A stretch of 64,000 nt of DNA, from NCBI GenBank assembly GCA_963822545.1, contig CAWGIB010000006.1:565428-629427 (forward strand), in the 5' to 3' direction. This DNA comes from an uncultured Acidobacteriaceae bacterium (GTDB taxonomy: Bacteria; Acidobacteriota; Terriglobia; Terriglobales; Acidobacteriaceae). The notes beneath the pieces were generated by a model. That model saw nothing but the letters and a program-made list of their open reading frames with translations. It was not told the origin of the DNA and made no database searches. A program made the translations under genes and the position numbers. This document shows positions 1-64,000 of this stretch, piece by piece; positions within the stretch are counted from its first letter, which is position 1, and the number at the start of each line of letters is the position of its first letter.

Positions 1-187
1 GCTCCGACGTCGAGCGGCATTGAAGGATTAATTCCCAGTTTCTATTCATTTCACGGACTTGGTATCCCCGTGGAACCGTCGCTGTAGGGTGTCCCTTGTG
101 CAGATTGATCCCTCAGTCAAGAGCCGCCATGGCTTTCGTGCGAGGCTCGTTGGTTTTCTGGTTACCGAGACACTCCTCGTCCAACAC

Positions 188-829
188 CTACTCGTTGGCC
201 ACGTACATCACGAAATAGGGCGCCCCGCTGACGTAACCGGGAGGCAGTGCCCCGTTTTTCTTGATTCGCGTTTCATCTCCGACTACGGTATACCCGCTCA
301 GGGCTCCCTGCGTGTACATGTTTCCTATGGTTAACACGTTCGTGTTGTTGCTGTCGTTGGTGAAGAACATTGTGAAGTAGTAATCGTTCACGATTGAAAG
401 CGCACCCTTGATCGGATCTAGTTTGATGATGCACGGGTTCGTGATGGAGACCGGCTGTACGGGACAAACCGAGGTACTCGTAAGGTTGATGCTGGGATTG
501 GCTACTCCGCCGAGCGTTACTTTCTTGGCGGAAACCACTGTGGTGCTGCTGCGGCTGGTTTTGTAGAGCACCATGTTGCCAATGTCCACCGTCGATCCAC
601 CGTAGAATCCGATATATAGGACAGTGGACGTGCTCTTCACTGGGAACATCGCCGATCCGGGAATCAGCGTTAACTCCGAAATGCCAGCCCAGTTCGTATT
701 ACCACCTGCCATCGGTCCTACCCCCGCGACCAGATTCGACAACACAGTTCCCGGGGCCTGGGCCATAGCGGTTGTCGCGATCACGCACAGCGCGAGAATA
801 AGAATCGTAAGTTTGCGAAAGTCTTTCAT
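188..829 (-). CDS. small secreted protein, paralog 1 of a 3-copy tandem family (function unknown)
   Basis: Signal peptide MKDFRKLTILILALCVIATTAMAQA. GGGAGA SD 6-7 nt upstream of the ATG at 829. Shares motifs NW(A/S)G..L.LIPGS, NMVLY(K/T)T, GG(V/I)(A/S)NPSI.L, SVCP.QP.S..NPC, DYY..(M/V)(F/Y)FTND.NN and the C-terminal YF.MYV.N with 1650-2315. The long ORF start at 901 is probably spurious. Confidence 0.7.
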   Translation of the reverse strand: MKDFRKLTILILALCVIATTAMAQAPGTVLSNLVAGVGPMAGGNTNWAGISELTLIPGSAMFPVKSTSTVLYIGFYGGSTVDIGNMVLYKTSRSSTTVVSAKKVTLGGVANPSINLTSTSVCPVQPVSITNPCIIKLDPIKGALSIVNDYYFTMFFTNDSNNTNVLTIGNMYTQGALSGYTVVGDETRIKKNGALPPGYVSGAPYFVMYVANE

Positions 830-904
830 TGGGAATCTCCCTATCTCCAAAATTTGTTTTGTCGGTATCATCCACGCGTTCAGTTCCACCCGATGCACCA
901 TTTC

Positions 905-1556
905 CTAATTCGTCATCACGTACATGAGGAAATCAGGTCGCGCCCCGTTGCTTCCGGACGGAATGGACTGACCCACCGTGAGCCGTGTTTGATCGGATCG
1001 AAATGATACCACCCTGTCAGAGTGCTAAGTTGGTTGGCTCCGACCGTCGCGCTCACGCCTGAATTGTTGTTGTCGTTGGCCGTGAAATATACAACCAGGT
1101 AGTAATCAGACAGCGCCGAGAGCGTCAGCGTTAGGGGATCGAGTCGCACGATGCACGGACTTCCAGTAGAGAGCGGTTGCACCGCGCACACCGTTTTGCT
1201 CGCGAGGTTGATGCTGGGATTGGAAACGCCGCCATACTTCACTGGCGTCACTGCGGTGATCGTCGAAGCCGTTACGCGCTGTTGTATACAACACCATATT
1301 GCTGACATCCGCCGTGCTTCCCCCAGTAAAGCCCAGGTAGAACGTAGTTGTCGTGCTTGTGTTTGGGATCAGTCCAGCGCCCGGGAATAAGATTGAGCGC
1401 AGAGTAGCCAGACCAGCCGGAATTGGACGAGACCGGCCCAATGACGCCGCGCTCCAGGTTCTGCGGCTTCGTTGTCTTGGCGTCCTGCGCCAACCCGCCC
1501 ACTGTCACCGCGAACGTCATCAGAATCAGTACTGCGAATTTGTAAACAATCTTCAT
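905..1556 (-). pseudogene. paralog 2 of the small secreted family, interrupted by about 3 frameshifts
   Basis: The homologous sequence is spread over ORFs 1272-1601 (signal peptide MKIVYKFAVLILMTFAV..., GWSGYSALNLIPG), 1106-1441 (FYLGFTGGSTADVSNMVLYTTA) and 916-1308 (GGVSNPSINLASKTVCAVQPLSTGSPC..DYYLVVYFTANDNNN). A fourth frame ends PDFLMYVMTN* at 905. GAGGAGA SD lies before the ATG at 1556. Confidence 0.65.
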
Positions 1557-1649
1557 CGCAAATCTCCTCGATTCGAAAATGTGGATTTCATCGTTCAACA
1601 CGCTTTTTGTATTCGCCTTTAGCCGTTCTTTTGCCAGCGCATCGCTTCC

Positions 1650-2315
1650 CTAGTTATTCATCACGTACATCAGGAAGTACGAGGGGCGGCCGTTGGTGGT
1701 CCCCGGCAGGGTTTGGCCAACCGTGAGATGGGTTAGGTCCGTGCTCCCTGCGAAGGAGGAACTCAGGCTCACCGGCAAATCGGCTGGCTGTATCGCGCCG
1801 ATGCTCTGGTTGTTCGTATCATTCGTGAAATACACAGTGAGGTAGTAGTCCGATGCGGGCGACAGCGCAATTGAAACCGGATCGAATTTAACAACGCATG
1901 GGTTGGTCGTCGACAGCGGCTGCGTCGGGCAGACCGATGTGTTCGAAAGGCTGATGCTCGGATTTGAAATTCCACCGAGAGTGACGGGCTTGACCGCGGT
2001 GATCGTTAGGCTGCCATGCGCAGTCGTGTAGAGCACCATGTTGCTGATATCGGCGGTCGTTCCCGCCGCGAATCCAAAATAGAAGACGGCAGTCGAACTG
2101 TTGACGGGGTAAAGCGCCGATCCGGGGATTAAGTTCCACAGCGAATAACCAGCCCACGAGGGGTTGCTTTGGAACGGCGCGAGAACACCGAGTACGAGGT
2201 TTTCAGTGGTGGTAGCCGGTGTTTTTTTGGCCGGCTTCTGCGAAAAACCATACACCGTGACAGCGAGCATCATCAGCGTTAGGGTCGCCATTTTGCGGAT
2301 CGTTTTCATTAGCAT
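1650..2315 (-). CDS. small secreted protein, paralog 3 of the tandem family
   Basis: Signal peptide (MATLTLMMLAVTVYGFSQ). GAGGAGAC directly upstream of the ATG at 2315. Carries the same conserved motifs and the two conserved Cys seen in 188-829. Ends YFLMYVMNN. Confidence 0.75.
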   Translation of the reverse strand: MLMKTIRKMATLTLMMLAVTVYGFSQKPAKKTPATTTENLVLGVLAPFQSNPSWAGYSLWNLIPGSALYPVNSSTAVFYFGFAAGTTADISNMVLYTTAHGSLTITAVKPVTLGGISNPSISLSNTSVCPTQPLSTTNPCVVKFDPVSIALSPASDYYLTVYFTNDTNNQSIGAIQPADLPVSLSSSFAGSTDLTHLTVGQTLPGTTNGRPSYFLMYVMNN

Positions 2316-2474
2316 GTCTCCTCAAGTTAAGTCAGACTGTTTGGTTTCCTATCCGTCCCGCACTGTTCATCTCTTACAAGCTTCAAACAAACATCGCCGC
2401 TAGCCGAGCCACCGCGCTGGCGACAGAGTTTTTTATTTGCTCGTTCTGTGCGCACGGGAGTTGTTGCTCTTCCC

Positions 2475-3953
2475 CTATGGCACCTGGAAGACCGTGTTGC
2501 TGACGAGCGTCCCGCCGGGCGTCACCACCTTAACCACGCCGCTGGTCGCACCCGTGGGAACGGTAGTCGTGATTTCGGAATTGGAAGCTACAGTGAAAAC
2601 AGCCGCCGTGCCGTTGAAGGTGACGCTCGTCGCACCGGTCAGATCCGTTCCCAGAATCTTGATCTTCGCCTTCACCTTGCCCGATGTCGGCAGCGTTTCC
2701 ACAAACGGGCGAATACCCATATCGAGGCTGAAAACCGTGCCGACGCACGAGGGGCTGCAGGTTGGCCAGCCGGGCCCACCGTCCTGCATCGTCCCGTAGA
2801 GAGTCCCATCGGTGCCCTGCATCAGCGCCCCACCGCCGTTTGGTCCGGACCCGTCTGCACCGTCGAAGTTATGCAGCGTGGTCAGCGCTCCGCTAGGGGT
2901 GACTTGGAAGATTGTGCCTTGGCCGTTGGCTCCGCCGTTCCACGTGATTCCATAGAAATTCCCATCAGTAGCTAAATAGATGTTCGTGGGTTGTGCGCCG
3001 TCCGCGCAATTTTCCTGGTTGCAGAAATTGTAAAGGGGGGTCACGGCGCCGCCCGGGGTGACCTTAAAAAAGATGCCGCCGGCGCCGTACTTACCGCTTC
3101 CACCGCCAGCCGTTGTCCCGTAGAAATTCCCATCAGCGCCCTCGACCAGCGCTGAGCTGGATTGGGTGTAACCCGGAAAGTTGTAAATCGTCGTCAGAGT
3201 CCCGGTTGGCGTAATTTTGAAGATCGTGCCATAACCTCCGTTGACGCCGTCGTTCCCGCCAGTAAGCGTTGTCCCATACAGGTTTCCGTCGCTGCCTTGA
3301 ACCAGCCCAAAAATGGGGCTTTGTCCGTCGATGCAAACGCCATTCTGGTAGTCAGAGCAAAACGAATAGAGGGTCGTGAGCTTGCCGCTTGCGGCCATCT
3401 TGAACACCGATCCGCATGCGCCAAAGCAATTATTATTGACGCCGCCATTCTTCGTTACGCCGTAAAAGGCCCCATTCGAGGCTAGAACCAGTGGCGCAAA
3501 AGAGATGCTGTTGACATTGCCGTATAGAACCTTCAGTTTGCCGCGCGTGGTAAGTCGATCAATATTGCCAGCCTGGTCCACCCCGTAGAAATCCCCATTG
3601 GTGCCGAGAATCAAATTCGCGTCAGGTGCCTGCGTGCCTCTACAGTTTCCAAGGTCGTAAAAGATGCAAAGTGTTTTCTCGGTCCCGCTGGTGCTGATTT
3701 TGAAGAACGTGCCTGCATCGAACTGATCCCCACCTGCATGGGTAACACCGTACAGGTTTCCGTCGGTACCCTGCACCAGCCCCTGGGGGTAGGCGCCGAG
3801 GTTTCCGGTTGTCCCTTGGAAGTTGTAGAGCGTGGTAAAAGTTTGAGCAATTGCGGAAACAGCTAGACCGGCTAACATAACCACCGCGACCAGCGCGGTC
3901 AGCAACGTTGCCGTCACGCCCGACGGCACACTTTGACCATGATTCGACTTCAT
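2475..3953 (-). CDS. secreted GloVer (Gloeo_Verruco) tandem-repeat protein with C-terminal IPT/TIG-like domain
   Basis: Signal/TM segment LLTALVAVVMLAGLAVSAIAQ. At least 8 repeats of the type DGNLYG(T/V)T..GG...G(T/S)(I/V)F(K/Q). C-terminus TSVTFNGTAAVFTVASNSEITTTVPTGATSGVVKVVTPGG resembles IPT/TIG. AGGAGA SD present. Confidence 0.8.
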   Translation of the reverse strand: MKSNHGQSVPSGVTATLLTALVAVVMLAGLAVSAIAQTFTTLYNFQGTTGNLGAYPQGLVQGTDGNLYGVTHAGGDQFDAGTFFKISTSGTEKTLCIFYDLGNCRGTQAPDANLILGTNGDFYGVDQAGNIDRLTTRGKLKVLYGNVNSISFAPLVLASNGAFYGVTKNGGVNNNCFGACGSVFKMAASGKLTTLYSFCSDYQNGVCIDGQSPIFGLVQGSDGNLYGTTLTGGNDGVNGGYGTIFKITPTGTLTTIYNFPGYTQSSSALVEGADGNFYGTTAGGGSGKYGAGGIFFKVTPGGAVTPLYNFCNQENCADGAQPTNIYLATDGNFYGITWNGGANGQGTIFQVTPSGALTTLHNFDGADGSGPNGGGALMQGTDGTLYGTMQDGGPGWPTCSPSCVGTVFSLDMGIRPFVETLPTSGKVKAKIKILGTDLTGATSVTFNGTAAVFTVASNSEITTTVPTGATSGVVKVVTPGGTLVSNTVFQVP

Positions 3954-4321
3954 TGTTTGTCTCCTGAGAAAATTGCGTTGAGGTTTTTTTGAGAGGGACC
4001 TGTGCTGCTCATCTGGCGCTGGCTTTGCCCGTAACCTTGCGGCTACGTCGTCGGCAGAAAGTTAATCTCCTTATCGCCTTCAAAGGGATTAAGATTGGGC
4101 ATACTGATCCGGCTCCCCACATATAGCGCCGAACTTTGATCTGGAATTGTCCTTTCGTCAATTAGTCCGCAGATAGCGGGTAGCTGGCCCAATAACATTT
4201 GTGTTTCCAGATGTTTAAGCAGACTTATTGCCTGGAAAATCGTCCTCGAATGGTCCCCGTAGCGCTATCTCGATTCGTTCCGTAGGTGCTAAACTAGACG
4301 AACCTCCCCCCACTCATCCTT

Positions 4322-5974
4322 ATGGGTTCTGCCCAGACGCCTGCGGTCCTCGTTCGCTTCGGTGTGTTCGAAGCCGATCTCCGCGCCGGTGAACTCAAGC
4401 GCAATGGCATCAAGGTTCGGCTTCAAGATTTGCCCTTCCGTGTACTCACGCTGTTACTGACTCGCCCCGGGGAAGTCATCTCTCGCGAGGAATTCCGTCA
4501 GGCGCTCTGGCCCTCCGACGTCTTTGTGGATTTCGAGCAAGGCATCAGCAGCGCCGTCATGCGCCTCCGCGACGCGCTCGGAGATTCCGCTGACAACCCG
4601 ATCTTTATTCAGACCATCGAGCGCCGGGGCTACCGCTGGATCGGACCCGTAAATCTCCCTCAAGCCGTCTCGCATGAGTTGCGAGAAAAAGAATCGGGTG
4701 AAAAAGAACCGCGAGAGAAGGATTCGCCAGCAAAGGAATTCCGAAAGCACGAACGACAAGAGGACGAACGGCAGGAAAAAGATTCGCGACAAAAAGAACT
4801 ACCGGAAGAAACCTACCAGGAACCACCGACGAATCGCGCAACCGCACCGCAGTCTTCACCAAGCACTTTCAAGTGGAAACTCGTCTTCGTCCTGCCGATT
4901 CTCGCTCTGCTTTTCGCCGCGTGGCTCTTCCGCCCCGCCTATCGCGATGCCAAAGCCGCCGCGAAATCAACGCCATCCCGTCCCCAAAGCCTGCATCAAT
5001 CCACCAATCGCGAAGCCGAAGACTTCTACCTCAAAGGCCGTTTCTACTGGAACAAGCGCACCCCCGAGAGCCTGAATCAGGCTGTGGCCGCCTTCACTCA
5101 GGCCATTGCTCACGATCCCAACTATTCCGACGCCTATGTCGGCCTGGCCGATTGTTACAACCTGCTGCGCGAGTTCTCGGCCATGCCCGGAAATGAAGCC
5201 TATTTCAAGGCCTTCGCAGCGGCAAAAAAAGCGGTCGAGCTCGACCCGCAATCCTCCGAGGCGCATGCCTCATTGGCCTTCGTAACGTTTTTTGGAATGT
5301 GGGACGCCGCCGACGCGGAAAAAGAGTTCCGCCGCTCCCTCGAACTCGATCCCAACAGCGCCAAAGCCCATCACTGGTATGCTACCTTTCTCCATGCCCT
5401 GAACCGCCACGACGAAGCCCTCTCAGAAATCGAACTGGCCCGCAAACTTTCCCCGGATTCCCCCTCAATCCTCGCCGACAAAGGGGATCTGCTCTGGTCG
5501 CGTGGACAGCACGAAGAAGCGCTGCAATTACTAAAACAACTCGAGGCGGCCGATCCGAATTTTCTTTCGCCCCACCGGTACTTGAGATTCGCCTACCGCG
5601 AAATTGCCGATTACCCCGACTACATTCAGGAGCTGAAGAATGACGCTCAGCTCACGCACGACAACGCGCAAGCCTCAGTAGCCGAGGCGGCCGAAAAAGG
5701 CTTCGCCCAAGGCGGCGAGAGGGGCCTCTTCAAAGCGGAGCTTTCGGAACAGAAGAAGCTCTACGCAGAAGGAAAGTTGTCACCTTATTGGGCGGCCCAG
5801 AACGAGGCACTGTTGGGGGAGAGAAGCGAAGCGCTCAAGCACCTCGGCATGTGCCTGCTGTCACATGACGATCTCCTGCTGAATCTAAGCGGCGACCAGA
5901 ATTTCGCCAGCCTTCACGACGAACCGTCCTTCCAGCAACTATTCGCCAAAATCGGCCTGCCCGCCCCACGCTGA
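4322..5974 (+). CDS. membrane-anchored winged-helix (ToxR/CadC-like) transcriptional regulator with periplasmic TPR repeats
   Basis: N-terminus FGVFEADLRAGELKRNG..V.L....FRVLTLLLTRPGEVISREEF..ALWP...V..........AVMRLRDALGD....P.FIQT..RRGYRW is an OmpR/CadC-type wHTH. It is followed by a K/E/R-rich linker, a TM segment (LVFVLPILALLFAAWLF) and TPR-like repeats (AYVGLADCYN, AHASLAFV, AHHWYATFL). Confidence 0.8.
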   Translation: MGSAQTPAVLVRFGVFEADLRAGELKRNGIKVRLQDLPFRVLTLLLTRPGEVISREEFRQALWPSDVFVDFEQGISSAVMRLRDALGDSADNPIFIQTIERRGYRWIGPVNLPQAVSHELREKESGEKEPREKDSPAKEFRKHERQEDERQEKDSRQKELPEETYQEPPTNRATAPQSSPSTFKWKLVFVLPILALLFAAWLFRPAYRDAKAAAKSTPSRPQSLHQSTNREAEDFYLKGRFYWNKRTPESLNQAVAAFTQAIAHDPNYSDAYVGLADCYNLLREFSAMPGNEAYFKAFAAAKKAVELDPQSSEAHASLAFVTFFGMWDAADAEKEFRRSLELDPNSAKAHHWYATFLHALNRHDEALSEIELARKLSPDSPSILADKGDLLWSRGQHEEALQLLKQLEAADPNFLSPHRYLRFAYREIADYPDYIQELKNDAQLTHDNAQASVAEAAEKGFAQGGERGLFKAELSEQKKLYAEGKLSPYWAAQNEALLGERSEALKHLGMCLLSHDDLLLNLSGDQNFASLHDEPSFQQLFAKIGLPAPR

Positions 5975-6083
5975 CGCACGGGACGTTTCATTTTCAGATT
6001 GCAGAAGTAAGACTCATCCCCTCCGACTATCACTTCTGCAGTCTGCAAGCGACAATCTGCAATGGCACGTGAAACGAGCGCTA

Positions 6084-8093
6084 CTAAATTCTTTTGAATG
6101 CCCTCTGAATCTCCGTCATCGTGTAGCGCAAAACCACCGGCCGCCCATGCGGGCACGACATCGGATGCTGTGTCTTGGCGAGTTCCGCCAGCAGCCACTC
6201 CATCTTGTTTTGCTCGAGCGGCATGTTCACTTTGATCGCCGCGTGACATGCAATCGATGCCGCGATACGCGTGCGCACCGCTTCCAGATTAAGGGCCTGA
6301 TCTTCCCGCGTGAGCTGTTCCAGAACTTCATTCAACATGTGTTCGATCTGCCCGGCGTCCACGCCCGCCGGCGCAACCTTCACCGCAATGCTGCGCGATC
6401 CAAACGGCTCGGCCTCAAAACCATTGTGTGCCAACTCCGTCGCAGTCTCGCTAAAGACTGCCTGCTGCGCTGGGGTCAGTTCGATCACCAGCGGCATCAG
6501 CATCCTCTGGCTCTCTACTTGTTGAGCCGCGCGCTGTCGCAGTATCCGCTCAAACAGTACCCGCTCATGCGCCACATGCTGGTCGATAATCCAGAGACCG
6601 TCTTCATTCGTTGCCAGAATGAATGAATTCTTGATCTGTCCCAGAGCCTTTAGCGTACGCAGCGATTCGAGCGTCGGTGCCGCCTGCTCAGCCTGCTCAA
6701 TCGGTGGCGCGCACCCATGATCCGGGACGGCTGTCTCCGGCGCGCGCGCCAGCGACACCGCTGCATTCGCCTCGACCGCGATACTGCCCTCAAATTCGAG
6801 CCGCCCCGTAATCGGAGGAACCGTCGGCGCCTGCAACGCAAAATTTCCGCCTGGCTCGTAAACGCTCCGCCATGGAGCCTGCCCGCCAATACCGCGCCCA
6901 CCCGGCGAAAGTCCCGCCCCTGCCGTCGGCTGCGCATTGATCTCCGCCAGAAACTGCGGCACTGGACGAGCTTTCATCAGCGCATCGCGCACCGAGTCGC
7001 GCACAAAATCGTGCATCACCGTCTGCTGGCGAAAGCGCACCTCTGTCTTCGACGGATGCACGTTTACATCGACCTCCGCCGCCGGCATCTCAATAAACAG
7101 CAGCACCACTGGGTAAACCGTCGGTGGCAGAATGTTCCGGTAGGCCTCGACGATCGCATGCTGCACGAGCCGGTCCCGGATCAGCCGCCCGTTCACAAAA
7201 ATGAAAATCGAATTGCGGTTGAGCTTCTGGATCTCCGGCTTCGAAACAAACCCATGCAGCCGTATCTCCCCAAAATCCTGAAGGTCGTCTGGCACGAGCT
7301 CGTGTGGCGCGGGCATTCCTGCCCGCGGTCCCTCATCCCCGCCGCTAGGAACAACGGGGCTAGTCCGCCGCCAAGGCGGAGGCTGCGGCAACCCAATTCT
7401 TTCCAGCCTCTGCATCGCGGCCAGCGGAATCAGCTGATCCAATGTCTCTTTGCCAAAAACCTGGTAAACCCGTTCCCGGTGTCCAGCCACCGGAGGCGCC
7501 ACCAGAATTGCATTCGTCGCCGAGTGCAGTTCGAAATGCTTTTCCGGATGCGCGAGCGCATAGTGCGTCACCAGTGAAGCAATGTGCGACAACTCAGTGG
7601 ACTCCGCCTTCAGAAACTTCTTCCGCGCCGGAACATTAAAGAACAGATCTCGAATCGTGATCGAAGTTCCCAGCGGCAGCCCGGCTTCATCCACGCGCGC
7701 CATCTTGCCGCCATTGATCTCGATCACCGTGCCCGCCGCTTCCTCCTGCGCCCGCGTTTCAAGATGCAGCCGGGCCACCGATGCGATCGAAGGCAGCGCT
7801 TCCCCGCGAAATCCGAGCGTCGCAATACTGAGCAGGTCCTCGGTATCTTTGATCTTCGAAGTGGCATGCCGCTCAAAGGCCAGCATGGCGTCGTCGCGGA
7901 CCATGCCGCATCCGTCATCCGTAATCTGAATCAGCTTCTTCCCGCCCGCCTCAACCTGAATACGAATCCGGTTCGCCCCCGCGTCGAGTGCGTTTTCCAG
8001 CAACTCCTTCACCACCGACGCCGGACGCTCCACCACTTCGCCCGCAGCAATCTGGTTGGCAACGCGTTCCGGCAGAACGTGAATTTTTCCCAT
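6084..8093 (-). CDS. mutL: DNA mismatch repair protein MutL
   Basis: N-terminal GHKL ATPase motifs: IHVLPERVANQIAAGEVVERPASVVKELLENALDAGA, DDGCGM, TLGFRGEAL. C-terminal dimerisation region ends CPHGRPV. Confidence 0.95.
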   Translation of the reverse strand: MGKIHVLPERVANQIAAGEVVERPASVVKELLENALDAGANRIRIQVEAGGKKLIQITDDGCGMVRDDAMLAFERHATSKIKDTEDLLSIATLGFRGEALPSIASVARLHLETRAQEEAAGTVIEINGGKMARVDEAGLPLGTSITIRDLFFNVPARKKFLKAESTELSHIASLVTHYALAHPEKHFELHSATNAILVAPPVAGHRERVYQVFGKETLDQLIPLAAMQRLERIGLPQPPPWRRTSPVVPSGGDEGPRAGMPAPHELVPDDLQDFGEIRLHGFVSKPEIQKLNRNSIFIFVNGRLIRDRLVQHAIVEAYRNILPPTVYPVVLLFIEMPAAEVDVNVHPSKTEVRFRQQTVMHDFVRDSVRDALMKARPVPQFLAEINAQPTAGAGLSPGGRGIGGQAPWRSVYEPGGNFALQAPTVPPITGRLEFEGSIAVEANAAVSLARAPETAVPDHGCAPPIEQAEQAAPTLESLRTLKALGQIKNSFILATNEDGLWIIDQHVAHERVLFERILRQRAAQQVESQRMLMPLVIELTPAQQAVFSETATELAHNGFEAEPFGSRSIAVKVAPAGVDAGQIEHMLNEVLEQLTREDQALNLEAVRTRIAASIACHAAIKVNMPLEQNKMEWLLAELAKTQHPMSCPHGRPVVLRYTMTEIQRAFKRI

Positions 8094-8350
8094 GCGCTTG
8101 ATCGTTAAGAAGATTGGACCGTTAAGTTTGACAGAGAGCGTCGACAGTGGCTAGTCGGCCACAGCCCACAAAAAAACGCTTTGGAAAGGGACACCTTCGA
8201 TGCAAGGTGCCATATCCGCTCTACCGTATTTCCGTTGGCAGAATGTTACCCAAGTGCTGAATCGTTGTTTGAAATCGAACCGAGGAATTCCCGCTGCGTT
8301 GGCTATAGTTTTTTCATACCACTCCAACCTAGCCATCAACAGGGTGCCAA

Positions 8351-8527
8351 TTGAAGAACCCGGAAAAATGGTTTGAATTGTGTGCGCAGGCCGCTGTCGA
8401 GAAAGATCCCGACAAACTTCTTGTCTTGGTCCAAGAAATTAACCGGCTGCTCGAAGAGAAGGAAAATCGTCTCAAATCGGCGCCCCCTCCGGCCGGTTCG
8501 CCGGATCAGTCACAGGAACAGGCCTAG
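8351..8527 (+). CDS. small hypothetical helical protein (58 aa, TTG start)
   Basis: Hand translation gives LKNPEKWFELCAQAAVEKDPDKLLVLVQEINRLLEEKENRLKSAPPPAGSPDQSQEQA*. It is below the ORF-track size cutoff. The pattern resembles short conserved acidobacterial proteins I recall. Start codon is uncertain. Confidence 0.4.
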   Translation: MKNPEKWFELCAQAAVEKDPDKLLVLVQEINRLLEEKENRLKSAPPPAGSPDQSQEQA

Positions 8528-9735
8528 GCGACTTCCTGGGATGAACCCGAAGGCGGAGTGAACTGGTATCCTGGCCTTCACAACTGTGCCGTCTTCGTCG
8601 GACTGAATCTCGAGTGTCCCGCCCAATTGTTGAATGCGTTCGCGCATTCCGCGGAATCCCACGCCCGCTTGCTGCGATGACCCGATCGCCGATTTCTTTT
8701 CCAGCGGGATGCCTTTGCCTGTCGTCACGGATCTCGATGGCTACATACCCCATCCGCATTCTGATCGACACGCCCGCCGTGCGGCTGTTGGAATGGCGAT
8801 GCACATTCGTCAGGCATTCCTGCACCATCCGGAATATGGCGATCTCCATATCATCAGCCAGGCGTCCAAAATCCCCGGCAACTTCCAGACTCACATCAAT
8901 CTTGCTACGCGTCGCAAATCCATCGATATACCACCGCAACGCCGAAGCCAGCCCTACTTCATCTAGCAATGGCGGATGCAGCAAATGAGACATCGTTCGT
9001 AATTTCGGTGCTGATTTGTTCGACCAGTTTGGCGTTCTCTTGCATGGCAGCGGCAGCCGCTGCATTCAACGGCGTCGATAGCACGCCGCTGATATTCATG
9101 CTCAGGGCGGCCAGCAACTGCCCCACGCTGTCGTGCAACTCCCGCGCCAGCCGCCTGCGCTCGTCATCCTGCGCCTGCAGCAACCGCGCAGAAAGTTGAC
9201 GAAGCCCATCCACCGCTACATTCAGTTCCGCCGTCCGTTCTCGGACCCGGTCGGCCATTTCTGCATGCAGCATTTCCAAATCCCTTTCCCGAGCGCGGAG
9301 TTTTTGCTCCGTCTGTATCCTATCCCGGATTTCCAGTTCTGATCTTTCCCTTGATCGGCGGTTCGCCTCTCCAAGCGCAATGATGAAAGCGGAAAAAATG
9401 ACAAACCCGATCATTCCTGAAATGTCAGATTTCGGATCCGCCAGCACAAAAGAATGGACGGGAGGCACGAACCAATACCACACCCCCAGCAGGCTCATGA
9501 CCGTCGCCAGGATCGCGGGCCCCACCCCGCAGAACCAGGCAGCCACCACGACCGCTACCCATGCCGTGTGATATGGATTGCTCGTTCCCAGAAGTGGCGC
9601 AAAAACAGCGCGCAGGAGAAGCCCCAGAATTGCAGTCAAAATCGCGAGAGGATACCCCCGAACGCCCTCTCTTCGCAGCGCAGCTTCGGGATCCCGCTCC
9701 CAAGCCCGCGACGTCGAAATTGCTTCTTGATCCAT
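8510..9735 (-). pseudogene. NarL-class sensor histidine kinase (DUF4118-like membrane domain, HisKA_3, HATPase_c), 2 frameshifts
   Basis: Three ORFs cover the gene. ORF 8959-9735 carries the TM region and the H-box LARELHDSVGQLLAAL. The 8472-9065 frame carries LHPPLLDEVGLASALRWYIDGF...MVQECLTNVHRHS. ORF 8510-8728 carries GKGIP....GVGFRGMRERIQQLGGTLEIQS. Confidence 0.75.
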
Positions 9736-9813
9736 CCCTACCTTGCCTTGGAGGTCAGAGTCCTGAAAGTTATCGCTTGGATCACTCAGAGGGTTTCCCC
9801 ACGAACCGGGTAC

Positions 9814-10251
9814 CTAAATTGTACTGCCCGGCACAGCCTCCCGGCGAAGCTTTTGTTTGGCGGCTTCCTCGTGCAGTTGTGCGATTCTCTTTGGATCCGT
9901 CACGATCTGCGCGTGTCGCAGGACAGCCAAAGGCTGTTTCGAGGCTCGCGAATACGTTGACTCGCATTTGCGCTTCATAATGCCCCCTGGGATATCGGAA
10001 TTCTGTCTCTCGTGGGTGTCCGCTTCCTTCGTTGTCCCTAGCTCATGCTTCTGGATCGCGGTCAGATTGTTCAACGCGTCGGCGAGCGCTTGCCACTCCG
10101 TCATCGACTCCGCATCCCGCGCAAACATCAACTCTTTACTGCGGCGGTGAAGCTCCTCGTACGCCAACTTAAACTTTGCCGGCAGCTCTGACGGGTTGAG
10201 CTCCAGCATCGCCTCCGTGTACGAGCGCTGCCAGGCGTATTTAATCTCCAT
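9814..10251 (-). CDS. hypothetical protein
   Basis: The ORF is open to 10272 (GTG). The ATG at 10251 (MEIKYAWQRSYTEAMLELNPSELPAKF...) is preceded by GGAGAAAAAGG. No recognisable catalytic motif. Confidence 0.5.
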   Translation of the reverse strand: MEIKYAWQRSYTEAMLELNPSELPAKFKLAYEELHRRSKELMFARDAESMTEWQALADALNNLTAIQKHELGTTKEADTHERQNSDIPGGIMKRKCESTYSRASKQPLAVLRHAQIVTDPKRIAQLHEEAAKQKLRREAVPGSTI

Positions 10252-10434
10252 TTTCTGTACCTTTTTCTCCACATTCAGCCTACCCGCTCTACTAAAAAAA
10301 GGTGAAGATATTGGGTTCCTCTACGGTACCCAGAACAGAAGTGACCATGCGCAGAACTAACCATAGTTCCCGGTCCGCGAATCGTATGACTATAGTTAAC
10401 TAAAACGCAAACCTATCGTAATCGTAAAATATTC

Positions 10435-10463
10435 TTGACAGATCGCATCAGTTTTCCTAAAAT
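10435..10463 (+). promoter_or_regulatory. sigma70-like promoter (TTGACA-17 nt-TAAAAT)
   Basis: TTGACA at 10435-10440, an exact 17-nt spacer, and TAAAAT at 10458-10463. It lies 27 nt upstream of the ATG at 10490. Confidence 0.5.
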
Positions 10464-10489
10464 TTCGTTCGGTGTGGGGAGAAGCTTCC

Positions 10490-10780
10490 ATGGCAAAGCA
10501 GGAGAAACGATCCGAGGCACCAGTCTCGAAGTACCGCAAGGTAACCGTTTCATCTCTCGAACGCGGCCGTCGGGGAAAACATCACGAGATTGTCCAAGGC
10601 ATCCTGAAGGAATTGGAGGCGGCGGAGCCAAACTCCGCTCTCGAAATACCTTTGGATGATGTCGGCGGCATCGGACTGGCGAATTTGCGCTCCGCCGTAC
10701 ACCGTGGAGCCAGTTCGTCCGGAATCGCGATTGAAACGCTCGCGGATGACAAGAACTTTTACGTTTGGAAGGCGAGCTGA
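10490..10780 (+). CDS. hypothetical protein
   Basis: MAKQEKRSEAPVSKYRKVTVSSLERGRRGKHHEIVQGILKELEAAEP... A GGGGAG SD-like sequence lies upstream and a consensus promoter at 10435. No family recognised. Confidence 0.5.
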   Translation: MAKQEKRSEAPVSKYRKVTVSSLERGRRGKHHEIVQGILKELEAAEPNSALEIPLDDVGGIGLANLRSAVHRGASSSGIAIETLADDKNFYVWKAS

Positions 10781-11193
10781 GCAACTCGCCTCATGCCAGG
10801 TTGCGCGTGCTCTCTCGGCAACAAGCGGCCCTGCCCTGCTACATCGCCGTAGAAATGGTGAATGGAGTGGTCAAGGCGATACCCTGCCGGCGCGCCGTCG
10901 ACCGCGACCCTCTGAATCTTCAGTCGAAGGCCGTTGTCTTCGGTATATCCTGGCCCAAAATCACGGTCCCATCGATCGTCATCCCCAATTGGAATTTCGC
11001 AACGCAGCCCGAAGTTAGGATCCGGGCTTGCAGGAATGACCAGGGTTTCGTCCACCGACAAAGAAGAGCCGGAATTGACGACAACTTTTGCCGTCAGGCT
11101 GGTGACGTGCCACACCGGACCCGTAGCCGAGGCGCTGCCCGCCACCGAAAAAAGGGCGAGTACCGTCAGTCGTAAGCAGCGCCTGAAATTCAT
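10759..11193 (-). CDS. hypothetical secreted protein
   Basis: Signal peptide MNFRRCLRLTVLALFSVAGSASA. The 3' end overlaps the convergent gene by 22 nt. Possibly an N-terminal remnant of a larger protein. Confidence 0.45.
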   Translation of the reverse strand: MNFRRCLRLTVLALFSVAGSASATGPVWHVTSLTAKVVVNSGSSLSVDETLVIPASPDPNFGLRCEIPIGDDDRWDRDFGPGYTEDNGLRLKIQRVAVDGAPAGYRLDHSIHHFYGDVAGQGRLLPREHAQPGMRRVAQLAFQT

Positions 11194-11303
11194 GTTCTAT
11201 GAATTCTGCACCGCAGCCGAAACTAACGATACTGCCAGCAGCCTACCACCGAACCGAAGGTAACCCCTCGCACCCCATTGAATGCGGAAGAGTTATAGGA
11301 GTT

Positions 11304-11675
11304 TTATTTCTTGGCCGTGACCTTGCCCGAGATCTTGTCGTACTCCGCCCCCGGCATGATGTGCCGCGTCACCAGTTCTCCCGGATCGCTATACGGCCGT
11401 CCCGCGATCACGCGGTCTGCTTGCGCCGCACTCACACCGGGCAACGTCATCAGCTGACTCTTGGAGGCAGAATTCAGGTCCAGCAACTTGTTGTCATTGC
11501 GGCTCAAGCCCTCGCGAATACCTTCGGCCACCGCTTTCGCGTCGCTTTTGGCCTCGGCCGTCGCCTGCGCCGTCTTTTCCTTCAGTTCTTCTGGACTCTG
11601 CTGTTGTTGCGTACATCCCACCAAACCAACCAGCAGCAAAATTGCGGGAATACATCCATGCCTGACGATTTTCAT
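11304..11675 (-). CDS. ComEA-like helix-hairpin-helix DNA-binding lipoprotein
   Basis: Lipobox LLLVGLVGC. HhH motif LDLNSASKSQLMTLPGVSAAQADRVIAGRPY. Confidence 0.7.
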   Translation of the reverse strand: MKIVRHGCIPAILLLVGLVGCTQQQQSPEELKEKTAQATAEAKSDAKAVAEGIREGLSRNDNKLLDLNSASKSQLMTLPGVSAAQADRVIAGRPYSDPGELVTRHIMPGAEYDKISGKVTAKK

Positions 11676-11825
11676 TTTGGTCGCTTCTTTCCGCTCGTTG
11701 GATGCTTCACCACCCGCTCTGGTTAGCTTCTAGCCAGGATGAACGCGCAGATAAAAAACGCGCCTCGGTGTTGGGTTGGCGTATCGCTTTTCAGGATGCC
11801 TCGGTTTTGGGGAGACTTAGCGATT

Positions 11826-11938
11826 TTTTTTGGGATGGCGCAGTGGTTTTGGGATGGCGCAGCGGATTTGGGTGGCGCAGCGATTCAACGCTGCGATTAT
11901 ACAGCTACAAAACCCAACGGATTTAGCCGCTGAGGTCG
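11826..11938 (-). repeat. REP-like dispersed repeat, copy C (inverted orientation)
   Basis: The reverse complement reads GACCTCAGCGGCTAAATCCG...TCGCAGCGTTGAATCGCTGCGCCACCCAAA...GCTGCGCCATCCCAAAA. It matches copies at 42541-42670 and 44590-44712. Confidence 0.7.
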
Positions 11939-12371
11939 GCCGTCCAGCGAGATTCGGCTCGAATCTGTGAAGTTAAGCTTTCGTTTGGTTACTTCGACCT
12001 GCTCTCTTGCGTCCCTGCGAGGCCGCACCACCCTCGAGGATCTCGAGGTTTGGAAGACCTTCCCACTCCCCGCTTCTTTCGGAAACCGCCCGCACGACTA
12101 CGACTAGACTGGAGGTTGCGCTTTGTCGCGCCTGATTCCAGATTCGCCGCCGCTGCACAACAATAGGATTACGCCAGATAATTGCCGGACTTGCCATGAA
12201 AACTCCTTATGAATAATTACTTCAAGGAGTATGGCTCGCAATTTCGATTGCTCCCGTGGGAGTGATCACGTCAAGAGGTGACGGCGATCACACCAGAACA
12301 GAGAATGCAGATTCAAACCGGCGGAACGAGCTGCCGCTTGAGTTCATACACTTTGTCTTCATTCGGAATGC

Positions 12372-13130
12372 TTACGCTGGCGTCAGCCCGTACTTTTCCT
12401 GTAGACGATGTTCCATCGTCCGGAACACCAGTCCATCCACCATGTAGCCCAGAATAATAATCAGGATCATCACTGCCAGCACCTGATTCATGTCGCTCAA
12501 ATCGCGCCCCATCATGAGCAACTGTCCAAGCCCAAGGCTCAGGAAAATCATCTCCGCCTGAATCAGCGAGCGCCATGCGAATGCCCATCCCTGCTTCATT
12601 CCGTTCACGATGAATGGCAGGCTCGCCGGCAGCAGTACCGACCAGAACAATCTGAAACCGCTCGCTCCCAGATTCCGTCCGGCCATCCCGTAAATCTTCG
12701 GCATCTGCTTGCGCCCGTCTTCCATGGCGATCGTCACCGAGAGCAGCGATCCCATCAAGACGACAAATAAAATTGCCTTCTCCGTCAGGCCGAACCAGAG
12801 CACTGCCAGCGGAATCCAGCAAATACTCGGCAGCGACTGCAGGCTCACCAGCAACCCGCCCAATGTCTCTTCCAGAAATTTGCTGCTCGACACACCCAGT
12901 CCCAAAATCATTCCTAGCACGACCGACAAGCTGTAGCCGATCAGCATGCGCTTCATGGTTACCGCAATCCCGATCCAGAAACTGTGGTCGGCGAAGCCAT
13001 CCCACAATGCGTGGCCTACGCCCCACGGTGGCGGGAAAAGATACGGGGGCCAAAGGTGCAATTTTGCGAGGAGTGTCCAGAGCCCAAGTAGCGCGGAATA
13101 GAAAATAACCTGCCTAGCGAGCTTTTTCAT
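12372..13130 (-). CDS. ABC transporter permease (nitrate/sulfonate/taurine NitT/TauT family)
   Basis: Six-TM BPD-type permease. Contains MAGRNLGASGFRLFWSVLLPASLPFIVNGMKQGWAFAWRSLIQAEM (EAA-loop region). Likely start is MKKLARQ at 13130. Confidence 0.85.
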   Translation of the reverse strand: MKKLARQVIFYSALLGLWTLLAKLHLWPPYLFPPPWGVGHALWDGFADHSFWIGIAVTMKRMLIGYSLSVVLGMILGLGVSSSKFLEETLGGLLVSLQSLPSICWIPLAVLWFGLTEKAILFVVLMGSLLSVTIAMEDGRKQMPKIYGMAGRNLGASGFRLFWSVLLPASLPFIVNGMKQGWAFAWRSLIQAEMIFLSLGLGQLLMMGRDLSDMNQVLAVMILIIILGYMVDGLVFRTMEHRLQEKYGLTPA

Positions 13131-14046
13131 CGGCGTACTCCACTTCCAGGCTCTTGTTGATCTCTTCCCGCAAACAATCCAGGACCTCTCGCGCTTTTCT
13201 CGATACATCCGGATGCTCCATGTGGCGCGGCCGCGGCAGGTTCACCGTAAATTCGTGCTTCACTCGTCCCGGACGAAACGTCATCAATGCCACGCGATCG
13301 CCTAACCGTGCCGCCTCCCGCACGTTGTGCGTTACGAAAATGATGGTGCAGCCAGTCTGCGCCCAGATGCGCTCCAGTTCATCATGCAGCAGATCGCGCG
13401 TCTGCGCGTCCAGCGCCGCAAACGGTTCATCCATGAGAAGCACATCGGGTTCGGTGGCAAGCGCTCGAGCCAGCGCTACCCTTTGCCTCATTCCACCTGA
13501 AAGTTGATGGATGTAGCTGTTCCGGAACTTTGATAATTGCACCAGGCGCAAGTAGTGCTGCACCTTCTCTTCGCGCTCGGCCTTCGGCACATTCTTCATC
13601 TTCATGCCGAACTCAACGTTGCCCCCTACCGTCAGCCACGGAAACAGCCCGAGTTCCTGAAAAATTAAGATGCGGTCGGTTCCCGGGCCTGCTACCGGTT
13701 TTCCATCGATCAGCACTCGTCCGGAAGTTTGCGGATGCAGCCCCGCGATCAGGTGCAACAGGGTCGACTTGCCACATCCTGACGGCCCAACAATGCAAAG
13801 AAACTCGCCCGGCTTTACCTCCAGGCTGATCTTATCGAGCGCCAACAGACGCTCACCCGAAGTCGTTTTGTAGCTCAGGGAAATTTCATCCAACGCGACT
13901 TTCGGAATAACAGATTGCTCGACCAAGGACGCCGGAAACGTCACGACTGATACGGGCGGTTTCCCATGAAAAACTTGTGATCGCCCAGTCGTCCCATGAA
14001 CTGGCGGAACTGCTGGTGAAAATGCGTTGCGCGGACTCGTACTCAT
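13114..14046 (-). CDS. ABC transporter ATP-binding protein (SsuB/TauB-like)
   Basis: Walker A GPSGCGKST, signature LSGGMRQRVALARAL, Walker B LLMDEPFAALD. The start overlaps the upstream stop as ATGA. Confidence 0.9.
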   Translation of the reverse strand: MSTSPRNAFSPAVPPVHGTTGRSQVFHGKPPVSVVTFPASLVEQSVIPKVALDEISLSYKTTSGERLLALDKISLEVKPGEFLCIVGPSGCGKSTLLHLIAGLHPQTSGRVLIDGKPVAGPGTDRILIFQELGLFPWLTVGGNVEFGMKMKNVPKAEREEKVQHYLRLVQLSKFRNSYIHQLSGGMRQRVALARALATEPDVLLMDEPFAALDAQTRDLLHDELERIWAQTGCTIIFVTHNVREAARLGDRVALMTFRPGRVKHEFTVNLPRPRHMEHPDVSRKAREVLDCLREEINKSLEVEYADEKAR

Positions 14047-15060
14047 TGAATCGCCTTCTTCCCTTTTTCGTTCAATACTTCGTTCAACAACGAAAGGTCG
14101 TACAGACTTGAAAGATCTGGCATCTGCCGTCCCAGAAAACCCGCGTCAAAGGCGGACTTCGCCGCATTCATCAGCGACGCTCTCAACGGGTCGTACGTCG
14201 CCTTCATCCGCCCGAACGACTCGTCCAGAACTGCGTCCGGAAGGGCTTTTCCCGTCTCAGACGCAATCTGCTGGTTGATCAGCTTCTTCGCTTCCGGCAG
14301 ATGTCCGTTGATCCAATCTGTCAATTCCACATGCGCGCGAATCCAGTTCTTCACCAGATCCGGATGGTCTTTCAGAAATTGCGTTCGTACGATTAGGTGC
14401 GCGGTAATGAAATCGCCATTCGGCCAAAGCGACCGCTCATCGAGGAACAATCGCCCGTTCCCTTCTTTGATCAGCCGGGTCGCCCACGGTTCGGGAGCCC
14501 ACGCCGCATCCAATTCGCCCTTCAGGAAAAGCGTCAACTGGTCCGGATTCGCCAGCGGAATTACCTGCACATCTCCGCCCTTATCCCTCGACTTCATTCC
14601 ATGCGCAATCAACCACGCCCGTAACGCCACGTCTTGCGTGTTGCCCATCTGCGGCGATGCAACTTTCTTTCCGTGAAAATCTTCCGGCTTCTGAATGCCG
14701 GAATCGTTGCGCACGACCAAGCGCCGCTCCGCCGCTCGTCGCTCCTGCCACGATGCGCAGCGCTTCCCCATTCGATCGGACGTATCCCGAGATCGCTGGA
14801 TTCGGGCCGATATACGTCATGTCGATGGCCCCCGCAAACAAGGCTTCAATCGCCGAAGGTCCGGCATTGAAGCTCTTCCATTCGATCTTTACCTGTGGGC
14901 CCATCGCCTTCTCGAACCAGTGGTTGCTCTTCCCCACCATCGCCTGCGGATGCGTAATATTTGGAAACGCGCCGACGCGAACTACGTTTTCGCCCGCCGC
15001 CACCAGGCATGAACCGAGCAGCGCGAACGTTAAAACGATTGCGCTTGAGAACTTAGTCAT
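14043..15060 (-). pseudogene. ABC substrate-binding protein (SsuA/NrtA-like), 1 frameshift near 14727
   Basis: The N-terminal ORF 14581-15060 has a signal peptide and VRVGAFPNITHPQAMV. It continues in ORF 14043-14771 (LVVRNDSGIQKPEDFHGKKVASPQMGNTQDVALRAWL). The frames join if one G of a GG pair is removed. Confidence 0.8.
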
Positions 15061-15563
15061 GAAAGCGTTTGCCCCGCCGATGGAACTGCCATGGCCAGAA
15101 CATTCACTTCGGTCTTTTTGCGCTTTCCCGCCTTTGATCTTGCGGAACTCGCCGGGCCACTTGAGACCAGGTCCTCCAGCGTCGTCCCTTCCAGAATCTT
15201 GGCTGCTGCATCCCGAACGTCGAGAAAGACTTTGTACAGTGCGCGCCGGTCATCATGCCGATCGATCAGCGAACGCAATTGATCCGCGTCCCCAAATGGC
15301 GCGAGTGGCCCGTCAATCAGTCGGATGATTTCGCTCAACCGGATCTCCGATGGTGCTCGTCGCAGCTGGTATCCCCCTTTGGCGCCCCGAGCGCTTTCCA
15401 CGATTCGCGCATTTTTTAATTCCAGAAGAATGAGTTCCAGAAACTTTTCCGGCAGGTTCTCTTCATAGGCGATATCGCGAATGCGAATAGCGCCTTCCCG
15501 ATGGTGACGCGTCAGCATCATCAGCGCCTGTAGTGCATAGAGTCCTTTTTGTGAAACCTTCAC
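15057..15563 (-). CDS. Rrf2 family transcriptional regulator
   Basis: (V)KVSQKGLYALQALMMLTRH...IRIRDIAYEENLPEKFLELILLELKNARIVESARGAKGGYQL. ATGA overlap with the downstream binding-protein gene. GGGAGGGG SD present. Confidence 0.9.
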   Translation of the reverse strand: MKVSQKGLYALQALMMLTRHHREGAIRIRDIAYEENLPEKFLELILLELKNARIVESARGAKGGYQLRRAPSEIRLSEIIRLIDGPLAPFGDADQLRSLIDRHDDRRALYKVFLDVRDAAAKILEGTTLEDLVSSGPASSARSKAGKRKKTEVNVLAMAVPSAGQTLS

Positions 15564-15586
15564 GGTCCCCTCCCACTCCCACTATC

Positions 15587-15610
15587 CCTATCGCTCCGAT
15601 AGGCATTATA
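15587..15610 (-). promoter_or_regulatory. putative -10 box plus perfect palindrome (candidate Rrf2 operator)
   Basis: On the minus strand, TATAAT (15605-15610) is followed immediately by CCTATCG-GAG-CGATAGG (15587-15603). This lies 24 nt upstream of the Rrf2 start. Confidence 0.4.
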
Positions 15611-15781
15611 GAAAAGCACGTCTTTTGCCAAAACAATTATTTCTTGTGATTCATCAGTTCGTAGTGTTTTGTTGGAGTTACGGCTTGCGCCGCAGGTCGC
15701 GAAACTGGTTCATGTGCAAGGACTTGCACTTAAGGAACGTTTGTCGGGCACGAAACCCGCACTTGCAGAAGGATTACGCGC

Positions 15782-16540
15782 CTACTGCAACCGCACAATG
15801 TTGACCGTAATATTGTCCGGTCCGCCACGCTTCCGGGCCAGCGCGATCAGGTCGCGGCCGGCACTTTCAGCACTATGCTTATCCACCGCAGTCAGTATCT
15901 CTTCGTCATGCACCAATCCCCACAATCCATCACTGCAGATGACCAGCACATCTTCCGCCCGCAGCGGCTCCGGATGCCCAGGAGAATCCATAATCAGCTC
16001 GGGATTCGTTCCCAGCGCTGCGGTAAGAATATTCCGCTGCGGATGTATCTCCGCCTCGGCACGGCTGATCATGCCGGCTTCCACCAGCCGTCCAACATAG
16101 GAGTGATCGCGCGTTACCTGGGAAATCTGGCCGTCCCGTATCAGGTAAAGCCGCGTGTCTCCCACGTGCACGAAATAAAGAGCGTCGTGGACAATCGCTG
16201 CCGCCGTACAAGTCGTTCCCATCCCGCGCAGCGCAGGATGCGCGAAGCCATAGTTCCGGATCTCGTCGTGCGCGGCCTGCAAACCCTCGATCAAGGCCTG
16301 TTGCGGATCCTCTCCCTGGAAGTTGCGGTAAGTGTCGACCAGCGTGTCGACCGCGATCCGGCTGGCTTCCTGACCGCCTTCGTAGCCTCCCATTCCGTCC
16401 GCGACCACGGCGAGGCGTCCCTTGCGCGCAAACTGCGAGTCCTCTTCGGGCTCCCAATAGCCAAAGAAATCTTCGTTATTTTTTCGCAGGCAGCCGATAT
16501 CGGATTGCGCCGATACCTCGATCCCGGCGCGAACTTTCAT
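15782..16540 (-). CDS. PP2C-family Ser/Thr protein phosphatase
   Basis: Motifs NEDFFG, AVVADGMGGYEGGQEAS, VHVGDTRLY, ICSDGLW, GGPDNITV. Confidence 0.9.
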   Translation of the reverse strand: MKVRAGIEVSAQSDIGCLRKNNEDFFGYWEPEEDSQFARKGRLAVVADGMGGYEGGQEASRIAVDTLVDTYRNFQGEDPQQALIEGLQAAHDEIRNYGFAHPALRGMGTTCTAAAIVHDALYFVHVGDTRLYLIRDGQISQVTRDHSYVGRLVEAGMISRAEAEIHPQRNILTAALGTNPELIMDSPGHPEPLRAEDVLVICSDGLWGLVHDEEILTAVDKHSAESAGRDLIALARKRGGPDNITVNIVRLQ

Positions 16541-16743
16541 CCCTGCTCCGCTAGCGTTGCGGCCATTGAAACCATCGGCAGTTTTTCGGGTTGCAGCAAA
16601 ACCTAAGAATTATACGGGTTTCGGGGCTGAGGCTCCAAGCCAGAGGGTAGTCTATGCAGCCCCACAGACCGCCTTTGCAAGCGGGATCTCAGACTTGTGG
16701 GTCGTACTTCTGCAATCTGCAGTCTTCGATCCTCGATCCAATC

Positions 16744-16781
16744 CAAAATCAAAACGGGGACAGCTGTGTCCAGCCGTCCCC
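16744..16781 (-). terminator. rho-independent terminator after the 16806-17381 gene
   Basis: The minus strand reads GGGGACGGCTGGACACAGCTGTCCCC followed by GTTTTGATTTTG. It starts 25 nt after the stop codon. Confidence 0.6.
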
Positions 16782-16805
16782 GCGTGAAATCAACTCTTCT
16801 GAGAT

Positions 16806-17381
16806 CTACGTAGTGCTAGGGCCACACTGCGAGTTTGGATTGCTGAATTGGTCGTAAATGCCTGCGGCCGACGCAATCGGCATATAGATCGGCTGAGAGG
16901 TAACGCCTCCAAAACTTACCGTCACAATGTAATCGCCCGAATAAAACCATGCGGCAGTCGGCGATGGATCGACAGCCAGGTTGACCCACGAACATGTCGC
17001 GGGTTCCACGGCGGTGATCAAACCGGTGGCGTTATATTGCAACGTCCCCTGTGACGGATCCGAACACGGAGCGACACAAGGAGGCAGCAAAGCTGCTCCA
17101 TTTTGATCGACGCCATGAGCAGGATCTACTACTACGTGATAGGTGACCTCGTTCGTCAGGTCCTTCGTTTTAGTGCTGCCATATGTCCCGATCGCCTGCA
17201 ACTGGATCGTTCCACCATTGCCCTCCAAGGTGACGAATCCACCCTGCGCCGTTGGAGGAACTCCGTTAATCAATTTGGCGTTGAGCTGAATCGACTGCAG
17301 GTTATTGCTTCCACCGCAGCCTGCAAGTACTAGAACCAGGAGAGCGCATGAGAGCGCTACAAAGATGTTTGTCCGTTTCAC
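16806..17381 (-). CDS. lipoprotein with Ig-like (Big_2-like) region
   Basis: Lipobox VLVLAGCGG. Contains LQLQAIGTYGSTKTKDLTNEVTYHV, resembling a bacterial Ig-like fold. Confidence 0.6.
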   Translation of the reverse strand: MKRTNIFVALSCALLVLVLAGCGGSNNLQSIQLNAKLINGVPPTAQGGFVTLEGNGGTIQLQAIGTYGSTKTKDLTNEVTYHVVVDPAHGVDQNGAALLPPCVAPCSDPSQGTLQYNATGLITAVEPATCSWVNLAVDPSPTAAWFYSGDYIVTVSFGGVTSQPIYMPIASAAGIYDQFSNPNSQCGPSTT

Positions 17382-17592
17382 CGCGGATTACCTCCCAAAG
17401 GAAATCTCCTGCATCGTCGCAGCATCCGTCACATCGGACAAGGTAACCAAAGTCATTGAACTCCAAGCCAAGTTCATCCCTGCGGATCGCCGTGATTTAC
17501 CGCGTTTTCCGGGCGCTTTACCGTATTTCTTAAGCAGAATTCTCCGCACTCGCTTTCCCAATTCGCTCTGAACTTCTACAATCGAGCGAGCG

Positions 17593-18351
17593 ATGGCTGA
17601 TCCAATTCACGATCCCGTTCACGATCCACTGTCAGATCCGAAGCCCGATCCAGCATCCGTTTCAAAGCCCGATCCCGCGCTCGTTTCGAGGCCTGATCCA
17701 ACGCTCGAGCCGAACGTCGATCCCGCCACCGTCTCTTCGAATGTCCCTGCAGTAGTTGCTCCAATCCCGCCTTCAAATGTTCCTGCGAATGTTGGTGGAA
17801 ATGTTGCTGCGCTAAAGCCCCAGATCACAGAGTTCAACATTGGCGAGGAGTTTGGCACCGCGAAGCGCAATCTTCCTCCAGCAGGAATCGTGCTGATCTG
17901 CATTGTTGTGGTCGCAATTGTGGTCGGAATTTTTGCGTTTAAGGGGAGGGCTCGGCCGCAAGGTTCTGGTTCTATTGATTTTGTTTCGGCGGTGGAAGTG
18001 CCGAACCAGAATATGAGTCTGGTTGCGATTACGGTCAAGCTGCACAACACCGCTGAAAAGCCGCTCTGGATAAGGACTTTGAAGGCTCAGCTGCAGACTT
18101 CGGACGGCAAAGATTATGAAGATGAGGCTGCATCGGCGGTCGATCTGGACCGTTATTACCAGAATTTTCCCGCGTTGAAAGAGAGTTCGGAAGCGGCGAT
18201 TCCTCCAGAGACAAAAATTCCTGGGGGAGAGTCCCGGAAGGGGACAATCATGGTGAGCTATCCGATCAGCAAAGAGGCATTCGACCAGCGAAAATCTCTC
18301 GCGGTCACGATTCAGCCCTACGATCAACCGCTGCCGATTGTGCTGAAGTAG
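17593..18351 (+). CDS. single-pass membrane protein with N-terminal Asp-Pro repeat region
   Basis: N-terminus DPIHDPVHDPLSDPKPDPASVSKPDPALVSRPDPTLEPNVDP. TM segment AGIVLICIVVVAIVVGIFAF. The C-terminal beta-rich domain is possibly DUF4352-like. Confidence 0.6.
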   Translation: MADPIHDPVHDPLSDPKPDPASVSKPDPALVSRPDPTLEPNVDPATVSSNVPAVVAPIPPSNVPANVGGNVAALKPQITEFNIGEEFGTAKRNLPPAGIVLICIVVVAIVVGIFAFKGRARPQGSGSIDFVSAVEVPNQNMSLVAITVKLHNTAEKPLWIRTLKAQLQTSDGKDYEDEAASAVDLDRYYQNFPALKESSEAAIPPETKIPGGESRKGTIMVSYPISKEAFDQRKSLAVTIQPYDQPLPIVLK

Positions 18352-18700
18352 GCGGCCCCGCCAACGTTAACTGATTACCATTAGGAGCGACCCGTCCCTG
18401 GTTGTTCTTTACCTGGTTTGCACCAGAACCGGTGCACAAATAAATCCAAAATTGCACCGAAAACTGTGCAAAAGTCGGTGAACAACGGAGAAATGCATTC
18501 CGTACTTTGCCGATTTTAGATGTCAAAGAGCGCTGACAAAATGTGGTGCCAGCGACAGCTTTCGGGGTCCGCTCTTAATGACTTTTGGGAGACGGACACA
18601 CCTCGGGCATGCCACAGGTCAGACCACTATTTTTTCGCGGGAGGGTCGTTACGTCTGTGCGGTTGGTCACTGGGTGCTTGTGATGTTCTCGGTCAGGCAG

Positions 18701-18748
18701 GTTTCAAAGTTTCAAGGTTGCAACGTTTCAAAGTTTCAGGGTTGCCAG
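18701..18748. repeat. tandem 24-bp repeat of the GTTTCAAGG family
   Basis: GTTTCAAAGTTTCAAGGTTGCAAC / GTTTCAAAGTTTCAGGGTTGCCAG. The same core recurs at 39810-39862 in reverse orientation. Confidence 0.7.
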
Positions 18749-19072
18749 GTCAAATTTTAGATTTTCAACGTCCGGGCTTTGCGACCCTAAACGCTCGGGA
18801 AGGTTATTGGCGACGATGACAGCGAGGACTTCGTGCCACGGGATCATGAGGGCGGGGCGTTCGGCGGGGGCGTTGGGGAGATCGATATCAGTATCGAGTT
18901 CGATCCAGAGGCCGCGTAGGTCGGAGTCGTCGAGGACGCGGGCGAGGAGGGTGTGACTGTCGTCAGCGGTCTCCGCTGAAGGGCGATCGCCGAGGAACAT
19001 TTGAATGGCCTGCAAGTTGGCCCAGGACTTTCTGACAACCACCGCAGTCAAGGCATTCATCTTGAGCCGCAT
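18728..19072 (-). CDS. hypothetical protein (weak call)
   Basis: An ORF of 114 aa with no recognisable motifs. Its 3' end runs into the tandem repeat. Confidence 0.3.
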   Translation of the reverse strand: MRLKMNALTAVVVRKSWANLQAIQMFLGDRPSAETADDSHTLLARVLDDSDLRGLWIELDTDIDLPNAPAERPALMIPWHEVLAVIVANNLPERLGSQSPDVENLKFDLATLKL

Positions 19073-19433
19073 GGATCAAGGCTACTGGCGGGTAGCGGAG
19101 CGGGCGGTGACTTGGATCACGGGCGGGGGTGAGCGCGGGAGCACGATAGTTTGGTTGGGGTTGTTACCAGCTCCCATGTCAGGCACTTATTTCCGCGCGA
19201 AACAGCCGCATTAGTTCGTCGGCAAAGTCTTTTTCGGCCTTCCAGCCAGCCATCAATGTTTCCGGTGCCCATAGGAGGCTCCGACTTCCCAGTACCAATC
19301 AGGGTCGATGAGTGACCCGGCGATTTCGCACTCGTCGCGCTTGTCGTAGCGAGCCAACTGGAATCAGTGAACAGAAATCAGGGATCGCAAAATTCACGCT
19401 TGACATTGCCGGATAATCCACTACCATACGGTT

Positions 19434-19772
19434 GTGGATAAATTAGGTACGACGTTTGCGGCCTTGTCGGACCCAACCCGGCGGGCAATGATCGAGCGGC
19501 TCTCCCATGGGCCTGCCTCCGTGCATGGATTGACGGAACCGTTTGCACTTTCGCAGCAGATGATTTCAAAACATATTGCCTACCTGGTGCGGGCGCGGAT
19601 TGTGATCAAGACGAAGCGTGGGCGAGAGAGTGTGTGCACGCTCAGGCCAGCGGCGATCAAGAAGGTCAGCGACTGGGCGATTAGCTATCGCCGGTTCTGG
19701 GAAGAGAGTTTCGACAAGCTGGATGTAGTTCTGAAAGAAATGAAACGAACGGAGGTCAGAGATGACAAATAA
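19434..19772 (+). CDS. ArsR/SmtB family transcriptional regulator
   Basis: FAALSDPTRRAMIERLSHGPASVHGLTEPFALSQQMISKHIAYLVRARIV is an HTH_20-type motif. Confidence 0.85.
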   Translation: MDKLGTTFAALSDPTRRAMIERLSHGPASVHGLTEPFALSQQMISKHIAYLVRARIVIKTKRGRESVCTLRPAAIKKVSDWAISYRRFWEESFDKLDVVLKEMKRTEVRDDK

Positions 19773-20271
19773 CACGGTGAACGAGACAGAGCGGATGGTT
19801 GTGACAAGAGTTTTTGATGCCCCACGCGAACTGGTTTGGAAGGCGTGGACAGACCCGAAGTACGTGATGCAGTGGTGGGGGCCGAAGGGCTTTACTGCGC
19901 CCGTTTGCAAAATGGATTTTCGCGTGGGGGGGAAATCCCTCTTCTGCATGAAGACGCCGGATGGGCAGGAGTTCTGGAATGCGGTTGAATACCACGAGAT
20001 TGTTCCCCAGGAAAAGATCGTTTCCTTGATGTACTTTTCGGACTCGAAGGGAAACAAGATCGATCCCGCGCAATTAGGAATAGAACATGAGGCCATCGAC
20101 GGTGCGTACGACGTGACGATCTTTGAGGATCTCGGAAACGGCCGGACCAAACTCACCTTCATTGGAAATGAACCCATGGAGAGCGCGAAAAATAGCGGTC
20201 AAATGGAGGGCTGGAACCAGATACTCGATAAAGTTGCTGAGGTTGTTACGAAGCTAGCGCAGGCGAAATAA
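19762..20271 (+). CDS. SRPBCC/AHSA1 (Activator of Hsp90 ATPase homolog 1-like) protein
   Basis: VVTRVFDAPRELVWKAWTDPKYVMQWWGPKGFT. Overlaps the arsR stop by 11 nt, the classic ArsR-AHSA1 pairing. Confidence 0.85.
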   Translation: MTNNTVNETERMVVTRVFDAPRELVWKAWTDPKYVMQWWGPKGFTAPVCKMDFRVGGKSLFCMKTPDGQEFWNAVEYHEIVPQEKIVSLMYFSDSKGNKIDPAQLGIEHEAIDGAYDVTIFEDLGNGRTKLTFIGNEPMESAKNSGQMEGWNQILDKVAEVVTKLAQAK

Positions 20272-20311
20272 GAAGTCGGAGTTGTTCAGGGGTAGTCCAG
20301 CGGCGGAGAGA

Positions 20312-20347
20312 CCCACACATCACAAAGTGCGTGATGTGTGGGGCACC
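20312..20347 (+). repeat. GGGGCACC-hairpin family, copy 1
   Basis: CCCACACATCAC-aaagtgc-GTGATGTGTGGG followed by GCACC. Confidence 0.7.
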
Positions 20348-20377
20348 GGCAAAGAGGGCACCCGCAGGAGCGACAAA

Positions 20378-20875
20378 GTGACGCGGTCAACCAATCAATC
20401 AAAGAAGCGTGTAGCCAGCCGCAAGGGTAAGGAAAATGCCGAAGGCAAGACCCCGGCGAAGCTGCTCGTCGCCATGACTGGCAAGGCAAGCGCGGCGAAG
20501 TCCGCAACGGGCGACGAACCCGTGTTCGCGTACATCGCCAGCTTGCCGCAGCCCCAGCGCGGCATCGCCGAGCGCATCGATGTCCTGGCGGCCAAGAGTT
20601 TGCCGGACATTCAGCGAGCGGTGAAGTGGGGCATGGCGTACTACGGGGTCGACGGGGGCTGGTGCTTCTCATCCGGCGCCTTCGTCGGCCATGTGAAACT
20701 GATGTTCATACGGGGCACGGCGATCAAGCCGGAACCGCCTGTGACGCCGATCGGGATGGGCAAATCCACCCGCGGAGTCGAGTTAGCTTCGGTTGACGAT
20801 TTCGACGAGCGCCAATTGGCGTCATGGATGAAGCAGGCCGCCACCATGCCCTTCGTTGGCGGAAAGAAGCGATGA
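20378..20875 (+). CDS. DUF1801 (YdhG-like) domain protein
   Basis: The GTG at 20378 is preceded by AGGAG at 20366-20370. The upstream part of ORF 20282 is hairpin-repeat sequence. Motifs IASLPQPQRGIAERIDVL...VKWGMAYYG..GGWCFS...FVGHVKLMF. Confidence 0.7.
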   Translation: MTRSTNQSKKRVASRKGKENAEGKTPAKLLVAMTGKASAAKSATGDEPVFAYIASLPQPQRGIAERIDVLAAKSLPDIQRAVKWGMAYYGVDGGWCFSSGAFVGHVKLMFIRGTAIKPEPPVTPIGMGKSTRGVELASVDDFDERQLASWMKQAATMPFVGGKKR

Positions 20876-21000
20876 CTACTCCGTGGCGCAGTGTTCGTCT
20901 TGAACCGGCGCGCAGTATAGAAAGACTCTCTTCTCTTGACGGAATGGCGGGTGGCCCAGCCTTGGGGAGGCTTTTGGTTTTCGCCTGCATCTCCCAGGCG

Positions 21001-21037
21001 AGGGTGCCCCATCCTTCGCGCACTTTGCGAAGGGTGG
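21001..21037 (-). repeat. GGGGCACC-hairpin family, copy 2 (inverted)
   Basis: GGGTGCCCCATCCTTCGCG-cactt-TGCGAAGGGTGGG. Confidence 0.7.
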
Positions 21038-21269
21038 GAACCACGGACGCATATACAGCGGGTTTCGTGCGGAAGGATAAAAGGTTGTATCGGCAGCATC
21101 GCCGCCCACCCCTTCGGCAAGCTCGGGGCAGGCTCTTGCAAATGGTGCAATGCAAAGATGGGCCACCCGCCGAAATAAGAAGTTAGAGTTTCGATGATTG
21201 TCATGCGGCGAGGGCCCACTGCTCGATCAAACGGAAAACTTTCGAAAGGAAGACTTAATTTTAAACCTT

Positions 21270-21304
21270 GGGTGCCCCATCTTTCGCGGTGTTCGAAAGG
21301 TGGG
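21270..21304 (-). repeat. GGGGCACC-hairpin family, copy 3 (inverted)
   Basis: GGGTGCCCCATCTTTCG-cggtgt-TCGAAAGGTGGG. Confidence 0.7.
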
Positions 21305-21361
21305 ATCTCCTCGAAGGGCAAACCTTTCCTCGTGGTTTTGAAAGCGGTGATCGTGGCTGAT

Positions 21362-21397
21362 CCCCGCATCTCGAAAAGCGCGAGATGTGGGGCACCC
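21362..21397 (+). repeat. GGGGCACC-hairpin family, copy 4
   Basis: CCCCGCATCTCG-aaaagcg-CGAGATGTGGGG followed by CACCC. Confidence 0.7.
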
Positions 21398-21504
21398 CAA
21401 GATAGAATCACCCACGAAATGGGGCACTGAAGTGGGCCACCCGCCGAAATAAGAAGGTGGAGTTTTAATTGATCGTCGGGCGCGAGGTCTGAAATTAAAG
21501 ACCT

Positions 21505-21569
21505 GGGACAGACGGGACGTTCGCCAATTTCTATTCGTCGACAAACTGGGGAACGTCCCGTCTGTCCCC
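21505..21569. repeat. long inverted-repeat element, copy 1 (perfect 18-bp arms)
   Basis: GGGACAGACGGGACGTTC (21505-21522), a 28-nt loop, then GAACGTCCCGTCTGTCCC(C) (21551-21569), followed by ATATTTCAGGTTTCCC. Confidence 0.8.
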
Positions 21570-21697
21570 ATATTTCAGGTTTCCCTGACCCCCTAGCCCC
21601 GAACACATTGGTGTCAACGCTGACTCACTGGTCTGGAATAGCTTAGTAAATTGCACGCGCGTACAAACGCACCCATGCACCCAAAATGATGAAACCG

Positions 21698-22873
21698 TCA
21701 GCTGTAGAGTAACGACAGCATATTCGCCCGGTCCATCTTTAGCGTATCGACAGACATCTCGGTCGTTTTGTGGTGCTTGATTCGCACGGAGACTCTCGCT
21801 TCCGCCTTGCACTCAAGCATTTTCACCACTTGCTCGGTCCGTTGGTGTTCCGGTTCTGGCTCAGTAAGTAATCGGTTGACATTGGACAGATAGGGAACAT
21901 TTTGAAGGCGTGCGGTAAAAGCATTCTGCGAGGGTGTTTTTCCTCCCCATCCCGAACCAAACCCTCCCGACTGAAATAAGGACGCATAAGCATTCGGCTG
22001 CTGTGGCGGAGATGGAGTCCTGAGGAATTTAAACGTCAGCTGAAGATCGAGTTCGGCAAATTGCGCGTCGCCGGACACTTCGTACAACTTGCCTGTCTTT
22101 ACCTCAAACTCCTTGATCGAAAGCGCACTGATCATATCCCTGGTTGCTCGACTCAGTTCTCGCGCCGCTCGATCAATCAGTTCGCGTTCGATGCTCTGTA
22201 TTTCAAAATGCGTTTGAGCCCACTTGTCTGTAACCTCGATAGGAGTCGGTGCGTGAGCTTTGAGAAAATCCTGAATGGACCGGTAGATGTGCAGCTTTCC
22301 GTTCTTGGTTTTCAAATCGCGATCGATGTCTGGGTGAATTGCGTCATCCGCCCAAAAGCCGCCGTCGCCAGAAACGAATACCACCTCGGTTTCCGCCTTA
22401 TCAGAATACGCAAGTGTCCACAACCAGAGGATTACATCGCGAAGTTCTTCTCCATTGTCGTTCGCAGGCCTCGTCCGGTGGATACCTCGCATGAAGGCTT
22501 CTTGAAGAAAATCTCCTGTTATTTCATCGAAGTAAATCGGAGCGACCCCGTCGGCTGGTTTCATTAGCTTCCTTCTGAGTTGTATCATCGCGGACTTGCC
22601 ATCAGGTTTTTGGAAGTGTAGAACGTCGCTCTCCAGATCGAGGTGGTGATATTTCCGACAGGCATCCTCGAAGGCCTTGGCACCTGTCTTCAGACGGCGA
22701 CCATAGTCGATCACCACCTCCTCGCGTACGACACGCGGCAGCACCAATCGCGATTCAGTCCGGCGCATGTACTCAAATAGGCTTTGGAAAGCCACGCCGT
22801 TCATCCTGTAATCAGCAGCGTAGATGTTAGAGTCGAGGATAATGTGCATGGTGAACGAGGGGCTTTTAACCAC
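21698..22873 (-). CDS. PIN-like domain protein B (DUF4935/PIN_12-like by motif) with unknown ~190-aa C-terminal domain
   Basis: The acidic/PIN pattern is ILDSNIY..., LPRVVREEV, GEELRDVILWLWTL, VVFVSGDGGFW. The C-terminal half has no recognisable motif. GTG start at 22873 (alternative ATG at 22849). AT-rich relative to neighbours. Confidence 0.7.
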   Translation of the reverse strand: MVKSPSFTMHIILDSNIYAADYRMNGVAFQSLFEYMRRTESRLVLPRVVREEVVIDYGRRLKTGAKAFEDACRKYHHLDLESDVLHFQKPDGKSAMIQLRRKLMKPADGVAPIYFDEITGDFLQEAFMRGIHRTRPANDNGEELRDVILWLWTLAYSDKAETEVVFVSGDGGFWADDAIHPDIDRDLKTKNGKLHIYRSIQDFLKAHAPTPIEVTDKWAQTHFEIQSIERELIDRAARELSRATRDMISALSIKEFEVKTGKLYEVSGDAQFAELDLQLTFKFLRTPSPPQQPNAYASLFQSGGFGSGWGGKTPSQNAFTARLQNVPYLSNVNRLLTEPEPEHQRTEQVVKMLECKAEARVSVRIKHHKTTEMSVDTLKMDRANMLSLLYS

Positions 22874-22911
22874 GCGACTTGGCGCTCATTCTTCTTGCTA
22901 ACTGCGGAGCT

Positions 22912-24039
22912 TTACGTATCCTTGTCCTTTTCGTCTTGGTCTCTTTCATCCCCATCTTTTTTCTCTTCCTTGGATGTTGGACGTGGCGAAGCCTGAGCGC
23001 TAGCGAGAGCCGCAAGAGTGTTCAATTTTGACTCGTCCAAGTTAATACTGCGGAGATAGTTGTTGATTCTGGTGTTGAGATCTGCCTGGTCAAGATTGAT
23101 GCTGCGGACATAGTTGCTAATTTTGTCAAGACTTGATTGGTCGACATTGATACCGCCGAGATAGCTATTGATTCTGTTGCTGAGAGTTGAAGGGTCCCAA
23201 TCGACGCTCTGGAGATATTTATCATATATGTCGAGATTGGAAGGGAACTTGGCCGCAGCGAGGCTTGACAACGCAATATTTGAAGTAGATACGAGATCTT
23301 TTTCCGCTTCTTCTTCCTTTTTTGACACCGGGACATCAAATGACTTGAGAGCCTCCGACAAACGTGTGTATAAGGTCAACTTCCGCGACTGACTTACTCG
23401 GTCGCTGAACTCGTGGCGCAGCTCATCGTTGATATAGGACCTTTTACCTATCGTGACACCATAGTCTGAATCTCGTGAAACAATCACGAGCCCAGCCTTC
23501 TTCTTCGCCGCACAGCGAATCATCCATTCCCAATTGAACGCATCTCCGTACGAGGTGTCACCCGCTTTTCTCGGAGGGCAGCCATGCATAAATCTTCTCA
23601 TCGCGGCGCGTCTCACGATGCGTCTGGTAATGTCATTTCGAGTTAGCGCCAGATCGTCAATTTTCTGAAAAATGCGCTGACAGACCTGATATACCGGATC
23701 GTTTTGTGCCGGATTATCCAATGCTTTGATGAGGCGTTCGCGCAGCTTCTTTACTCGCTTCTCAGCCTCCTCAAGGTGGCGGTCAATGATCTGCGTAGCC
23801 TTCACGTTCGAGAAGATCCCCGGACGGGATAGTTGAGATGGCTCCTTCAACGCACTCATACCATCGACGATCGCGGCCTGGCGATTCTTCTTGAATTCAC
23901 TTTCGAGTTGAAACGTTACGATGATGCGATCGGCGATCTGTTCAGTACGTTCGAGCAGCTGCAGGCCCGTCTCGTTCTTGGCTCTATAAAAATCGAGCCA
24001 GATATTGGTATCGATAAATAGCAGATTAGGAAGCGCCAT
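22912..24039 (-). CDS. PIN-like domain protein A with C-terminal 17-18-aa tandem repeats and acidic tail
   Basis: LLFIDTNIWLDFYR, VTFQLESEFKKNR, PPRKAGDTSYGDAFNWEWMIRCAAKKKAGLVIVSRDSDYG (the 'GD...GD..W...VS.D.D' pattern I associate with PIN_8-type PIN-like domains). Followed by the repeats (R/K)I(N/S).Y(L/V)..IN(L/V)D...L(N/D) and the tail KEEKKDGDERDQDEKDKDT. Confidence 0.7.
   Translation of the reverse strand: MALPNLLFIDTNIWLDFYRAKNETGLQLLERTEQIADRIIVTFQLESEFKKNRQAAIVDGMSALKEPSQLSRPGIFSNVKATQIIDRHLEEAEKRVKKLRERLIKALDNPAQNDPVYQVCQRIFQKIDDLALTRNDITRRIVRRAAMRRFMHGCPPRKAGDTSYGDAFNWEWMIRCAAKKKAGLVIVSRDSDYGVTIGKRSYINDELRHEFSDRVSQSRKLTLYTRLSEALKSFDVPVSKKEEEAEKDLVSTSNIALSSLAAAKFPSNLDIYDKYLQSVDWDPSTLSNRINSYLGGINVDQSSLDKISNYVRSINLDQADLNTRINNYLRSINLDESKLNTLAALASAQASPRPTSKEEKKDGDERDQDEKDKDT
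23020..23240 (-). repeat. in-frame tandem coding repeat (about 51-54 nt unit, 3 clear plus 1 degenerate copies)
   Basis: Peptides DIYDKYLQSVDWDPSTLS / NRINSYLGGINVDQSSLD / KISNYVRSINLDQADLN / TRINNYLRSINLDESKLN. Confidence 0.7.
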
Positions 24040-24337
24040 ACTAAGTACCTACGGCGCACATTATACAGTCCGACAAACTCTTGCTTTGATTTTTCTCGGA
24101 TGCTTTTCGTTGGACGATGTCAGGTCGAAAGCAATCCTCTACGGTGCACCGACGATAGTCATCTACCAGTGGCCTACGACGAGGAAAGTAGTCTGCTCGT
24201 ATGAACAAATCGGCGAAGAAAGGTTAGTTTCACCTATCCGCGATGATCGACCTTGACACTTTCGATCCAAGAAAGTATTTCCCAGCCAAGATGGACGGGC
24301 ACTGTGCCCGATTGCGGTTGCTCTCCATCAAATCACA

Positions 24338-24381
24338 GGAAATGTGGGGACACGCGGAACTGCCCCCAATTCTTCTGTCCC
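24338..24381. repeat. long inverted-repeat element, copy 2 (degenerate)
   Basis: GGAAATGTGGGGACACGCGGAACTGCCCCCAATTCTTCTGTCCCC. Collinear with GAAATGTGGGGACAGACGGGACG...CCATCCCCAATTTTTC at 29221-29300. Confidence 0.55.
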
Positions 24382-24413
24382 CGAATTGTTCCGATTTGAT
24401 TCCCGCCGTGAAC

Positions 24414-24734
24414 CTATTCATCCAATGAGAATCCGCCCGGCAAAGCTGCCTCAAGATTGATTTGTTCTCCGGTGATGGGGTGTTGGAAATTCAGAAATTG
24501 GGCGTGCAGGAAATATCCTCCATCGCCCGGGAGGCCGGGGAGATTTTCAAGGGGCTGGCCGGATAAAACCGTACAGAGGATCGCCTACCAGCGGATGGCC
24601 GATGGATGCCAGATGGATTCTGATTTGATGAGGGCGTCCCGAATCCAGGCTTACCTCACATGTTGTGGTGCTGCGGTGCGTGAGATCACTTTTGCCAATG
24701 ACTTTGACGGTTTGCCACTCGGGTTGGCGGCCCA
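24414..24734 (-). pseudogene. duplicated 3' fragment of the RluA-family pseudouridine synthase gene (copy of 29342-29755)
   Basis: Near-identical nucleotide stretch. Encodes WAANPSGKPSKSLAKVISR..STTTCEVSLDSGRPHQIRIHLASIGHPLVGDPLYG..YFLHAQFLNFQHPITGEQINLEAALPGGFSLDE* across at least 2 frames. There is no 5' part. Confidence 0.85.
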
Positions 24735-24803
24735 TAAAAGACCGGGGACAGTCCCGGTTTTCCCCCAGCTTTGCAAAACCACAAGGTGTCGGCAGTGTGA
24801 AGG

Positions 24804-24838
24804 CCCACTTCTCGAAAAGCGCGAGAAGTGGGGCACCC
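24804..24838 (+). repeat. GGGGCACC-hairpin family, copy 5
   Basis: CCCACTTCTCG-aaaagcg-CGAGAAGTGGG followed by GCACCC. Confidence 0.7.
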
Positions 24839-24946
24839 TCAGCTAATATTCAGTCGGCAATCAAGACGTCATAATCGGTTCCGAGAAGTGGGCCAGCCGT
24901 CCTGTCACGGCCTTTCCGGGTCGAGGAGGCAGACCTCCCAGTTCAG

Positions 24947-25549
24947 TTACTGCTGCTTCTTGAACAAATCCTGGAAGATGAGCTGACCCCAAGTGCGGCC
25001 GCGTGCGTGCACCAGCGCGCCACCCTCGTTGAGCTTTCCCAGCTTGACGGGTGCGAACCCGAGTTGTTTGGCCAAATCCGCCACGGGAGTGATCGCGTCC
25101 TCGTCGTCGCTCGACAGAAAGACGACCCGGTGGCCCCCTTCGACGATCGGATCCGTAGCCAAAATGGCTGCACCCAGGTGATTGAAAGCTTTCACGAGTT
25201 TGGCACCGATGAAAGACCTCGCAACGAACGCGGAGGACGGGAGACTGTCCAATTCCTCAGGTGGGACTGGAAACGAGTTCATCGCGTCGATGACCGTCTT
25301 GCCTTTCCAACTCGGCAGGGCCTTCGCAACTTCGCGATGTTCCCCGAACGGGACCGCCAGGATGATGGTGTCGGCCTCAAGTGCATCCCGCAGCGACTTG
25401 GCGACGACGGTGGATCCAATCGCCCGAGCCTGCGGCGCCAACGCCTCAGGCGGCTTGCGACTCGCAACGGTTACGTCGATGTTTTTACGGGCAAACGCGT
25501 GGGCGAGAGCCTGGCCTATCTTTCCGAATCCTACAATTGCGTAGCTCAT
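24947..25549 (-). CDS. NADP oxidoreductase, F420-dependent-type (NpdG/ProC-like Rossmann) protein
   Basis: MSYAIVGFGKIGQALAHAFARKNIDVTVASR; ...IILAVPF. The ATG at 25549 is chosen over the longer ORF. Confidence 0.7.
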   Translation of the reverse strand: MSYAIVGFGKIGQALAHAFARKNIDVTVASRKPPEALAPQARAIGSTVVAKSLRDALEADTIILAVPFGEHREVAKALPSWKGKTVIDAMNSFPVPPEELDSLPSSAFVARSFIGAKLVKAFNHLGAAILATDPIVEGGHRVVFLSSDDEDAITPVADLAKQLGFAPVKLGKLNEGGALVHARGRTWGQLIFQDLFKKQQ

Positions 25550-25701
25550 AATGTTTCTCCGATCCGTGTTGATATTGATTCCCAGCCTTCGACGGCGCGG
25601 GACATCAAATTCTGTTCTGTGGCGACCTTCCGTAAACGTCCCGCGGTAAATCACTTTTGCTGGCCACCGGAAGGTCAGCCGCTAGCAGAGGTCTGCAAAC
25701 G

Positions 25702-26436
25702 TCAGATGGCCGTCATGCCGCCGTCGACATTCAACTCCACCCCGTTCACGAAGCTGGAATCGTCGGAAGCAAGAAACAGCGCGACCGTCGCGATTTCCTC
25801 AGGTTGACCCATCTTTCCCCGCGGGATCAGGGATTCGAACATCTCCTTCGCTTCCTTGGTGAGAACTTCTTCCTGCATCGGTGTGGCGATCGGCCCCGGC
25901 CCCAGCACGTTCACCCGGATATTTCTGCCCTTCAGTTCGTTGAGCCACGTGCGAGCAAAGGAGCGCAATGCTGCCTTGCTCGCCGCATACACGCCGAAAC
26001 CAGGAAAACCTTTCACCGAAGCAACGGATCCGGTCATGATTATCGATCCGCCATTGTTGAACAGCGGCAACGCCTTCTGAACCGTAAACAGCGTTCCGCG
26101 CGTATTCAGGCCGAAGGTCGCATCGAAGTGCTGCTCGGTAATCTCGCCCAGTGGTAAGGCCTCGCCCCTGCCAGCGCTCGCGAACAGGACGTCGATCTTG
26201 CCCTTTTCCCGCTTGACCGTATCGAACAGACGGTCGAGGTCGTCGAGATTGGCCGCGTCACCGCGCACGCCGGTCACGTTTCGGCCAATCAGCTTGACGG
26301 CCTCATCGAGCTGCTCCTGCCTCCTACCCGTGATGAAAACGTAGGCGCCTTCTTCAACGAAGCGCTTGGCGCTCGCCAGCGCCATGCCGCTCGATCCACC
26401 CGTGATGACTGCAACTTTTCCTTCAAGCTTTCCCAT
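25702..26436 (-). CDS. short-chain dehydrogenase/reductase (SDR)
   Basis: KVAVITGGSSGMALA (TGxxxG), NNGG, YAASKAA (YxxxK), and a PGPIATP motif. The ATG at 26436 is chosen; the 426-aa ORF is over-extended. Confidence 0.9.
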   Translation of the reverse strand: MGKLEGKVAVITGGSSGMALASAKRFVEEGAYVFITGRRQEQLDEAVKLIGRNVTGVRGDAANLDDLDRLFDTVKREKGKIDVLFASAGRGEALPLGEITEQHFDATFGLNTRGTLFTVQKALPLFNNGGSIIMTGSVASVKGFPGFGVYAASKAALRSFARTWLNELKGRNIRVNVLGPGPIATPMQEEVLTKEAKEMFESLIPRGKMGQPEEIATVALFLASDDSSFVNGVELNVDGGMTAI

Positions 26437-26557
26437 AATTGCTCCCTTCGGTAGATGCGTAACATTCGGTACAGTAGAGTAGAGTTCTTTGGCGGTGGAC
26501 GAGAACTGCTCAGGAGTCCTAATATTTTGTCCATTCGTCCAAACGAGAGAGGCTAAG

Positions 26558-27601
26558 TTGGATCCGATAACAGACATCTTCAGAACGATGCACGTAACCG
26601 CTTTCGGTCTGCACAGGCTCGAAGCCACAGCCCCGTGGGGCATAAAACAGGAAAACCAGACCGAAGAAAAAGTCACGCCTTCCGACAAAAAGATGTCACC
26701 CACAGATTTGGCGCACTTCGCCATGCTTTCGCGCGGCAACTGCTGGCTGAGTGTGGAAGGGATTGCGGAGCCGATTCCCCTCACCGGTGGTGATTGCTTT
26801 TTACTGGCTAAGGGGACTTCGATTGTTTTGCGCGACAGCCCGCGAACACGTCCGAGGTGGAGCTTCCGCGAGATCGGGGCCAAGGCCAACGGCAATGTCG
26901 CTCTTTGTGGCGGCGGTGGCGCACCGACGACAATCGTCTGTGGATCCTTGAGTTTCGATCGCGCCAGCCTGAGGCCGATCACTCAGTTATTGCCGAACTT
27001 CATTTTGATGAAGGCCGATCAGGCACGCACGCTTGCTCTTCACACCACAGTGCAGGCGCTCGCGTCAGAGATGGCAGAACAGGCGCCGGGATCTGAAGTC
27101 GTCGCGAGTCGGCTGGCCGAGGTTCTGTTTATCCAGGTACTCCGGGCGCATATCGCGTCGGGACCGGAACGCAACAAAGGATGGCTTCGTGCAATTTTCG
27201 ATCCTCAAATAGGCGCTGCTCTGAGTGCCATTCACGACAGAGTGAATACACCCTGGACGGTCGAATCCCTGGCTGAAGCGGCGGGCATGTCTCGCTCCGC
27301 ATTCGCAGCACGTTTCAAAGAGCTACTCGGACAAACACCACTGGAATATGTAACCGAGTGGCGGATGCAGAAGGCGATGCAGTTACTACAACAGCGTGAC
27401 AAAAAGCTCATAGACGTCGCTCGGTCGGTCGGTTACGAGTCCGACGCCGCATTCAGTAAGGCGTTCAAGCGAGTTGTCGGGGCCAATCCTGGTGAATACC
27501 TCAGACGTGGTTTTGAAGGATCCAAAATCGACCGAAGCAGACCACGATCAGCATTAGGCTTACCTTCTCTCAAAGTCTCCAGCTTTGCCGGCCCGCCGTG
27601 A
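26558..27601 (+). CDS. AraC family transcriptional regulator with N-terminal cupin-type sensor domain
   Basis: (L)DPITDIFRTMHVTAF is an AraC_N/cupin_6-like start. C-terminal HTH WTVESLAEAAGMSRSAFAARFKELLGQTPLEYVTEWRMQKAMQLL....IDVARSVGYESDAAFSKAFKR. The TTG start at 26558 is inferred. Confidence 0.8.
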   Translation: MDPITDIFRTMHVTAFGLHRLEATAPWGIKQENQTEEKVTPSDKKMSPTDLAHFAMLSRGNCWLSVEGIAEPIPLTGGDCFLLAKGTSIVLRDSPRTRPRWSFREIGAKANGNVALCGGGGAPTTIVCGSLSFDRASLRPITQLLPNFILMKADQARTLALHTTVQALASEMAEQAPGSEVVASRLAEVLFIQVLRAHIASGPERNKGWLRAIFDPQIGAALSAIHDRVNTPWTVESLAEAAGMSRSAFAARFKELLGQTPLEYVTEWRMQKAMQLLQQRDKKLIDVARSVGYESDAAFSKAFKRVVGANPGEYLRRGFEGSKIDRSRPRSALGLPSLKVSSFAGPP

Positions 27602-27622
27602 CACCAGAAAAGTAGACAGAAG

Positions 27623-28306
27623 CTAGTGTCGCTTTGAGGCATTCGAACGGCCGGATCGCTTAGCGATTGCTCTCTTCGGCAATCGCGGAACAGCCTTAAC
27701 GCCCGCCCAAAGGGTTGCGATCGTTTGCTCGACCACGAGAGTCTGGTCAGGCAAGTCAGGCACAACCCCTTGGATGACCATGAGTGTGGCGAGACCAAAG
27801 ATCGTAAACCACCAGGTATGGGCTATCACGATGTCATCCCTGTTTGGCAATCCTTCTTCCTTAGCAACATCGAAAAAGAGCTGCACGAAACGTCCGAACA
27901 ACGGCGCGCCAATGTCATTGATATATTGTCCAGCTCGGACGCCGTTGCGGTTCTCAGGCCCGAAGAAGACGTTGCGGAACTGCTGTGGATGGGCAATGCA
28001 GAATTGAATCAATCCGCGCGAGGTCGCAAAAAGGCGCTCTTTCGGTGCGAGATATTTAGCGGCAATCGCGTCGAAGTTCTGAATCATCAGCCCGATCGTC
28101 TCGCGGCTCAACTCGGCAAGAATGTGTGATTTGTCCGGAAAATGCTGGTAGATCACGGCATGCGTGTAACCGATTTCTTTAGCGATCTCACGAAGCGTCA
28201 CGGCTTCGTAACCGCGATCGGCGAACAATTTACCTGCAGCCGCAAGGATTTCGCCCCGCAACCTCTCCTTGCGCTCTACCCGGCGACTTGGTGATGTGGA
28301 TGTCAC
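27623..28306 (-). CDS. TetR family transcriptional regulator
   Basis: RKERLRGEILAAAGKLFADRGYEAVTLREIAKEIGYTHAVIYQHFPDK. The GTG at 28306 is chosen because the longer ORF would run through the operator palindromes. Confidence 0.8.
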   Translation of the reverse strand: MTSTSPSRRVERKERLRGEILAAAGKLFADRGYEAVTLREIAKEIGYTHAVIYQHFPDKSHILAELSRETIGLMIQNFDAIAAKYLAPKERLFATSRGLIQFCIAHPQQFRNVFFGPENRNGVRAGQYINDIGAPLFGRFVQLFFDVAKEEGLPNRDDIVIAHTWWFTIFGLATLMVIQGVVPDLPDQTLVVEQTIATLWAGVKAVPRLPKRAIAKRSGRSNASKRH

Positions 28307-28357
28307 TTTCAATAGCTTAGTCCATTTTGATGATTGTTGCGACCGAGTGTTACTTTC

Positions 28358-28402
28358 TAACCATTGGTTATGTAACCAATGATTATTTTGCAACCAATGG
28401 TT
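28358..28402. promoter_or_regulatory. candidate TetR operator cluster in the divergent intergenic region
   Basis: A perfect 13-bp palindrome TAACCATTGGTTA (28358-28370), plus AACCAATGATT and AACCAATGGTT (28392-28402). It sits between the tetR gene and the 28472 gene. Confidence 0.5.
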
Positions 28403-28471
28403 TGTACGAGCCTCTAATAGTCAGGTCGCTCATTTGGATAGGCGGCCAAATACGAGGCAAAGGAGAATGCG

Positions 28472-29098
28472 ATGAAAGTTCTAGTGATTGGAGCAGCGGG
28501 CAAGAGCGGAGAAGCGCTGGTAAATGAGGCACTGGCGGCCGGGCATAAGGTGACGGCTTTCGTGCGCGGTGCCGCGCAGTACAAGAAGGCGAATGTCAGA
28601 GTTGTTGCGGGCGACGTGCTGGACGCAGCCGCGGTCGACGTTGCGGTCGCCGGACAGGACGCGGTGATCGACGCGCTGGGCGGCAAGACGCCGTGGAAAG
28701 TGACGACGATGGAAACGAGCGCGGCACACAATATTGTGGACGCGATGCGGCGCAATGGCGTGCGGCGATTGCTGAAGATTTCGGTAGTTGGTGCGGGCGA
28801 GAGTGTCAGGAACGCCGGTTTTTTCAACGAGCACCTGCTGATGAGGACGTTTCTGCGGGGTCTGCTGGTCGACAAGGCGGGCATGGAGGCCGAGATCGAA
28901 GGCAGCAAGCTGGACTGGACGCTGGTGCGGCCGCCGATGTTGACCGACGGCGAGAAGACCGGCATTGCCAGGGTGCTGAGCACGGAAAGCGGCGAGAAGG
29001 CGCACAAGATCGGGCGGGCCGATCTGGCAGCCTTCATGGTTCAGCAACTGGAAAGCAGCCGGTATGTGCGTCAGGCTGTGACAGTGACGACCACATAG
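28472..29098 (+). CDS. NAD(P)H-binding (atypical SDR / NmrA- or flavin-reductase-like) protein
   Basis: MKVLVIGAAGKSGEALVNEALAAGHKVTAFVR. AAGGAGAA SD present. Confidence 0.8.
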   Translation: MKVLVIGAAGKSGEALVNEALAAGHKVTAFVRGAAQYKKANVRVVAGDVLDAAAVDVAVAGQDAVIDALGGKTPWKVTTMETSAAHNIVDAMRRNGVRRLLKISVVGAGESVRNAGFFNEHLLMRTFLRGLLVDKAGMEAEIEGSKLDWTLVRPPMLTDGEKTGIARVLSTESGEKAHKIGRADLAAFMVQQLESSRYVRQAVTVTTT

Positions 29099-29183
29099 CA
29101 AGGCCCCCGCGAGGATCAACCACCTCTCTCATCGAGGCGATCCGATCGGCTGTGTAAAGGCCTGTAACGATTCATGCGACAGA

Positions 29184-29293
29184 TGAAATGTGGTGAAATG
29201 TGGGGACATGAAATGTGGGTGAAATGTGGGGACAGACGGGACGTTCACTAGTTTCCATTTGTTGAAAGACTCGGAAACGTTCCGTCCATCCCC
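29184..29293. repeat. 4x GAAATGTGG tandem motif fused to long inverted-repeat element, copy 3
   Basis: GAAATGTGG at 29184, 29194, 29210 and 29221. Arms GGGGACAGACGGGACGTTC (29228-29246) and AACGTTCCGTCCATCCCC (about 29276-29293), followed by AATTTTTCAGGTTTTC. Confidence 0.75.
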
Positions 29294-29341
29294 AATTTTT
29301 CAGGTTTTCAACGGCCACCCTGATTAATTCCCGCCATGAAT

Positions 29342-30358
29342 CTACTGCTGCAATGAAAATCCCGACGGCAGAGCTGCCTCAAGATTGATTTGTTCTCCGG
29401 TGATGGGGTGGTGGAAATTCAGAAATCGGGCGTGCAGAAAATATCCGCCATCGCCCGGGAGGCCGGGGAGATTTTCAAGAGGCTGGCCGGATAAACCGTA
29501 CAGAGGATCGCCTACCAGCGGATGGCCGATGGATGCCAGATGGATTCTGATTTGATGAGGGCGGCCCGAATTTAGGCTTACCTCAAATGTTGTGGTGCCT
29601 GGTGTGCAGGGTGACGCTGTGCTGCTTGCTTGCCGGGCTTGCCCGCTATCACAAAACGCGGGCACAACTGGACACAAAGACGCCGTGCTGCCTGGCGCCC
29701 GTGAGATCACCTTCGCCAATGACTTTGACGGTTTGCCACTCGGGTTGGCGGCCCACACCATGCCGATGCGCGGGTGCGGTACAAGTCCGATGGGTGTGAG
29801 GATTTCGTAGGCGTCGTGCTGTGCCATGTTTTGAGCCAGCGCCCAATAGATTTTTTGAATTCTGGGTGTGTTCCAGTCCGCGCCTAGTTTAGCGGCGGCC
29901 TGCGCTGTTTTGGCGAAGAGAACGATGCCGGTTGTGCCTCGGCCTAACCGGTGGACCGGGTTTGCGTTGGGGGTTTGCTTTTGCACCAGGCGCAGTAGCG
30001 TGTTTTCCATGAAGCCGCCGCCGGGGAGAGTGGGCAGTCCGCCAGGTTTGTTGACGGCCAACAGGTGGTGATCTTCAAACAGGATTTCGAAGTGTTGAGG
30101 AGATTCTGGTTCGATCCAGGGTGGACGGTTCCAGACAAGTGTTTGGCCTACGGTAACCGATTCGCTTCCGGTGGCGGTCATGCCGTTGAGGGCGACTTCG
30201 CCGTTGTTCAGATTTTGTTGCCAGGCTTCTGGAGTTGAGTGGGGGTAAAGGCTTGCCAAATGGGAGAGCAGGGTTTGCCCATGATGTTTGCCGCTGATGA
30301 TGGTGGTGTAGGCGTAGCCCCGGTTGAGCATGTGGTTTGAGTGTAAGCCATGGTGCAT
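29342..30358 (-). CDS. RluA-family pseudouridine synthase carrying a 31-aa in-frame insertion
   Basis: HHLLAVNKPGGLPT, HRLGRGTTGIVLFAKT (catalytic Asp region variant), SGRPHQIRIHLASIGHPLVGDPLYG. The insertion APGSTASLCPVVPAFCDSGQARQASSTASPCTPG is absent from the duplicated fragment at 24414-24734. Confidence 0.85.
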   Translation of the reverse strand: MHHGLHSNHMLNRGYAYTTIISGKHHGQTLLSHLASLYPHSTPEAWQQNLNNGEVALNGMTATGSESVTVGQTLVWNRPPWIEPESPQHFEILFEDHHLLAVNKPGGLPTLPGGGFMENTLLRLVQKQTPNANPVHRLGRGTTGIVLFAKTAQAAAKLGADWNTPRIQKIYWALAQNMAQHDAYEILTPIGLVPHPRIGMVWAANPSGKPSKSLAKVISRAPGSTASLCPVVPAFCDSGQARQASSTASPCTPGTTTFEVSLNSGRPHQIRIHLASIGHPLVGDPLYGLSGQPLENLPGLPGDGGYFLHARFLNFHHPITGEQINLEAALPSGFSLQQ

Positions 30359-30368
30359 CGATCCTCTG

Positions 30369-30445
30369 TTTCGTTTGGGATGACAATTGTTTAGGGGTCA
30401 GTGGTGGAGACTGCGGATCCCTCACTTCGTTCGGGATGACAATCC
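30369..30445 (+). repeat. two copies of the 'RFAQDD'-type short repeat
   Basis: TTTCGTTTGGGATGACAATT (30369-30388) and GGATCCCTCACTTCGTTCGGGATGACAATCC (30415-30445). A related copy GATCCTTCGCTTCGCTCAGGATGAGAATG lies at 58791-58819. Confidence 0.6.
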
Positions 30446-30461
30446 GTAGTGCGGCGCAATC

Positions 30462-30499
30462 GCACTCATTCACAAAAAGCGCGAATGAGTTGGGCACCC
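30462..30499 (+). repeat. GGGGCACC-hairpin family, copy 6
   Basis: GCACTCATTC-acaaaaagcgc-GAATGAGTTGGGCACCC. Confidence 0.65.
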
Positions 30500-30556
30500 G
30501 GCAGGATTGTGAAAATTGCGAGATTTCGTTAACGAGAACTTAGAATGCGCCCTTAT

Positions 30557-30871
30557 TTACGGACGATTCTCACGACGTGCTTGGGGTAGGACGACGAAAA
30601 TGGCTACAAGGACAAGACATATGCCAGTTGCCGTCATCATGTCATAACGCAGGAAATTTACCCATGCGAACTCCCTGCCGTTGAGATAAACGACACCCAT
30701 CTTGGACCACCCTGCGCGGTAAACCCTTCCCATCATCGGCTGAGGTAGGCGAGGCATCACGGCCTCGTAGTAGCATGCGGTCACTGTGTCGGCCACGAAA
30801 TAGAAACATCCCACAATGCAAAATAGACCTGTAAAAACTTTCCGAGCCGTAATTTGTAATCCTGGGCGCAT
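30557..30871 (-). CDS. small two-TM membrane protein, hypothetical
   Basis: Hydrophobic segments FTGLFCIVGCFYFVADTV and ATGICLVLVAIFVVL. Confidence 0.5.
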   Translation of the reverse strand: MRPGLQITARKVFTGLFCIVGCFYFVADTVTACYYEAVMPRLPQPMMGRVYRAGWSKMGVVYLNGREFAWVNFLRYDMMTATGICLVLVAIFVVLPQARRENRP

Positions 30872-31025
30872 ACTTCCAGCGTCATAAGCTTACTTAAAAT
30901 GCTCCTGACGCGCACGACGATAGGCCACATAACGGACCTGCAGAGATTACTGTTGTAACATCGCCTTTACAGTCAGGACGCGGTCAATGAATGTAATTGT
31001 TGATTTCGATGGGAGTAGTGATCGT

Positions 31026-33869
31026 TTACGCGTTCCCGCTGGCGGCTGTCGTGCGAGGTTTTTCCTTGTCGATCACGTCCCTCAGCGTCCGGGTCAAGTC
31101 CGAGAGGGAGAAAGGTTTTTGCAAGAAGGCTTCGCCTTCGTTCAGTGTTCTTGCCTGCACGGAACTGTCATGGGTGTAGCCGGAAATGTAGAGCACCTTC
31201 AGTTGCGGCAACCGGGTAATTAATCTGTCGGCTAACTCGCGGCCATCCATACCGGGCATCATGATATCGGTGATGAGGGCGTGAACTGGTATGTTCTGTT
31301 TGCCAACCAGGTCCAAAGCGGCAGTGCCGCTTTCACATGGAACGATGTTGTAGCCTAAACCTTTTAACATCTCGGCTATCAAAGATCGGAGATTCGCATC
31401 GTCTTCCACTAACAAGACGGTTTCGGAGCCCCTGGTTGACTCGATTGGAGGTTGAGCCACGAGGCGCGCGGCGGCTGTTGATCTGAGAGGTAAGTAGATC
31501 TTAAAAGTTGTTCCGACCGCAGGTTCGCTATAAACCCAGATGTAACCTTCGGATTGTTTGACAATCCCATAGACAATGGACAGACCGAGCCCGGTCCCTC
31601 TTCCGAGGTCCTTGGTCGTAAAAAACGGTTCGAAGAGACGGGACATCGTGTCCTGGTCCATTCCGAATCCTGTATCCGAAATCGATAACAGCACATAGCG
31701 GCCAGGCACTACCGGCTTGTGGTGAAGGGCATAGGAGTCATCCAAATTGCATACGGACGATTCGATGGTGAGTTTACCGCCCTCAGGCATGGCGTCGCGG
31801 GAATTCACAGCCAGGTTCATGATGACCTGTTCGATTTGCCCTGGATCCACTTTGACTCGAGATTCGGAACAAGAGAACTTGAGGGAGAGTTCAATATCGT
31901 CTCCGATCAGCCGGCGCAGCATATTGGCCAGATGGCTGACAACTTCATTGAGTTCTACCACGCGGGGCTGGATGATCTGCTTGCGGCTGAAAGCCAATAA
32001 CTGCTGGGTCAGCGCGGCAGCCCTTTTCGACGCAATGTGAATTTCCTCTGAATAATGCAAAGACTTTTCATCCAGGTTATCCCGGAGCTTGAGCAGTTCG
32101 CTGTAGCCGCTGATAACACCCAGCATGTTGTTAAAGTCGTGGGCTACACCGCCGGCGAGTCGTCCGATCGCCTCCATTTTTTGTGCCTGCTGTAATTGTT
32201 TCTGAAGAGTTTTTCGTTCCGTGACATCCTGCTTGATGGCGATGAAGTACTTGTTAATGCCCTCGTTCGCAGACATAGGGGTGATGGTCATTTCTTCCGT
32301 ATAGTCCGTCCCGTCTTTTCGACGGTTGACCATCTCGCCTTGCCAAACCTGCCCAGAAGAAACTGTCTTCCACATTTCCGCGTAATAACTGTCAGGTTGC
32401 TGCCCAGATTTCAAGAGGCGTGGATTTTTCCCGACTACTTCTTCACGGCTATACCCAGTGAGGGTGGTAAATGCGGGATTGGCCCAAATGACTGTGCCAT
32501 CGTTTTTTGTGATGAGGATGGCATTGGCGGCAGCCTCGAGGGCGGCTGATTGCAACTGCGATTGCTCTTCGGCTCTTTTGCGGAGAGTGATGTCACGGGC
32601 GATAGCGGAGGCCCCGACAATTTGTCCCATCGCGTCCTTTATTGGTGAAATTGAAACAGAAACATCGACCAGTTTGCCTTGCTTGGTCAGGCGCTGGGTC
32701 TCCATATTTTCGATTGCCTGACCACTCTGGATGCGCTCAATGATAGCGTCGAGTTCGGCGCGCCGTTCGGGGGGCAAAAGAATCGAAACATGCTGCCCGA
32801 GTGCTTCGGTTGCGGAGTACCCGTACATTCTCTCGGCTGCCGGGTTCCAACTGGTAAGGATGCCCTGAAGGTTTTTGGCGATGATGGCATCCTGAGAAAG
32901 CTCCACGATGGATGAGAGCAGTTCCTTCGCTTCTTCAGCTTTCTTTCGGCCGGTGATGTCGGAAAGAAGACCCGTGATGAGGCGCACACCACCAGCCTCA
33001 ATGGAGGCAGAGGCGCGGTCGTGAGCCCAGAACCATTCTCCATTTTTCTTTTGTGCCCTGCATTCAAGATCGTAGGATGTCCCATCTCGAACGAGCGCTT
33101 CAAATGCCTCCTTCACCTTCTTCTTGTCGCCCGCGTGGACTGAATTGAACCAGATGGAATCTCCATGCTCGTAGAACTCAGACGCAGAATAGCCGAGGAC
33201 TGTTTCGATCTGGTCACTCACGAAGATGACGTTGCCTTGGCCATCGGTTTTCCAGACAACCTCTGGGATGCTGGAAATCAGCGCGCGATACTTCTCTTCG
33301 CTCACGCGCAACGATTGCTCTGCAGCGCGGCGTTTCCGCAAGTCGAGCGCGAGTCCGAGCATCGCAACCCGATCGTTAAGAACGATACGAGCACCCGTCA
33401 GGAGACACGGGATCTCGGTTCCGTCTTTTGCGACAACGACAGATTCAAATTTGGCCGCTCCGTCGACGAATGTCGCGGCAATTGCGTTGGCCGCATTGTT
33501 TCGCTCGCGCTCGGCGACTGTTTCAAGCAAGTTAATGCCGGCAACTTCCTGATCGGTGTAGCCGAGCGTGGTTGCAAGGTTCGAATTCCAATGGATCAAC
33601 CCGCCCTTGTCGTCGGTCATACAAGCCATCTCGGGCAGGTGATGGATGAGCTCGGCGGTGAGCTTTTCCCGTTCAACTTTCTCTGAGTGAAAATACCTGA
33701 GGTTCATCAAGAAAATAACGAAGCCGCAAAGGAGCACTGCCAGAACATGCGGGTGGCGAACCGAGAACGACGGAAGGGCAACCAGCGTGAAGGCCTCAAC
33801 CCCCGTCGCAAGAATTAAAGCAATTGCGGCCCAACGAAGTGCCTTGGTTAGAACTAGACGTTTATCCAA
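31026..33869 (-). CDS. hybrid sensor histidine kinase (TM, multiple PAS, HisKA, HATPase_c, receiver)
   Basis: At least 4 PAS-like modules (for example ITGRKKAEE, ARDITLRKRAEE, KQDVTERK junctions). H-box GGVAHDFNNMLGVI, N-box LAVNSRDAMPEGG, G-box GTGLGLSIVYGIV. Receiver VLLVEDDANLR...DIMMPGMDG. TTG start. Confidence 0.9.
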   Translation of the reverse strand: MDKRLVLTKALRWAAIALILATGVEAFTLVALPSFSVRHPHVLAVLLCGFVIFLMNLRYFHSEKVEREKLTAELIHHLPEMACMTDDKGGLIHWNSNLATTLGYTDQEVAGINLLETVAERERNNAANAIAATFVDGAAKFESVVVAKDGTEIPCLLTGARIVLNDRVAMLGLALDLRKRRAAEQSLRVSEEKYRALISSIPEVVWKTDGQGNVIFVSDQIETVLGYSASEFYEHGDSIWFNSVHAGDKKKVKEAFEALVRDGTSYDLECRAQKKNGEWFWAHDRASASIEAGGVRLITGLLSDITGRKKAEEAKELLSSIVELSQDAIIAKNLQGILTSWNPAAERMYGYSATEALGQHVSILLPPERRAELDAIIERIQSGQAIENMETQRLTKQGKLVDVSVSISPIKDAMGQIVGASAIARDITLRKRAEEQSQLQSAALEAAANAILITKNDGTVIWANPAFTTLTGYSREEVVGKNPRLLKSGQQPDSYYAEMWKTVSSGQVWQGEMVNRRKDGTDYTEEMTITPMSANEGINKYFIAIKQDVTERKTLQKQLQQAQKMEAIGRLAGGVAHDFNNMLGVISGYSELLKLRDNLDEKSLHYSEEIHIASKRAAALTQQLLAFSRKQIIQPRVVELNEVVSHLANMLRRLIGDDIELSLKFSCSESRVKVDPGQIEQVIMNLAVNSRDAMPEGGKLTIESSVCNLDDSYALHHKPVVPGRYVLLSISDTGFGMDQDTMSRLFEPFFTTKDLGRGTGLGLSIVYGIVKQSEGYIWVYSEPAVGTTFKIYLPLRSTAAARLVAQPPIESTRGSETVLLVEDDANLRSLIAEMLKGLGYNIVPCESGTAALDLVGKQNIPVHALITDIMMPGMDGRELADRLITRLPQLKVLYISGYTHDSSVQARTLNEGEAFLQKPFSLSDLTRTLRDVIDKEKPRTTAASGNA

Positions 33870-34302
33870 ATAAGTACCCTGGACGTTTGTCCACGTATGA
33901 ATGTGACCGGGGGTGAACTAAGAGAAGTGTGGCCCTATAACTTCACAAGTGAAAGTGATCCCCATCACACCAGTACACTCTAGTAACACGTCAATCCAAG
34001 AAGAGCCCATCTAAGCGTTGTCTTTGTCTTCTTCCTTACGAGACCTTAAAGGACTGCTCTTACACATATCGGCCAATGACCGGCGTTCTCCAACTTCTAT
34101 TTGGGGAAAGCCATGCTATCGATCTGATCTCTGTAGGTTTGAATACTTTGATAGTAACCCCTTTAAACTCAGAGACCTGGCGATAATAGTTCCTAAGTCT
34201 TTGAGTTTAAAGGACCACCAAAGGCGGAGTCGCCAGTCCTAAGTGGTAAATACCATAAACCAGCGGAAGTGCCAGAGACTGTTCTCTAAGTCGCTTATTC
34301 TT

Positions 34303-35190
34303 TTAATCCTTCTCTTTCAATAGCTGCTTGCGGGCTGCTTCCAGGGATTTCTTTTGGTCCCCGGTAAGTTTTGGGAAGTGGAGATCCATCTTCTTTAGTT
34401 CGTCGACGATGACTTGCGCGACTACGAGGCGAGTGAACCATTTGTGATCGGCGGGAACTACATACCAAGGTGCGTGTTTGGTCGCGGTGTTCGAGATGGC
34501 ATCTTCGTAGGCTTGCTGATAGTCGTTCCAGAAGCTGCGTTCGTGAATGTCAGCGGCGGAAAACTTCCAGTTCTTTTCGGGGGTGTCGAGGCGTTCGAGG
34601 AAGCGACGCTCCTGCTCCTGCTTCGAAACGTGGAGAAAGAATTTGACGACGGCGATTCCGTTGCGCGTGAGGTAGCGCTCGAAGTTATTGATGTCTTCGT
34701 AGCGCTCGTCCCAGATGTGTTTGGTGACGAGCGAGGGCGGAAGCTTTTCGTTGGCGAGGGCTTCGGCGTGAACGCGGACGACTAACACCTCTTCGTAGTA
34801 AGAGCGGTTGAAGATGCCGATGGTGCCGCGTGCGGGAGCATGCTGGCTGGTTCTCCAGAGATAGCCGTGCTTCAACTCGTCCTCGGTAGGAACTTTGAAA
34901 GGAGTGACGTTGACGCCCTGGGGATTGACTCCCGACATGACGTGCTTGATGGTGCTGTCTTTTCCGGCAGCGTCCATGGCCTGGAAGATGATGAGCATGC
35001 CCCAGAGGTCCTGAGCGGCGAGGATGTTCTGGAGGCGGTCGAGATCGGCGATTCCGTCGGCGAGGAGCTTCTTGGCTTGCGGCTTGGAGTCGGAGTCGAG
35101 GCCGTGCGTGTCGGCGGGATCGTGATCCTTCAGGCGGAAGTGCTTGCCGTGTTCGATGCGGTATTTCTTGAGCATCTTGTCGAGGTTCAT
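34303..35190 (-). CDS. ppk2: polyphosphate kinase 2 family protein
   Basis: LIIFQAMDAAGKDSTIKHVMSGVNPQG (Walker A-like), YLWR, GIFNRSYYEEVLVVRVH, ERRFLERL; about 295 aa single-domain PPK2. Confidence 0.9.
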   Translation of the reverse strand: MNLDKMLKKYRIEHGKHFRLKDHDPADTHGLDSDSKPQAKKLLADGIADLDRLQNILAAQDLWGMLIIFQAMDAAGKDSTIKHVMSGVNPQGVNVTPFKVPTEDELKHGYLWRTSQHAPARGTIGIFNRSYYEEVLVVRVHAEALANEKLPPSLVTKHIWDERYEDINNFERYLTRNGIAVVKFFLHVSKQEQERRFLERLDTPEKNWKFSAADIHERSFWNDYQQAYEDAISNTATKHAPWYVVPADHKWFTRLVVAQVIVDELKKMDLHFPKLTGDQKKSLEAARKQLLKEKD

Positions 35191-35231
35191 GGTTTGATTT
35201 TCGTACTTTGCCGAAAAAAGGGGAAGGGACA

Positions 35232-35308
35232 GGCTTTGGGCTTTGGGCTTTGGGCTTTGGGCTTTGGGCTTTGGGCTTTGGGCTCTCGGCTCTCGGCTTT
35301 CGGCTTTC
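35232..35308. repeat. 11 tandem heptamers (7x GGCTTTG, 2x GGCTCTC, 2x GGCTTTC)
   Basis: Counted directly. Starts 42 nt upstream of the ppk2 start codon. Followed by a CGAACGAC/CCAACGAC-rich low-complexity tract to about 35398. Confidence 0.9.
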
Positions 35309-35398
35309 TAGCTATGTACGGATGGCGAAGAGCGAACGACGACCAGCGAACAGCAAACGACGCCCCGAACGACCAACAACGAGCGACCAACGACGCGT

Positions 35399-36205
35399 CT
35401 ACTGCTGCTTGTAGACGGAGCTGTCGGGCGTGGGTGCGTCGTATTCGCGGCCGTATTTGTTTTTGTGGGCCATGCTTTGGGTGGTGGCTTCGGGGACGCG
35501 GATCATGCCGAGAGAGGTGGCGTTTTCTCCGATGGTGATTTCGCGGGTGAGAGGCTTTTCGTTTTCGGGGCCCAGACCTTCGCTCCAGATATGGAGGAGG
35601 TAGCGTCCATAGGGCACGTTGGCGATGCTGACTTGGCCATCGTCAGAGGCGATTGAGTAAAGAGGAGTTCCCATGGTGATGATGACGGCGCTCATCTCGG
35701 GATGGATGTTGCAGAAGATGTAGCTGATGCCGGGACGATCGAAGCGGACCATGCGGGTGGTACCGGCTTCGTAGAGTCCGAGATCGAAGCGCTTGCCTTC
35801 GAAGAGCGAGAAGACGTTGTGGAAGAAGGGGTCGCGGTTGGGGAACTCGACCTGGGATCCGGCGGGCACGACTAGGACGTGAGGCTCAAAACTTTTGTTG
35901 CGCTGGACAAGGCGCGGATTGGAGCCGGGAGTGGGCTTGGGCGGATCGAGGTCGAGTCCGCTGCCGGGAGCGGGGGTGAGCCAGACGACGGCGGAAGGAG
36001 ACGCGATGTGATGCTTCTTGGCGGCAGGCTTTCCTTTTTCAGGCGACTGCTTGGCGTCTTTCTTGTCGCTGTCTTTGTCGGATTTGCTGTCAGCGGCGGC
36101 GTCACGCACGACTTCGACTCGTCCGCGCACGGTGGCGGTTTGCGCGTGGGCGTGTGCGCAAAGGGCCAGCAATAGTCCGAAGAGCAGCGGATTTCTGGAC
36201 TTCAT
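35399..36205 (-). CDS. secreted cupredoxin-like (type-1 copper, amicyanin-type loop) protein
   Basis: Signal peptide LLFGLLLALCAHAHAQ and a Lys/Asp-rich linker. Candidate ligands are FHNVFS (His) and CNIHPEM (Cys-x2-His-x2-Met, as in amicyanin CTPHPFM). Confidence 0.7.
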   Translation of the reverse strand: MKSRNPLLFGLLLALCAHAHAQTATVRGRVEVVRDAAADSKSDKDSDKKDAKQSPEKGKPAAKKHHIASPSAVVWLTPAPGSGLDLDPPKPTPGSNPRLVQRNKSFEPHVLVVPAGSQVEFPNRDPFFHNVFSLFEGKRFDLGLYEAGTTRMVRFDRPGISYIFCNIHPEMSAVIITMGTPLYSIASDDGQVSIANVPYGRYLLHIWSEGLGPENEKPLTREITIGENATSLGMIRVPEATTQSMAHKNKYGREYDAPTPDSSVYKQQ

Positions 36206-36245
36206 TGGATCATTCTCAGTCGAAGCAAATGCAAACTGGATTCAG

Positions 36246-37861
36246 TTAAAAGAGCACGCCCATCATCAGGTTCAGGTGACCGGCGGATTCCGCGCCGCTG
36301 GTGATTGTGTTGGTAATGATACGACGGTATTCGGCGGAAAAGAGCAAATCGGAACGCGGACGGTAGATGAAGTTGGCGAAGCCGGAGCGATTCTTGGAGA
36401 GTGCAGCATCTCCGTAGGACTGCGCGTAAGGAAAGTATTCGAGGTCGGAGGCATAGGGATTGTCCATGCCGAAGGCGGCGTTGAACTCGAGCTTGGGCGT
36501 GGGATGGTACTTGAGTTGGGTCCAGCCGCCGACGGTGTTCAGGGCCTGAATCTCGGTGTTGGGATCGGTGGGATCGCCGCTGAAGAGAACGCTGCGACCG
36601 ATTCCGCCATAGAGGCCACCGAGTCCTTTGCCGCGATAGAACTTTCCGCTGAGCGTGAACTGGCGGCTGAGAGGGAGTTCGAGATCGCTCATGGCGGCCC
36701 AGGCGTCGACGGTGCGCGAGAAGCCGTAGTTCTGGCGGGAGTAGTAGCCGCCGAAGCCGATGCGAAGAGGCTGGCCGAAGACATCGTGGGTCCAAGCGAC
36801 GCGCGTGCCGAAGGCGGGCTGACGGGAGGCTTCTCCGGCGGTGGGCTGGCGATAGTAGCCGGTCGAGGGAGCTTCTCCACTGACGGGATCGAGGATGCCT
36901 GCCTGAAAGAGAAAGGCCGAGGTATCGGTCAGAGCGATTTTGTGTTCGACGCGGACTTGCGGAACCCAGCTCCAGAGGTTGCCGGCGTAGGAGAGCGCGG
37001 GAGTGGCAAGGGTGGCGAAGGAGGTGGGCGCGCCGGGAGAGAAGAAGAGGCCGTCTTGTCCGACGACGACTGAAGTGTTGACCCAATCCATGCGCATGGT
37101 GGCGGTGCGGAGGCGCATGAGTCCGGAATTGATGCCGTTGGGAGTGGTCGGGAAGCCGCCGGCGAGATCGAGTTGGAGATCGGCGCGGGTTTTGGCGCCG
37201 GCGACACGCGGGCCAAAGACTTCGAAGCCGACTTCAGACTGGCGGAGGGTGGCTCCGAAACTGCCGCTGGTGTAGTAGGCCGGTCGCGCGTAGGCGAGGG
37301 TGGGGAGATCGATATTGTCGACAGTTCCCTGATTGGCAAACAAGTTGGTGAGGACGATGCCGGAGATTCGCATCCGGTATTTTGAAGCGCTCTCGACTTT
37401 GGTCTGATACTGGTCGTCTACTTTGCCGCTAAGCAGATCGTATTGCTCGTCGAGGGTGGCAGTTCGGGAGGATCTTTGCTGGTCCTCCTGATCGTTTTGC
37501 TGGGGGGTTGCTATGCGGTGAGGTGGCGGTGGTGTTTTCGGTTCTGGCTACGGCTTCCATGACTACGGCACTGCGGGGCTGAGTACCGGCGCGCAACTCC
37601 TCTACTTCGCGGCGGAGCTGACGGGTTTCGGCGCGGGCCCGTTCGGAGTCAGAGCGCATATCGGCGACGGACTGCTGGAGTTGGCGGACCTGATCGCTCA
37701 ACGTGCGAACGGCATCGGTCAAAGAATCCGATTGCAAAGAAGACGAGGGGAATGGGTGGTTGTTGGGCGAGGGTCGCCGCGCTGCAAAGTAAAACTTCGA
37801 GCAGCAGTAAACCGATTGCAATACGTCGCGACCAGAACTCGAACGAGTGCCTTTTCCTCAT
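36246..37861 (-). pseudogene. outer-membrane beta-barrel porin with N-terminal coiled coil, about 2 frameshifts
   Basis: The signal peptide is in frame 37649-37861. The coiled coil (LSDQVRQLQQSVADMRSDSERARAETRQLRREVEELR) is in 37429-37821. The linker QYQTKVESASKYR continues into the barrel ORF 36246-37373, which ends LNLMMGVLF. Confidence 0.65.
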
Positions 37862-37921
37862 GTCGTCCCCCCACCAGAACAGATTTCACTTGAGTACAAG
37901 ACTTTCTTACAGAAACCAGCG

Positions 37922-39701
37922 CTAGCTGCTGTGCTTCGCTGCGAGCACATTTTCGGGCGCGGGACTCAGCGGCATGTTGATACGGAATGTCGTGCCCAAA
38001 CCCGACGTCTGCTCTACGATCACTTCCCCACCATGATCCTGCACGATTTTCTGGACCACGGTAAGTCCCATTCCGGTGCCGTTTTCCTTGCCGTGGCTGA
38101 CGAAAGGATCGAATAATTTTTCGCGCACGGATTCGGCGATTCCCGGACCGTTATCCTCGACGCGAATTTCCAGCTTTTCGCCGATCCGGCGCAAGCTGAC
38201 ATCAACCTTGCCGGAATCCGGCGACACGGCTTCGCAGGCGTTGAGCAGCAAGTTGAGGAGAGCGCGCTCGAGTTTCTTGAAGTCGAACCAGCCTTCGGTG
38301 AGACCCTCGCTGGTGATTCGGATTCGTATGCGCTGGAATTCGGGGTGCGCTTTGACTCCCTGTACGGCGCGATCGACGGCGGAGCGCACGTCGCCATAAG
38401 AAGGCCGCAATGATTCGCGGGTGCGGGAAAATTCCAGCAGAGATTCGATGAGGTCGGTCATCTGGTCAACGGCAATGCGAATTTCGGCGTAGAGATCTTC
38501 GCGCTGCCCGTTGGAGAGGTTGCTCTCACAAAGAAACTCGGCGTTGGCCATCACGGCCGCGAGGGAATGCCGCAAGTCGTGCGAGATGGAACTTGCCATG
38601 CGGCCGATGGTGGCAAGCCGTTCCGCGTCGAGCAGTTCGCGTTGCGTGCGCTGCAGACTCGTGCGCATTCGATCGAATGTTCCGGTCACTTCGGCCACTT
38701 CGTCATTGCCGTGTTGCTGGAGCGGATAGGCGTAGTCGCCCTGCTCCAAGGCGCGCACGCCGGCGACGAGGTTTTCGAGAGGGCGCGTGAAAGCCTGGGA
38801 GATGATGTAGACGAGAAGGCTTCCGGCAAGAACCGCGGTTAATCCGAGAGCGAGCAGGAGTTCATTCAGGCTGCTGAGGAAGGCGGTCGCCTGGTCGAAG
38901 GATTTCAGGACCCACAGATTGACGCGCGGGGGCTCCGGCAACTCCGACGGAAGAAGGCAAATCGACTGAGCTCGCGAGAAAGCGCTCTTCCCCCAGTCGA
39001 ATCTGATCGGATTCCAACATCCCGCCGGGAGCTTTTCGAGGAGCGACTTTCAGTAGCTCCGATTCCTGTGCAGGTTTCAGTGTGCTACGGACAATCGTGT
39101 CTCCATAGCGGAAGGCGACTTCGCTGGCGGAGATACGGCTCAATTCGCGCGCGAAGCGGTCATCGATCTCGTAACCGAGCAAGAGGTATCCGAGAACCTT
39201 GTGTTCGCTTTGCGGGCCGAAGTAGATATCTTGCAGAAAAATCTGGTAGAGGTGTCCTTCGACATACCACCAGTGACGCGTCTCCTCGCGCGAGACGACT
39301 TGCGGGAGAAATTCCTGTCCGTGAGCGATCGTGATTTCTTGAGGAGCCGCCTGCAAAGCCACGACTCGGCCGGAAGCGTCGGCCAGCAAGAGCAGATCGC
39401 TGCCGGCGAGGCGCCACAAACCGCGGGAGGCGTCCTGAATAGTGGCGGCATCGCGCGTGGTCATCATGGCGCGCACGTTGGGCAGGTCCGCGAGGAGGGC
39501 GGCGGAGCGCTCGAGAGTGGCTTCCCTCTGTTGCTGGAAGTTATGGAAGGCGGAGACGGAGTCTTGCAGGTCGCGCTGAATGCCTTGCCGCACTTGCTGT
39601 TGGACGGTGTGTTGCACCACCAATAAGGTGGCGAACGTTAACGTCGCCGAAACAGCGACCATGGAGAGCAGGAACTTGGTGCGTAGACGAATGCCATTCA
39701 T
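37922..39701 (-). pseudogene. sensor histidine kinase (periplasmic sensor, HAMP, HisKA, HATPase_c), 1 frameshift near 38940
   Basis: The N-terminal ORF (MNGIRLRTKFLLSMVAVSA...) runs to about 38862. It continues in 37922-38941 with HAMP (FTRPLENLVAGVRALEQGDY), H-box SISHDLRHSL, N-box LLNLLLNACEA and GTGMGLTVV. Confidence 0.8.
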
Positions 39702-39809
39702 GGTAAGGAAAGGTTCAGGTTGCCGAAGTAGCAAGTCAGAAGAGCAAGTCAGAATTCATGAAGTCAAATTGAAGAAGTAGAACCTTACTCAAACTTTTCC
39801 CGGCTTGCG

Positions 39810-39862
39810 ACTTTGAAACCTTGCTATCATTGAAGCCTTGAAACGCTAAAGCCTTGAAACCT
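39810..39862. repeat. three CCTTGAAAC(C/G) motifs (GTTTCAAGG family) in the regulator-kinase intergenic spacer
   Basis: TTTGAAACC (39812-39820), GCCTTGAAACG (39835-39845), GCCTTGAAACC (39851-39861). Also 2x AGCAAGTCAGA at about 39727-39755. Confidence 0.6.
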
Positions 39863-39869
39863 CGTTTTT

Positions 39870-40571
39870 TTACGGCACGAACTTGTAGCCGGCGCTGTGG
39901 ACTGTGCGGAAGTGCAATGGGTTCGCACTGTCTTTTTCCAGCTTCTGGCGCAGACGGAGAATGTGGTTGTCGACTGTACGGGTGCTGGGATAATTCCGGT
40001 ATCCCCAAACCTGGTTCAGTAGTTCTTCGCGCGACAAGACCCGCTCGGCATTCTGGATCATGAATTTGAGGACTTTGAATTCCTGCGACGTCATGGGGAC
40101 GAGGACGCCGTCGCGGCGCAACTCCATTTTTGTGAAGTCCACTTTTACGTCGTCGAAGCTGAAGGAGTCGGCGATTGGCGCGGCGATGGCACGGCGGCGC
40201 ATAGCGGTTCGCACGCGCGCGAGCAATTCGCGGGGGCTGAAGGGCTTGGTGACATAGTCGTGCGCGCCCAATTCCAGAAGGAGGACTTTATCCATGACTT
40301 CGGTGCGGGCGCTCAGAATAATGATGGGCAGGTTCGGTGCTGCCTGATTGATTTCGCGGCATACATCCTGACCGGGGGTGCCGGGCAGGCTCAAATCGAG
40401 AACCAGGACAGAAGGTGGCGCGGCGCGAAACAGTTCGAGGCCTTCGGCGCCGTTGCCGGCGACTTCGACGGCGAAGCCTTCGCCTTCGAACAACCGTCGA
40501 AGTGCCTTCTGCACGGCCCGGTCATCTTCAATGATCAGGATTTTGTCTCCCGTTACTGAGACCGGTTCCAT
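39870..40571 (-). CDS. OmpR-family response regulator
   Basis: Receiver KILIIEDDRAVQKAL...VLVLDLSLPG...ARTEVMDKV. wHTH LTSQEFKVLKFMIQNAERVLSREELLNQVWG.....TRTVDNHILRLRQKL......HFRTVHSAGYKF. Start is uncertain (ORF open to 40619). Confidence 0.9.
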   Translation of the reverse strand: MEPVSVTGDKILIIEDDRAVQKALRRLFEGEGFAVEVAGNGAEGLELFRAAPPSVLVLDLSLPGTPGQDVCREINQAAPNLPIIILSARTEVMDKVLLLELGAHDYVTKPFSPRELLARVRTAMRRRAIAAPIADSFSFDDVKVDFTKMELRRDGVLVPMTSQEFKVLKFMIQNAERVLSREELLNQVWGYRNYPSTRTVDNHILRLRQKLEKDSANPLHFRTVHSAGYKFVP

Positions 40572-40841
40572 GGTTGAACCTGAAATTGAGCTCTTGAGCA
40601 TTGGCGAACCCCGCGCCATGCCATAACAGGCATGTATGATACCCCTAAACTGTAGCGTGGAATCAGGTTATTGGCACATTTCGGAATAGAAAATGACAGC
40701 GATTTGACAATTTATTGACATTCCCTAAGACTGCTCTTCAACTTACCTGGGCTACAATCCTCGACGCACTTACAAATAAATGACCTACGAACTGCCGTTC
40801 CTGGGGGATCAACCGGGAGCGGAAATCGGGAAAGAGGGGTT

Positions 40842-41447
40842 ATGAATCGTCTTTGGATCCCAGTCTTGGTTTTGGTAGTGACGCTGGCGCCGACAGGTCT
40901 AACGGCTCAAGTTAATCCTTATAAGGATGGAACTCCCGGGGTCACCGGATACCGGTCGGAGGTGATGGCCGAGGTAATGATTCAGCAGGACAAATTTGTC
41001 CGACTGGCGCAAGCGATCCCGGCCGACAAATATACCTGGAGGCCCGCGCCCGATGTCCGGTCGTTCGCGGAGGTCTTCCTGCATGTCTCGGCCGCGAACT
41101 ACAACCTCTACAAACTAGTGGGGACGCCGCCACCGAGTGGAATCGATATCAAGAACCTCGAGAAGTCGACGACGGATAAGGCAAAAGTGATCGCCACGTT
41201 GCAGGACTCATTCGCACACGCTCGAAAAGCGATTACTGCAATGCCGGACGCCGATCTCGACAAATCATTCGATTGGTTCGGCGGAAAAAACACCGAACGC
41301 GGTGTTCTGCTGTTTGTAGTGCGGCATGCGGCAGAGCATCTCGGACAGTCGATCGCGTATGCGCGGGTTGTTGGAGTGGTTCCGCCGTGGACGGAAGACG
41401 CAAAGCAAAAAAGCGAGACGAAGGAAGCGCCCAAAGCAAAACAGTGA
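40842..41447 (+). CDS. DinB family protein
   Basis: Signal-like N-terminus. FAEVFLHVSAANY...RHAAEHLGQSIAYARV carries the His triad pattern of the DinB/YfiT fold. Confidence 0.8.
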   Translation: MNRLWIPVLVLVVTLAPTGLTAQVNPYKDGTPGVTGYRSEVMAEVMIQQDKFVRLAQAIPADKYTWRPAPDVRSFAEVFLHVSAANYNLYKLVGTPPPSGIDIKNLEKSTTDKAKVIATLQDSFAHARKAITAMPDADLDKSFDWFGGKNTERGVLLFVVRHAAEHLGQSIAYARVVGVVPPWTEDAKQKSETKEAPKAKQ

Positions 41448-42439
41448 TGGCGAGTTTGAGGTCGGCTAGTAGGTGAATGAGGCGTCGCTCGTTTCAGTCG
41501 CCGAGTGGCGCTTGCGCTATGCACAACCACTGGCCCGTCGAGAAACTTACGAATCAGTGCCACCGTATAGGCGGGTTTTTCCTCCATCAGCCAATGTCCG
41601 GAACCTGCGACCACCTCTTCCTGCACGTTGGTCGCTACATGACGCATGATGACCGCCTGGAGGGGACCGAAGGACTTCTCTCCACCGACCGCCATCACAG
41701 GCATCGTCAGCTTGGTTTGTTCGAAGACCTTATTATCCTTGGCATCTTGCGAGAAGGCGGTGAACTGTGCGAAGCCTGCGCGCATTCCACCAGGCTGCGC
41801 GTAAGTGGCGGCAAAGAAATTCCTGGTGGCCTCGTCAGGCTGAGCAGGATCGGCGGTAAAGTCGTTCCAGATCCGGTCAAAATAAATTCGCTCGCGCCCG
41901 GCCACTAGCCGTTCCGCATCGGGTCCGTGAAAGTTGAAGTGCCATACTCCGGGATTCAGGAGAATCTCGTTCCATGGATCAATCCCAGGAATCGGTGCGT
42001 CCATGACGACTAGCCTCTCAACTTTGTCGGGATACGTCGCGGCATAAGCGTAGGCCACCATGTTGCCGATGTCGTGAGCAACGACCGAGGTCTTGTCGTA
42101 TCCCAGCGCGGTTACGACGGCGCGCATATCTTTGGCCTGAGTCTTCTTGTCGTAGCCATCGGCTGGCTTGGATGAACGTCCAATGCCGCGGAGGTCCGGC
42201 ACTACAACGGTGTGGTCCTTCATGAGATCAGCGGCGAGAGGAGCCCACGAATCGCTGTTCTCCGCGTACCCATGAATCAGGAGTACCACCGGCCCAGTTC
42301 CTCCCCAGCGCACAAAAATGTCTGCCCCTGCCGGGCTGTGGATCGTCTTTGCTTGAAAGCTGGACGGCAACGAAGGCTGGGCATGGGTTAAAGCCGCTGC
42401 CAAGGTGAGAAATAACAGGGCAATGAAACGTCGAATCAT
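41108..42439 (-). CDS. secreted alpha/beta hydrolase (epoxide hydrolase/haloalkane dehalogenase-like); 3' end probably artefactually extended
   Basis: MIRRFIALLFLTLAAALTHA signal peptide; VVLLIHGYAENSDSW, VVAHDIGNMVAY (nucleophile elbow with Asp), GSGHWLMEEKP. The frame stays open 340 nt antisense into the DinB gene. A 1-nt shift would end it at ...ASAPLGD* (stop at 41494). Confidence 0.75.
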   Translation of the reverse strand: MIRRFIALLFLTLAAALTHAQPSLPSSFQAKTIHSPAGADIFVRWGGTGPVVLLIHGYAENSDSWAPLAADLMKDHTVVVPDLRGIGRSSKPADGYDKKTQAKDMRAVVTALGYDKTSVVAHDIGNMVAYAYAATYPDKVERLVVMDAPIPGIDPWNEILLNPGVWHFNFHGPDAERLVAGRERIYFDRIWNDFTADPAQPDEATRNFFAATYAQPGGMRAGFAQFTAFSQDAKDNKVFEQTKLTMPVMAVGGEKSFGPLQAVIMRHVATNVQEEVVAGSGHWLMEEKPAYTVALIRKFLDGPVVVHSASATRRLKRATPHSPTSRPQTRHHCFALGASFVSLFCFASSVHGGTTPTTRAYAIDCPRCSAACRTTNSRTPRSVFFPPNQSNDLSRSASGIAVIAFRACANESCNVAITFALSVVDFSRFLISIPLGGGVPTSL

Positions 42440-42540
42440 GGAGATCTCCGCTTGGTATATGAGTGAACGAATGGGATTTCGGTGCCACGAATTGTAGACG
42501 ACACACTTCGTCACGTGAAGTAGCGACCAATCATCACGGG

Positions 42541-42670
42541 AGTGGCGCCGTGTGACCGCAGCGGCTGAAGCCGGTGGTCAAAACAAGCAGGTATCGCAGC
42601 GGTGAACCGCTGCGCCACCCAAAAGCAACAACTTCAGTGGTGAGCGCACCCAAAAGCAACGGCAGAATCG
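42541..42670 (+). repeat. REP-like dispersed repeat, copy A
   Basis: GTGACCGCAGCGGCTGAAGCCGG...ATCGCAGCGGTGAACCGCTGCGCCACCCAAAAGCAAC...GCGCACCCAAAAGCAAC. Confidence 0.7.
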
Positions 42671-42686
42671 GTTTTCCCACAGGCTG

Positions 42687-43856
42687 CTAATAAGTGAATG
42701 ACTGAAGCTCGTTCACTCCTGTCGGACCGTACACGAATCCGTTGCGCTCGCTTGGATGGATCGCAAACATTGGGCCGGTGGAGATCGGAAAACTGAAGCC
42801 GTTCAGCGACTCCACGAGATTTCCTTTGGTGTCGTACACCTGAATGCTGCTGCCCGGTCCGGTGCTGGAATAGGGCTGGGCGATCAGGAAGAGCTTGTTT
42901 ATGGGATCGTATTCGACGTTCTCGCCGCTTTGAAGTTGACCGGGCGAACCGGGGAGCGTCACCGCAAAGCCGGTCTTCTTTTTCAAATTATAGAATTCGA
43001 CGCGGGCATCAAGCTCTGTAGTCGTGCAAGCGATGCCGTCTTGGGAATCGACGGCGATTCCGTTGACGTATCCCTGGTGATAAGGTGCCGGGCCGAGGAT
43101 GCCAGTGAACTGCGTGACGGTTCCTTTGGTCAGATCGACGAGAGCGATCTGGGGAGCGGGACCGCCGACGGCTCCAGTGGCGGCTGCGACGACGGCCTGG
43201 TTGGTATTGCCGTTGTAGTCCATGACCGGACCGTCGCTGAAAAAGAAGGTTGGGTCGGCGAGAGTGATCTGCGGTCCGAATGTATTGGCGCCAACGTTGG
43301 TGCCAAAAACAAAAGTGGTGTCGTTGCCGCCGTTTTCAAAGGCGAGGACGGCATTGGTGGTGGAGGCCTGGTTGGGCTGCACCTGATTTTCGCTGATACC
43401 CATAATGATGTCGTCGCTGGCGAGAGGGGCCTTCCACTTGCCGGTGAACTTATTGGTGGTCAACGGATTGAGTTCTTCGTAGATGCGCTTCACGACGTAC
43501 AGGCCTTTGACATGTTCGCGCTCGACGAGGGCGACGCTGGTGCCGGTAATGCCGAGGGTCACGAAGTCGTCTTTGGTCTGGATTTTTTTGACGATGTTGA
43601 GGATGGAGCCGGTTGCCTGATCGAAGGTCTCGACGGCGGCGAGGATTTTACCGCCGCCAATATCCGCCGCTTCGCTGAGCACGCCCTCGGTGCCGTTTTG
43701 ATCGATGGCGAAGCCGAAGATCTGACCTCCAAACTGGCTTTGTACGATTGTGTTGCCGGGGCCGATCGACTGCTGAGCTTCGAGCTGAAGTGGTAAGGCC
43801 AAGCAGAATGCCACGGCTGCTGTGGCGGCGGCCAGGAGAATCGATTTTGAAGTCAT
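42687..43856 (-). CDS. secreted hypothetical protein (beta-rich)
   Basis: Signal peptide LLAAATAAVAFCLALPLQLEAQ. No family recognised. The antisense ORF 42756-43796 is judged a shadow. Confidence 0.6.
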   Translation of the reverse strand: MTSKSILLAAATAAVAFCLALPLQLEAQQSIGPGNTIVQSQFGGQIFGFAIDQNGTEGVLSEAADIGGGKILAAVETFDQATGSILNIVKKIQTKDDFVTLGITGTSVALVEREHVKGLYVVKRIYEELNPLTTNKFTGKWKAPLASDDIIMGISENQVQPNQASTTNAVLAFENGGNDTTFVFGTNVGANTFGPQITLADPTFFFSDGPVMDYNGNTNQAVVAAATGAVGGPAPQIALVDLTKGTVTQFTGILGPAPYHQGYVNGIAVDSQDGIACTTTELDARVEFYNLKKKTGFAVTLPGSPGQLQSGENVEYDPINKLFLIAQPYSSTGPGSSIQVYDTKGNLVESLNGFSFPISTGPMFAIHPSERNGFVYGPTGVNELQSFTY

Positions 43857-44038
43857 GAGGGCCTCATGCAGAAGCGAAATGGCGTCCGCGTTCCGGAGCG
43901 CGGTGCTGAAAAATTACGACGACTAGGGTCGATGCAGTGTCGCGCAGGAGTCAGAAATTTGTAAACAAATTGTCTCGGGCGGCAGAGGTTAGGGCGGAGC
44001 GAGTGCGGACCGTTCGTGTTAGACTGCCGTCGCAATCA

Positions 44039-44467
44039 ATGATTATGACGCATACATCTTTCGGACGGGCGGGGATGAGTTTGTCGAGCGGGCGAAGAGT
44101 GGCGCTGCTGGCGCTCATCGGCTTGTGTTGGATACTTTTGCCGGCTTGCGGAAATCAGAATTCGACGATGCCGGCGATTGTGGTTACGTTTACGCCTGGA
44201 TTCACGCCTCCGGCTGCGATGGCGACTGGCGGATCGGCGGGGATTGCGGCGACGATCACGAATGGTCCGCAGAACGCGGTGGTGAACTGGTCGGCGACAT
44301 GTGGCAGCACGGATTGCGGAAGCTTCAATCCGACATCGACGGCGAGCACGATTCCGACGACTTACACTGCGCCGGCGAGTGTGCCATCCGGGGGCACGGT
44401 CACGGTGATCGCGACGTCGGCGAATGATGCGACGAAGTCGGTGTCGGCTAGCATTACGATTCAGTAG
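44039..44467 (+). CDS. lipoprotein with Ig-like domain, hypothetical
   Basis: Lipobox WILLPACG. Contains TYTAPASVPSGGTVTVIATSANDATKSVSASITIQ. Start is uncertain (44039, 44045 or 44075). Confidence 0.55.
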   Translation: MIMTHTSFGRAGMSLSSGRRVALLALIGLCWILLPACGNQNSTMPAIVVTFTPGFTPPAAMATGGSAGIAATITNGPQNAVVNWSATCGSTDCGSFNPTSTASTIPTTYTAPASVPSGGTVTVIATSANDATKSVSASITIQ

Positions 44468-44491
44468 GCGGCGTCAATTTTTGTGGCATCA

Positions 44492-44515
44492 GGGGCTAAA
44501 GCCCCTTTTTATTTT
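44492..44515 (+). terminator. rho-independent terminator
   Basis: GGGGC-TAAA-GCCCC followed by TTTTTATTTT, 25 nt after the stop at 44467. Confidence 0.55.
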
Positions 44516-44589
44516 CAAGCTGACGCGACCCCGAGGGCCGCCCCGCGATGACACGCATCCCCTAGCACGCTGCGGGAAACTCGTTGTGG

Positions 44590-44712
44590 AGTTGAACGTG
44601 TGACCTCAGTGGCTAAAGCCGAATTCAAAACAATGCAGTTATCGCAGCGCTGAAGCGCTGCGCCACCCAAAAGCAACAAGCTGCAGCGGTGAACGCTGCG
44701 CCACCCAAAATC
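44590..44712 (+). repeat. REP-like dispersed repeat, copy B
   Basis: GTGACCTCAGTGGCTAAAGCCG...ATCGCAGCGCTGAAGCGCTGCGCCACCCAAAAGCAAC...GCTGCGCCACCCAAAATCAC. Confidence 0.7.
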
Positions 44713-44845
44713 ACGTCTGACATCGAGTTTCTTCGCAGTCTGCTAGAGCCCAAACGCTTAAATTCAGGGCCGAGTGCGCAAAGTCCCTGGGACCGAGGCG
44801 GGTGGTAAAATAGGGATAGTTCTTTGCTTGGCCAGTCCCACCAGT

Positions 44846-45214
44846 GGGGGCGTCCCGGATTCGACGGAGATGCTTGCGGCCAGGAGGCATGCCGTGGTGC
44901 ACACACCCGTTAATCGCGTGCAAAATGATAATTGCCAATCAACAGATGGCATACGCAGCCTAATTAATTAGGCTACCGCTCTCCGCAGCTTCGCCCTTGG
45001 GCTGTGAAAGAGCGTCACACAGAGGGCTGCTCTTCCCGTCTACGTCTGGGGCGGGAGGCTAAGATTACAGGCTAGCGTCTTCGGTTTCTTGTTCGTTCTG
45101 AGCCGGAGCCGCGAACGTCCTGGGGTAATGCCCAGGGCATGAACGGAATAAGCATGTAGTTCTCCTGTCCAGTAACATTTTCGGACGCGGGTTCAACTCC
45201 CGCCGCCTCCACCA
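44846..45214 (+). ncRNA. ssrA: tmRNA (SsrA)
   Basis: 5' GGGGGCGTCCCGGATTCGACGG. 3' GGACGCGGGTTCAACTCCCGCCGCCTCCACCA. The acceptor stem GGGGGCG/CGCCTCC contains a G3-U pair. The tag frame GCC AAT CAA CAG ATG GCA TAC GCA GCC TAA (44934-44963) encodes ANQQMAYAA*. Confidence 0.93.
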
Positions 45215-45612
45215 ATATCTACTTTATTATCAGTAACTTACTGACACATTTTAATTTCGTACAATAGCGTTCTGCGGAGGCGCGGGTTTTCCGCCGGCCT
45301 TCTCTCACGTTTTTTTCTTCTCACCGATCACGAACCAATCGAACGACTGATTATTCCTTGGAGGGATAGCTGGGGAAATGCACGCTCGGTTTTCGCACTG
45401 CCATTCTTGGACAGGATCCATTAATGAGTTCCTGTTTGCCGACAAGCCGGGAGTTGATCGGATTGGTCAAAAGAAGCGCGTTTAGCATTACTAATCCCGA
45501 AAACTAGCGGCTGCCGACGATTTGGAAGCGTCGCAGTCAATTTCATGATTAATTTAGAGGGCATTTACGAAGTATCGAATCGACAGTTTGGACGATTCCG
45601 CTTGGAGATCGC

Positions 45613-46434
45613 ATGAATATGTCTGCCGGTGTTGGCAGCGAACGCTTCCAAAGCGGCGCGAACAAATATGCTGCCTACCTCGAGACGCCCGAGGGTCGGT
45701 TGCGCTCGGACTTGGCCTTCGCCAACCTGCGCGATTTCCTTCCCCAAGAGGCCGGCCAACCGTTGCGCGCACTGGATCTCGGGTGTGGGACAGGAGCGAC
45801 GGCAGTTCGCCTAGCGCGACTTGGCATTCATGTCACGGCTGTGGATTGTTCTGCGGCGATGCTAGCAATCGCGCAACGCGCGGCCCACGAAGCCGGGGTC
45901 ACGGAGAAGATGGTGGTGAAACACGGAGAGGCAGCACAGCTTGCCAGCTTGTTTCCCGCTCGTTCGTTCGATCTAATTCTCTGCCATAACATCCTGGAAT
46001 ATGTCGACGATCCGGGAGCCGTGTTGCGCGATTCGGCTCGCGCCTTGCGAGGTTCATCCGCGATTGTCTCGGTGCTCGTGCGCGGCCAGGCAGGCGACAT
46101 ATTAAAATCCGCAATCCGAACGGGCGATTTGGATGAGGCCGAAAAAGGTCTTATCGCTGAGTGGGGAAAAGAATCTCTCTACGGAGGGAGATTGCGACTC
46201 TTCAGTAACGACTACCTGCAACGTATTTTGAAAGCGGCATCTCTAACATTAATTGTGGAGCGTGGTGTGCGCGTGGTTGCGGATTATTTGCCGCCGGCGG
46301 TGTCTCGCGACACCGAGTATCAGCGCATTCTCGAACTGGAACGTAAGCTGGGTATGCGGCCAGAGTTTGCCGCAATATCGCGCTATAGGCAATGCTTAGT
46401 TCGACGCAAACCGATGAAGGAGGTGCGCGAGTGA
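45613..46434 (+). CDS. class I SAM-dependent methyltransferase, CmoM/SmtA-like architecture
   Basis: LRALDLGCGTGATAVRLARLGIHVTAVDCSAAML (motif I). LILCHNILEYVDDPGAVL, GVRVVADYL, ELERKL...EFAAISRY are collinear with E. coli CmoM as I remember it. GGAGA SD present. Confidence 0.8.
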   Translation: MNMSAGVGSERFQSGANKYAAYLETPEGRLRSDLAFANLRDFLPQEAGQPLRALDLGCGTGATAVRLARLGIHVTAVDCSAAMLAIAQRAAHEAGVTEKMVVKHGEAAQLASLFPARSFDLILCHNILEYVDDPGAVLRDSARALRGSSAIVSVLVRGQAGDILKSAIRTGDLDEAEKGLIAEWGKESLYGGRLRLFSNDYLQRILKAASLTLIVERGVRVVADYLPPAVSRDTEYQRILELERKLGMRPEFAAISRYRQCLVRRKPMKEVRE

Positions 46435-47489
46435 ACGACATGCGAGCGGAATCTTCACTCTTCACAACCGGCGCGAAACCTCCAGTTGCTGGTATTTCGC
46501 TCGGGCTTGGGCTCACCAACGAGTGCAATCTTTCATGTGCCTTTTGTTACCGGGATCCAGTCCGCACCGATCGCCTCTCTCTGGATCAAGTGAAGTCGGT
46601 CATGGAACGACTGCCGATCCGTTCGGTGAATCTTGGTACCGGCGAGAACGGCATGCATCCGGAGTTCAAAGCGATATTGGGTTACCTGCAAACGCAACCG
46701 ATCAAACTCACTATCACTTCGAACGGCCACAGCGCTGCAGTTTTAGAAGACAAAGAGCTGCGCGCTTTTCACGATATTGAGTTTTCTCTCGATTACCCGA
46801 CACAAGCCGAACAGGACGCGCAGCGCGGAAACGGCAATTGGGAACTGATCCAACAGCAAGCGGAACGCTGCGTGAGACTCGGCGTGCCGGTCACCATCAT
46901 TTCGGTCATGATGAAAGCGAACTATTTGCGTCTGGCCGATGTGGCGCGAGTGGCCAAGGGTTTTGACGCGCCATTACGCGTGAATGTGTATCAGGCGGTT
47001 CGATCCGACATCTATGCACTCTCCTACGAAGAATACTGGGAGGGATTCCGTCGCCTGTTTGCGGAGACCGACGTCATCGCTATTGGCGAGCCGCTGGTGC
47101 GAGCTATGGCGGGTCTACCGCCGCTCTGGGGAGGATGTGGAGTTAGCACTGTGAGGGTCACTCCGCGGGCTACGACACAGCCCTGCGTGTACTGGCCGGG
47201 ATCGGGCGAGCCGCTGGCGAATTTGATTTCGGCGGGAGTTGAGGTTCTCGACTCCGCGCCGTTCGACCAATGCCGCACGCTCCCCGAAGCTTGCCAGCCT
47301 TGCGAATTCCGGGACTCGTGCCATGGCGGTTGTGCCGGACGCCGACGCTTGCAAGGTGCTCTGCTGGAGCCTGACTATTACTGCCCGATCATTCGCGGGG
47401 AGCGGCCGCGCCTCGAAATCCGCATGGCCGCTACCCGCGATCTGCCCAAGATGAGCAGTTCCTGCACTACTGTAGTAATCGCCCGATAA
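46431..47489 (+). CDS. radical SAM protein with C-terminal SPASM-type cysteine cluster
   Basis: CNLSCAFC (Cx3Cx2C). C-terminus GGCGVSTVRVTPRATTQPCVYWPG and CQPCEFRDSCHGGCAGRR. The GTG start overlaps the methyltransferase stop (GTGA), with AAGGAGG 7 nt upstream. Confidence 0.85.
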   Translation: MNDMRAESSLFTTGAKPPVAGISLGLGLTNECNLSCAFCYRDPVRTDRLSLDQVKSVMERLPIRSVNLGTGENGMHPEFKAILGYLQTQPIKLTITSNGHSAAVLEDKELRAFHDIEFSLDYPTQAEQDAQRGNGNWELIQQQAERCVRLGVPVTIISVMMKANYLRLADVARVAKGFDAPLRVNVYQAVRSDIYALSYEEYWEGFRRLFAETDVIAIGEPLVRAMAGLPPLWGGCGVSTVRVTPRATTQPCVYWPGSGEPLANLISAGVEVLDSAPFDQCRTLPEACQPCEFRDSCHGGCAGRRRLQGALLEPDYYCPIIRGERPRLEIRMAATRDLPKMSSSCTTVVIAR

Positions 47490-47501
47490 GACGCGTCTGC
47501 T

Positions 47502-48230
47502 TATTTCGCGTCCATCCAGGTATCTGACCCCGTCAGCTTCACTGCCACGTCCGTAATGGAGATGTGCAGGGGCTTGCCGTCGGCGGTGCCGCGGTGCTCG
47601 GTTGAGACTAGTAGAGGACCTGCCTTCTTGTAGCCTGCCCACGTTGCTTTGACGAGGCTCGGCTTCTTGTCCCCGCCGTGGTGGAAGACGAGGTACTCGA
47701 CGCGGTTGTCTTTGCCGACGTAGAGGTCCCAGGTGTCGCCGGGCGTGTAGCCGCCGGCTCCGCGCCATACTTCACCGAGACCAGCTCGCTGAGCCGGCGC
47801 CCGTCTGGCAGTTTCTTCATCCCTTCATCGGTCACGGTGGCGCTGGTGTCCCAGTAGGCATGTAACGGGAACAGGAGCCAATAATTATCGTTGATGAAAG
47901 CCGGCATCAGTTTGCTTCTTCGGTGTCGTCGTTGAGTTCGGAGCGCATGTAGGTAACCTTGACCGGCTTACCGTCTTTATCTTTCCCCTCAAAAGAGACC
48001 TTGCCGGTTTTGGGCTCCCACTCCCACGTGCGAGAAAGTTTGAAGAGTCCGGTGATTTCCCCGTTCCAGGTGTAGCGGATCGCATCAATTTGCCCGAACG
48101 AATCGAGACCATAAGTCTTGGCGATCTGTTCGAGAATGGGCGGGCGCGTCTGCGCCCAGGAGGTTGCGGCAAGGGCCAGCACTCCGCAAAGCAGAAGACC
48201 CATGATGGTTAAACGGCGGGCATTTCTCAT
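47502..48230 (-). pseudogene. secreted DUF6503-like protein, about 2 frameshifts
   Basis: Signal peptide MRNARRLTIMGLLLCGVLALAATSWA (frame 47907-48296). Then MPAFINDNYWLLFPLHAYWD (47608-47907). Then a third frame ...GYTPGDTWDLYVGKDNRVEYLVFHHGGDKKPSLVKATWAGYKKAGPLLVSTEHRG...TWMDAK*. The total of about 243 codons fits one gene. Confidence 0.6.
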
Positions 48231-48412
48231 AGAGTTCACTCCTCGGTGAATTGAACGGATGCCGTGTTGGATGATGGTGCGAGCTTCGGGATACACGATT
48301 CGCGAGTTGGCACAGTGCTCTTCGACCGCCCTACGGATTCACAGCGATTGCCGCGAATTATACAACGCGGGTTTGGTTCTCGGCATTTGGCGAACGCACC
48401 ATCTACTCCGTC

Positions 48413-49756
48413 GAAGGTTGTTCCGCGGACTGCCGCGGTACCGCCGGTAGTCGCAACCGCCGGAGCCCGAGAATCGCGGCAGCCAGCGCCACAGATCCAT
48501 ATTCCAGAACCATGATCCATCCCGGAAGCCAGCCACGGACGGCCAAGCGTGCGCAAATGCCACACGTAGTAAGTTGGGATGATGCTCACCGTCCAAATGA
48601 TGATCGGGACCGACGAGGCCGAGCGGACAAACGGCAGCAGCCAGAGAAGGTACCAGGGATATACAACCGGCGCACATAGGAGGGATGCGGCCATCGGCCA
48701 CGCGAATGCTTCAGGCGAGAATGTCCCGGCCTGGCGTCTCAGCCAGATTGCGACAAGAAATCCCGCGAGCGCGGCCACGCCCAGCGGCAAGCTGCGGCGC
48801 CGCCAGTCTCTCGAGCGCTGCGAACACCGGATCATTGAAGCGGAAACTCCGCAAGTAAGTGCCAAGCGAGCCAGTGGGAATTCGTCCATGGTTCAGGAAC
48901 GGCGTATAGAGAAGTCCAAACACAGCGGCTGCAAGCGAGGCCGTCGCGGGTGCGAACGCGTTTCCAGTAGAGCGGCAGTAGAACGATCGGGAGAAATTTA
49001 ACCGCGACCGCCAGCCCAAATGCTACCGCCGCCACCTCGCGCCAGCGCCGACCGAGCGCGGCGGCGGAAATCAATAGCAGCAACACACCGACGATATCGA
49101 TGTGACCGCTGCCTGCCACGTCGGTCGCCAGCAGTGGATGCCAGGCATAAGCCAGGATCCAGTGCGCTCCTTGCCCGGTGCTACGCAAGATCTCGATGAG
49201 AACGAGAACTATTGCCAAATCGCAAAATACAAAAGCTACCTTTCAGCGAAAAAAGAGACTCATGAATCCCGGTGACGGCGCGGAAGAAGATCTGTGCGCC
49301 CGGCGGATATGGGCTGGGTAAATCCGGATTGTTAAGCGAGCGCGTTTCCGGTATATGCAATCCACGGAACGAAGGATCGCTCGGGACCACGAGATAGGGG
49401 TTGTAGCCGAGCCGCTGCAAGCGGCCATCCCAAAGATATCGGTGAATGTCGTCATCGGGCCCCGGCGGCGACAGAAGAAACGGGATACGGCACAGGGCAG
49501 CCAGTACCAGCCCGATGACTATTACCCGCCGCGGAAATTTTGGGGTAGCGAAAAGCTCGCGAACGGACAGGAGATATGCAACGACGGCAATGCCCAGCGG
49601 AAAGATAAAGGACGGTCCGCCCATGCGGCTGAAGTTGCGTGCGCAAACCGTCAGCGCCACGAGTAAGACGGCGCCGAGCAGGTAAAGCCTGCCTGCCGGG
49701 GTGAACTTCAAAGGCCTACCGTGCCTGTCCGCAACTGCGCCACGGTCGGCGCCCAC
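48413..49756 (-). pseudogene. polytopic glycosyltransferase, GT87/DUF2029-like, at least 4 frameshifts
   Basis: Collinear membrane-protein sequence is spread over ORFs 49181-49756, 48832-49218, 48711-49019 and 48236-48889. A final frame ends ...GWIMVLEYGSVALAAAILGLRRL...PSTE* at 48413. Contains DDDIHRYLWDGR and YPPGAQ motifs. Confidence 0.6.
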
Positions 49757-50439
49757 TGTTTTAACCAGACCGCGGTTCGTGGCGCCCGGGCGGGAGCGAG
49801 TTCGAGTTCCGTGGCGAGCCGAGTCAGGTCGCCAGCCACGTCGATGTCATAGAACGGATCGGTGAAGCCAACTGAGAGATCCAACCCGCGCGCGCGCGCC
49901 AACAAGGCCTCAAGCGCGCTATTGGTACCCATGCTATCTCGATCGAAAAGCCCTTCATGAGGAGCCTTTGCTCCTACGAGGTAATACCCGCCATCGTGGG
50001 TCGGTCCTATAACCACGTCGTGCCCGGCGAGCTCCTCGAACGCGCCTTCGAGAATCGACGTCGGCAGATGCGGGCTGTCGCTGTTGAAGGCAACGACGCG
50101 TTTTTGGCCGACGGCTGAGAAGTGCGCAAAGACCGAATTGAGCCCCGCCGCAAGGCCCTGTCCTTTCTGCGCCACTACGCCCGACACACTTGGCGCCAAC
50201 CGCGTAAGTTCTTCGACATCCGGGGCCGGACACATAATGGCTACGTCAACCATTTTTACGGAGTGCGCCAGCGCAATGGTGTCCTTCAAGAGACAGCGAT
50301 AGAGTTCAGTGACCGCCGCAACTGGAAGGCTCGGAGATAAACGCGTTTTGACCATCCCAGGCGTCGGTGCCTTTGCCATAATCACCAGCGTTCGCTTGTC
50401 GTTTGACGAAGGGGCCGTATTTACGCGAGAGGATTCCAT
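49708..50439 (-). CDS. DUF2064 family (TIGR04282-type) glycosyltransferase-like protein
   Basis: LVIMAKAPTPGMVKTRLSP, QKGQGLAAGL, AFNSDSPHLP, GPTHDGGYYLVG is the hallmark DUF2064 pattern. Confidence 0.85.
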   Translation of the reverse strand: MESSRVNTAPSSNDKRTLVIMAKAPTPGMVKTRLSPSLPVAAVTELYRCLLKDTIALAHSVKMVDVAIMCPAPDVEELTRLAPSVSGVVAQKGQGLAAGLNSVFAHFSAVGQKRVVAFNSDSPHLPTSILEGAFEELAGHDVVIGPTHDGGYYLVGAKAPHEGLFDRDSMGTNSALEALLARARGLDLSVGFTDPFYDIDVAGDLTRLATELELAPARAPRTAVWLKQWAPTVAQLRTGTVGL

Positions 50440-50458
50440 AGGGATCGGTGCGCCGGAT

Positions 50459-51181
50459 TCACGCCGGCCGGGGATTTGCCCCCGCTCGTTGCCGGAAATA
50501 ATAGCGCACGATAAGCGAGAGGATGAACCATGCCGCCCCTACTGTGCCGCGCAGCGTACCGCTGATCTTGGATTTCCCAATCCGCGGATAATAGCTAACT
50601 GGCACCTCAACGATGCGGGATCCCGCGAGCGTTCCTTTTAGTATTATTTCCACCGCCCATCCATAGGTCGTCTCGTGCAGCTCAAGGCGGCGAAGAACAT
50701 CTGCTCGTCCAGCGCGGAATGGTCCGAGGTCGCTTATCTTCACACGGTACAAGAGCCGGATCAGGAAAGCCGCCAGGTGATTGCCAAAGGCGGCATGCCA
50801 GGGCAGCGCGCCCGGAATGCTCTGCTTTCCGAGGCGCGAACCGATTGTGATATCTGCGCGTCCCTCGAGGATTGGTGCGAGGAGGAGTGGCAGTTCAGCC
50901 GGTCGGTCGCTGTAATCGCCGTCAAGGAATACCACAATGTCAGGGCTGCGGGCTTCAGCCAATCCCGTCAAGCAGGCGCGACCATATCCGCGACGAGGCT
51001 CGCGGAGGATACGGGCCCCCATTTTGGCAGCAATCTCGGGAGTCCCGTCGCTTGAATTGCTGTCTACGACTAAGACCTCCGTAACAATGCCGGCGGGAAG
51101 GTCAGCTAAAACGCGGCCGATGGACTGCGCTTCATTATGAGTAGGAATGATAACTGAGACTCGTACCTGGCCGGGACTCAA
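50459..51181 (-). CDS. family 2 glycosyltransferase (DPM1/polyprenol-phosphate sugar transferase-like)
   Basis: VSVIIPTHNEAQSI, VVDSNSSDGT, FLDGDYSD. Has a C-terminal TM helix. A TTG start at 51181 directly abuts the DoxX stop; the ORF is open to 51241. Confidence 0.85.
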   Translation of the reverse strand: MSPGQVRVSVIIPTHNEAQSIGRVLADLPAGIVTEVLVVDSNSSDGTPEIAAKMGARILREPRRGYGRACLTGLAEARSPDIVVFLDGDYSDRPAELPLLLAPILEGRADITIGSRLGKQSIPGALPWHAAFGNHLAAFLIRLLYRVKISDLGPFRAGRADVLRRLELHETTYGWAVEIILKGTLAGSRIVEVPVSYYPRIGKSKISGTLRGTVGAAWFILSLIVRYYFRQRAGANPRPA

Positions 51182-51182
51182 C

Positions 51183-51677
51183 TTACCACCATGGCGAGGA
51201 TGGCCAGCGCCGCGCAAGCAAGGCGTCCACGCCCCACGCACGGCCGGCGCGCCCTACCGTGAGCGAAAGCGCTGCCATCACCGAAACCAACAACTCCCAG
51301 ATCCACGACGTGCCCCATTCAGAAACCCAAAGGCTGCCCAGGTACAGGAACGCTATGAAGGCAGCAGGGCGCGTCAAAAGGCCAATGACCAGCAGGATTC
51401 CGAGACCGATCTCAGTCACGGCCTGCATCGGAGCGGCCATTGCGGCGTGACTCGCCGCCAAACCCATCACTGCCTTCCACACGGCCGGCGAGTGACTCGC
51501 CTTTATGTAGTAGTTGATGAGGCCTGCATAGCCCGCTGGCGTGTAGAGGCCTTTCCCCAGATTCTCGAAGAAGACCCACACCAGCATCGCTCCGATGGTG
51601 ACACGAACTATTGCCAGCCCATTTGCGGCGGCTGGTCGGGTTGCCGCATTTTGCGTTGGGCTTGCGTTCAACGTCAT
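51183..51677 (-). CDS. DoxX/DoxD-like membrane protein
   Basis: Four hydrophobic helices (LAIVRVTIGAMLVWVFF, AVTEIGLGILLVIGLLTRPAAFIAFLYL). GAGG SD lies before the ATG at 51677. Confidence 0.7.
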   Translation of the reverse strand: MTLNASPTQNAATRPAAANGLAIVRVTIGAMLVWVFFENLGKGLYTPAGYAGLINYYIKASHSPAVWKAVMGLAASHAAMAAPMQAVTEIGLGILLVIGLLTRPAAFIAFLYLGSLWVSEWGTSWIWELLVSVMAALSLTVGRAGRAWGVDALLARRWPSSPWW

Positions 51678-52109
51678 CGTAAACCTCGTACCCAATGGAT
51701 GCCGTGCCAGTCTGCTTCGGGAAAAAAGGGATTGGACATCTTAAGCAATTCTTCCCGTTCTTGCTAGTCGAAAGGCAAGTGGTTCTGCAGGGCATAGTCG
51801 GTAACGACAATCGCGTTCGTGACGACGCAACTGTCAATCTCTATTGATTTGCCAGAAACGGGCTTCTGGGAAGTTGGCCGGATTAGTAACGACAAGTCGG
51901 CTAGGCTGGAGACAAAATCCTGGATGCTTGCTCGTTTCCCATTACCTAGGTTGTGAAACTTCCTGAAGCAGACTTCTGGACAACTTCAGGCGGTCTGGCC
52001 GAAATCACGGATGCGACCTAGTTTCCGCCTCCAGATGACTTCAGGTTTGCCCGTCGCCTAGGAGCCACTGCCAAAGGTTCGTGCGCACTTCAGATCCCGT
52101 CGAAATGGT

Positions 52110-52640
52110 TCACCGTCCACGGCTCGTCTTGTCAGGCGTTGCGGAGCAATTGCTGTCGCAGGAAGGCGCCGACATCGTCAAGCGCCTGTTGAGCCGCAGA
52201 ATGAGGTTGGAGGGGAAGACATGAACCATGCCCTCCCACGTATGGACCTCTACAGTCCCTCCCGCAGCCTCAAGGGACTCACCGTAGCGAATTGAATCGT
52301 CGAGGAGAACTTCGTCTTCCCCCACGTGAATCCGGACCGGCGGAAGCCCAGCCAAGTCGGCATACACAGGCGATGCTAGGGGGTCGTGCGGATCGTGCGT
52401 ACCGAGATAGAGCCGCGCCGTGGTTGCCAGTGAGTCCCTGGTCATGAGAGGGTCTGCCTCTGCCCGCGTTTTCATGCTTTCGCCCGACAGTGCCAGGTCC
52501 GCCCAAGGCGACATCACGGCTGCGGCGGCAGGACGCAGCCCGGATACGTCTCGTGCTTGGGCAACTAATAAGGAGAGAAGTGAAAGCGCGAGGCCGCCTC
52601 CGGCGGAATCACCCACCAACGCAATTGTGTCAAGTTCAAC
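52110..52640 (-). pseudogene. C-terminal remnant of an alpha/beta-hydrolase (hormone-sensitive-lipase-type esterase)
   Basis: GDSAGGGLALSL nucleophile elbow; ...DPL..P.YADL.GLPPV.IHVGEDEVLLDD...H.W.GM.HVF. The about 100-aa N-terminal part with the HGGG motif has no room before the htrA stop at 52752. Confidence 0.65.
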
Positions 52641-52751
52641 CCGCTGGTTTCCAGCAGGTCACTCCCGATAAACGAAGAGGCTCAAGATTATTCCAAGTCA
52701 AATGCCAGCCACTGCAATCCTCCTGCTCGTTCCACTTGCAGGACGACCGGA

Positions 52752-54236
52752 TCATGCGGCTTGATTTGCCTCATGGCCGCACGAAGAGAACTCAGACGAA
52801 TCGATCGATGACTGGTTGACGCTGTGAATCACGTCTCCAGTCTGTAAGCCGGTGGTGGAACTCATAAAATCCGCGACTCGTGCGACCACGATCACGCCGG
52901 AGGGAGTGCGCAGGGGACCGACTAGCGTTCGCAAGTCATCCGTCAGGTCGAGCCCCAGGATTCCCAGCCGCGAGATCAGATTGTCTCGGGAATTGGCGAG
53001 ATCGGGCAGGGCATCCATGGGATCTTTCATTTCGAGGACGGGGATGAAGAGCGTCTTATGTTCGGTACCGCGAAGAACTTCGAGTTTGAGCACTTCATCC
53101 AGAGGATGAAGATACAGAATCGAGGTGAAGGCCGGCAGGGTGCCGATAGGACGATCATCGGCTTTGAGTACGATGTCACCGATCCTGAGGCCGGCGGCTT
53201 CGGCCTGGCCACCGGGAATCACGTCATCGACTACGACGCCCCAATCCTGCGCAAGCCCCAAGCCTTTTGCGAGGCTGGTGGTGATGGTTTGTGCGCCCGC
53301 CTTGATCTCGATGCGATGGACGTGTCCATATTTGCGCAGGCTTTCGTATACGAAACTGACAATTCGAGCCGGGATGGCAAAACCCAGTCCCTCGCTGCCA
53401 CCCGCTTCGGACAATATGAAGGTGTTGATGCCGACCACATAGCCCTCCGAATCGACCAGAGGGCCGCCGCTATTGCCGGGGTTGATCGGAGCATCGGTTT
53501 GAATGTAGACCATCGGGCGGCTCGGGTCCGCTTGCCGGGCAACCGAACTCACCACGCCCATGGTTACAGAGTTCTCCAGCCCTTCAGGACTGCCCATGGC
53601 AAACACGAGTTGACCTTGATGGACGAGGCGGCGGATGCCCAGCGAAAGCGTGGGCAATCCAGTCATCTCAATTTTCAGCAGGGCGAGATCGGTATCCTTG
53701 TGGATGCCGACAATTCGGGCCTCGACGATCCGTTCCTTGCCCGCCGGCACAAGCTGATCGGGAAAGTTTGCCGATGGCACGGAAAGAGCGACGTGGATTC
53801 GCTGCGCGCCCTCGACCACATGTGCATTGGTCATGATGTAGCCATCCGGGTTCACGATCACCCCAGAGCCGATCGCATGCTCTCGGGTGACGAGAGCGGT
53901 CTGCCCGCGATTGCTCTCCCCCAATGCGCCGTAGCCGGTAACGAGCACTTGCACCACGGCCGGCGAGATTCTGGCGGTGAGCTGCTCGATCGCAGAATTA
54001 AGCTGCTGCAGGACTGGAGGCGCTTCCGCGGGGCGCGTTCCAAGTTGCTTTGCCTTGTCAACGGCGGAGTTTGCCGGGTCAGAAAGAACGACCGGCGGGG
54101 CCGGCTTTTCCGGCTGCTGGCTGAAGCCGGGCGCTGCAAAGCAGAGACAACATACGCAGGCGGCAATTCTAAGAAGCAAGGTTTCGAATCGAGGTTCCGA
54201 ACGGCTAGTTGGAAAAACCATCGCGACGCACTCCAT
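52752..54236 (-). CDS. HtrA/DegP-family periplasmic serine protease with two PDZ domains
   Basis: GSGVIVNPDGYIMTNAHVV (His), TDLALLKI (Asp), GNSGGPLVD (Ser). PDZ-like GLRIGDIVLKADDRPI and LQTGDVIHSVN. Confidence 0.92.
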   Translation of the reverse strand: MECVAMVFPTSRSEPRFETLLLRIAACVCCLCFAAPGFSQQPEKPAPPVVLSDPANSAVDKAKQLGTRPAEAPPVLQQLNSAIEQLTARISPAVVQVLVTGYGALGESNRGQTALVTREHAIGSGVIVNPDGYIMTNAHVVEGAQRIHVALSVPSANFPDQLVPAGKERIVEARIVGIHKDTDLALLKIEMTGLPTLSLGIRRLVHQGQLVFAMGSPEGLENSVTMGVVSSVARQADPSRPMVYIQTDAPINPGNSGGPLVDSEGYVVGINTFILSEAGGSEGLGFAIPARIVSFVYESLRKYGHVHRIEIKAGAQTITTSLAKGLGLAQDWGVVVDDVIPGGQAEAAGLRIGDIVLKADDRPIGTLPAFTSILYLHPLDEVLKLEVLRGTEHKTLFIPVLEMKDPMDALPDLANSRDNLISRLGILGLDLTDDLRTLVGPLRTPSGVIVVARVADFMSSTTGLQTGDVIHSVNQSSIDSSEFSSCGHEANQAA

Positions 54237-54423
54237 CGGCGTAGTTCGGCTATTTTAAGACGCATATCAAGGATTGCGCTGAGGCGAATTTTGCCATGTT
54301 CCCAATTTCGGGAGGCGAACCGGAATGTCGGCGCCAGGACGCGTTTGCACCTTCTGTGATCACAGTTAAGACCAGGACAGGCTGAAAACTTTCTCCTGCG
54401 CGCTTGCGGCATCTAAATCTGTC

Positions 54424-55674
54424 ATGGTTGAGACGATTCAAACCCGGTGCTGTATTGCGGGCGGCGGTCCTGCCGGCATGATGCTGGGGTTTCTTCTAGC
54501 GCGGGCGGGGATTGATGTCGTTGTGCTCGAAAAACATCCCGATTTTCTGCGCGATTTTCGGGGAGACACGATTCATCCTTCGACTCTTGAACTGATGTAT
54601 GAACTGGGGCTGCTGGAAGAATTTTTGAAGCGTCCGCACCAGGAGTTGCGCGAGTTGCAAGGAAAAGTTGGTAACGAATCATTTGTGATGGGCGACTTCA
54701 CGCACCTGCCAACTCACTGCAAGTTTCTGGCGCTGATGCCGCAGTGGGACTTTTTGAATTTTGTGGTGGAGCAGGCGCGCGGTTATCCGGCATTTCATTT
54801 GAAGATGGAGGCCGAGGTTACCGATCTGATCGAAGAGGGCGGAAGAGTTGTTGGTGTTCGGGGGAAAAGCGTCGGCGGAATATTTGAGGTGCGCGCCGAT
54901 CTCACGGTCGGAGCGGATGGGCGGCGCTCCGTGGTGCGCGAGCGGGCCCGGCTGAAGGTGATCGATCTGGGCGCGCCGATGGATGTGATGTGGATGCGGT
55001 TGAGCCGCAAGCCCGAGGATGGGGAACAGACGTTCGGGCACGCGGATCAAGGGAAGATTCTCGTAATGCTCAATCGTGACAGTTACTGGCAGTGCGCACT
55101 GGTCATTCCAAAAGGGGCGGCGGATCAGGTGCGGAAGCGCGGCATGACGGCGTTCAGGGAAGAAATTGTTGCGCTGGAGCCATTCCTGCGAGACCGGGTT
55201 GAGGAGTTGCGGGATTGGGATCAGGTCAGCCTTTTGACGGTTGCGGTTGACCGGTTGGCGGAGTGGCACCGGCCTGGACTTCTTTGTATTGGGGATGCGG
55301 CGCACGCGATGTCGCCGATTGGTGGGGTCGGGATCAATCTGGCGATTCAGGATGCGGTGGCGGCGTCGAATATTCTGGCGCCTTCGTTTCGGCGTGGGAA
55401 TCCGTCGGAGGAAGACCTGGATGCTGTGCAGCGTCGCAGAACGTTTCCAACCGTGGCAACACAACGGATGCAGCTTGCAATTCAGAACCGGATTATCCGG
55501 CGCGTGCTCGGGAGCACAAAACCGCTTAAGGTTCCATGGATGCTGAGACTTCTCATCTTCTTCCCTTTTCTTCGGCGGATTCCGGCACGAGTGATCGGCG
55601 TCGGCTTCAGGCCGGAGCATATAAAGGCGGACGCCGGAGAAGGTGGTCCAGGGAACTTGCGCAGCGCGCCTTGA
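54424..55674 (+). CDS. FAD-dependent monooxygenase/oxidoreductase
   Basis: CCIAGGGPAGMMLGFLLARAGIDVVVLEK (GxGxxG); LLCIGDAAHAMSPIGGVGINLAIQDA (GD motif). Confidence 0.9.
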   Translation: MVETIQTRCCIAGGGPAGMMLGFLLARAGIDVVVLEKHPDFLRDFRGDTIHPSTLELMYELGLLEEFLKRPHQELRELQGKVGNESFVMGDFTHLPTHCKFLALMPQWDFLNFVVEQARGYPAFHLKMEAEVTDLIEEGGRVVGVRGKSVGGIFEVRADLTVGADGRRSVVRERARLKVIDLGAPMDVMWMRLSRKPEDGEQTFGHADQGKILVMLNRDSYWQCALVIPKGAADQVRKRGMTAFREEIVALEPFLRDRVEELRDWDQVSLLTVAVDRLAEWHRPGLLCIGDAAHAMSPIGGVGINLAIQDAVAASNILAPSFRRGNPSEEDLDAVQRRRTFPTVATQRMQLAIQNRIIRRVLGSTKPLKVPWMLRLLIFFPFLRRIPARVIGVGFRPEHIKADAGEGGPGNLRSAP

Positions 55675-55768
55675 GCGATTTCTTGATTCCCGTGATTTCC
55701 TTGAAAACCACCGGCATTCTTTGGCCGCGACCTTGCGAACTCTGCTGCGATCTGAGTATTGTTACGAA

Positions 55769-57296
55769 GTGAAATTCGCGCGCAGTAGTGGAATTCTGCT
55801 CCACCTCACGTCATTGCCGTCACGCTTTGGAATTGGCGATCTGGGGCCAGCGGCGTATGAATTTGCCGATTTTCTGGCGGATGGTGGGCAGAAGATCTGG
55901 CAGGTGCTGCCGCTGAATCCTACGGGGTACGGGGATTCTCCTTATCAATGCTTTTCGGCATTTGCGGGTAATCCTTTGCTGCTCAGCCTTGAGCTGCTGA
56001 GGGATCAAGGTGTGCTTGAAGATTCGGATCTCGCTAGCGTTCCGAAATTTCCTGACAACTTCGTCGATTACGGCCCGGTGATCGCGTACAAGATGGCGAT
56101 GCTGCGCCGCGCGGCCGAGGCATTTTTTGCGGATGGGTCAGCGACCGACCGCGCCGCTTTCGACCAGTTCTCGGAGAGTTCAGCGGCGTGGCTCGACGAC
56201 TACGCGCTTTTCATGGCGGTGAAGGGTGCGCATTGCGGAGTGATATTCACTTCATGGGATCCGGCAATTCGGCGGCGCGATCCGCAAGCGATCCGGGAGT
56301 GGTCGGAGAAAGCTGGCGCCGGAGATCAGGGCATTCAAGTATTGGCAGTTTGAATTTTTCCGGCAGTGGTAGCGGCTGAAGAGCTATGTCGGTGGGCGCG
56401 GCATTCGGTTCATGGGCGACATTCCGATTTATGTGGCGCATGACAGCGCGGATGTGTGGGCGCGTCCCGGAGTTTTCTATCTCGACGAGAACGGCTCTCC
56501 GACGGTGGTGTCGGGCGTGCCACCGGATTATTTCAGCGCGACGGGACAGCTTTGGGGAAATCCGATTTACCGGTGGGACGTGCTGGCGGCGGATGGATAC
56601 AAGTGGTGGATCGAGCGGTTCCGGGCATCGCTTGCTCTGTTTGATAGGGTGCGGCTCGATCATTTTCGCGGATTCGAATCGTACTGGGAGGTGCCCGGCG
56701 GCGAAACGACGGCGATCAAGGGGCGCTGGACGAAGGGTCCGGGAGAGAGTCTGTTTCTGGCGCTGCAGCGAGAGTTCGGAGAGTTGCCGATCGTGGCCGA
56801 GAATCTAGGAGTGATCACGCCTGCCGTGGAGAAACTTCGGCAACAGTTCGGGCTGCCGGGCATGAGCCTGCTGCAATTTGCTTTTGGAACGGATCCGCAG
56901 GGGCCGTCGTTTCGTCCGCATAATTACAGCCGCGATCTGGTCGCCTACACCGGAGGGCACGACAACGATACGACGGTCGGATGGTGGAACAGTTCGGTGG
57001 GAGCGGATTCGACGCGCACACTGGAGGATGTCCGGAAAGAACATGAATTCGCGCGGTCTTATTTGAATTTCAGCGATGATTCGCAGGTTCATTGGGTGAT
57101 GATACGGGCGGTGATGGCGTCGGTTGCCGATACTGCGATTGTTCCTTTGCAGGATGTTCTGGGGCTGGGGACCGAGGCGCGAATGAATTTGCCGGGGCGC
57201 GTGAGTGGGAACTGGAAATGGCGGTACCGGCCGGGAGCGTTGACGAAGGACTTGAGTTCGCGGCTGCGTGAGTTGGCGACACTTTATGAGCGGTGA
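55769..57296 (+). pseudogene. malQ: 4-alpha-glucanotransferase (MalQ, GH77) with one frameshift and one in-frame TAG
   Basis: (V)KFARSSGILLHLTSLPSRFGIGDLG, QVLPLNPTGYGDSPYQ, GDIPIYVAHDSADVW, LDHFRGF, PIVAENLG. The frame changes at the AAA run 56309-56311. TAG lies at 56370-56372 inside FFRQW*RLK. Confidence 0.85.
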
Positions 57297-57410
57297 TGAC
57301 GTGGAGGTCGAGGGCGAGGCGCCCTCGAACCGCCGGCAAGGTGCCGGCGCTACGGTGTTAGTTGTAAGAGATGCGGTTGACGTCGGGTGTTGGAGATCGG
57401 GAAAGGGTCC

Positions 57411-58760
57411 ATGGATAAACCGCCTCGCACGTTCTGGCAGATCTGGAATATGAGCTTTGGCTTTCTCGGGATCCAGTTCGGCTGGGGACTGCAGATGGCG
57501 AACATGAGCGCCATTTATGAATACCTGGGCGCGCGGGCTGATCAGATTCCGATTCTCTGGCTGGCGGCGCCGCTGACAGGATTGATCGTGCAACCGATCA
57601 TCGGGCATGCAAGTGACCGGACGTGGGGAAGGCTGGGGCGGCGGCGTCCTTATTTTTTGGCGGGTGCGATTTTGAGTTCGGCGGCGTTGATTTTGATGCC
57701 GCGCAGTTCGGCGTTATGGATGGCCGCAGGCCTCCTGTGGGTTCTCGACGCTTCTATCAATATCAGCATGGAGCCGTTCCGGGCGTTCGTTGCGGACTTG
57801 CTGCCGGAATTTCAGAGGACGCGCGGTTTTGCGATGCAGAGTTTGTTTATCGGGCTGGGCGCGGTGATTGCGTCCGCGCTGCCTTATCTGCTGACTAATT
57901 TTTTTCACGTGCAGGCGAATACTGCTGCCGGGACGATTCCCTTCACCGTGCGGCTATCTTTTTATATTGGCGCAGGGGCGTTTCTGGGTGCAGTGCTGTG
58001 GACAATCCTTACCACGAAAGAATATCCACCGGAGAACCTGGCGGAGTTTCAGAAACAGAAAGCAGAGCACTCAGGTCTGCGGGCAAGCGCCCGTGAAATT
58101 CTGGCTTCGATCGGCGAAATGCCGCGAACCATGCGGCAACTGGCATGGGTGCAGATTTGCACGTGGATGGGACTGTTCTGCATGTGGTTGTATTTTCCGG
58201 TCGCGGTGGCGCGGAATGTTTTTGGAGCGCCGGACACAAGTTCTCCCCTTTACGCGGCGGGCGTGGAGTGGGCGGGCGTCTGTTTCGGAATGTACTCACT
58301 GGTTTGCTTCGGTTTTTCTTTCGTACTGCCCACGCTGGCGCGAACGTACGGCCGCAAGTTCACACACAGCCTGTGTTTGATCTGCGGCGGCCTGGGACTG
58401 CTTTCGGTGGCGGTGATTCATAGCAAATATCTGTTGCTGCTCTCCATGACCGGAGTTGGAATCGCGTGGGCGAGCACGCTCTCGATGCCGTACGCGATTC
58501 TTGCCGGTTCCCTTCCGCATGGAAAAACTGGTGTGTACATGGGGATATTCAACTTCTTCATCGTCATTCCGGAGATCACCGCGTCGCTGGTGTTCGGCTG
58601 GGTGATGGGACATTTGCTGAACAACAACCGGCTCGCGGCCGTGGTGGCTGGGGGCGTCTTCTTTATTCTGGCTGCAGTGCTCACGCAGCGCGTTGAGGAT
58701 TTGTATGACGCGCGACAGAGGAGCGGGCCGGTTCCGGGCGCGCTGGCGGTGAAGTCTTGA
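57411..58760 (+). CDS. MFS transporter, SLC45/GPH-like (sugar:cation symporter type)
   Basis: 12 TM segments. FWQIWNMSFGFLGIQFGWGLQ, SDRTWGRLGRRRPY (the RxGRR loop). Confidence 0.85.
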   Translation: MDKPPRTFWQIWNMSFGFLGIQFGWGLQMANMSAIYEYLGARADQIPILWLAAPLTGLIVQPIIGHASDRTWGRLGRRRPYFLAGAILSSAALILMPRSSALWMAAGLLWVLDASINISMEPFRAFVADLLPEFQRTRGFAMQSLFIGLGAVIASALPYLLTNFFHVQANTAAGTIPFTVRLSFYIGAGAFLGAVLWTILTTKEYPPENLAEFQKQKAEHSGLRASAREILASIGEMPRTMRQLAWVQICTWMGLFCMWLYFPVAVARNVFGAPDTSSPLYAAGVEWAGVCFGMYSLVCFGFSFVLPTLARTYGRKFTHSLCLICGGLGLLSVAVIHSKYLLLLSMTGVGIAWASTLSMPYAILAGSLPHGKTGVYMGIFNFFIVIPEITASLVFGWVMGHLLNNNRLAAVVAGGVFFILAAVLTQRVEDLYDARQRSGPVPGALAVKS

Positions 58761-58840
58761 GGTCCCGGTCTATCTTGCTGCCAATTGCAGAGATCCTTCG
58801 CTTCGCTCAGGATGAGAATGTACTCAAGGTAGGCGGCCGA

Positions 58841-60103
58841 CTATCGTGGACGGACGGTTACCAATTCCGTTTCTAACGGAACTCCGCGGGCGATCTTGAC
58901 GTGGACCAGGGCTTCGAAGGGTTTGATGTCGGCGGAGGATCCGGCAACTTGTGACAGAAGTTTTTCGACTGTCTCGGGATCGCAGGCAAACTCAACGGCG
59001 CCTTGCGTTCCAAATGTTGTAGTGCCCGCCAAAATCATTACATACCGGTCAGAACTTTTTCCGGGAACGAGTCCGACGACTGCGTAGTCCTCTATCAAAG
59101 GGGAACTCGATGGACTGGCGAGATAGTCGGAGGCCTCTCCTGGTTTGGGGTGGCGGCTGACGATTGCAAGATCGCCTTTGCGCGGTCCTGAGTGGACTCT
59201 TTCAAAGACAAATTCCTGGGTGCCGGGAATATCGAGGAGTGAGAGATTCTCGGAGGGGGAGCCGACGAAGATCAGATTATTTTTGTTCGCGTCATCGAGA
59301 GAGAACAAACTGCCGCGCTTGACCCTGATTTTCCGTCCGAGGGAAGCAAAGGCGTCATCGAGCGCGTGAACGGCCAGGACCTCCCCGACGCCGGTGTAGT
59401 GGTCATAGACCGAGGCATTCGAGTCTTGGCGGGAATTGTAGTAACGCATGCCGGTTTCGGGGCGACCGATGAAAGCGGCATTGCTGAAAATGACCCACGG
59501 TTCCTCGGAGGCGGAGGTGAAGGGCCTCCAAAATTTGGCGAGAGGACCGGACAATACGTGCGCTGGCGCGAGCGAGGCGGCCGCATCCGCTTGCTTGCGC
59601 GTCGAGAGGAGACTTCCAAGCACGACCAACGAAACAATCAGGCACGCAAGGAGAGTGACTATGGCGACTCGCCATGGTGCTGGAACTGTCGGGGGAACTA
59701 CGGTCGGGGCGGAGGGTTCGCGGAGGGGAACGGATTGAAGCTGACCCTCGGCTTGGCGGGGCTCAAAGACGAGGTGATAACTCCCTTTGGGGATTCGGAC
59801 GACAATGGGGTCTTTGGCGCCTTCGCTGGCGTAGTACTCGGCTAGTTTCAGACGAAGTCGTCCGGCTTGGACGCGGATAGTCGAGTCGGATTGGGGGTCA
59901 AAATCGGCGTGGCGGCCATAAACTTCCGTGGCGATTTGGTATTCCTTGACGGGAGCGTCGGGATGGGTGAGAGCCTGGGTAGCGAGGTATTGCAACAGCT
60001 TGCAGAGGGATTCTGAACTCCGGAGACTATGACTTTTAATAATAAGATCTATTTGTTGGAAGAATTGGTCGGGGCCGGCGGCGAAAGTGCGTGTCACAGC
60101 CAT
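58841..60103 (-). CDS. membrane-anchored winged-helix (ToxR-like) regulator with unknown periplasmic domain
   Basis: KLLQYLATQAL....PVKEYQIATEVYGRHADFDPQSDSTIRVQAGRLRLKLAEYY...GAKDPIVVRIPKGSYHLVF. TM segment WRVAIVTLLACLIVSLVVLGSLL. Divergent from the TonB receptor gene. Confidence 0.6.
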   Translation of the reverse strand: MAVTRTFAAGPDQFFQQIDLIIKSHSLRSSESLCKLLQYLATQALTHPDAPVKEYQIATEVYGRHADFDPQSDSTIRVQAGRLRLKLAEYYASEGAKDPIVVRIPKGSYHLVFEPRQAEGQLQSVPLREPSAPTVVPPTVPAPWRVAIVTLLACLIVSLVVLGSLLSTRKQADAAASLAPAHVLSGPLAKFWRPFTSASEEPWVIFSNAAFIGRPETGMRYYNSRQDSNASVYDHYTGVGEVLAVHALDDAFASLGRKIRVKRGSLFSLDDANKNNLIFVGSPSENLSLLDIPGTQEFVFERVHSGPRKGDLAIVSRHPKPGEASDYLASPSSSPLIEDYAVVGLVPGKSSDRYVMILAGTTTFGTQGAVEFACDPETVEKLLSQVAGSSADIKPFEALVHVKIARGVPLETELVTVRPR

Positions 60104-60350
60104 ATAACACTGATGTAACAGTCGATCCTATGTGGTTGCAGTACAGCCATTTTAGCGCAGTAACCGTTTAAAAACCTAGTGAAACCTCCCGCAGCAGGGG
60201 CTTTGTACTAAGACTTGCACACTCTTTATTGGTCTTGATTCGTACATCGGGATTTTCGTGTGCGTACCGATGCGAAATGAATCGGGCGAGCAAGAAGTTC
60301 CCTATTGAATAAAGTCATCATTTCCCGGTTGTGCCTTCATTGGAGGAAAC

Positions 60351-63300
60351 ATGAATAGCAAGTTCTTTGTGGTGCTGACAATGGTATTGTGCTTGGCCGG
60401 CATGGCGCTGGCGCAGTCCAGCACAGGATCGATTCAAGGAACCGTAACCGACACTCAGGGGGCGGTGATTCCTGACGCGTCGGTGGTGATTACGAATCAA
60501 GCGACGGGCCGCGTCATAACGGTTAAAACGAGTGGAGACGGCCTGTTCAGCCAGCCAGCGCTTGACCCCGGTTCCTACAAGGTCGAGGTAGACCAGCCCA
60601 ATTTTCAGAAGAGCATCAAGGACGTGGTGCTCCAGACAGCGCAGGTAGTCAACTTGGACTTCGCACTGGCGATCGGCGGGACCAGCCAGACAGTCGAAGT
60701 TTCAGCGGCGACGCCCATCGTCGACACGGCGACGTCGGGGATCAGCGATGTCGTGACGGGCAGCCAGATTACGGACTTGCCTCTCAACGGACGCAATTTA
60801 CACAATTGGCTTCATTAGTTCCGGGAGTGACCCGAGGCCAGCCCGGCAACCAGCAGAGCGGCTCAGGCAACCAGGCCGAGACTTTCCGTTATGCGGAGAG
60901 CGGCGGAGGCGCGCTTTCGGTGAATGGCCTTCGTGTGCAGGCCAACAATTTTCTTTTTGACGGCATCGATAACAACGAGTCGCTGGTGAATACAATCGTT
61001 TTCTTTGTACCACCGGATGCAATTCAAGAATTTCGAGTAGACACGAACGTCGCGCCGGCGGAGTACGGTCGCGCGGGCGGCGGCGTGATAAACGCTACTT
61101 ACAAGTCTGGCACAAATGACTGGCATGGAAGCGTTTTCTGGCAGATTCGAAACAGCGCAGCAGACGCTAATCCGAACTATTTCTCAGGGCGAGCCGGCGT
61201 TCCCGTTCCATCGCAACCAGTTCGGCGCCTCGGGCGGTGGATTTTTGATCAAGAATAAATTGTTTATTTTCGGCGACTATCAAGGCGTGAGGCAGTCCAA
61301 ACCGTTTGCCGGGGAAACCATCACCGTTCCGACGGCACTGGAGCGTACAGGGGATTTCTCGCAATATCCAAGCCAACTTTACTTTCCGGGCGCGACCACA
61401 CTTGCATCGCGAGTTCCAATACCGGGCAACAACTTTCTGACATCGGGACTGGGGATCGTTCCGGCTGGGCAAAACTACATGAACGCATTTCCTCTTCCCA
61501 ACATTCTGCTCGGAAGCGATCCGCGATGCGCCCTGACGGGAACCGACTTATCGTGTCTGCAGAACAACTACCAGGCACATCGTGTCCAGATTCAGAAATA
61601 CAACGACTTCGACACGCGCCTGGACTACATCCTGAGCCAAAAAGACCAGGCGTTCGGACGTTACAGCTACGGACAAGATGTCGATCTTACGACCTCGCAG
61701 ATGCCGACCTTGCCAGCGGGTTATGGATCTGGTTACCAATTCCAGCATCCACGCAGTGCCGTGCTCGGTGAAACGCATAGTTTCGGACCAAGCGTGATTA
61801 ACGAACTGCGCTTGGGTTATGTTCGCTCCTTCCTGGGCTATCAACCGCCGTTCGGATCGATTCCACTGTCGCAAAATCTGGGCATTCCCAATGCGAACAC
61901 CAACCCGTTGCTGGGTGGAGGAGCGTTGATCGGGAACAGCGGCAGCCAGCTTTCCTACACGGGTGATTATGGCGATTATTTTGTGCCAGAAAACACATAT
62001 CAGATTGCGGATAACGTTTCGTGGGTGAAAGGGCGCCACACGATCAAAATTGGCGCCAATATTCTTTGGCGGCAGGTAGCGTTTTTCAATGCGATCGCCG
62101 GCAAGGGCTTTTTCCAAGCTTCGTCGGGATCTCCGTGGTCGACCGGATACGAGCAGTCAGACATGCTATTTGGCTGGATGAACGACTACCAGGTTGGCCC
62201 GTCGAATGGCTACTATCACACGCGAAGCTGGGAGAACGGCTTTTATGGACAGGACGATTACCGGGTTAACAACCGCCTGACCTTGAACCTGGGGCTACGG
62301 TATGACATGTACACATGGCCGACGGAAATCAACAACCGGATGGCGAATTTCGACCAGGCAACCGGGCACATCATTTTGGCAGGACAAAATGGAGTTTCCG
62401 ACAGCACGCTTCAAAATCCGAAGCACAATTTCGCACCCCGCATCGGCTTTCGCGTACGATTTACACGGCGATGCAAAGAGTGTGATCCGCGGCGGATATG
62501 GCATCTTCTACTTCATAGATCGCGAAGGCATCGACAAGCAGATGTCGGAGAATGCGCCCTTCGGTGGCAGCGCATTTTATTCCTATGCAAACGGCTTCTT
62601 CGGAAACGGTCTGCTGACGCTGGGTGGCATCGCACAGCAGGGTCCGAATGGCGCACCGATCATCAGTTCGATTACGGCGTCAGGCTTCCCCAACAAGCAG
62701 GTGCTTGCGATCGACCTGAATAATCCCGCGAACGTAAGTTTGACAGGCTGGCGTCCTAACGACACAACTTCGATGGTGCAAGAGTGGAATCTGCAATACC
62801 AGCGGCAGATCGATACGAAAACTGCTGTGACTCTTGCGTACGTCGGGACCAAAGGCAGCCATCTCTCGACGTTCTATGACGTGAACCGCCCGGCCTATGA
62901 CAGCGGAATTAAACCCTATCCGCTGTTGGGAACGATTCCGGTGAATGACACCAGCGGCAGTTCGAATTACAACGGTGCACATGTGCAGGTACAGCGCCGG
63001 ATGACAAGGGGGCTGCAATTTGACACATCTTACACGTGGTCTCATGCGATTGATAATTCGCCAGCCGGGTTTGACAGCGACTACCGTTACGGCGGCAATG
63101 TGGTCGATCCGTTCCAATGGCAAACCAAGGAACGCGCCAATTCGAACCAGGACGTGCGCAACCGGTTCATGTTTAGCGCGCTTTACGAGTTACCCTTTGG
63201 ACGAGGCCGAGCATTTGGGGGCGATTGGAATCCAGCTGTGGACGCAATTGCCGGGGGATGGCGGATGAGCCCCATTGTTAACCTGGCCAGCGGCTTCCCA

Positions 63301-63765
63301 TTCGACGTCATCTGTCAATATTGCTATAGCCCGAGCACACGTCCTAACCTCGTAGGCCCTCTGCAACAACATACCAGCCCGAACGATTGGTTCAACATTT
63401 ACTCCTTCACTAAGGTTCCGACGTCGAGTAGCGGTACCCCGGTGGCTCCAGGAACTGGCCCGAGAAATCCCTTCACCGGACCTGGAACAAAGACGATGGA
63501 CTTGAATGTCGCTAAGACCTTTGCCTTTGGCGAACGAGTTCATGCGGAACTCAGCGGCGATATTTTTAACCTCTTCAACACACCGCAGTTCAGTCAACCC
63601 GATGGCAATCTGAATGACGCAACCACCTGTCCCGCGAGCGGAACATATAATGGGAATCCCTGCACACCCTGGACGATTGTGCAGCAGGGTAATTTCGGCA
63701 AGATTACCAGCTTGCGGTATGCGAGCGAGCGTGAAATTCAAGTGTCATTCCGTGTAAGCTTCTAA
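60351..63765 (+). pseudogene. TonB-dependent receptor with N-terminal CarboxypepD_reg domain, 3 frameshifts
   Basis: Signal peptide followed by GSIQGTVTDTQGAVIPDASVVITN..TG......T..DG.F....L.PG.Y. Plug region ITDLPLNGRN. The barrel ends REIQVSFRVSF. Frame changes lie at TTT 60797-60799, about 61170-61185, and TTT 62448-62450. Confidence 0.85.
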
Positions 63766-63774
63766 TCTTGGGGA

Positions 63775-63802
63775 CCAGGGAGGGCGGTTCGCACCTCCCT
63801 GG
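63775..63802 (+). terminator. stem-loop after the receptor gene (possible terminator/attenuator, no U-tract)
   Basis: CCAGGGAGG-gcggttcgca-CCTCCCTGG. Confidence 0.35.
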
Positions 63803-63817
63803 CTTCCACCCAATCCG

Positions 63818-64000
63818 ATGAAACCCACCCACGCTGGCGCCTCACGGTTGTCCTACGTCCTCTATGTTCTTGCGCTGTGCTCGCTAGGAGCAGCACAGGC
63901 TCCCACCATCAGCAAGATTGATCCGCCAAACTGGTGGTTGAACTTTACGCCTGACGTTACGTTGCTGTTGACTGGGGAGAATCTGAAGGGTGCTCATGTT
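63818..64000 (+). CDS. alpha-amylase-family enzyme, cyclomaltodextrinase-type N-terminal domain (5' partial)
   Basis: MKPTHAGASRLSYVLYVLALCSLGAAQAPTISKIDPPNWWLNFTPDVTLLLTGENLKGAHV. The PNWW...L.L.GENL pattern matches the Cyc-maltodext_N domain. Runs off the window. Confidence 0.6.
   Translation, partial: MKPTHAGASRLSYVLYVLALCSLGAAQAPTISKIDPPNWWLNFTPDVTLLLTGENLKGAHV

Follow-up and report, generated by a model that had tools for sequence, protein, structure and literature searches.

Two adjacent genes in an AT-rich stretch

Two co-directional genes, both on the minus strand, lie side by side in the window, by which we mean the whole 64,000-nt stretch of soil acidobacterial DNA that was analyzed. 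The open reading frames proposed in an earlier note, gene A at 22912-24039 and gene B at 21698-22873, were confirmed, and the PIN-like motifs quoted there are present in both. Gene A starts with ATG and encodes a 375-aa protein with Pfam matches to the PIN_12/DUF4935 family. Gene B, as annotated from a GTG codon, encodes a 391-aa protein with a match to the same family. Since 34 of 38 B-family members begin with MHIIL, the true start of B is likely the ATG at 22849, and the spacer between the genes is then 62 nt (22850-22911, minus strand) rather than the 38 nt reported earlier, which applies if B starts at the GTG. The B gene call on Logan contig L129 also begins at ATG. A 2.5-kb Logan contig carries the same A-B pair; it is probably from the same organism, so that it does not count as an independent occurrence. 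A record of the identical A protein comes from a 918-kb contig.

The scan found no terminator-like or promoter-like site in the spacer, and A and B may be co-transcribed in this genome. A TATAAT hexamer on the minus strand (plus-strand ATTATA, 24060-24065) precedes the A start by 21-26 nt. The hexamer itself is as the earlier note described it, and a consensus scan detected no full -35/-10 promoter around it; results of the promoter and terminator scan of the locus were no better than those for shuffled controls. No Rfam RNA was detected in the locus. A 55-aa ORF (24041-24208) adjoins the start of A. It is not conserved, since conservation in close A relatives ends 10-40 nt upstream of A.

No part of the window is richer in AT than the pair. 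The GC content is 0.484 for A (z = -2.9, the window minimum) and 0.514 for B (z = -1.8), compared with a window mean of 0.560, in agreement with the AT-rich islet recognized earlier. A REP-like palindrome with 26-nt arms (inverted repeat I4, 92% complementary) is located at 21505-21568, ~130 nt downstream of B, with a folding energy of -46.8 kcal/mol (z = -8.1), and could act as a terminator or stabilizer hairpin. A second full copy is found at 29229-29290, and upstream of A the alignment revealed only a degenerate half-copy with weak folding (24340-24375; z = -1.8). Other short palindromic and direct repeats, of the GGGTGCCCCA...TGGGGCACCC type and TGGGCCACCCGCCGAAATAAGAAG, occupy intergenic DNA downstream of B (20990-21460), with a matching copy upstream of A at 24804-24838, and related repeats are present in other Terriglobia loci. 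The REP-like palindromes, which likewise have relatives in other Terriglobia loci, are genome-wide, dispersed repeats and not element boundaries, and the idea that one inverted repeat bounds the islet on both sides had to be dropped.

The pair is flanked by genes encoding ArsR, AHSA1, and DUF1801 proteins on one side and by an RluA fragment and F420_oxidored, SDR, AraC, and TetR genes on the other. No helicase or methylase gene adjoins it, as had been stated, and the nearest ATPase gene encodes an ABC-transporter subunit (13114-14046) ~8 kb away.

Assignment of A and B to the PIN_12 family

Both proteins matched the full Pfam PIN_12 profile (positions 1-172 of 172) above its gathering cut-off of 32 bits, A with 76 bits over residues 7-193 and B with 59.5 bits over residues 11-173. 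Matches to PIN_8 also exceeded the Pfam cut-off for both proteins (62.7 bits for A). The acidic residues were conserved among the homologues aligned. In A, residues D10, N12, E46, D161, D166, D190, and D192 were invariant in 35 of 35 A-family sequences, and in B, E52, E142, E143, D146, and D170 were invariant in 38 of 38 B-family sequences, with D14 present in 36 of them. Because both proteins match the complete profile above a curated cut-off and their acidic residues are invariant in homologues, the PIN-superfamily call made earlier, including its DUF4935/PIN_12 type, appears to be right, and on this evidence we assign A and B to PIN_12 (PF16289, formerly DUF4935). The A family comprises at least 823 homologues and the B family 90, both counted as clusters.

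The two proteins had been described as unrelated, which is wrong. A and B are members of one Pfam family that have diverged deeply, and they can be aligned collinearly at 19% identity across residues 1-233 (for residues 7-233, BLASTP gave E = 0.002). Neither family profile had a meaningful sequence match in the PDB, and Foldseek searches of the PDB with both AF2 models gave nothing at E ≤ 0.001; for A, the full-length search was probably spoiled by its floppy tail.

The A core (residues 1-250; 23290-24039, minus strand) consists of the PIN domain, a long helical insert, and a short conserved alpha/beta extension, is modeled with a pLDDT of ~80-95, and is 87-94% identical to that of the closest homologues. 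The tail that follows (residues 251-375; 22915-23289, minus strand) is hypervariable, with a K/E/D-rich end and a pLDDT of 36-65 (mostly <60). Tail identity is just 24-35% in relatives whose cores are 86-94% identical, and the tail cannot be aligned across the A family. It contains three repeats of 17-18 aa, which begin at residues 290, 307, and 325, and TRF detected no tandem repeat in this region at the DNA level.

The PIN domain of B (~residues 9-190; 22304-22849, minus strand) also carries a helical insert and is modeled with a pLDDT of >90. Its best structural neighbors are VapC toxins (5x3t_B, probability 0.97, TM 0.63), all at E >0.001. The C-terminal region of B (residues 191-391; 21701-22303, minus strand) is predicted by AF2 to be an alpha/beta region made up of helices and two long beta-hairpins (247-286 and 351-380), with a variable, disordered linker at ~290-350. 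It had no PDB match by sequence or by fold. When this region alone was searched against 1.84 billion representatives, just 23 proteins matched. Leaving aside short fragments and a 1,302-aa protein with a low-complexity match, these carry the region at the same C-terminal position. The region is confined to the B subfamily. [quoted passage not shown]

Neighbors of A and B homologues

The pairing of A and B is unique to this genome. Using family-specific profiles, and with many of the metagenome contigs being short, we found the pair in none of 117 other loci (80 B-family and 37 A-family). After dereplication at 90% identity, 33 B lineages had 1.3 kb or more of upstream DNA and 27 A lineages had 1.3 kb or more of downstream DNA; the partner gene was absent from all of them. 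The closest A relatives, with cores 91-94% identical, have a DUF6680 gene or a gene for a secreted-looking protein downstream of them, and the nearest informative relative of B (79% identical, with 5.9 kb of upstream DNA) is without an A gene. Because A and B homologues never co-occurred in the 117 other loci, the proposal of an undescribed two-gene module fails by the refutation criterion that the earlier note itself had set.

No other partner emerged. Neighboring ORFs fell into 114 Pfam families around A homologues and 72 around B homologues, none of them recurring more than two or three times, and most were housekeeping genes, such as those for GrpE, DnaB, QueA, and PolA. All-versus-all BLAST of the neighbors revealed no family common to unrelated loci; the sets that did recur were near-identical copies of one locus. 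A multi-gene context considered for two distant B relatives (L033 and L036) was rejected, the neighbors being queA and polA. There were a few matches to Mrr, ResIII, TIR, and transposase families near homologues, to be read as raw occurrences with no baseline for enrichment. No conserved small ORF (35-170 aa, within 600 nt on either side) was found in A or B lineages, in line with the earlier remark that a small antitoxin-like partner is missing. An ORF of ~75 aa lies upstream of three distant B relatives only.

The distribution of the genes is patchy. Flanks showed no synteny, even around homologues with cores 80-94% identical, and DNA similarity to related loci ends at the gene borders. A-family patterns occurred at just 35 loci among 185,579 species-representative genomes, and the cores of the A family keep 55-65% identity across Acidobacteriota, Proteobacteria, and Planctomycetota, which speaks for horizontal spread of A.

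Defense and mobile-element context

PADLOC was run on the two proteins and the region, as the earlier note had recommended, and gave no support for a known defense system. Neither A nor B matched a PADLOC-DB 2.0 model at E ≤ 1 in this database of 2023, which predates Cosus, and no clear defense gene, integrase, or transposase adjoins the pair among its annotated neighbors. Scans of individual ORFs within ~10 kb gave generic ABC-ATPase matches and the uncharacterized candidate PDC-M21C at 15782-16540. A pooled scan of ORFs at 8-40 kb gave one SduA match (E = 3.3e-8) and one PD-T4-6 match, both unplaced; the six immediate neighbors of the pair were scanned in the pooled set only.

A relative of A is carried by a phage. 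In RSA1 (NC_009382), a P2-like Ralstonia phage, the PIN domain-containing protein ORF18 shares 42% identity with residues 6-250 of the A core. Its gene is an opposite-strand insert among the late genes, between virion-morphogenesis and baseplate genes. A also matched PHROG 9788 (E = 5e-15), and IMG/VR contained one predicted-prophage locus with an A homologue. Relatives also adjoin an integrase-like ORF. B-family genes had no match in phages, plasmids, or IMG/VR.

Interpretation

The reading that we favor, and consider reasonably probable, is that A and B are two independent, monocistronic-type PIN_12 nuclease genes, each acting alone and most likely serving as a one-gene barrier to phages or other mobile elements. 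In its favor are the family membership, the conserved active-site residues, the lack of a conserved partner, the patchy and non-syntenic distribution, the low GC content, and the phage-borne relative of A. Against it count the lack of PADLOC matches to A and B and of a clear defense gene next to them, the mostly housekeeping neighborhoods of the homologues, the family-level likeness to Cosus, the lack of B-family matches in phages, plasmids, and IMG/VR, and the possible co-transcription of the two genes. Because they stand side by side in this genome only, we regard them as independent accessory genes rather than as a new two-gene system. PIN_12 is a VapC-like group of PIN-domain, metal-dependent endonucleases without an antitoxin partner. 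As distant paralogues, A and B would have reached this genome separately, each as an accessory gene moved horizontally, and their adjacency in a variable, repeat-rich intergenic stretch would be due to chance. Each protein would work alone, possibly as a homo-oligomer, with four conserved acidic residues predicted to bind Mg2+/Mn2+ and cleave nucleic acid. RNA is the usual substrate of PIN domains. The family-specific C-terminal part, i.e., the beta-rich domain of B and the hypervariable tail of A, may restrain the nuclease by autoinhibition, or direct it, in the antitoxin's stead. Each gene would then most likely form a single-gene barrier of the kind reported for Cosus/Brc24. Calling each gene alone defense-like is a reasonable guess, based on the phage-borne relative of A and on the preprint describing the PIN_12 protein Cosus.

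A bolder form of this reading, which we put forward as a tentative and rather doubtful possibility, is that the A family is an unrecognized, widespread single-gene anti-phage or superinfection-exclusion nuclease, that B represents a second defense subfamily, and that the window holds a minimal defense islet of independent systems. If so, the A tail would be a fast-evolving specificity or sensing element, and the B family would be restricted to Acidobacteria, its own beta-rich domain having a regulatory role.

A housekeeping or regulatory role, in which A and B are cellular nucleases of RNA processing or RNA decay and their neighborhood carries no meaning, seems unlikely to us. It would fit the many housekeeping genes around the homologues, the very strong conservation of the A core (up to 65% identity across phyla), and the failure of PADLOC to match either protein. 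It is harder to reconcile with the patchy distribution (35 A-pattern loci in 185,579 species-representative genomes and 90 B-family clusters), the lack of synteny even between close relatives, and the atypical GC content of the genes, or with the occurrence of an A homologue in a temperate phage and the hypervariability of the A tail.

Quite improbable in our judgment is that each gene encodes the toxin of a toxin-antitoxin or addiction-type module with an unrecognized antitoxin (RNA, a very small ORF, or the C-terminal part of the toxin itself), serving mobile-DNA stabilization or stress-induced growth arrest and not defense. The PIN fold is nearest to that of VapC toxins, DUF4935 has been placed in the VapC group (PMC5499597), relatives occur on a phage and beside an integrase-like ORF, and the 55-aa ORF at 24041-24208 abuts the A start, all of which would suit such a module; against it, that ORF is unconserved, neither family has a conserved small ORF on either side, the locus has no Rfam RNA, and A and B exceed VapC in size by a factor of two to three.

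A single undescribed defense or abortive-infection cassette in which A and B are cooperating nucleases, for example as sensor and effector or as a hetero-oligomer, is very improbable. In its favor, the genes are on the same strand, are separated by 38-62 nt in which no terminator-like site was detected, are both AT-rich relative to the window, and belong to a family with one reported defense member. Against it, the pair occurs in none of the 117 other loci (among them 33 B and 27 A distinct lineages whose flanking DNA was long enough), other genes adjoin the closest homologues of A and of B, DUF4935 genes have been described as monocistronic (PMC5499597), and Cosus acts as a single gene.

The main lesson as it stands is that two similar-looking nuclease genes side by side are not evidence of a system. 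To our knowledge, almost no immunity has been studied experimentally in Acidobacteriota. If either of the independent genes that we favor proved to be a stand-alone anti-phage nuclease, Cosus would be extended to two very different subfamilies of soil Acidobacteriota, and the question would arise of how a PIN nuclease without an antitoxin stays harmless.

Comparison with known systems

Both the PIN_12 family and the solitary habit of its genes have been on record since 2017. Matelska et al. (PMC5499597) placed DUF4935 in the VapC group and described its members as having a PIN N-terminus and an unassigned alpha/beta C-terminus of ~180 aa, less conserved and without a known fold, and as 'usually expressed as mono-cistrons'. 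A and B conform to this description in length (~350-390 aa), in the N-terminal PIN domain with conserved acidic residues, in the long helical insert after strand 2, and in their solitary, monocistron-like context. B also has the unassigned alpha/beta C-terminal region, whereas A has a short conserved extension and a hypervariable repeat tail in its place. The two subfamilies differ further in their origin, coming mainly from Acidobacteriota and soil metagenomes, phyla absent from the list of the 2017 survey (PMC5499597).

A and B have the PIN fold and acidic quartet in common with VapC toxins, which are the best, albeit weak, structural neighbors of the B N-terminal domain. They differ from VapC in having no adjacent antitoxin gene, in being two to three times larger, with the helical insert and C-terminal additions, and in having no sequence match in the PDB. 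RSA1 ORF18 resembles the A core, and PHROG 9788 is matched by A; unlike A, ORF18 is phage-borne, and such phage relatives were found for A and none for B.

A further relative is Cosus (Brc24), which has been predicted to form a hexamer. The single gene brc24, carried on an integron cassette, was reported to protect against T7, and the T12A, D14A, and D96A substitutions in Brc24 cut protection >10^5-fold, with ~100-fold protection left (bioRxiv 10.1101/2024.07.02.601719). Brc24, with its sequence rebuilt from Table S3 of the preprint, matched the full PIN_12 profile with 95.8 bits. Comparisons that use this sequence are approximate, given that its source was an OCR'd table with frameshifts: hhalign gave E = 0.035 with the B profile and E = 0.16 with the A profile against the approximate Brc24, and tblastn of A and B against it gave nothing significant. 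In this approximate comparison, the likeness of A and B to Cosus is at the level of the Pfam family only. A defense phenotype has been reported for Brc24 only, whereas A and B are known from sequence, and the integron cassette of brc24 contrasts with the lack of an integron context among the annotated neighbors of A and B. All three are single genes without a partner, and their products share the Pfam family, a similar length, and the motif order IDxN, E, D-containing helix, and SxDxGW. The first-motif aspartate that Cosus needs for defense, D14, corresponds to D10 of A and D14 of B.

Gene layout, composition, and surroundings

The ORF call recovered both minus-strand genes where the earlier note had placed them: gene A at 22912-24039 (375 aa, ATG start) and gene B at 21698-22873 (391 aa counted from a GTG codon). 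The two are indeed adjacent, but the reported separation of 38 nt holds only if B starts at that GTG. Of 38 aligned B-family members, 34 begin at MHIIL, which matches the ATG at 22849; a separate gene call, made on a Logan contig, has the same start, so the spacer is more likely 62 nt. No stretch of the window is richer in AT than the pair, whose GC contents are 0.484 (A; z = -2.9, the window minimum) and 0.514 (B; z = -1.8) against a window mean of 0.560; its AT-richness had been noticed by eye.

The ATTATA reported at 24060-24065 is present in the sequence. A consensus scan, whose match counts were no better than those of shuffled controls, detected neither a full promoter at this site nor a terminator separating A from B. 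A strong hairpin (-46.8 kcal/mol, z = -8.1), a possible terminator or stabilizer, follows B at a distance of ~130 nt. A 55-aa ORF with a TTG start (24041-24208, minus strand) holds the TATAAT box and stops 1 nt ahead of the A start codon; since conservation with close A homologs ends 10-40 nt upstream of A, this ORF is probably not a gene.

One flank of the pair carries ArsR, AHSA1, and DUF1801 genes, and the other a pseudouridine synthase fragment (C-terminal, RluA type) followed by F420_oxidored, SDR, AraC, and TetR genes. No integrase, transposase, or recognizable defense gene adjoins the pair. The fragment, a 62-aa RluA/RluD-type ORF at 24547-24735 (minus strand; GRPHQIRIHLASIGHPLVGDPLYG), covers just the C-terminal end of the Pfam PseudoU_synth_2 profile (positions 126-152 of 152, E = 8e-5). 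This remnant of a gene, lying in the repeat-rich spacer upstream of A, suggests that the spot was once rearranged. In a pooled Pfam scan of the ORFs at 8-40 kb, PseudoU_synth_2 had one strong match (E = 5e-24), as would be expected if an intact pseudouridine synthase were encoded elsewhere in the interval.

Within ~10 kb of the pair, PADLOC returned generic matches to an ABC-transporter ATPase and one weak match to PDC-M21C, an uncharacterized candidate model. Among the 35 ORFs of window positions 8000-40000, one matches SduA (Shedu, DUF4263; E = 3.3e-8) and one PD-T4-6 (E = 5e-6). Neither match is carried by the 20 ORFs that were scanned one by one, and the immediate neighbors of the pair have clear, unrelated Pfam identities. 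A tmRNA gene lies at 44846-45214 (plus strand; Rfam, 192.7 bits; tag peptide ANQQMAYAA).

Two intergenic stretches of roughly 0.8-0.9 kb each, rich in short palindromic repeats, flank the pair, and the window holds at least two families of intergenic REP-like palindromes. Contrary to what had been proposed, the same inverted repeat does not bound the pair on both sides: full copies of the palindrome with 26-nt arms are found at 21505-21568 and 29229-29290, with only a degenerate half-copy at about 24340-24375. Further short REP-like repeats occur at 21000-21032, 21270-21304, 21363-21397, and 24804-24838. A Terriglobia MAG locus (L086) has several copies of the GGGGCACCC-type repeat, which is also present in two other comparison loci (L006 and L008), so the short palindromes are lineage-wide, dispersed REP-like elements. 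They do not delimit a mobile element.

Family assignment and architecture

Both proteins match Pfam PIN_12 (PF16289, formerly DUF4935) over all 172 profile positions, A with 76 bits and B with 59.5 bits (cut-off, 32), in agreement with the PIN domain type predicted in the earlier note; PIN_8 was also matched by both. NCBIfam returned nothing meaningful for either protein, and PADLOC no match whatever. Besides sharing a Pfam family, A and B, previously taken to be unrelated, align collinearly over residues 7 to 233 (19% identity, BLASTP E = 0.002), and their family profiles match each other weakly (hhalign E = 0.003). By these comparisons, they are deeply diverged members of one family.

Homologs of A form at least 823 clusters. 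The core of 250 residues is extremely conserved (55-65% identity across Acidobacteriota, Beta-, Gamma-, and Alphaproteobacteria, and Planctomycetota), with D10, N12, E46, D161, D166, D190, and D192 invariant in 35 of 35 sequences. Past residue 250 the alignment breaks down, and the tail (residues 251-375; 22915-23289, minus strand) cannot be aligned across the wider family. It is hypervariable and modeled with low confidence: tails are 24-35% identical where the cores of the same relatives are 86-94% identical, with indels of 17-18-aa repeat units, and AlphaFold2 pLDDT is 36-65 in the tail versus ~80-95 in the core. In the window copy, the tail contains three repeats of 17-18 aa (I-N/S-N/S-Y-L/V-x-x-I-N-L/V-D), and its end is rich in K, E, and D. 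Because of the alignment collapse, the low tail identity, and the low tail pLDDT, the novel C-terminal domain of 170-190 aa claimed for A is absent; the architecture is a PIN_12 core, a conserved extension of ~55 aa, and a hypervariable tail. The tail evolves far faster than the core, and a hypervariable repeat tail on so conserved a core is the most unusual feature.

Homologs of B form only 90 clusters, with soil metagenomes and Terriglobales MAGs as the source of nearly all. All 38 aligned sequences share E52, E142, E143, D146, and D170, and 36 of them have D14. In the confident structure model (mean pLDDT 85), the PIN core carries a long helical insert and is followed by helices and two long beta-hairpins (247-286 and 351-380), between which runs a disordered, variable linker. 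The only Foldseek matches were weak ones to VapC in the N-terminal part (5x3t_B, probability 0.97, TM 0.63); the C-terminal part had no significant match. When the last 202 residues were searched by themselves against 1.84 billion representative proteins, just 23 matched, in the same C-terminal position barring short fragments and one low-complexity match to a 1,302-aa protein. The C-terminal region of B is the less conserved alpha/beta region, of structure not known, already described for DUF4935 (Matelska et al., PMC5499597). It represents an elaboration specific to this subfamily, not a promiscuous new domain.

Genomic neighborhoods of A and B homologs

The B family was sampled at 80 loci from metagenomes and the A family at 37 loci from species-representative genomes and other assemblies; ORFs were called at all loci and searched with both family profiles. 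A and B genes occurred together only in the window. After dereplication at 90% identity, counting lineages with at least 1.3 kb upstream (B) or downstream (A), an A gene lay upstream of B in 0 of 33 distinct B lineages and a B gene downstream of A in 0 of 27 distinct A lineages. The closest relatives are the most informative: a DUF6680 gene, next to hrcA-grpE-dnaJ, follows an A homolog whose core is 91% identical, an unrelated protein that looks secreted follows one whose core is 94% identical, and no A gene is present in 5.9 kb of DNA upstream of a 79%-identical B homolog. DNA similarity between the window and every related locus ends at the gene borders.

No Pfam family was seen more than 2-3 times among the neighbors of A (126 ORFs, 114 families) or B (147 ORFs, 72 families), which are mostly housekeeping, and an all-versus-all comparison found no neighbor ORF family common to unrelated loci. 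In one lineage of distant B relatives, the gene lies between queA and polA. The earlier note had named in advance a lack of co-occurrence as grounds for abandoning its two-gene module, and this is the pattern found; it agrees with the remark that DUF4935 genes are usually monocistronic (PMC5499597). A and B are very probably two independent, solitary PIN_12 genes.

No small ORF is conserved beside either family. Three distant B relatives (about 35-38% identity) share a ~75-aa ORF directly upstream on the same strand as the PIN gene (L060, 1132-1353; L067, 1003-1248; L080, 143-361). This ORF may encode a partner or antitoxin confined to their sub-clade; the window has nothing alike.

Relatives on mobile elements

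Mobile elements carry relatives of A. In the P2-like Ralstonia phage RSA1, ORF18 (L125, 5971-6912) shares 42% identity with A over the core; it is encoded on the strand opposite to the two genes that flank it, ORF17 (virion morphogenesis) and ORF19 (baseplate spike). This is the layout of a lysogeny-expressed insert; the non-essential orf30 of P2 presumably occupies the same place. Seven A-family entries in IMG/VR represent one prophage locus in related isolates (L119, 4468-5941), where the A homolog adjoins an integrase-like ORF and an uncharacterized ORF of 114 aa. PHROG 9788 (function unknown) is a further match of A. No relatives of B were found in phages or plasmids.

A gene annotated as DUF4935/PIN-domain, with about 25% identity to A, is present in about 20 E. 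coli plasmids (~92-100 kb; for example, CP057937.1, 55803-56444) and in the 99.6-kb record of Escherichia phage JL22 (3813-4454). These genes represent another mobile-element-borne PIN_12 subfamily.

Proposed function and comparison with known systems

The profile matches and invariant acidic residues support the proposal that A and B would each be a metal-dependent PIN endonuclease working alone. Each might be restrained by its own C-terminal part, not by an antitoxin, and might block phages or other invaders as a single-gene barrier. The defense role is put forward tentatively; two independent, solitary PIN_12 genes together with such a role is the overall account that we moderately favor. 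That both are cellular RNA-processing nucleases is unlikely. It is likewise quite improbable that they are orphan or unconventional toxin-antitoxin toxins, given the lack of a conserved small ORF beside them. A cooperative pair, suggested by adjacency in the window, is scarcely credible with the partner missing from all 33 B and all 27 A lineages counted.

The original observation was thus real and its PIN domains correctly recognized, but the two-gene system was wrong. A 2017 description already covered the family with its architecture and solitary habit, and a defense role was reported for one member in 2024-25; A and B are new, divergent PIN_12 members from an under-studied phylum. The member with a reported defense role, Brc24 ('Cosus'), is encoded by a single integron cassette and reportedly gives complete T7 resistance (preprint, bioRxiv 10.1101/2024.07.02.601719). 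The T12A, D14A, and D96A substitutions lowered its protection >10^5-fold, leaving ~100-fold (bioRxiv 10.1101/2024.07.02.601719). The Brc24 sequence, rebuilt from the OCR'd supplementary table of that preprint, matches the full PIN_12 profile with 95.8 bits, and by this rebuilt sequence its kinship with A and B is at the family level only (hhalign E = 0.16 and 0.035, respectively).

Follow-up and report, generated by a model that had tools for sequence, protein, structure and literature searches.

The window, meaning the whole 64,000-nt stretch of DNA that was analysed, contains an ArsR-AHSA1 gene pair and, convergent with it, an RluD-like gene referred to here as rluA. Between the two lie several cargo genes, members of a REP hairpin family and a second, truncated 3′-end of rluA. 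The features are listed below; gene products are as predicted by Pfam.

19434-20271, + strand: genes for an ArsR-family regulator (19434-19772; HTH_5/HTH_20) and an AHSA1/SRPBCC protein (19762-20271; AHSA1)
21505-21569: REP-type hairpin copy 1, with 18-bp perfect arms (fold -30.8 kcal/mol, z = -7.1)
21698-24039, - strand: low-GC block (0.49-0.51) with two genes for PIN_12 nucleases, the cargo distal to L
24338-24395: degenerate REP copy 2 and about 25 nt of conserved sequence 3′ of the rluA stop, attached to L
24414-24734, - strand: L, a 5′-truncated pseudogene remnant of a different rluA allele, running from codon W229 to the stop with a short linker and two frameshifts
24735-24946: junction segment of 212 nt, comprising a terminator-like hairpin (24740-24761), an REP2 element (24788-24898) and 45 nt
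24947-27601: module A, with genes for an F420-type NADP oxidoreductase (24947-25549, - strand), an SDR (25702-26430, - strand) and a Cupin_6/AraC regulator (26489-27601, + strand)
27623-29098: module B, with genes for a TetR regulator (27623-28393, - strand) and an NmrA-like NAD(P)H-binding protein (28472-29098, + strand)
29185-29308: REP copy 3, directly 3′ of the intact gene, with a tail expansion of 4x GAAATGTGG
29342-30358, - strand: R, the intact RluD-like gene, a 338-codon ORF with an S4 domain and PseudoU_synth_2
29629-29679, antisense: in-frame filler in the Ser/Thr linker of R, a 51-nt copy of part of a DUF202 gene of the same genome (C2:1517365-1517417)
30010-30150: homologous crossover interval inside rluA, the window matching haplotype H2 on the left and H3 on the right
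30444-31007: strain-variable segment upstream of rluA, with a 104-aa ORF (30557-30871, - strand)

A direct duplication of the last 105 or so codons of the rluA-family gene was claimed in an earlier note made from the sequence alone, and was confirmed for about 103 codons in the same orientation. The region 24396-24734 matches 29324-29755 at 90-96% identity in three blocks, pairing 24396-24567 with 29324-29495 (90%), 24566-24671 with 29493-29598 (96%) and 24679-24734 with 29700-29755 (96%). In a MAFFT alignment the similarity reaches into the coding 3′-end, beyond the short repeat elements. The same collinear direct repeat was recovered by a repeat search and by BLAST against the whole genome (E=1e-110), with no third copy detected by BLAST in the whole 5.46-Mb assembly. 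Collinearity had been proposed for the longer segments 24338-24734 and 29221-29755; it holds for the regions given above but not for the inverted-repeat portions, which are only loosely alike. These portions (24338-24395 and 29185-29323) belong to one REP hairpin family, of which copy 1 is the perfect member. Copy 1 is 81% identical to copy 3, and copy 2 (24338-24395) has no significant DNA fold (z = -0.9). L lies downstream of R, 4.6 kb from the intact gene, and the five redox and regulator genes between the two copies are those described previously. The direct repeats bracket inserted DNA, with R as the repeat that completes the target gene, supporting the proposed geometry in which incoming DNA replaces a 3′-end and the old end is left behind.

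By fold, R belongs to PF00849; its membership of the RluA/RluD enzymes is doubtful. In an alignment with RluD structures, the motif HRLGRGTTG falls opposite HRLDK(E/D)T(S/T)G, so that Gly replaces the catalytic Asp, and this Gly is kept in all aligned homologues of R. The gene product is therefore predicted from its motif to be catalytically dead. R includes 94 nt that are absent from L, made up of about 43 nt of extra Ser/Thr-linker sequence and the 51-nt filler. The source of the filler is a gene for a DUF202-like membrane protein located elsewhere in the same genome (94% identity over a 53-nt BLAST match). DUF202 orthologues from 20 genomes of the genus reach only 71-80% identity to this source segment. 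The filler appears to be another templated illegitimate insertion in this genome. REP copy 3, which follows R, is 89% identical to the REP found after rluA in G013.

L terminates at a stop codon at 24414-24416 and consists of 19 codons (WAANPSGKPSKSLAKVISR), the short linker and the last 84 codons of the gene. Frameshifts had been reported in this displaced copy, and two are present, a -1 in the linker relative to the short-linker allele of G286 and a +1 T (TTTT vs TTT) within 24561-24576; together with about 3% unique substitutions they indicate decay. The closest match to L is G286 (94%, ungapped). L is 93% identical to R, and it is about equally distant from the orthologues of other species. 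The 21 substitutions between L and R include 8 polymorphisms for which both states are common among 19 genus and 78 distant orthologues, 4 unique to R, all synonymous, and 9 unique to L. Because the 8 polymorphic sites are shared with other orthologues, L and R are two different alleles rather than products of duplication in situ, and the displaced remnant comes from another lineage than the copy that replaced it. This allele analysis disfavours the ancestral or tandem arrangement that the earlier note had named as the alternative. A tandem duplication across the rluA 3′-end, followed by divergence and cargo turnover, does have a parallel in the local duplication at the rluA locus of G285 (302-nt unit, 97% identity). 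However, it is highly improbable in the window given the shared polymorphisms, the equal distance of L from the genes of other species, the lack of a second copy of the cassette or the PIN block, and boundaries that are different in every species. A diversity-generating retroelement was also considered and rejected, as no RT domain is predicted among the ORFs (Pfam) and the 18 differences in a 255-nt part are of all types, not A-specific.

Both modules between L and R have close counterparts elsewhere. Module A shares 85-96% nucleotide identity with sequences in other genera as well as same-genus genomes, and a protein identical to the 244-aa SDR of a sister strain is encoded in at least 16 metagenome contigs, in many unrelated contexts. 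In those contigs, module A usually continues with a SnoaL_2 gene, which is missing from the window. Module B is found at 91-93% nucleotide identity in G237, G086, G145, G140, G269 and G012. Based on the 85-96% identity of the modules in other genera and the identical SDR in unrelated contexts, the cargo is horizontally circulating DNA that is foreign to the recipient. The PIN genes are absent from the rluA locus in all relatives and sister strains. The junction segment 24735-24946 has no homology to rluA, to module A in other genomes or to the sister strain. Homology ends abruptly on both sides of it (24734|24735 and 24946|24947), both ends being non-homologous, and homology to the sister strain begins exactly at the stop codon of the F420-oxidoreductase gene, 24947.

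Conspecific metagenome contigs, with a backbone that is 98-100% identical, distinguish three haplotypes, that of the window, H2 (L183-185) and H3 (L199). H2 carries the same F420-SDR-AraC-TetR-NmrA-REP-rluA block including the 51-nt filler, lacks L, the PIN genes and REP2, and retains the native SnoaL_2 continuation of module A to the left of the F420 gene. H3 shares the 104-aa ORF and the 5′ third of rluA with the window, and has a different 3′ allele without the filler and different cargo. The window and H3 have the segment 30444-31007 in common, and H2 has 326 nt of unrelated sequence in its place. Over 28400-30000 (cassette and R), the identity of the window to H2 is 100%. Counted in 50-nt bins (L183/L199), differences from H2 number 0-2 per bin between 29350 and about 30050, and those from H3 number 0-1 per bin between about 30050 and 31050. 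The rluA gene of the window is an H2/H3 recombinant, with a single crossover explaining both patterns. Module A is a mosaic relative to H2 (80-96% over 25100-25600), and the real donor would therefore have differed from the sampled H2 contig. Since L is missing from H2, which carries the cassette and R and keeps SnoaL_2, the left junction of the window looks derived. The predicted recipient haplotype, in which an intact rluA of the L allele would lead directly into the short REP and the PIN genes, was not found in exact-protein look-ups and two metagenome scans.

The position of this crossover bears on a Campbell-type origin, in which a circularised donor (rluA 3′ part, REP and cargo) with illegitimately joined ends would have integrated by a single RecA crossover, duplicating the 3′ part. 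The final geometry would be the same as that produced by HFIR (see below), the encoded Ku could circularise a fragment, and a homologous crossover is present within rluA. However, such a crossover must fall inside the duplicated homology. The duplicated segment extends to 29755, and the mapped crossover at about 30010-30150 lies upstream of it. L would also be expected to be a donor/recipient chimera, and it shows no sign of chimerism. Given that the route is, in addition, rarer than integration of linear DNA, we consider it distinctly unlikely.

Truncated copies are not confined to the window. At least six further species of the genus (G016, G011, G285/G273, G010, G275 and G013) carry remnants of the rluA 3′-end that lack the 5′ part. 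Their 5′ breakpoints fall at 7 or more different positions, their cargo is unrelated, and their junction partners are idiosyncratic. The remnants start at sense positions of about 566, 885, 958-960, 1011, 1049-1059 and 1094, with one further 45-nt piece, and adjoin the start of an IS110 ORF, the end of a GH127 gene or REP ends. Where the insertion falls with respect to the REP hairpin also varies, and the REP element itself adjoins the ArsR-AHSA1 pair in G021 and G273 and the rluA stop in G013, G018 and G004. The ArsR-AHSA1 pair forms a conserved left anchor, with 88-96% nucleotide identity in at least 12 genus species, and is always convergent with rluA at a distance of 1.7-9 kb. Across species, the anchors (ArsR-AHSA1 and rluA) are 85-96% identical at the nucleotide level and the neighbouring genes 70-81%, so that donors of diverse origin would find homology in the anchors. 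Chromosomal hot spots of horizontal transfer are likewise bounded by conserved genes, with turnover by homologous recombination in the flanks. Here too the anchors enclose cargo that differs by species, and even between conspecific strains. Unlike in those hot spots, the flanks are accessory (in about 45% of species), their nucleotide sequence is better conserved than that of the genome around them, and truncated copies have repeatedly been left by one of the two.

The earlier note had interpreted the repeat as the scar of an integrative element that had decayed or been mobilised in trans, and had seen no integrase. The latter observation was upheld in the window. Pfam scans revealed no recombinase among the ORFs from 21698 to 30871, and whole-genome searches with PF00589, PF00239 and PF01548 placed no Tyr recombinase, Ser recombinase or IS110 transposase gene in the window, the nearest tyrosine recombinase being 48 kb away (C6:643878-645341). 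In seven fully annotated relatives, no recombinase lies between the ArsR-AHSA1 pair and rluA, and tblastn with the integrases of this genome detected none there. In E. coli, e14 and phage 21 insert at the 3′-end of icd by means of an integrase and bring a substitute 3′-end. As in the window, a partial 3′ copy of the gene forms a direct repeat around the insert, and the gene stays intact via the substitute end. A 4.6-kb cassette using the rluA 3′-end as its att site, with an integrase lost or acting in trans, would leave such direct repeats, and modules A or B do adjoin tyrosine-recombinase or IS91-type genes in G237, G142, L187 and L189. However, the modules have no flanking repeats elsewhere, H2 carries the cassette without a second repeat, and the homologous recombination that joined the R end took place 300 nt beyond the repeat. 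The window also lacks a fixed att core, and the number of breakpoints and the unrelated cargo among the relatives, where the insertion position varies relative to the REP, argue that the rluA 3′-end is not an att site. A search for an empty site was negative, as the sequence to the left of 24338 does not follow rluA in any genome or contig. An integrative island is thus strongly disfavoured and improbable.

L may instead have arrived as a passenger within a larger block donated by another genome of the genus and ordered ArsR-AHSA1, PIN genes, short REP, rluA remnant (truncated beforehand) and hairpin/REP2. This block would have been joined illegitimately to a resident H2-like cassette at or near the F420 stop codon, and the crossover at about 30050 would be an unrelated allelic exchange. 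This would account for the H2 arrangement, which has the cassette and R with the native SnoaL_2 continuation and no L, for the decay of L, which far exceeds the divergence of R and the cassette from H2, and for the low GC of the PIN block. Composite remnant-bearing segments are also known at other loci, for example on contig C5 of G013. This scenario nevertheless requires an extra, unobserved donor that already had a remnant, and a separate event for the H2/H3 mosaic in rluA. It leaves the right side without a homologous anchor, and among about 120 genus species none has PIN genes in linkage with either rluA or the ArsR-AHSA1 pair. It is unlikely, though it deserves some weight.

With moderate confidence, we favour repeated homology-anchored illegitimate recombination in a hypervariable hot spot, a sequential displacement that resembles homology-facilitated illegitimate recombination (HFIR) and needs no dedicated mobile element. 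Cargo would enter by one-sided homologous recombination, with one crossover in the conserved rluA gene and the other end joined illegitimately. In each event, rluA would gain a new 3′ part while the old 3′-end, truncated at its 5′ side, would move downstream. L would be the leftover of an earlier displacement, with its illegitimate junction at 24734|24735. A later event may have brought in about 5.1 kb from a conspecific H2 strain (the 3′ two-thirds of rluA, REP, TetR-NmrA and AraC-SDR-F420), by a homologous crossover at about 30010-30150 and a non-homologous join exactly at the F420-oxidoreductase stop codon (24946|24947). The displacement of L was probably not caused by the present cassette, which probably came later from a conspecific strain, as L is twice frameshifted, the cassette and R show 100% identity to H2 over 28400-30000, and H2 lacks L. 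We infer the number and order of events, the order from relative decay, namely 2 frameshifts and about 3% unique changes in L against 0 differences from H2 in 1.6 kb of R and cassette, and ongoing gene conversion between strains could blur it. The non-homologous joins would have been made by illegitimate or end-joining recombination, of which the genome is plausibly capable since it encodes Ku and contains the DUF202 filler.

The process is of a known kind. HFIR was defined previously (PMC3240628), and has been proposed as the origin of orphan 3′ fragments and immunity-gene arrays at T6SS/Rhs loci (PMC5361080). The cases described in these sources include transformation in Acinetobacter baylyi, Streptococcus pneumoniae and Pseudomonas stutzeri, and conjugation in E. 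coli (PMC3240628; PMC5361080). On the favoured reading, the window would share with these cases the pairing of a homologous crossover in an anchor with a single illegitimate join, the gain of foreign DNA with loss of a short recipient stretch beside the anchor, and independence from a dedicated recombinase. HFIR was seen experimentally, whereas the process in the window is deduced from natural haplotypes of an uncultured acidobacterium, and the donor appears to be a conspecific strain. In the displacement arrays of T6SS effector-immunity, Rhs and CDI loci (PMC5361080), orphan 3′ fragments likewise lie downstream of an active gene with a conserved 5′ anchor, incoming modules bring a new 3′-end and shift the old one downstream, and remnants recur in many strains. 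However, the 3′-ends in those arrays are hypervariable toxin tips that selection keeps along with immunity genes, whereas the displaced 3′-end in the window is a conserved sequence with no evident function that is decaying, and the cargo consists of redox and regulator genes.

The interval between the ArsR-AHSA1 pair and rluA appears to be a recombination hot spot at both the strain and the genus level. Foreign DNA would have been swapped repeatedly into this strain-variable spot by ordinary homologous and illegitimate recombination, giving rise to the spare rluA end.

The two copies of the rluA 3′-end, copy L and copy R, form a collinear direct repeat. Repeat searches and alignment of the window gave 90% identity between 24396-24567 and 29324-29495, and 96% identity both between 24566-24671 and 29493-29598 and between 24679-24734 and 29700-29755. 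The only BLAST match of each copy in the 5.46-Mb assembly is the other copy (E = 1e-110). The repeat is therefore real and far beyond chance and, as the earlier note had claimed, includes the coding 3′-end. The copies and the associated hairpins, members of a family designated REP, are as follows.

29342-30358, minus strand: intact 338-codon ORF with a PseudoU_synth_2 domain (Pfam), the 3′-end of which is copy R
24414-24734, minus strand: copy L, in which a short linker separates 19 codons (WAANPSGKPSKSLAKVISR) from the final 84 codons, with the stop codon at 24414-24416
21505-21569: REP copy 1, a perfect member of the hairpin family (z = -7.1)
24338-24395: REP copy 2, degraded, beside L
29185-29308: REP copy 3, degraded, beside R

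The frameshifts previously reported in L number two: the linker has a -1 shift, and a T has been gained (+1) after DPLYG. The inverted-repeat elements described beside both copies do belong to the REP family, but both are degraded and the perfect copy is at 21505-21569. No family match was obtained in an Rfam search of 19000-31500. Apparent 3′ fragments of an AHSA1 gene at 21171 and 21445 (CGAAATAAGAAG) were rejected as chance matches, as they are 12-13 nt long (E = 0.04-0.14) and lie inside the REP-type consensus. Elsewhere in the window, a tmRNA gene with the tag peptide ANQQMAYAA is located at 44846-45214 on the plus strand.

L and R differ at 3 sites in a 57-nt part, all synonymous, and at 18 sites in a 255-nt part, of which 5, 3 and 10 fall in codon positions 1, 2 and 3, respectively. 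When polarised against 19 orthologues from the genus and 78 distant ones, 8 sites were polymorphisms with both states common among orthologues. States found only in R occur at 4 sites and are synonymous, and states found only in L occur at 6 sites in the 255-nt part and at all 3 in the 57-nt part. L is ∼93% identical to R and likewise ∼93% identical to the orthologues of other species, and its closest match is the short-linker gene of the related genome G286 (94%, ungapped). An in-situ duplicate could not have gained states that segregate among functional orthologues, and L is thus a piece of another allele, leaving duplication in situ hardly credible. The displacement geometry proposed earlier is borne out, and so is the decay of L, which now carries ∼3% unique changes and the two frameshifts. 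The 5′ third of R was also examined for affinity to L, but all segments are nearest to one common allele group and hence do not discriminate.

A further 94 nt of R are absent from L. Approximately 43 nt of these are additional Ser/Thr-linker sequence, and the remaining 51 nt (29629-29679), also within this linker, are an in-frame antisense piece of a DUF202/YidH-like membrane-protein gene. The source lies in the same genome (C2:1517365-1517417, 94% identity). In 20 further species of the genus, the orthologous DUF202 segment is just 71-80% identical to the source segment, and the filler was therefore copied within this lineage. It occurs in this genome and in the conspecific metagenome haplotype H2, and not in a second such haplotype, H3. 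The filler is thus a templated insertion of illegitimate type, independent of the L/R repeat, in this genome.

The five genes between L and R are those named in the earlier note (Pfam F420_oxidored, SDR, Cupin_6/AraC, TetR and NAD_binding_10/NmrA). The first three, module A (24947-27551), have counterparts with 85-96% nucleotide identity in other genera and in several genomes of the same genus, and the last two, module B (27610-29193), are 91-93% identical in other genomes. The 244 aa SDR protein of H2 is identical in at least 16 metagenome contigs with unrelated contexts, where the surroundings often include tyrosine recombinases (Phage_integrase), IS91-type Y2 transposases, HigB toxins or RT genes. 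In those contigs module A normally runs on into a SnoaL_2 gene, in the order AraC, SDR, F420 oxidoreductase, SnoaL_2. No repeats bracket the modules in other genomes. In L188 and L193 (among contigs L186-L195) module A is linked to module B in another order. Beyond L, the window carries two adjacent PIN_12 nuclease genes (21698-24039) of low GC content (0.49-0.51), a block found at this locus only in this genome. Homologues in G284, G327 and G020 (77-84% nucleotide identity) are unlinked to rluA.

Conspecific contigs, with a backbone 98-100% identical to the window, were recovered by exact-protein look-up. In H2 (contigs L183-185) the gene order is DUF488, a SnoaL_2 pseudogene, F420, SDR, AraC, TetR, NmrA, REP and rluA; this rluA carries the same 51-nt filler and is followed by 326 nt unrelated to the window and then by a histidine kinase gene. 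L, the PIN genes and REP2, another repeat element at 24788-24898 in the window, are all absent from H2, and homology between H2 and the window begins precisely at the F420 stop codon (24947). H3 (contig L199, ENA ERZ28533575 NODE_16147) contains the histidine kinase gene, the same 104-aa ORF, and an rluA gene that shares its 5′ third with the rluA of the window but has another 3′ allele and no filler. Beyond it are a beta-propeller gene, ChrA, a REP cluster, a genuine AHSA1 3′ remnant and, from module A, the AraC end. The remnant covers 240 nt (window 20044-20283, 92.5% identity) and is separated by 67 nt from this AraC end (window 27143-27518, 97.9% identity), both within L199 14111-14790, where the contig stops. 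It mirrors L at the opposite anchor of the hot spot.

Differences between the window and each haplotype were mapped in 50-nt bins. Relative to H2 there are 0-2 differences per bin from 29350 to ∼30050, with 100% identity over 28400-30000, and relative to H3 there are 0-1 per bin from ∼30050 to 31050. The window is therefore H2-like to the left of ∼30050 and H3-like to the right, and its rluA is a recombinant that arose by one homologous crossover at ∼30010-30150. This strain-level comparison is the decisive evidence. The crossover is ∼300 nt upstream of the repeat end (29755), and a Campbell-type integration of a circularised fragment is accordingly disfavoured and quite unlikely, as the crossover falls outside the duplicated homology. 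A history in which L arrived as a passenger within an imported block accounts for the sister strain equally well, but it is unlikely, requiring one more event and a donor that was not observed. No contig with the predicted parental haplotype was recovered: exact-pattern scans of metagenome contigs (L-PIN spacer and filler junction) were without a match, as were exact-protein look-ups for F420, AHSA1, R and PIN-B (with two choices of start), and PIN-A yielded nothing beyond a contig of 2.5 kb that matches the window throughout and breaks off within L.

Remnants of the rluA 3′-end, truncated on their 5′ side, were also found in relatives.

G016: remnant fused to the 22 nt that begin an IS110 ORF
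G011: remnant immediately past the stop codon of a GH127 gene
G285 and G273: remnants adjoining the end of REP2
G010: remnant alone, without the full gene
G275: remnant with its 5′ truncation at sense position 566
G013, contig C5: a nested pair of remnants, at a different locus

At least 7 different breakpoints occur, the cargo is also variably placed with respect to REP, and no 3′ remnant occurs within 10 kb of rluA at any of 80 distant loci, which together exclude a fixed att site. The integrative element of the earlier note, a site-specific island, also lacks a recombinase, no integrase being found in the relatives' DNA between the anchors, and the expected empty site did not appear. Failing on recombinase, boundaries and empty site alike, it is very unlikely.

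The additional copy in G285 is merely a local tandem duplication of a 302-nt unit (97% identity, L141 10733-11334) comprising the last 97 nt of rluA, flanking sequence and REP2, with its junction where the end of REP2 (GGGCCACCCGC) meets a similar motif within rluA. In G016 (L102, C8:86000-105900), three copies of a 1.55-kb unit, 99-100% identical, are present inside 20 kb around rluA, each consisting of a REP2-like element and an IS110-family transposase gene (DEDD_Tnp_IS110 and Transposase_20). A homologous transposase-like ORF directly adjoins the REP 3′ of rluA in G004 (L104). REP2 might be the non-coding end of this IS, or its target.

rluA is an accessory gene, present in 10 of 24 genomes of the genus, and is nearly always convergent with an ArsR-AHSA1 gene pair 1.7-9 kb away (window 19434-20271; Pfam). 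The sequence between these anchors is different in each species, and in relatives it holds IS110 copies together with genes for ImmA-like, NmrA-like and lectin-like proteins, a Ser/Thr kinase and GH127. Across species the anchors (window 19369-20283 and 29342-30353) share 85-96% nucleotide identity versus 70-81% for neighbouring genes, which implies that these accessory genes have recently been exchanged throughout the genus. Synteny is not kept outside the anchors, and the greB-like gene that in G008 lies beside rluA maps to contig C3 of this genome. At the 80 distant loci a greB-like gene upstream is the sole common neighbour, and no conserved mobility gene was found. The possibility that the whole span from ArsR-AHSA1 to rluA moves as a single unit with sharp outer ends was dropped, because the left boundary is fuzzy, with promoter-level conservation. 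In the RluD-like protein, Gly replaces the catalytic Asp (HRLGRGTTG at residues ∼135-143, versus HRLDK(E/D)T(S/T)G in RluD), and the same is true of all aligned homologues, drawn from ∼500 relatives at ∼80% aa identity. This motif suggests that pseudouridine-synthase-like proteins of a catalytically dead family are widespread in Acidobacteriota.

Homology-anchored illegitimate recombination, as a family of explanations, has a little better than an even chance of being correct; the specific two-step order is less certain. DNA would enter via one crossover in conserved rluA sequence, and its far end would be joined non-homologously. rluA would thereby gain a replacement 3′ part, and its former 3′-end would stay downstream, broken off at an arbitrary position. 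One crossover combined with an illegitimate join is known as homology-facilitated illegitimate recombination (HFIR, PMC3240628), which has been proposed for 'sequential displacement' at T6SS/Rhs loci, where orphan 3′-ends accumulate (PMC5361080) much as rluA 3′-ends are left downstream here. The genome encodes Ku. As L carries two frameshifts while R and the cassette show no difference from H2 over 1.6 kb, displacement of L probably predates the arrival or last exchange of the cassette, and two successive events are the simplest history. The older event would have made the 24734|24735 junction, and only a hairpin, REP2 and 45 nt of its insert (24735-24946) would survive. The recent event would have brought ∼5.1 kb from an H2-like strain, with the homologous crossover at ∼30050 and the non-homologous join at the F420 stop codon. 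The hot spot is a new, well-documented instance of a known process and reveals no new mechanism.

There is only a slight chance that the dead RluD-like gene and the downstream REP hairpin are a targeted landing pad, beyond a passive homology anchor. Repeated opening of the DNA at the 3′-end of rluA would then come from hairpin-directed breakage or from an unrecognised REP-targeting recombinase acting in trans, for example an IS110-type enzyme (as beside REP/REP2 in G016 and G004) or a RAYT-like one. If true, this would explain the genus-wide recurrence of 5′-truncated rluA remnants and the several junctions adjoining REP-type elements.

With homology-anchored illegitimate recombination as the preferred reading, this is a well-resolved natural case from an uncultured soil Acidobacteriaceae in which strains swap accessory cargo with no machinery of mobile elements. 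An accessory gene of high conservation acts as the portable anchor for homology, former gene ends accumulate as scars, and a gene-end direct repeat without an integrase is not automatically a decayed integrative island. The mapped crossover and three co-existing haplotypes are usable for the study of gene flow in an abundant, genetically intractable phylum.

What the first reader, a model, noticed from the sequence alone, without database searches (positions are those of the whole stretch)
45215..47489. Translationally coupled CmoM-like methyltransferase plus radical-SAM/SPASM enzyme immediately downstream of ssrA
After the tmRNA 3' end there is an AT-rich stretch of about 400 nt. It is followed by a SAM methyltransferase collinear with the tRNA-modifying CmoM/SmtA type. 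Its stop overlaps (GTGA) the start of a radical SAM protein with CNLSCAFC and a twin-cluster SPASM tail (CQPCEFRDSCHGGC).

SPASM enzymes usually mature peptides or proteins, whereas CmoM-type enzymes act on tRNA, so the pairing is unusual. The substrate could be a peptide (RiPP-like) or an RNA.

A 35-codon ORF with an SD-like GGAGGG upstream (45378-45485, MHARFSHCHSWTGSINEFLFADKPGVDRIGQKKRV) is the only precursor candidate I can see, and it is weak.

ssrA is a classic island-integration site. However, I find no repeat of the ssrA 3' end and no integrase in the window.
Basis: partly seen in the sequence, partly recalled or inferred. Interest (0 to 1): 0.6.

Follow-up and report, generated by a model that had tools for sequence, protein, structure and literature searches.

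The report
Radical-SAM pair of an envelope-sugar cassette
The methyltransferase and radical-SAM enzyme next to the tmRNA gene are real and conserved, but they belong to an unstudied seven-gene cluster that most likely builds an unusual lipid-linked sugar for the cell envelope of soil Acidobacteria; they are not a peptide- or tRNA-modifying pair.

Summary
A tmRNA gene is followed by about 400 nt of spacer. Then come a CmoM-collinear methyltransferase and, overlapping it by GTGA, a radical SAM/SPASM enzyme.

- The 35-codon ORF, the ssrA adjacency and the upstream genes are absent from all 109 related loci.
- The pair always faces a convergent operon: DoxX, GT2, DUF2064 (TIGR04282), GT87 (a GT-C glycosyltransferase) and a LolA/LprG-like secreted protein.
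- In 201 genomes of the family, 33 of 39 genomes with this operon carry this rSAM. Five others carry an unrelated Rv1681-family rSAM at the same place.
- Relatives at 47-56% identity in other phyla sit inside DoxX/GT2/GT87/DUF2064 operons.
- The enzyme has no RRE domain. Eight conserved auxiliary-cluster cysteines and an anSME-like fold are present.
- The genome has no CmoB, no ArsS and no nearby sulfatase.

Best reading: the pair makes or tailors an unusual sugar. The sugar is loaded on polyprenyl phosphate (GT2) and transferred outside the cytoplasm (GT87). The closest described analogue is the mycobacterial methylthioxylose (MTX) pathway. The exact chemistry is unknown.

The parts
44846..45214 (+). 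tmRNA (ssrA). It is a neighbour by chance and not part of the system.
   Evidence: ARAGORN and Rfam RF00023. No tmRNA lies next to the cluster in any of 109 related loci.
45497..45612 (+). Conserved leader or promoter region of the methyltransferase-rSAM operon. It includes a non-conserved 23-codon uORF (45545-45616) that ends in an ATGA overlap.
   Evidence: 73-81% nucleotide identity in about 10 close loci. The uORF is intact in 5 of 11. No covarying RNA structure was found.
45613..46434 (+). Class I SAM methyltransferase, collinear with CmoM (273 aa; the start may be 45619).
   Evidence: Pfam Methyltransf_11/25/23. CmoM model 112 bits against a cut-off of 366. PDB 4htf/8joz E about 5e-23 over the full length. 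Adjacent to the rSAM in 74 of 80 loci.
46431..47489 (+). Radical SAM/SPASM enzyme (352 aa, GTG start in a GTGA overlap). It has CxxxCxxC at C32/C36/C39 and eight conserved auxiliary-cluster cysteines: C236, C252, C288, C291, C297, C301, C318 and C345.
   Evidence: PF04055 and TIGR04085. Alignments A1 and A3. AF2 pLDDT 91. Foldseek top hit is anSME, TM 0.63-0.68.
47504..48230 (-). Secreted LolA/LolB/LprG-like protein, about 242 aa in relatives. In this assembly it is read in three frames (two frame switches).
   Evidence: tblastn of intact homologues. Intact in 71 related loci. AF2 pLDDT 79. Foldseek hits are LolA-superfamily proteins, LolB, LprG and LppX.
48421..49711 (-). GT87/MptA_B-family GT-C membrane glycosyltransferase. 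In this assembly it is read with four frame switches.
   Evidence: tblastn with the intact L001 homologue. Precomputed Pfam PF26314/PF09594 on the L001 and L002 orthologues.
49708..50439 (-). DUF2064 / TIGR04282 protein with a CofC-like nucleotidyl-transferase fold. It is the only TIGR04282 member in the genome.
   Evidence: TIGR04282 147.6 bits against a cut-off of 134. PF09837. PDB 3cgx and 7p97. Single copy in the genome.
50459..51241 (-). GT2 glycosyltransferase of the polyprenyl-phosphate-sugar synthase type.
   Evidence: PF00535. Best NCBIfam hits are AglJ at 128 bits, dolichyl-P hexose transferase and PpgS, all below their cut-offs.
51183..51695 (-). DoxX/DoxD-family small membrane protein; first gene of the convergent operon.
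   Evidence: PF04173 and PF07681. It travels with this rSAM family in other phyla too.

Best explanation
The methyltransferase and the radical SAM/SPASM enzyme are the cytoplasmic sugar-making or sugar-tailoring module of a conserved seven-gene envelope glycosylation cassette.

Proposed flow. Every step is inferred from family assignments and gene linkage; none was shown biochemically.
1. DUF2064 has a CofC/MobA-like nucleotidyl-transferase fold and activates a sugar phosphate.
2. The rSAM/SPASM enzyme performs a radical C-H activation on the sugar. The sugar may be nucleoside-, nucleotide- or lipid-linked at that point. The reaction is most likely an anSME/BtrN-style dehydrogenation or an epimerisation. 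The two fully Cys-ligated auxiliary clusters would carry the electron away.
3. The CmoM-like methyltransferase methylates the product.
4. The GT2 loads the sugar on polyprenyl phosphate.
5. The lipid-linked sugar is flipped. DoxX sits where GtrA sits in three-component systems; alternatively DoxX could be a quinone-linked electron sink for the rSAM.
6. The GT87 (GT-C) enzyme transfers the sugar to an envelope acceptor.
7. The LolA/LprG-like periplasmic protein handles the resulting lipid-anchored product.

What is shown is the linkage, the domain content and the fold. What is inferred is the substrate and the reaction. The position next to ssrA is incidental.
For: Neighbourhood:
- In 80 close loci, DUF2064 is present in 75; the other 5 are truncated contigs. 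The methyltransferase is present in 74, and GT87 and the small protein in 74.
- The same holds in 22 further loci. These include divergent 'type-2' cassettes with only 34-47% identical GT genes.

Census of 201 family genomes:
- This rSAM is in 33 of 39 genomes with the orthologous cassette, and in 6 of 162 without it. Fisher p = 1e-25.
- The Rv1681-family rSAM (NF049973, 475 bits against a cut-off of 380) occurs in only 6 genomes. Five of these are exactly the cassette genomes that lack this rSAM, and there it lies directly after the LolA-like gene. This is non-orthologous displacement.

Distant relatives:
- Relatives at 47-56% identity in Rokubacteria, in unclassified soil-metagenome contigs and in a further NCBI assembly lie inside DoxX/GT2/GT87/DUF2064 operons.
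- One database protein has a DUF2064 C-terminal stretch joined to this rSAM.

The enzyme itself:
- There is no RRE domain; the core starts at about residue 20.
- Eight invariant extra cysteines are present.
- Structural neighbours include anSME and the nucleoside/nucleotide-sugar enzymes BlsE, viperin, DesII and MoaA.

Other:
- The small neighbour has a lipid-carrier fold.
- The own genome has one TIGR04282 member and no ArsS, Rv1681-type or second ('X-type') cassette rSAM.
Against: - No biochemical datum exists for any member, so substrate and reaction are guesses.
- The closest sequence and structure relatives are mostly peptide or protein maturases: MftC at 69.8 bits, and anSME, SuiB, CteB, SkfB and PqqE.
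- One Planctomycete relative lies with other rSAM enzymes and no glycosyltransferase.
- One cassette genome (G388, a fragmented MAG) shows neither rSAM.
- The Fisher test ignores shared ancestry.
- In this assembly GT87 and the LolA-like gene carry six frame switches, so the pathway may be broken here. Housekeeping genes are also split in this assembly, which points to indel errors instead.
Confidence: 0.7

Rival explanations
1. The rSAM is a peptide or protein maturase (RiPP-like, or anSME-like acting on a protein), and the methyltransferase tailors the same peptide or protein.
For: The best sequence and fold relatives are MftC, SkfB, anSME, SuiB, CteB and PqqE. A small ORF (45378-45485) and a 23-codon uORF with an ATGA overlap lie upstream.
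Against: - ORF35 has no homologue in 109 loci.
- The uORF is broken in 6 of 11 close relatives.
- There is no RRE/PqqD domain and no room for one.
- No sulfatase is nearby.
- The only conserved neighbouring protein has no cysteine in its mature part and a LolA-like fold. It is absent from the cassettes of other phyla, which keep the rSAM.
Confidence: 0.1
2. The cassette is an arsenosugar-type pathway. The rSAM would attach the 5'-deoxyadenosyl radical to a methylated heteroatom (As, Se, S or similar) supplied by the methyltransferase. DUF2064 and GT2 would then process the resulting 5'-substituted 5'-deoxyadenosine.
For: - DUF2064 scores above the TIGR04282 cut-off; NCBI names that family 'arsenosugar biosynthesis glycosyltransferase'.
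- The cast of methyltransferase, rSAM, TIGR04282 and GT2 mirrors the ArsM/ArsS cassette.
- An ArsP_1 permease heads one type-2 cassette. A second methyltransferase in another cassette has weak ArsM similarity (42 bits).
- The MTX donor also starts from a SAM-derived 5'-substituted adenosine (PMC11127046).
Against: - The rSAM is not ArsS: 28 bits against a cut-off of 300.
- The methyltransferase resembles CmoM, not ArsM.
- Two fully Cys-ligated auxiliary clusters fit electron transfer better than adenosyl addition.
- No ars genes lie in the window.
Confidence: 0.12
3. The pair modifies tRNA or tmRNA. The methyltransferase would be a CmoM orthologue, placed next to ssrA for a functional reason.
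For: Full-length collinearity with CmoM. Physical adjacency to ssrA.
Against: - CmoM model 112 bits against a cut-off of 366.
- No CmoB in the genome: best 34 bits against 275, while the E. coli control is positive.
- ssrA adjacency is found in 0 of 109 related loci.
- The methyltransferase is dispensable in 6 of 80 loci.
Confidence: 0.02
4. The cluster is cargo of a genomic island integrated at ssrA.
For: - Synteny with two same-genus genomes ends exactly at the ssrA 3' end.
- One of those genomes has a 27-nt repeat of the ssrA 3' end 3.4 kb downstream, so ssrA may be an integration site in this genus.
- The cassette is patchy: 19% of family genomes have it, and both congeners lack it.
Against: - No repeat of the ssrA end in 64 kb.
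- No integrase among the scanned ORFs.
- No compositional break.
- The genes that follow ssrA in a congener lie on another contig here, so this is a rearrangement and not a clean insertion.
Confidence: 0.06

Closest known systems
Methylthioxylose (MTX) capping pathway of Mycobacterium tuberculosis lipoarabinomannan: MtxS (Rv0539, GT2) and MtxT (Rv0541c, GT-C), with Rv0540 between them
   Same: - A GT2 makes a polyprenyl-phosphate-linked unusual pentose.
- A GT-C enzyme transfers that pentose outside the cytoplasm.
- The sugar derives from a SAM by-product, 5'-methylthioadenosine (PMC8780516, PMC11127046, PMC12088412).
- The window has the same GT2 + DUF2064 + GT87 trio.
- The rSAM that replaces ours in five genomes belongs to the family NCBI names after M. 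tuberculosis Rv1681.
   Different: - Orthology to the Mtb proteins was not tested, because no Mtb sequence was available.
- That Rv0540 is a DUF2064 protein rests on my memory and on earlier scan notes.
- No rSAM or CmoM-like methyltransferase has been described for MTX.
- This cassette also has DoxX and a LolA-like protein.
- The organisms are Gram-negative Acidobacteria.
ArsM/ArsS arsenosugar cassette with TIGR04282 and TIGR04283 ('rSAM/selenodomain-associated transferases 1 and 2')
   Same: The cast is the same: methyltransferase, radical SAM enzyme, TIGR04282 protein and GT2. The DUF2064 protein passes the TIGR04282 cut-off.
   Different: - The rSAM is a SPASM enzyme, not ArsS (28 bits against 300).
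- The GT2 scores only 51 bits against 182 for TIGR04283.
- The methyltransferase is not ArsM.
- The genome has no ArsS.
- GT87, DoxX and the LolA-like gene are extra.
Anaerobic sulfatase-maturating enzyme anSMEcpe (PDB 4K36-4K39)
   Same: - It is the best structural match: TM 0.63-0.68 at similar length.
- Neither protein has an RRE.
- Both have a SPASM domain with eight auxiliary-cluster cysteines, which implies two fully ligated clusters.
   Different: Sequence identity is only 17-18%. No sulfatase or CxPxR-type target lies nearby. The spacing of the cysteines differs: two before and two after the CX2CX5CX3C block.
CmoM/SmtA, tRNA cmo5U carboxyl methyltransferase (PDB 4HTF, 8JOZ)
   Same: The alignment is collinear over the full length, E about 5e-23. 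The Class I fold and the C-terminal extension are shared.
   Different: It scores far below the family cut-off (112 against 366). The genome has no CmoB to make the substrate. It is linked to a glycosylation cassette and not to tRNA genes.
Three-component periplasmic glycosylation systems (GtrA/GtrB/Gtr*; pentofuranose systems of Kelly et al. 2024, PMC11127046)
   Same: A polyprenyl-P-sugar synthase is combined with a small membrane protein and a GT-C transferase. Epimerising enzymes (ORF13, DprE1/E2) tailor the lipid-linked pentose.
   Different: There is no GtrA-family flippase; DoxX holds that slot. The donor-building enzymes are DUF2064 and a radical SAM enzyme, not a PRPP-dependent transferase.

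Membership tests
CmoM (NF008264, tRNA cmo5U methyltransferase) | Score at or above the curated equivalog cut-off (366 bits) | tested here: not met
   112.1 bits.
CmoM (NF008264, tRNA cmo5U methyltransferase) | The organism makes cmo5U, so CmoB must be present | tested here: not met
   The best CmoB (TIGR00452) match in the own genome is 34 bits against a cut-off of 275. The E. coli control is over the cut-off. The genome is 93.6% complete.
Radical SAM superfamily | CxxxCxxC motif and a PF04055 match | tested here: met
   C32/C36/C39 are invariant in 31 and in 43 sequences. PF04055 scores 48.4 bits against 29.5.
SPASM subgroup | C-terminal seven-Cys motif (C..GxxxxC, then CX2CX5CX3C, then C) and a TIGR04085 match | tested here: met
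   TIGR04085 scores 28.9 against 27. C236, C252, C288, C291, C297, C301 and C318, plus C345, are conserved. In the window protein the motif's Gly is Ala (A247).
Mycofactocin maturase MftC (TIGR03962) | Score at or above 265 bits; an MftA/MftB context | tested here: not met
   69.8 bits, covering the N-terminal half only. No mft genes lie in the neighbourhood.
ArsS (TIGR04167) | Score at or above 300 bits | tested here: not met
   28.2 bits and 28.7 bits. No ArsS is found anywhere in the genome.
anSME | A cognate sulfatase with a Cys/Ser-x-P-x-R target nearby | tested here: not met
   No sulfatase domain was found in the ORFs scanned between 37.9 and 63.8 kb. Only the fold resembles anSME.
RiPP radical SAM maturases | An RRE (PqqD-like) domain, or a partner with one, and a conserved precursor peptide gene | tested here: not met
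   No RRE/PqqD hit, and only about 20 residues precede the core. ORF35 is not conserved. The uORF is intact in 5 of 11.
TIGR04282 (DUF2064, 'transferase 1, rSAM-associated') | Score at or above 134 bits | tested here: met
   147.6 bits and 148.1 bits. This applies to the neighbour at 49708-50439.
MTX pathway (MtxS/Rv0540/MtxT) | Orthology of the GT2, DUF2064 and GT87 proteins to Rv0539, Rv0540 and Rv0541c | not tested
Only the shared domain composition was seen.
MTX pathway (MtxS/Rv0540/MtxT) | The product is 5-deoxy-5-methylthio-xylofuranose on a polyprenyl-phosphate carrier | not testable with these tools
   This needs glycan or lipid chemistry.
Three-component periplasmic glycosylation (GtrA/GtrB/GT-C) | A GT2 polyprenyl-P-sugar synthase, a GtrA-type flippase and a GT-C transferase | tested here: inconclusive
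   The GT2 resembles AglJ, DPM-type and PpgS enzymes but scores below all cut-offs. The GT-C is present. No GtrA is present; DoxX sits in its place.

The most novel reading that the evidence does not exclude
The SPASM radical SAM enzyme (with its CmoM-like methyltransferase) and the Rv1681-family radical SAM enzyme would be interchangeable makers of the unusual pentose donor of an MTX-like pathway. They might, for example, perform a radical C3 epimerisation or rewrite C5 of a SAM-derived 5-deoxy-pentose.

The DUF2064/GT2/GT87 trio would then install that sugar on an envelope glycolipid, and a LolA/LprG-like carrier would ferry the glycolipid.

If so, two things follow. Rv1681 ('MoeX', function unknown) would be a missing enzyme of methylthioxylose biosynthesis in mycobacteria. 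MTX-type capping would also exist far outside the Actinomycetota.
Probability: 0.15. Interest if true: 0.8.

Novelty: new variant of a known kind. Interest (0 to 1): 0.55.

Why it matters
This rSAM family has about 150 clusters at 50% identity with E below 1e-30, and thousands of near-identical copies in soil and peat metagenomes. It has no curated name or known reaction.

It is under very strong constraint: 82-91% identity across genera, more than its neighbours.

It is genetically tied to a lipid-linked glycosylation trio whose only studied relative makes the methylthioxylose cap of tuberculosis lipoarabinomannan.

Solving its reaction would add a new radical-SAM sugar chemistry. It would assign a role to DUF2064/TIGR04282. 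It would describe an envelope component of abundant uncultured Terriglobales.

The complementary distribution with the Rv1681 family gives a concrete, testable lead for an orphan mycobacterial enzyme.

Tried and rejected
- ORF35 as precursor: tblastn against 102 loci gave only chance hits (best E 0.096, at unrelated places).
- A 23-codon uORF with an ATGA overlap: intact in only 5 of 11.
- A structured RNA in the conserved 115-nt leader: RNAalifold -11.9 kcal/mol with almost no covariation. Rfam found nothing but the tmRNA.
- ssrA island: no repeat, no integrase and no GC break.
- Sulfatase maturase: no sulfatase nearby.
- ArsS or MftC membership: scores far below the cut-offs.
- The search for related loci with the 31-sequence alignment failed because no conserved stretch was found. 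It was repeated with 9 sequences, but the 80 loci kept were all close relatives.
- Promoter/terminator scan: nothing above chance.
- Literature searches for DUF2064 and Rv0540 found nothing. The primary MTX paper (PMC5357196) is not held.
Full report
**1. The observation**

The window holds a tmRNA gene at 44846-45214 (+), found by ARAGORN and Rfam (192.7 bits). A 398-nt spacer follows. Its GC is about 0.52-0.53 against about 0.58 around it, so it is only mildly AT-richer.

A 273-aa class I methyltransferase is encoded at 45613-46434. Its stop overlaps, as GTGA, a GTG at 46431 that opens a 352-aa radical SAM protein ending at 47489. Most database homologues are also 352 aa.

CNLSCAFC is C32/C36/C39. 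CQPCEFRDSCHGGC is C288-C301. The 35-codon ORF with GGAGGG upstream is there too.

**2. Family assignments of the two proteins**

The methyltransferase aligns over its whole length with E. coli CmoM/SmtA (PDB 4htf and 8joz, E about 5e-23). It scores only 112 bits against the 366-bit cut-off of the CmoM model. The genome has no CmoB (best 34 bits against 275, with E. coli positive as a control). It therefore shares CmoM's architecture but is not CmoM.

The rSAM enzyme matches PF04055 and just passes the SPASM domain model (28.9 against 27). Every named family lies far below its cut-off: MftC 69.8 against 265, DynA, NirJ2 and ArsS 28 against 300.

Across 1.84 billion representative proteins, only 153 clusters reach E below 1e-30. 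It is a small, unnamed family.

Alignments of 31 and 43 members show the CxxxCxxC triad plus eight conserved cysteines: C236, C252, C288, C291, C297, C301, C318 and C345. That is enough for two fully ligated auxiliary clusters, as in anSME.

The AlphaFold model is confident (pLDDT 91.2). Its best structural match is anSMEcpe (TM 0.63-0.68), followed by SuiB, CteB, BlsE, SkfB, PqqE, viperins, DesII and MoaA. The core begins at about residue 20, so there is no RRE domain.

**3. What lies around the pair**

A convergent operon starts 14 nt after the rSAM stop. It encodes:
- a secreted protein of about 242 aa;
- a GT87/MptA_B-family GT-C glycosyltransferase;
- a DUF2064 protein that passes the TIGR04282 cut-off (147.6 against 134);
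- a GT2 of the polyprenyl-phosphate-sugar synthase type;
- a DoxX membrane protein.

I predicted the secreted protein's structure from 32 intact orthologues (pLDDT 79). It matches LolA-superfamily proteins, LolB and the mycobacterial glycolipid carriers LprG and LppX. It is therefore a lipid-carrier-like protein and not a plausible rSAM substrate. Its mature part has no cysteine.

**4. Conservation of the neighbourhood**

In 80 loci of uncultured Terriglobales with 82-91% identical rSAM:
- DUF2064 is present in 75, and the other 5 contigs are truncated;
- the methyltransferase sits directly upstream in 74;
- GT87 and the carrier-like gene are present in 74.

The six loci without the methyltransferase have unrelated genes there.

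None of the 109 loci examined has a tmRNA gene, ORF35 or the window's upstream genes next to the cluster. Only the last 115 nt or so before the methyltransferase start are conserved, and only in the closest relatives. That stretch holds a 23-codon uORF ending in ATGA. The uORF is intact in just 5 of 11, and the stretch shows no covarying structure.

More distant family members (L016, L019, L020, L034) sit beside a divergent cassette with 34-47% identical DUF2064, GT87 and GT2. That cassette carries either a second, unrelated rSAM/SPASM ('X-type') or an SDR epimerase/dehydratase between GT87 and GT2. DoxX sits directly upstream of the methyltransferase-rSAM pair.

**5. Census**

In 301 genomes sampled across the phylum, only 2 have the enzyme. 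In 201 genomes of the family, 38 do. Both same-genus genomes lack it.

The orthologous DUF2064 (59% identity or more) occurs in 39 genomes:
- 33 carry this rSAM; one of these is at a contig edge;
- 5 carry a bona fide Rv1681-family rSAM instead (NF049973, 475 bits against 380), placed directly after the carrier-like gene;
- 1 fragmented MAG shows neither.

A family-wide search finds the Rv1681 type in only 6 genomes: those five plus one genome that has both. The Fisher p-values are 1e-25 and 2e-33. They are uncorrected for phylogeny.

Two unrelated rSAM enzymes filling one slot in an otherwise constant cassette is strong evidence that a radical step is integral to the pathway.

The own genome has a single TIGR04282 member. 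It has no ArsS, no Rv1681-type and no X-type rSAM.

**6. Other phyla**

A profile search returned members at 47-58% identity labelled Chloroflexota, Rokubacteria/Methylomirabilota, Planctomycetota and Acidobacteriota.

Five of six contigs I looked up place the enzyme inside DoxX/GT2/GT87/X-type rSAM/DUF2064 operons. The Planctomycete contig has it with the X-type rSAM, two B12-rSAM enzymes and a methyltransferase, but no glycosyltransferase.

The X-type enzymes form one orthologous family (43-79% identity).

One database protein joins a DUF2064 C-terminus to this rSAM. It comes from a 1.9-kb contig, so it may be a gene-calling artefact.

**7. Interpretation**

The pair is the sugar-making or sugar-tailoring arm of an envelope glycosylation cassette. 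The proposed roles are:
- DUF2064 activates the sugar;
- the rSAM, with or without the methyltransferase, modifies it;
- GT2 loads it on polyprenyl phosphate;
- DoxX acts as a flippase analogue or an electron sink;
- GT87 transfers the sugar outside the cytoplasm;
- the LolA/LprG-like protein handles a lipid-anchored product.

The nearest described system is the methylthioxylose pathway of M. tuberculosis. There MtxS (Rv0539, GT2) makes the decaprenyl-phosphate-linked sugar from 5'-methylthioadenosine, and MtxT (Rv0541c, GT-C) transfers it (PMC8780516, PMC11127046, PMC12088412). Kelly et al. note that it is unclear whether such a reaction exists outside lipoarabinomannan assembly (PMC11127046).

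Orthology to the Mtb proteins was not tested here. That Rv0540 is a DUF2064 protein rests on my memory and on earlier notes of this scan.

The ArsM/ArsS/TIGR04282/TIGR04283 cassette has the same cast but a different rSAM and a different methyltransferase.

My odds for the reaction are:
- radical dehydrogenation or epimerisation of the sugar, about 45%;
- 5'-deoxyadenosyl addition, ArsS-style, about 15-20%;
- protein or peptide modification, about 10%;
- something else, the rest.

**8. ssrA and the island idea**

There is no repeat of the ssrA end, no integrase in the scanned ORFs and no compositional break.

Synteny with two congeners stops exactly at the ssrA 3' end. One congener has a 27-nt repeat of that end 3.4 kb downstream. 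So ssrA may be an integration or rearrangement site in this genus.

The genes that follow ssrA in the other congener lie on another contig here. That points to rearrangement, not a clean insertion.

**9. State of the locus in this assembly**

GT87 is read in frames -1, -2, -3, -1 and -2. The carrier-like gene is read in three frames. The other five genes are intact.

Other genes in this assembly are also split. These include the 4-alpha-glucanotransferase at 55643-57296, an outer-membrane barrel at 61116-63765 and the malic enzyme on contig C9. I therefore lean towards indel errors of a long-read MAG rather than decay.

**10. Verdict**

The peptide or RNA reading is wrong. The real unit is a seven-gene cassette of unknown chemistry that recurs in this scan and in several phyla.

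It is a new variant of lipid-linked periplasmic glycosylation, with an uncharacterised radical SAM step. The complementary Rv1681-family distribution is a new, testable lead.

Noticed in passing
window 47504-49711; also 55643-57296, 61116-63765, 52110-52619: Many genes in this assembly are split by frame switches: GT87 (4), the LolA-like gene (2), the GH77 4-alpha-glucanotransferase, an OMP_b-brl_4 barrel and a truncated Abhydrolase_3. The malic enzyme on contig C9 is split as well.
   Followed up: partly
L139 (G467:C4:468000-487500); repeat at G467:C4:480581-480607: A same-genus genome has a 27-nt copy (93% identity) of the ssrA 3' end 3.4 kb downstream of its tmRNA gene. This is the classical signature of an element integrated at ssrA. 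The large ORFs in between have no Pfam match.
   Followed up: partly
L123 5612-6658(-), L124 5748-6788(-), L126 11914-12942(+): In cassette genomes that lack the SPASM rSAM and its methyltransferase, an Rv1681-family radical SAM protein (NF049973, over the cut-off, no SPASM domain) follows the LolA-like gene in the same direction. The function of Rv1681 ('MoeX') is unknown in the literature I could search.
   Followed up: yes
window 45545-45616: A 23-codon uORF (MINLEGIYEVSNRQFGRFRLEIA) ends in an ATGA overlap with the first ATG of the methyltransferase. It lies inside a 115-nt leader conserved at the DNA level in the closest relatives. The reading frame is kept in only 5 of 11.
   Followed up: yes
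L131 8001-14783: A Planctomycete relative (47% identity) sits with the X-type rSAM/SPASM, two B12-binding radical SAM enzymes, a LysR regulator and a methyltransferase, but no glycosyltransferase. This is a different use of the same rSAM pair.
   Followed up: no
L016 3740-4798 and 10904-11674; L130 7117-7356; L134 5562-6759: Cassettes in other lineages are flanked by ECF sigma / zf-HC2 anti-sigma genes. In one case (L016) an ArsP_1-type permease stands at the head of the operon.
   Followed up: no
L019 6463-7554 versus L016 7013-8161: The slot between GT87 and GT2 in 'type-2' cassettes is filled either by an rSAM/SPASM enzyme (X-type) or by an NAD-dependent sugar epimerase/dehydratase. This hints that the X-type enzyme does sugar redox or epimerisation chemistry.
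   Followed up: partly
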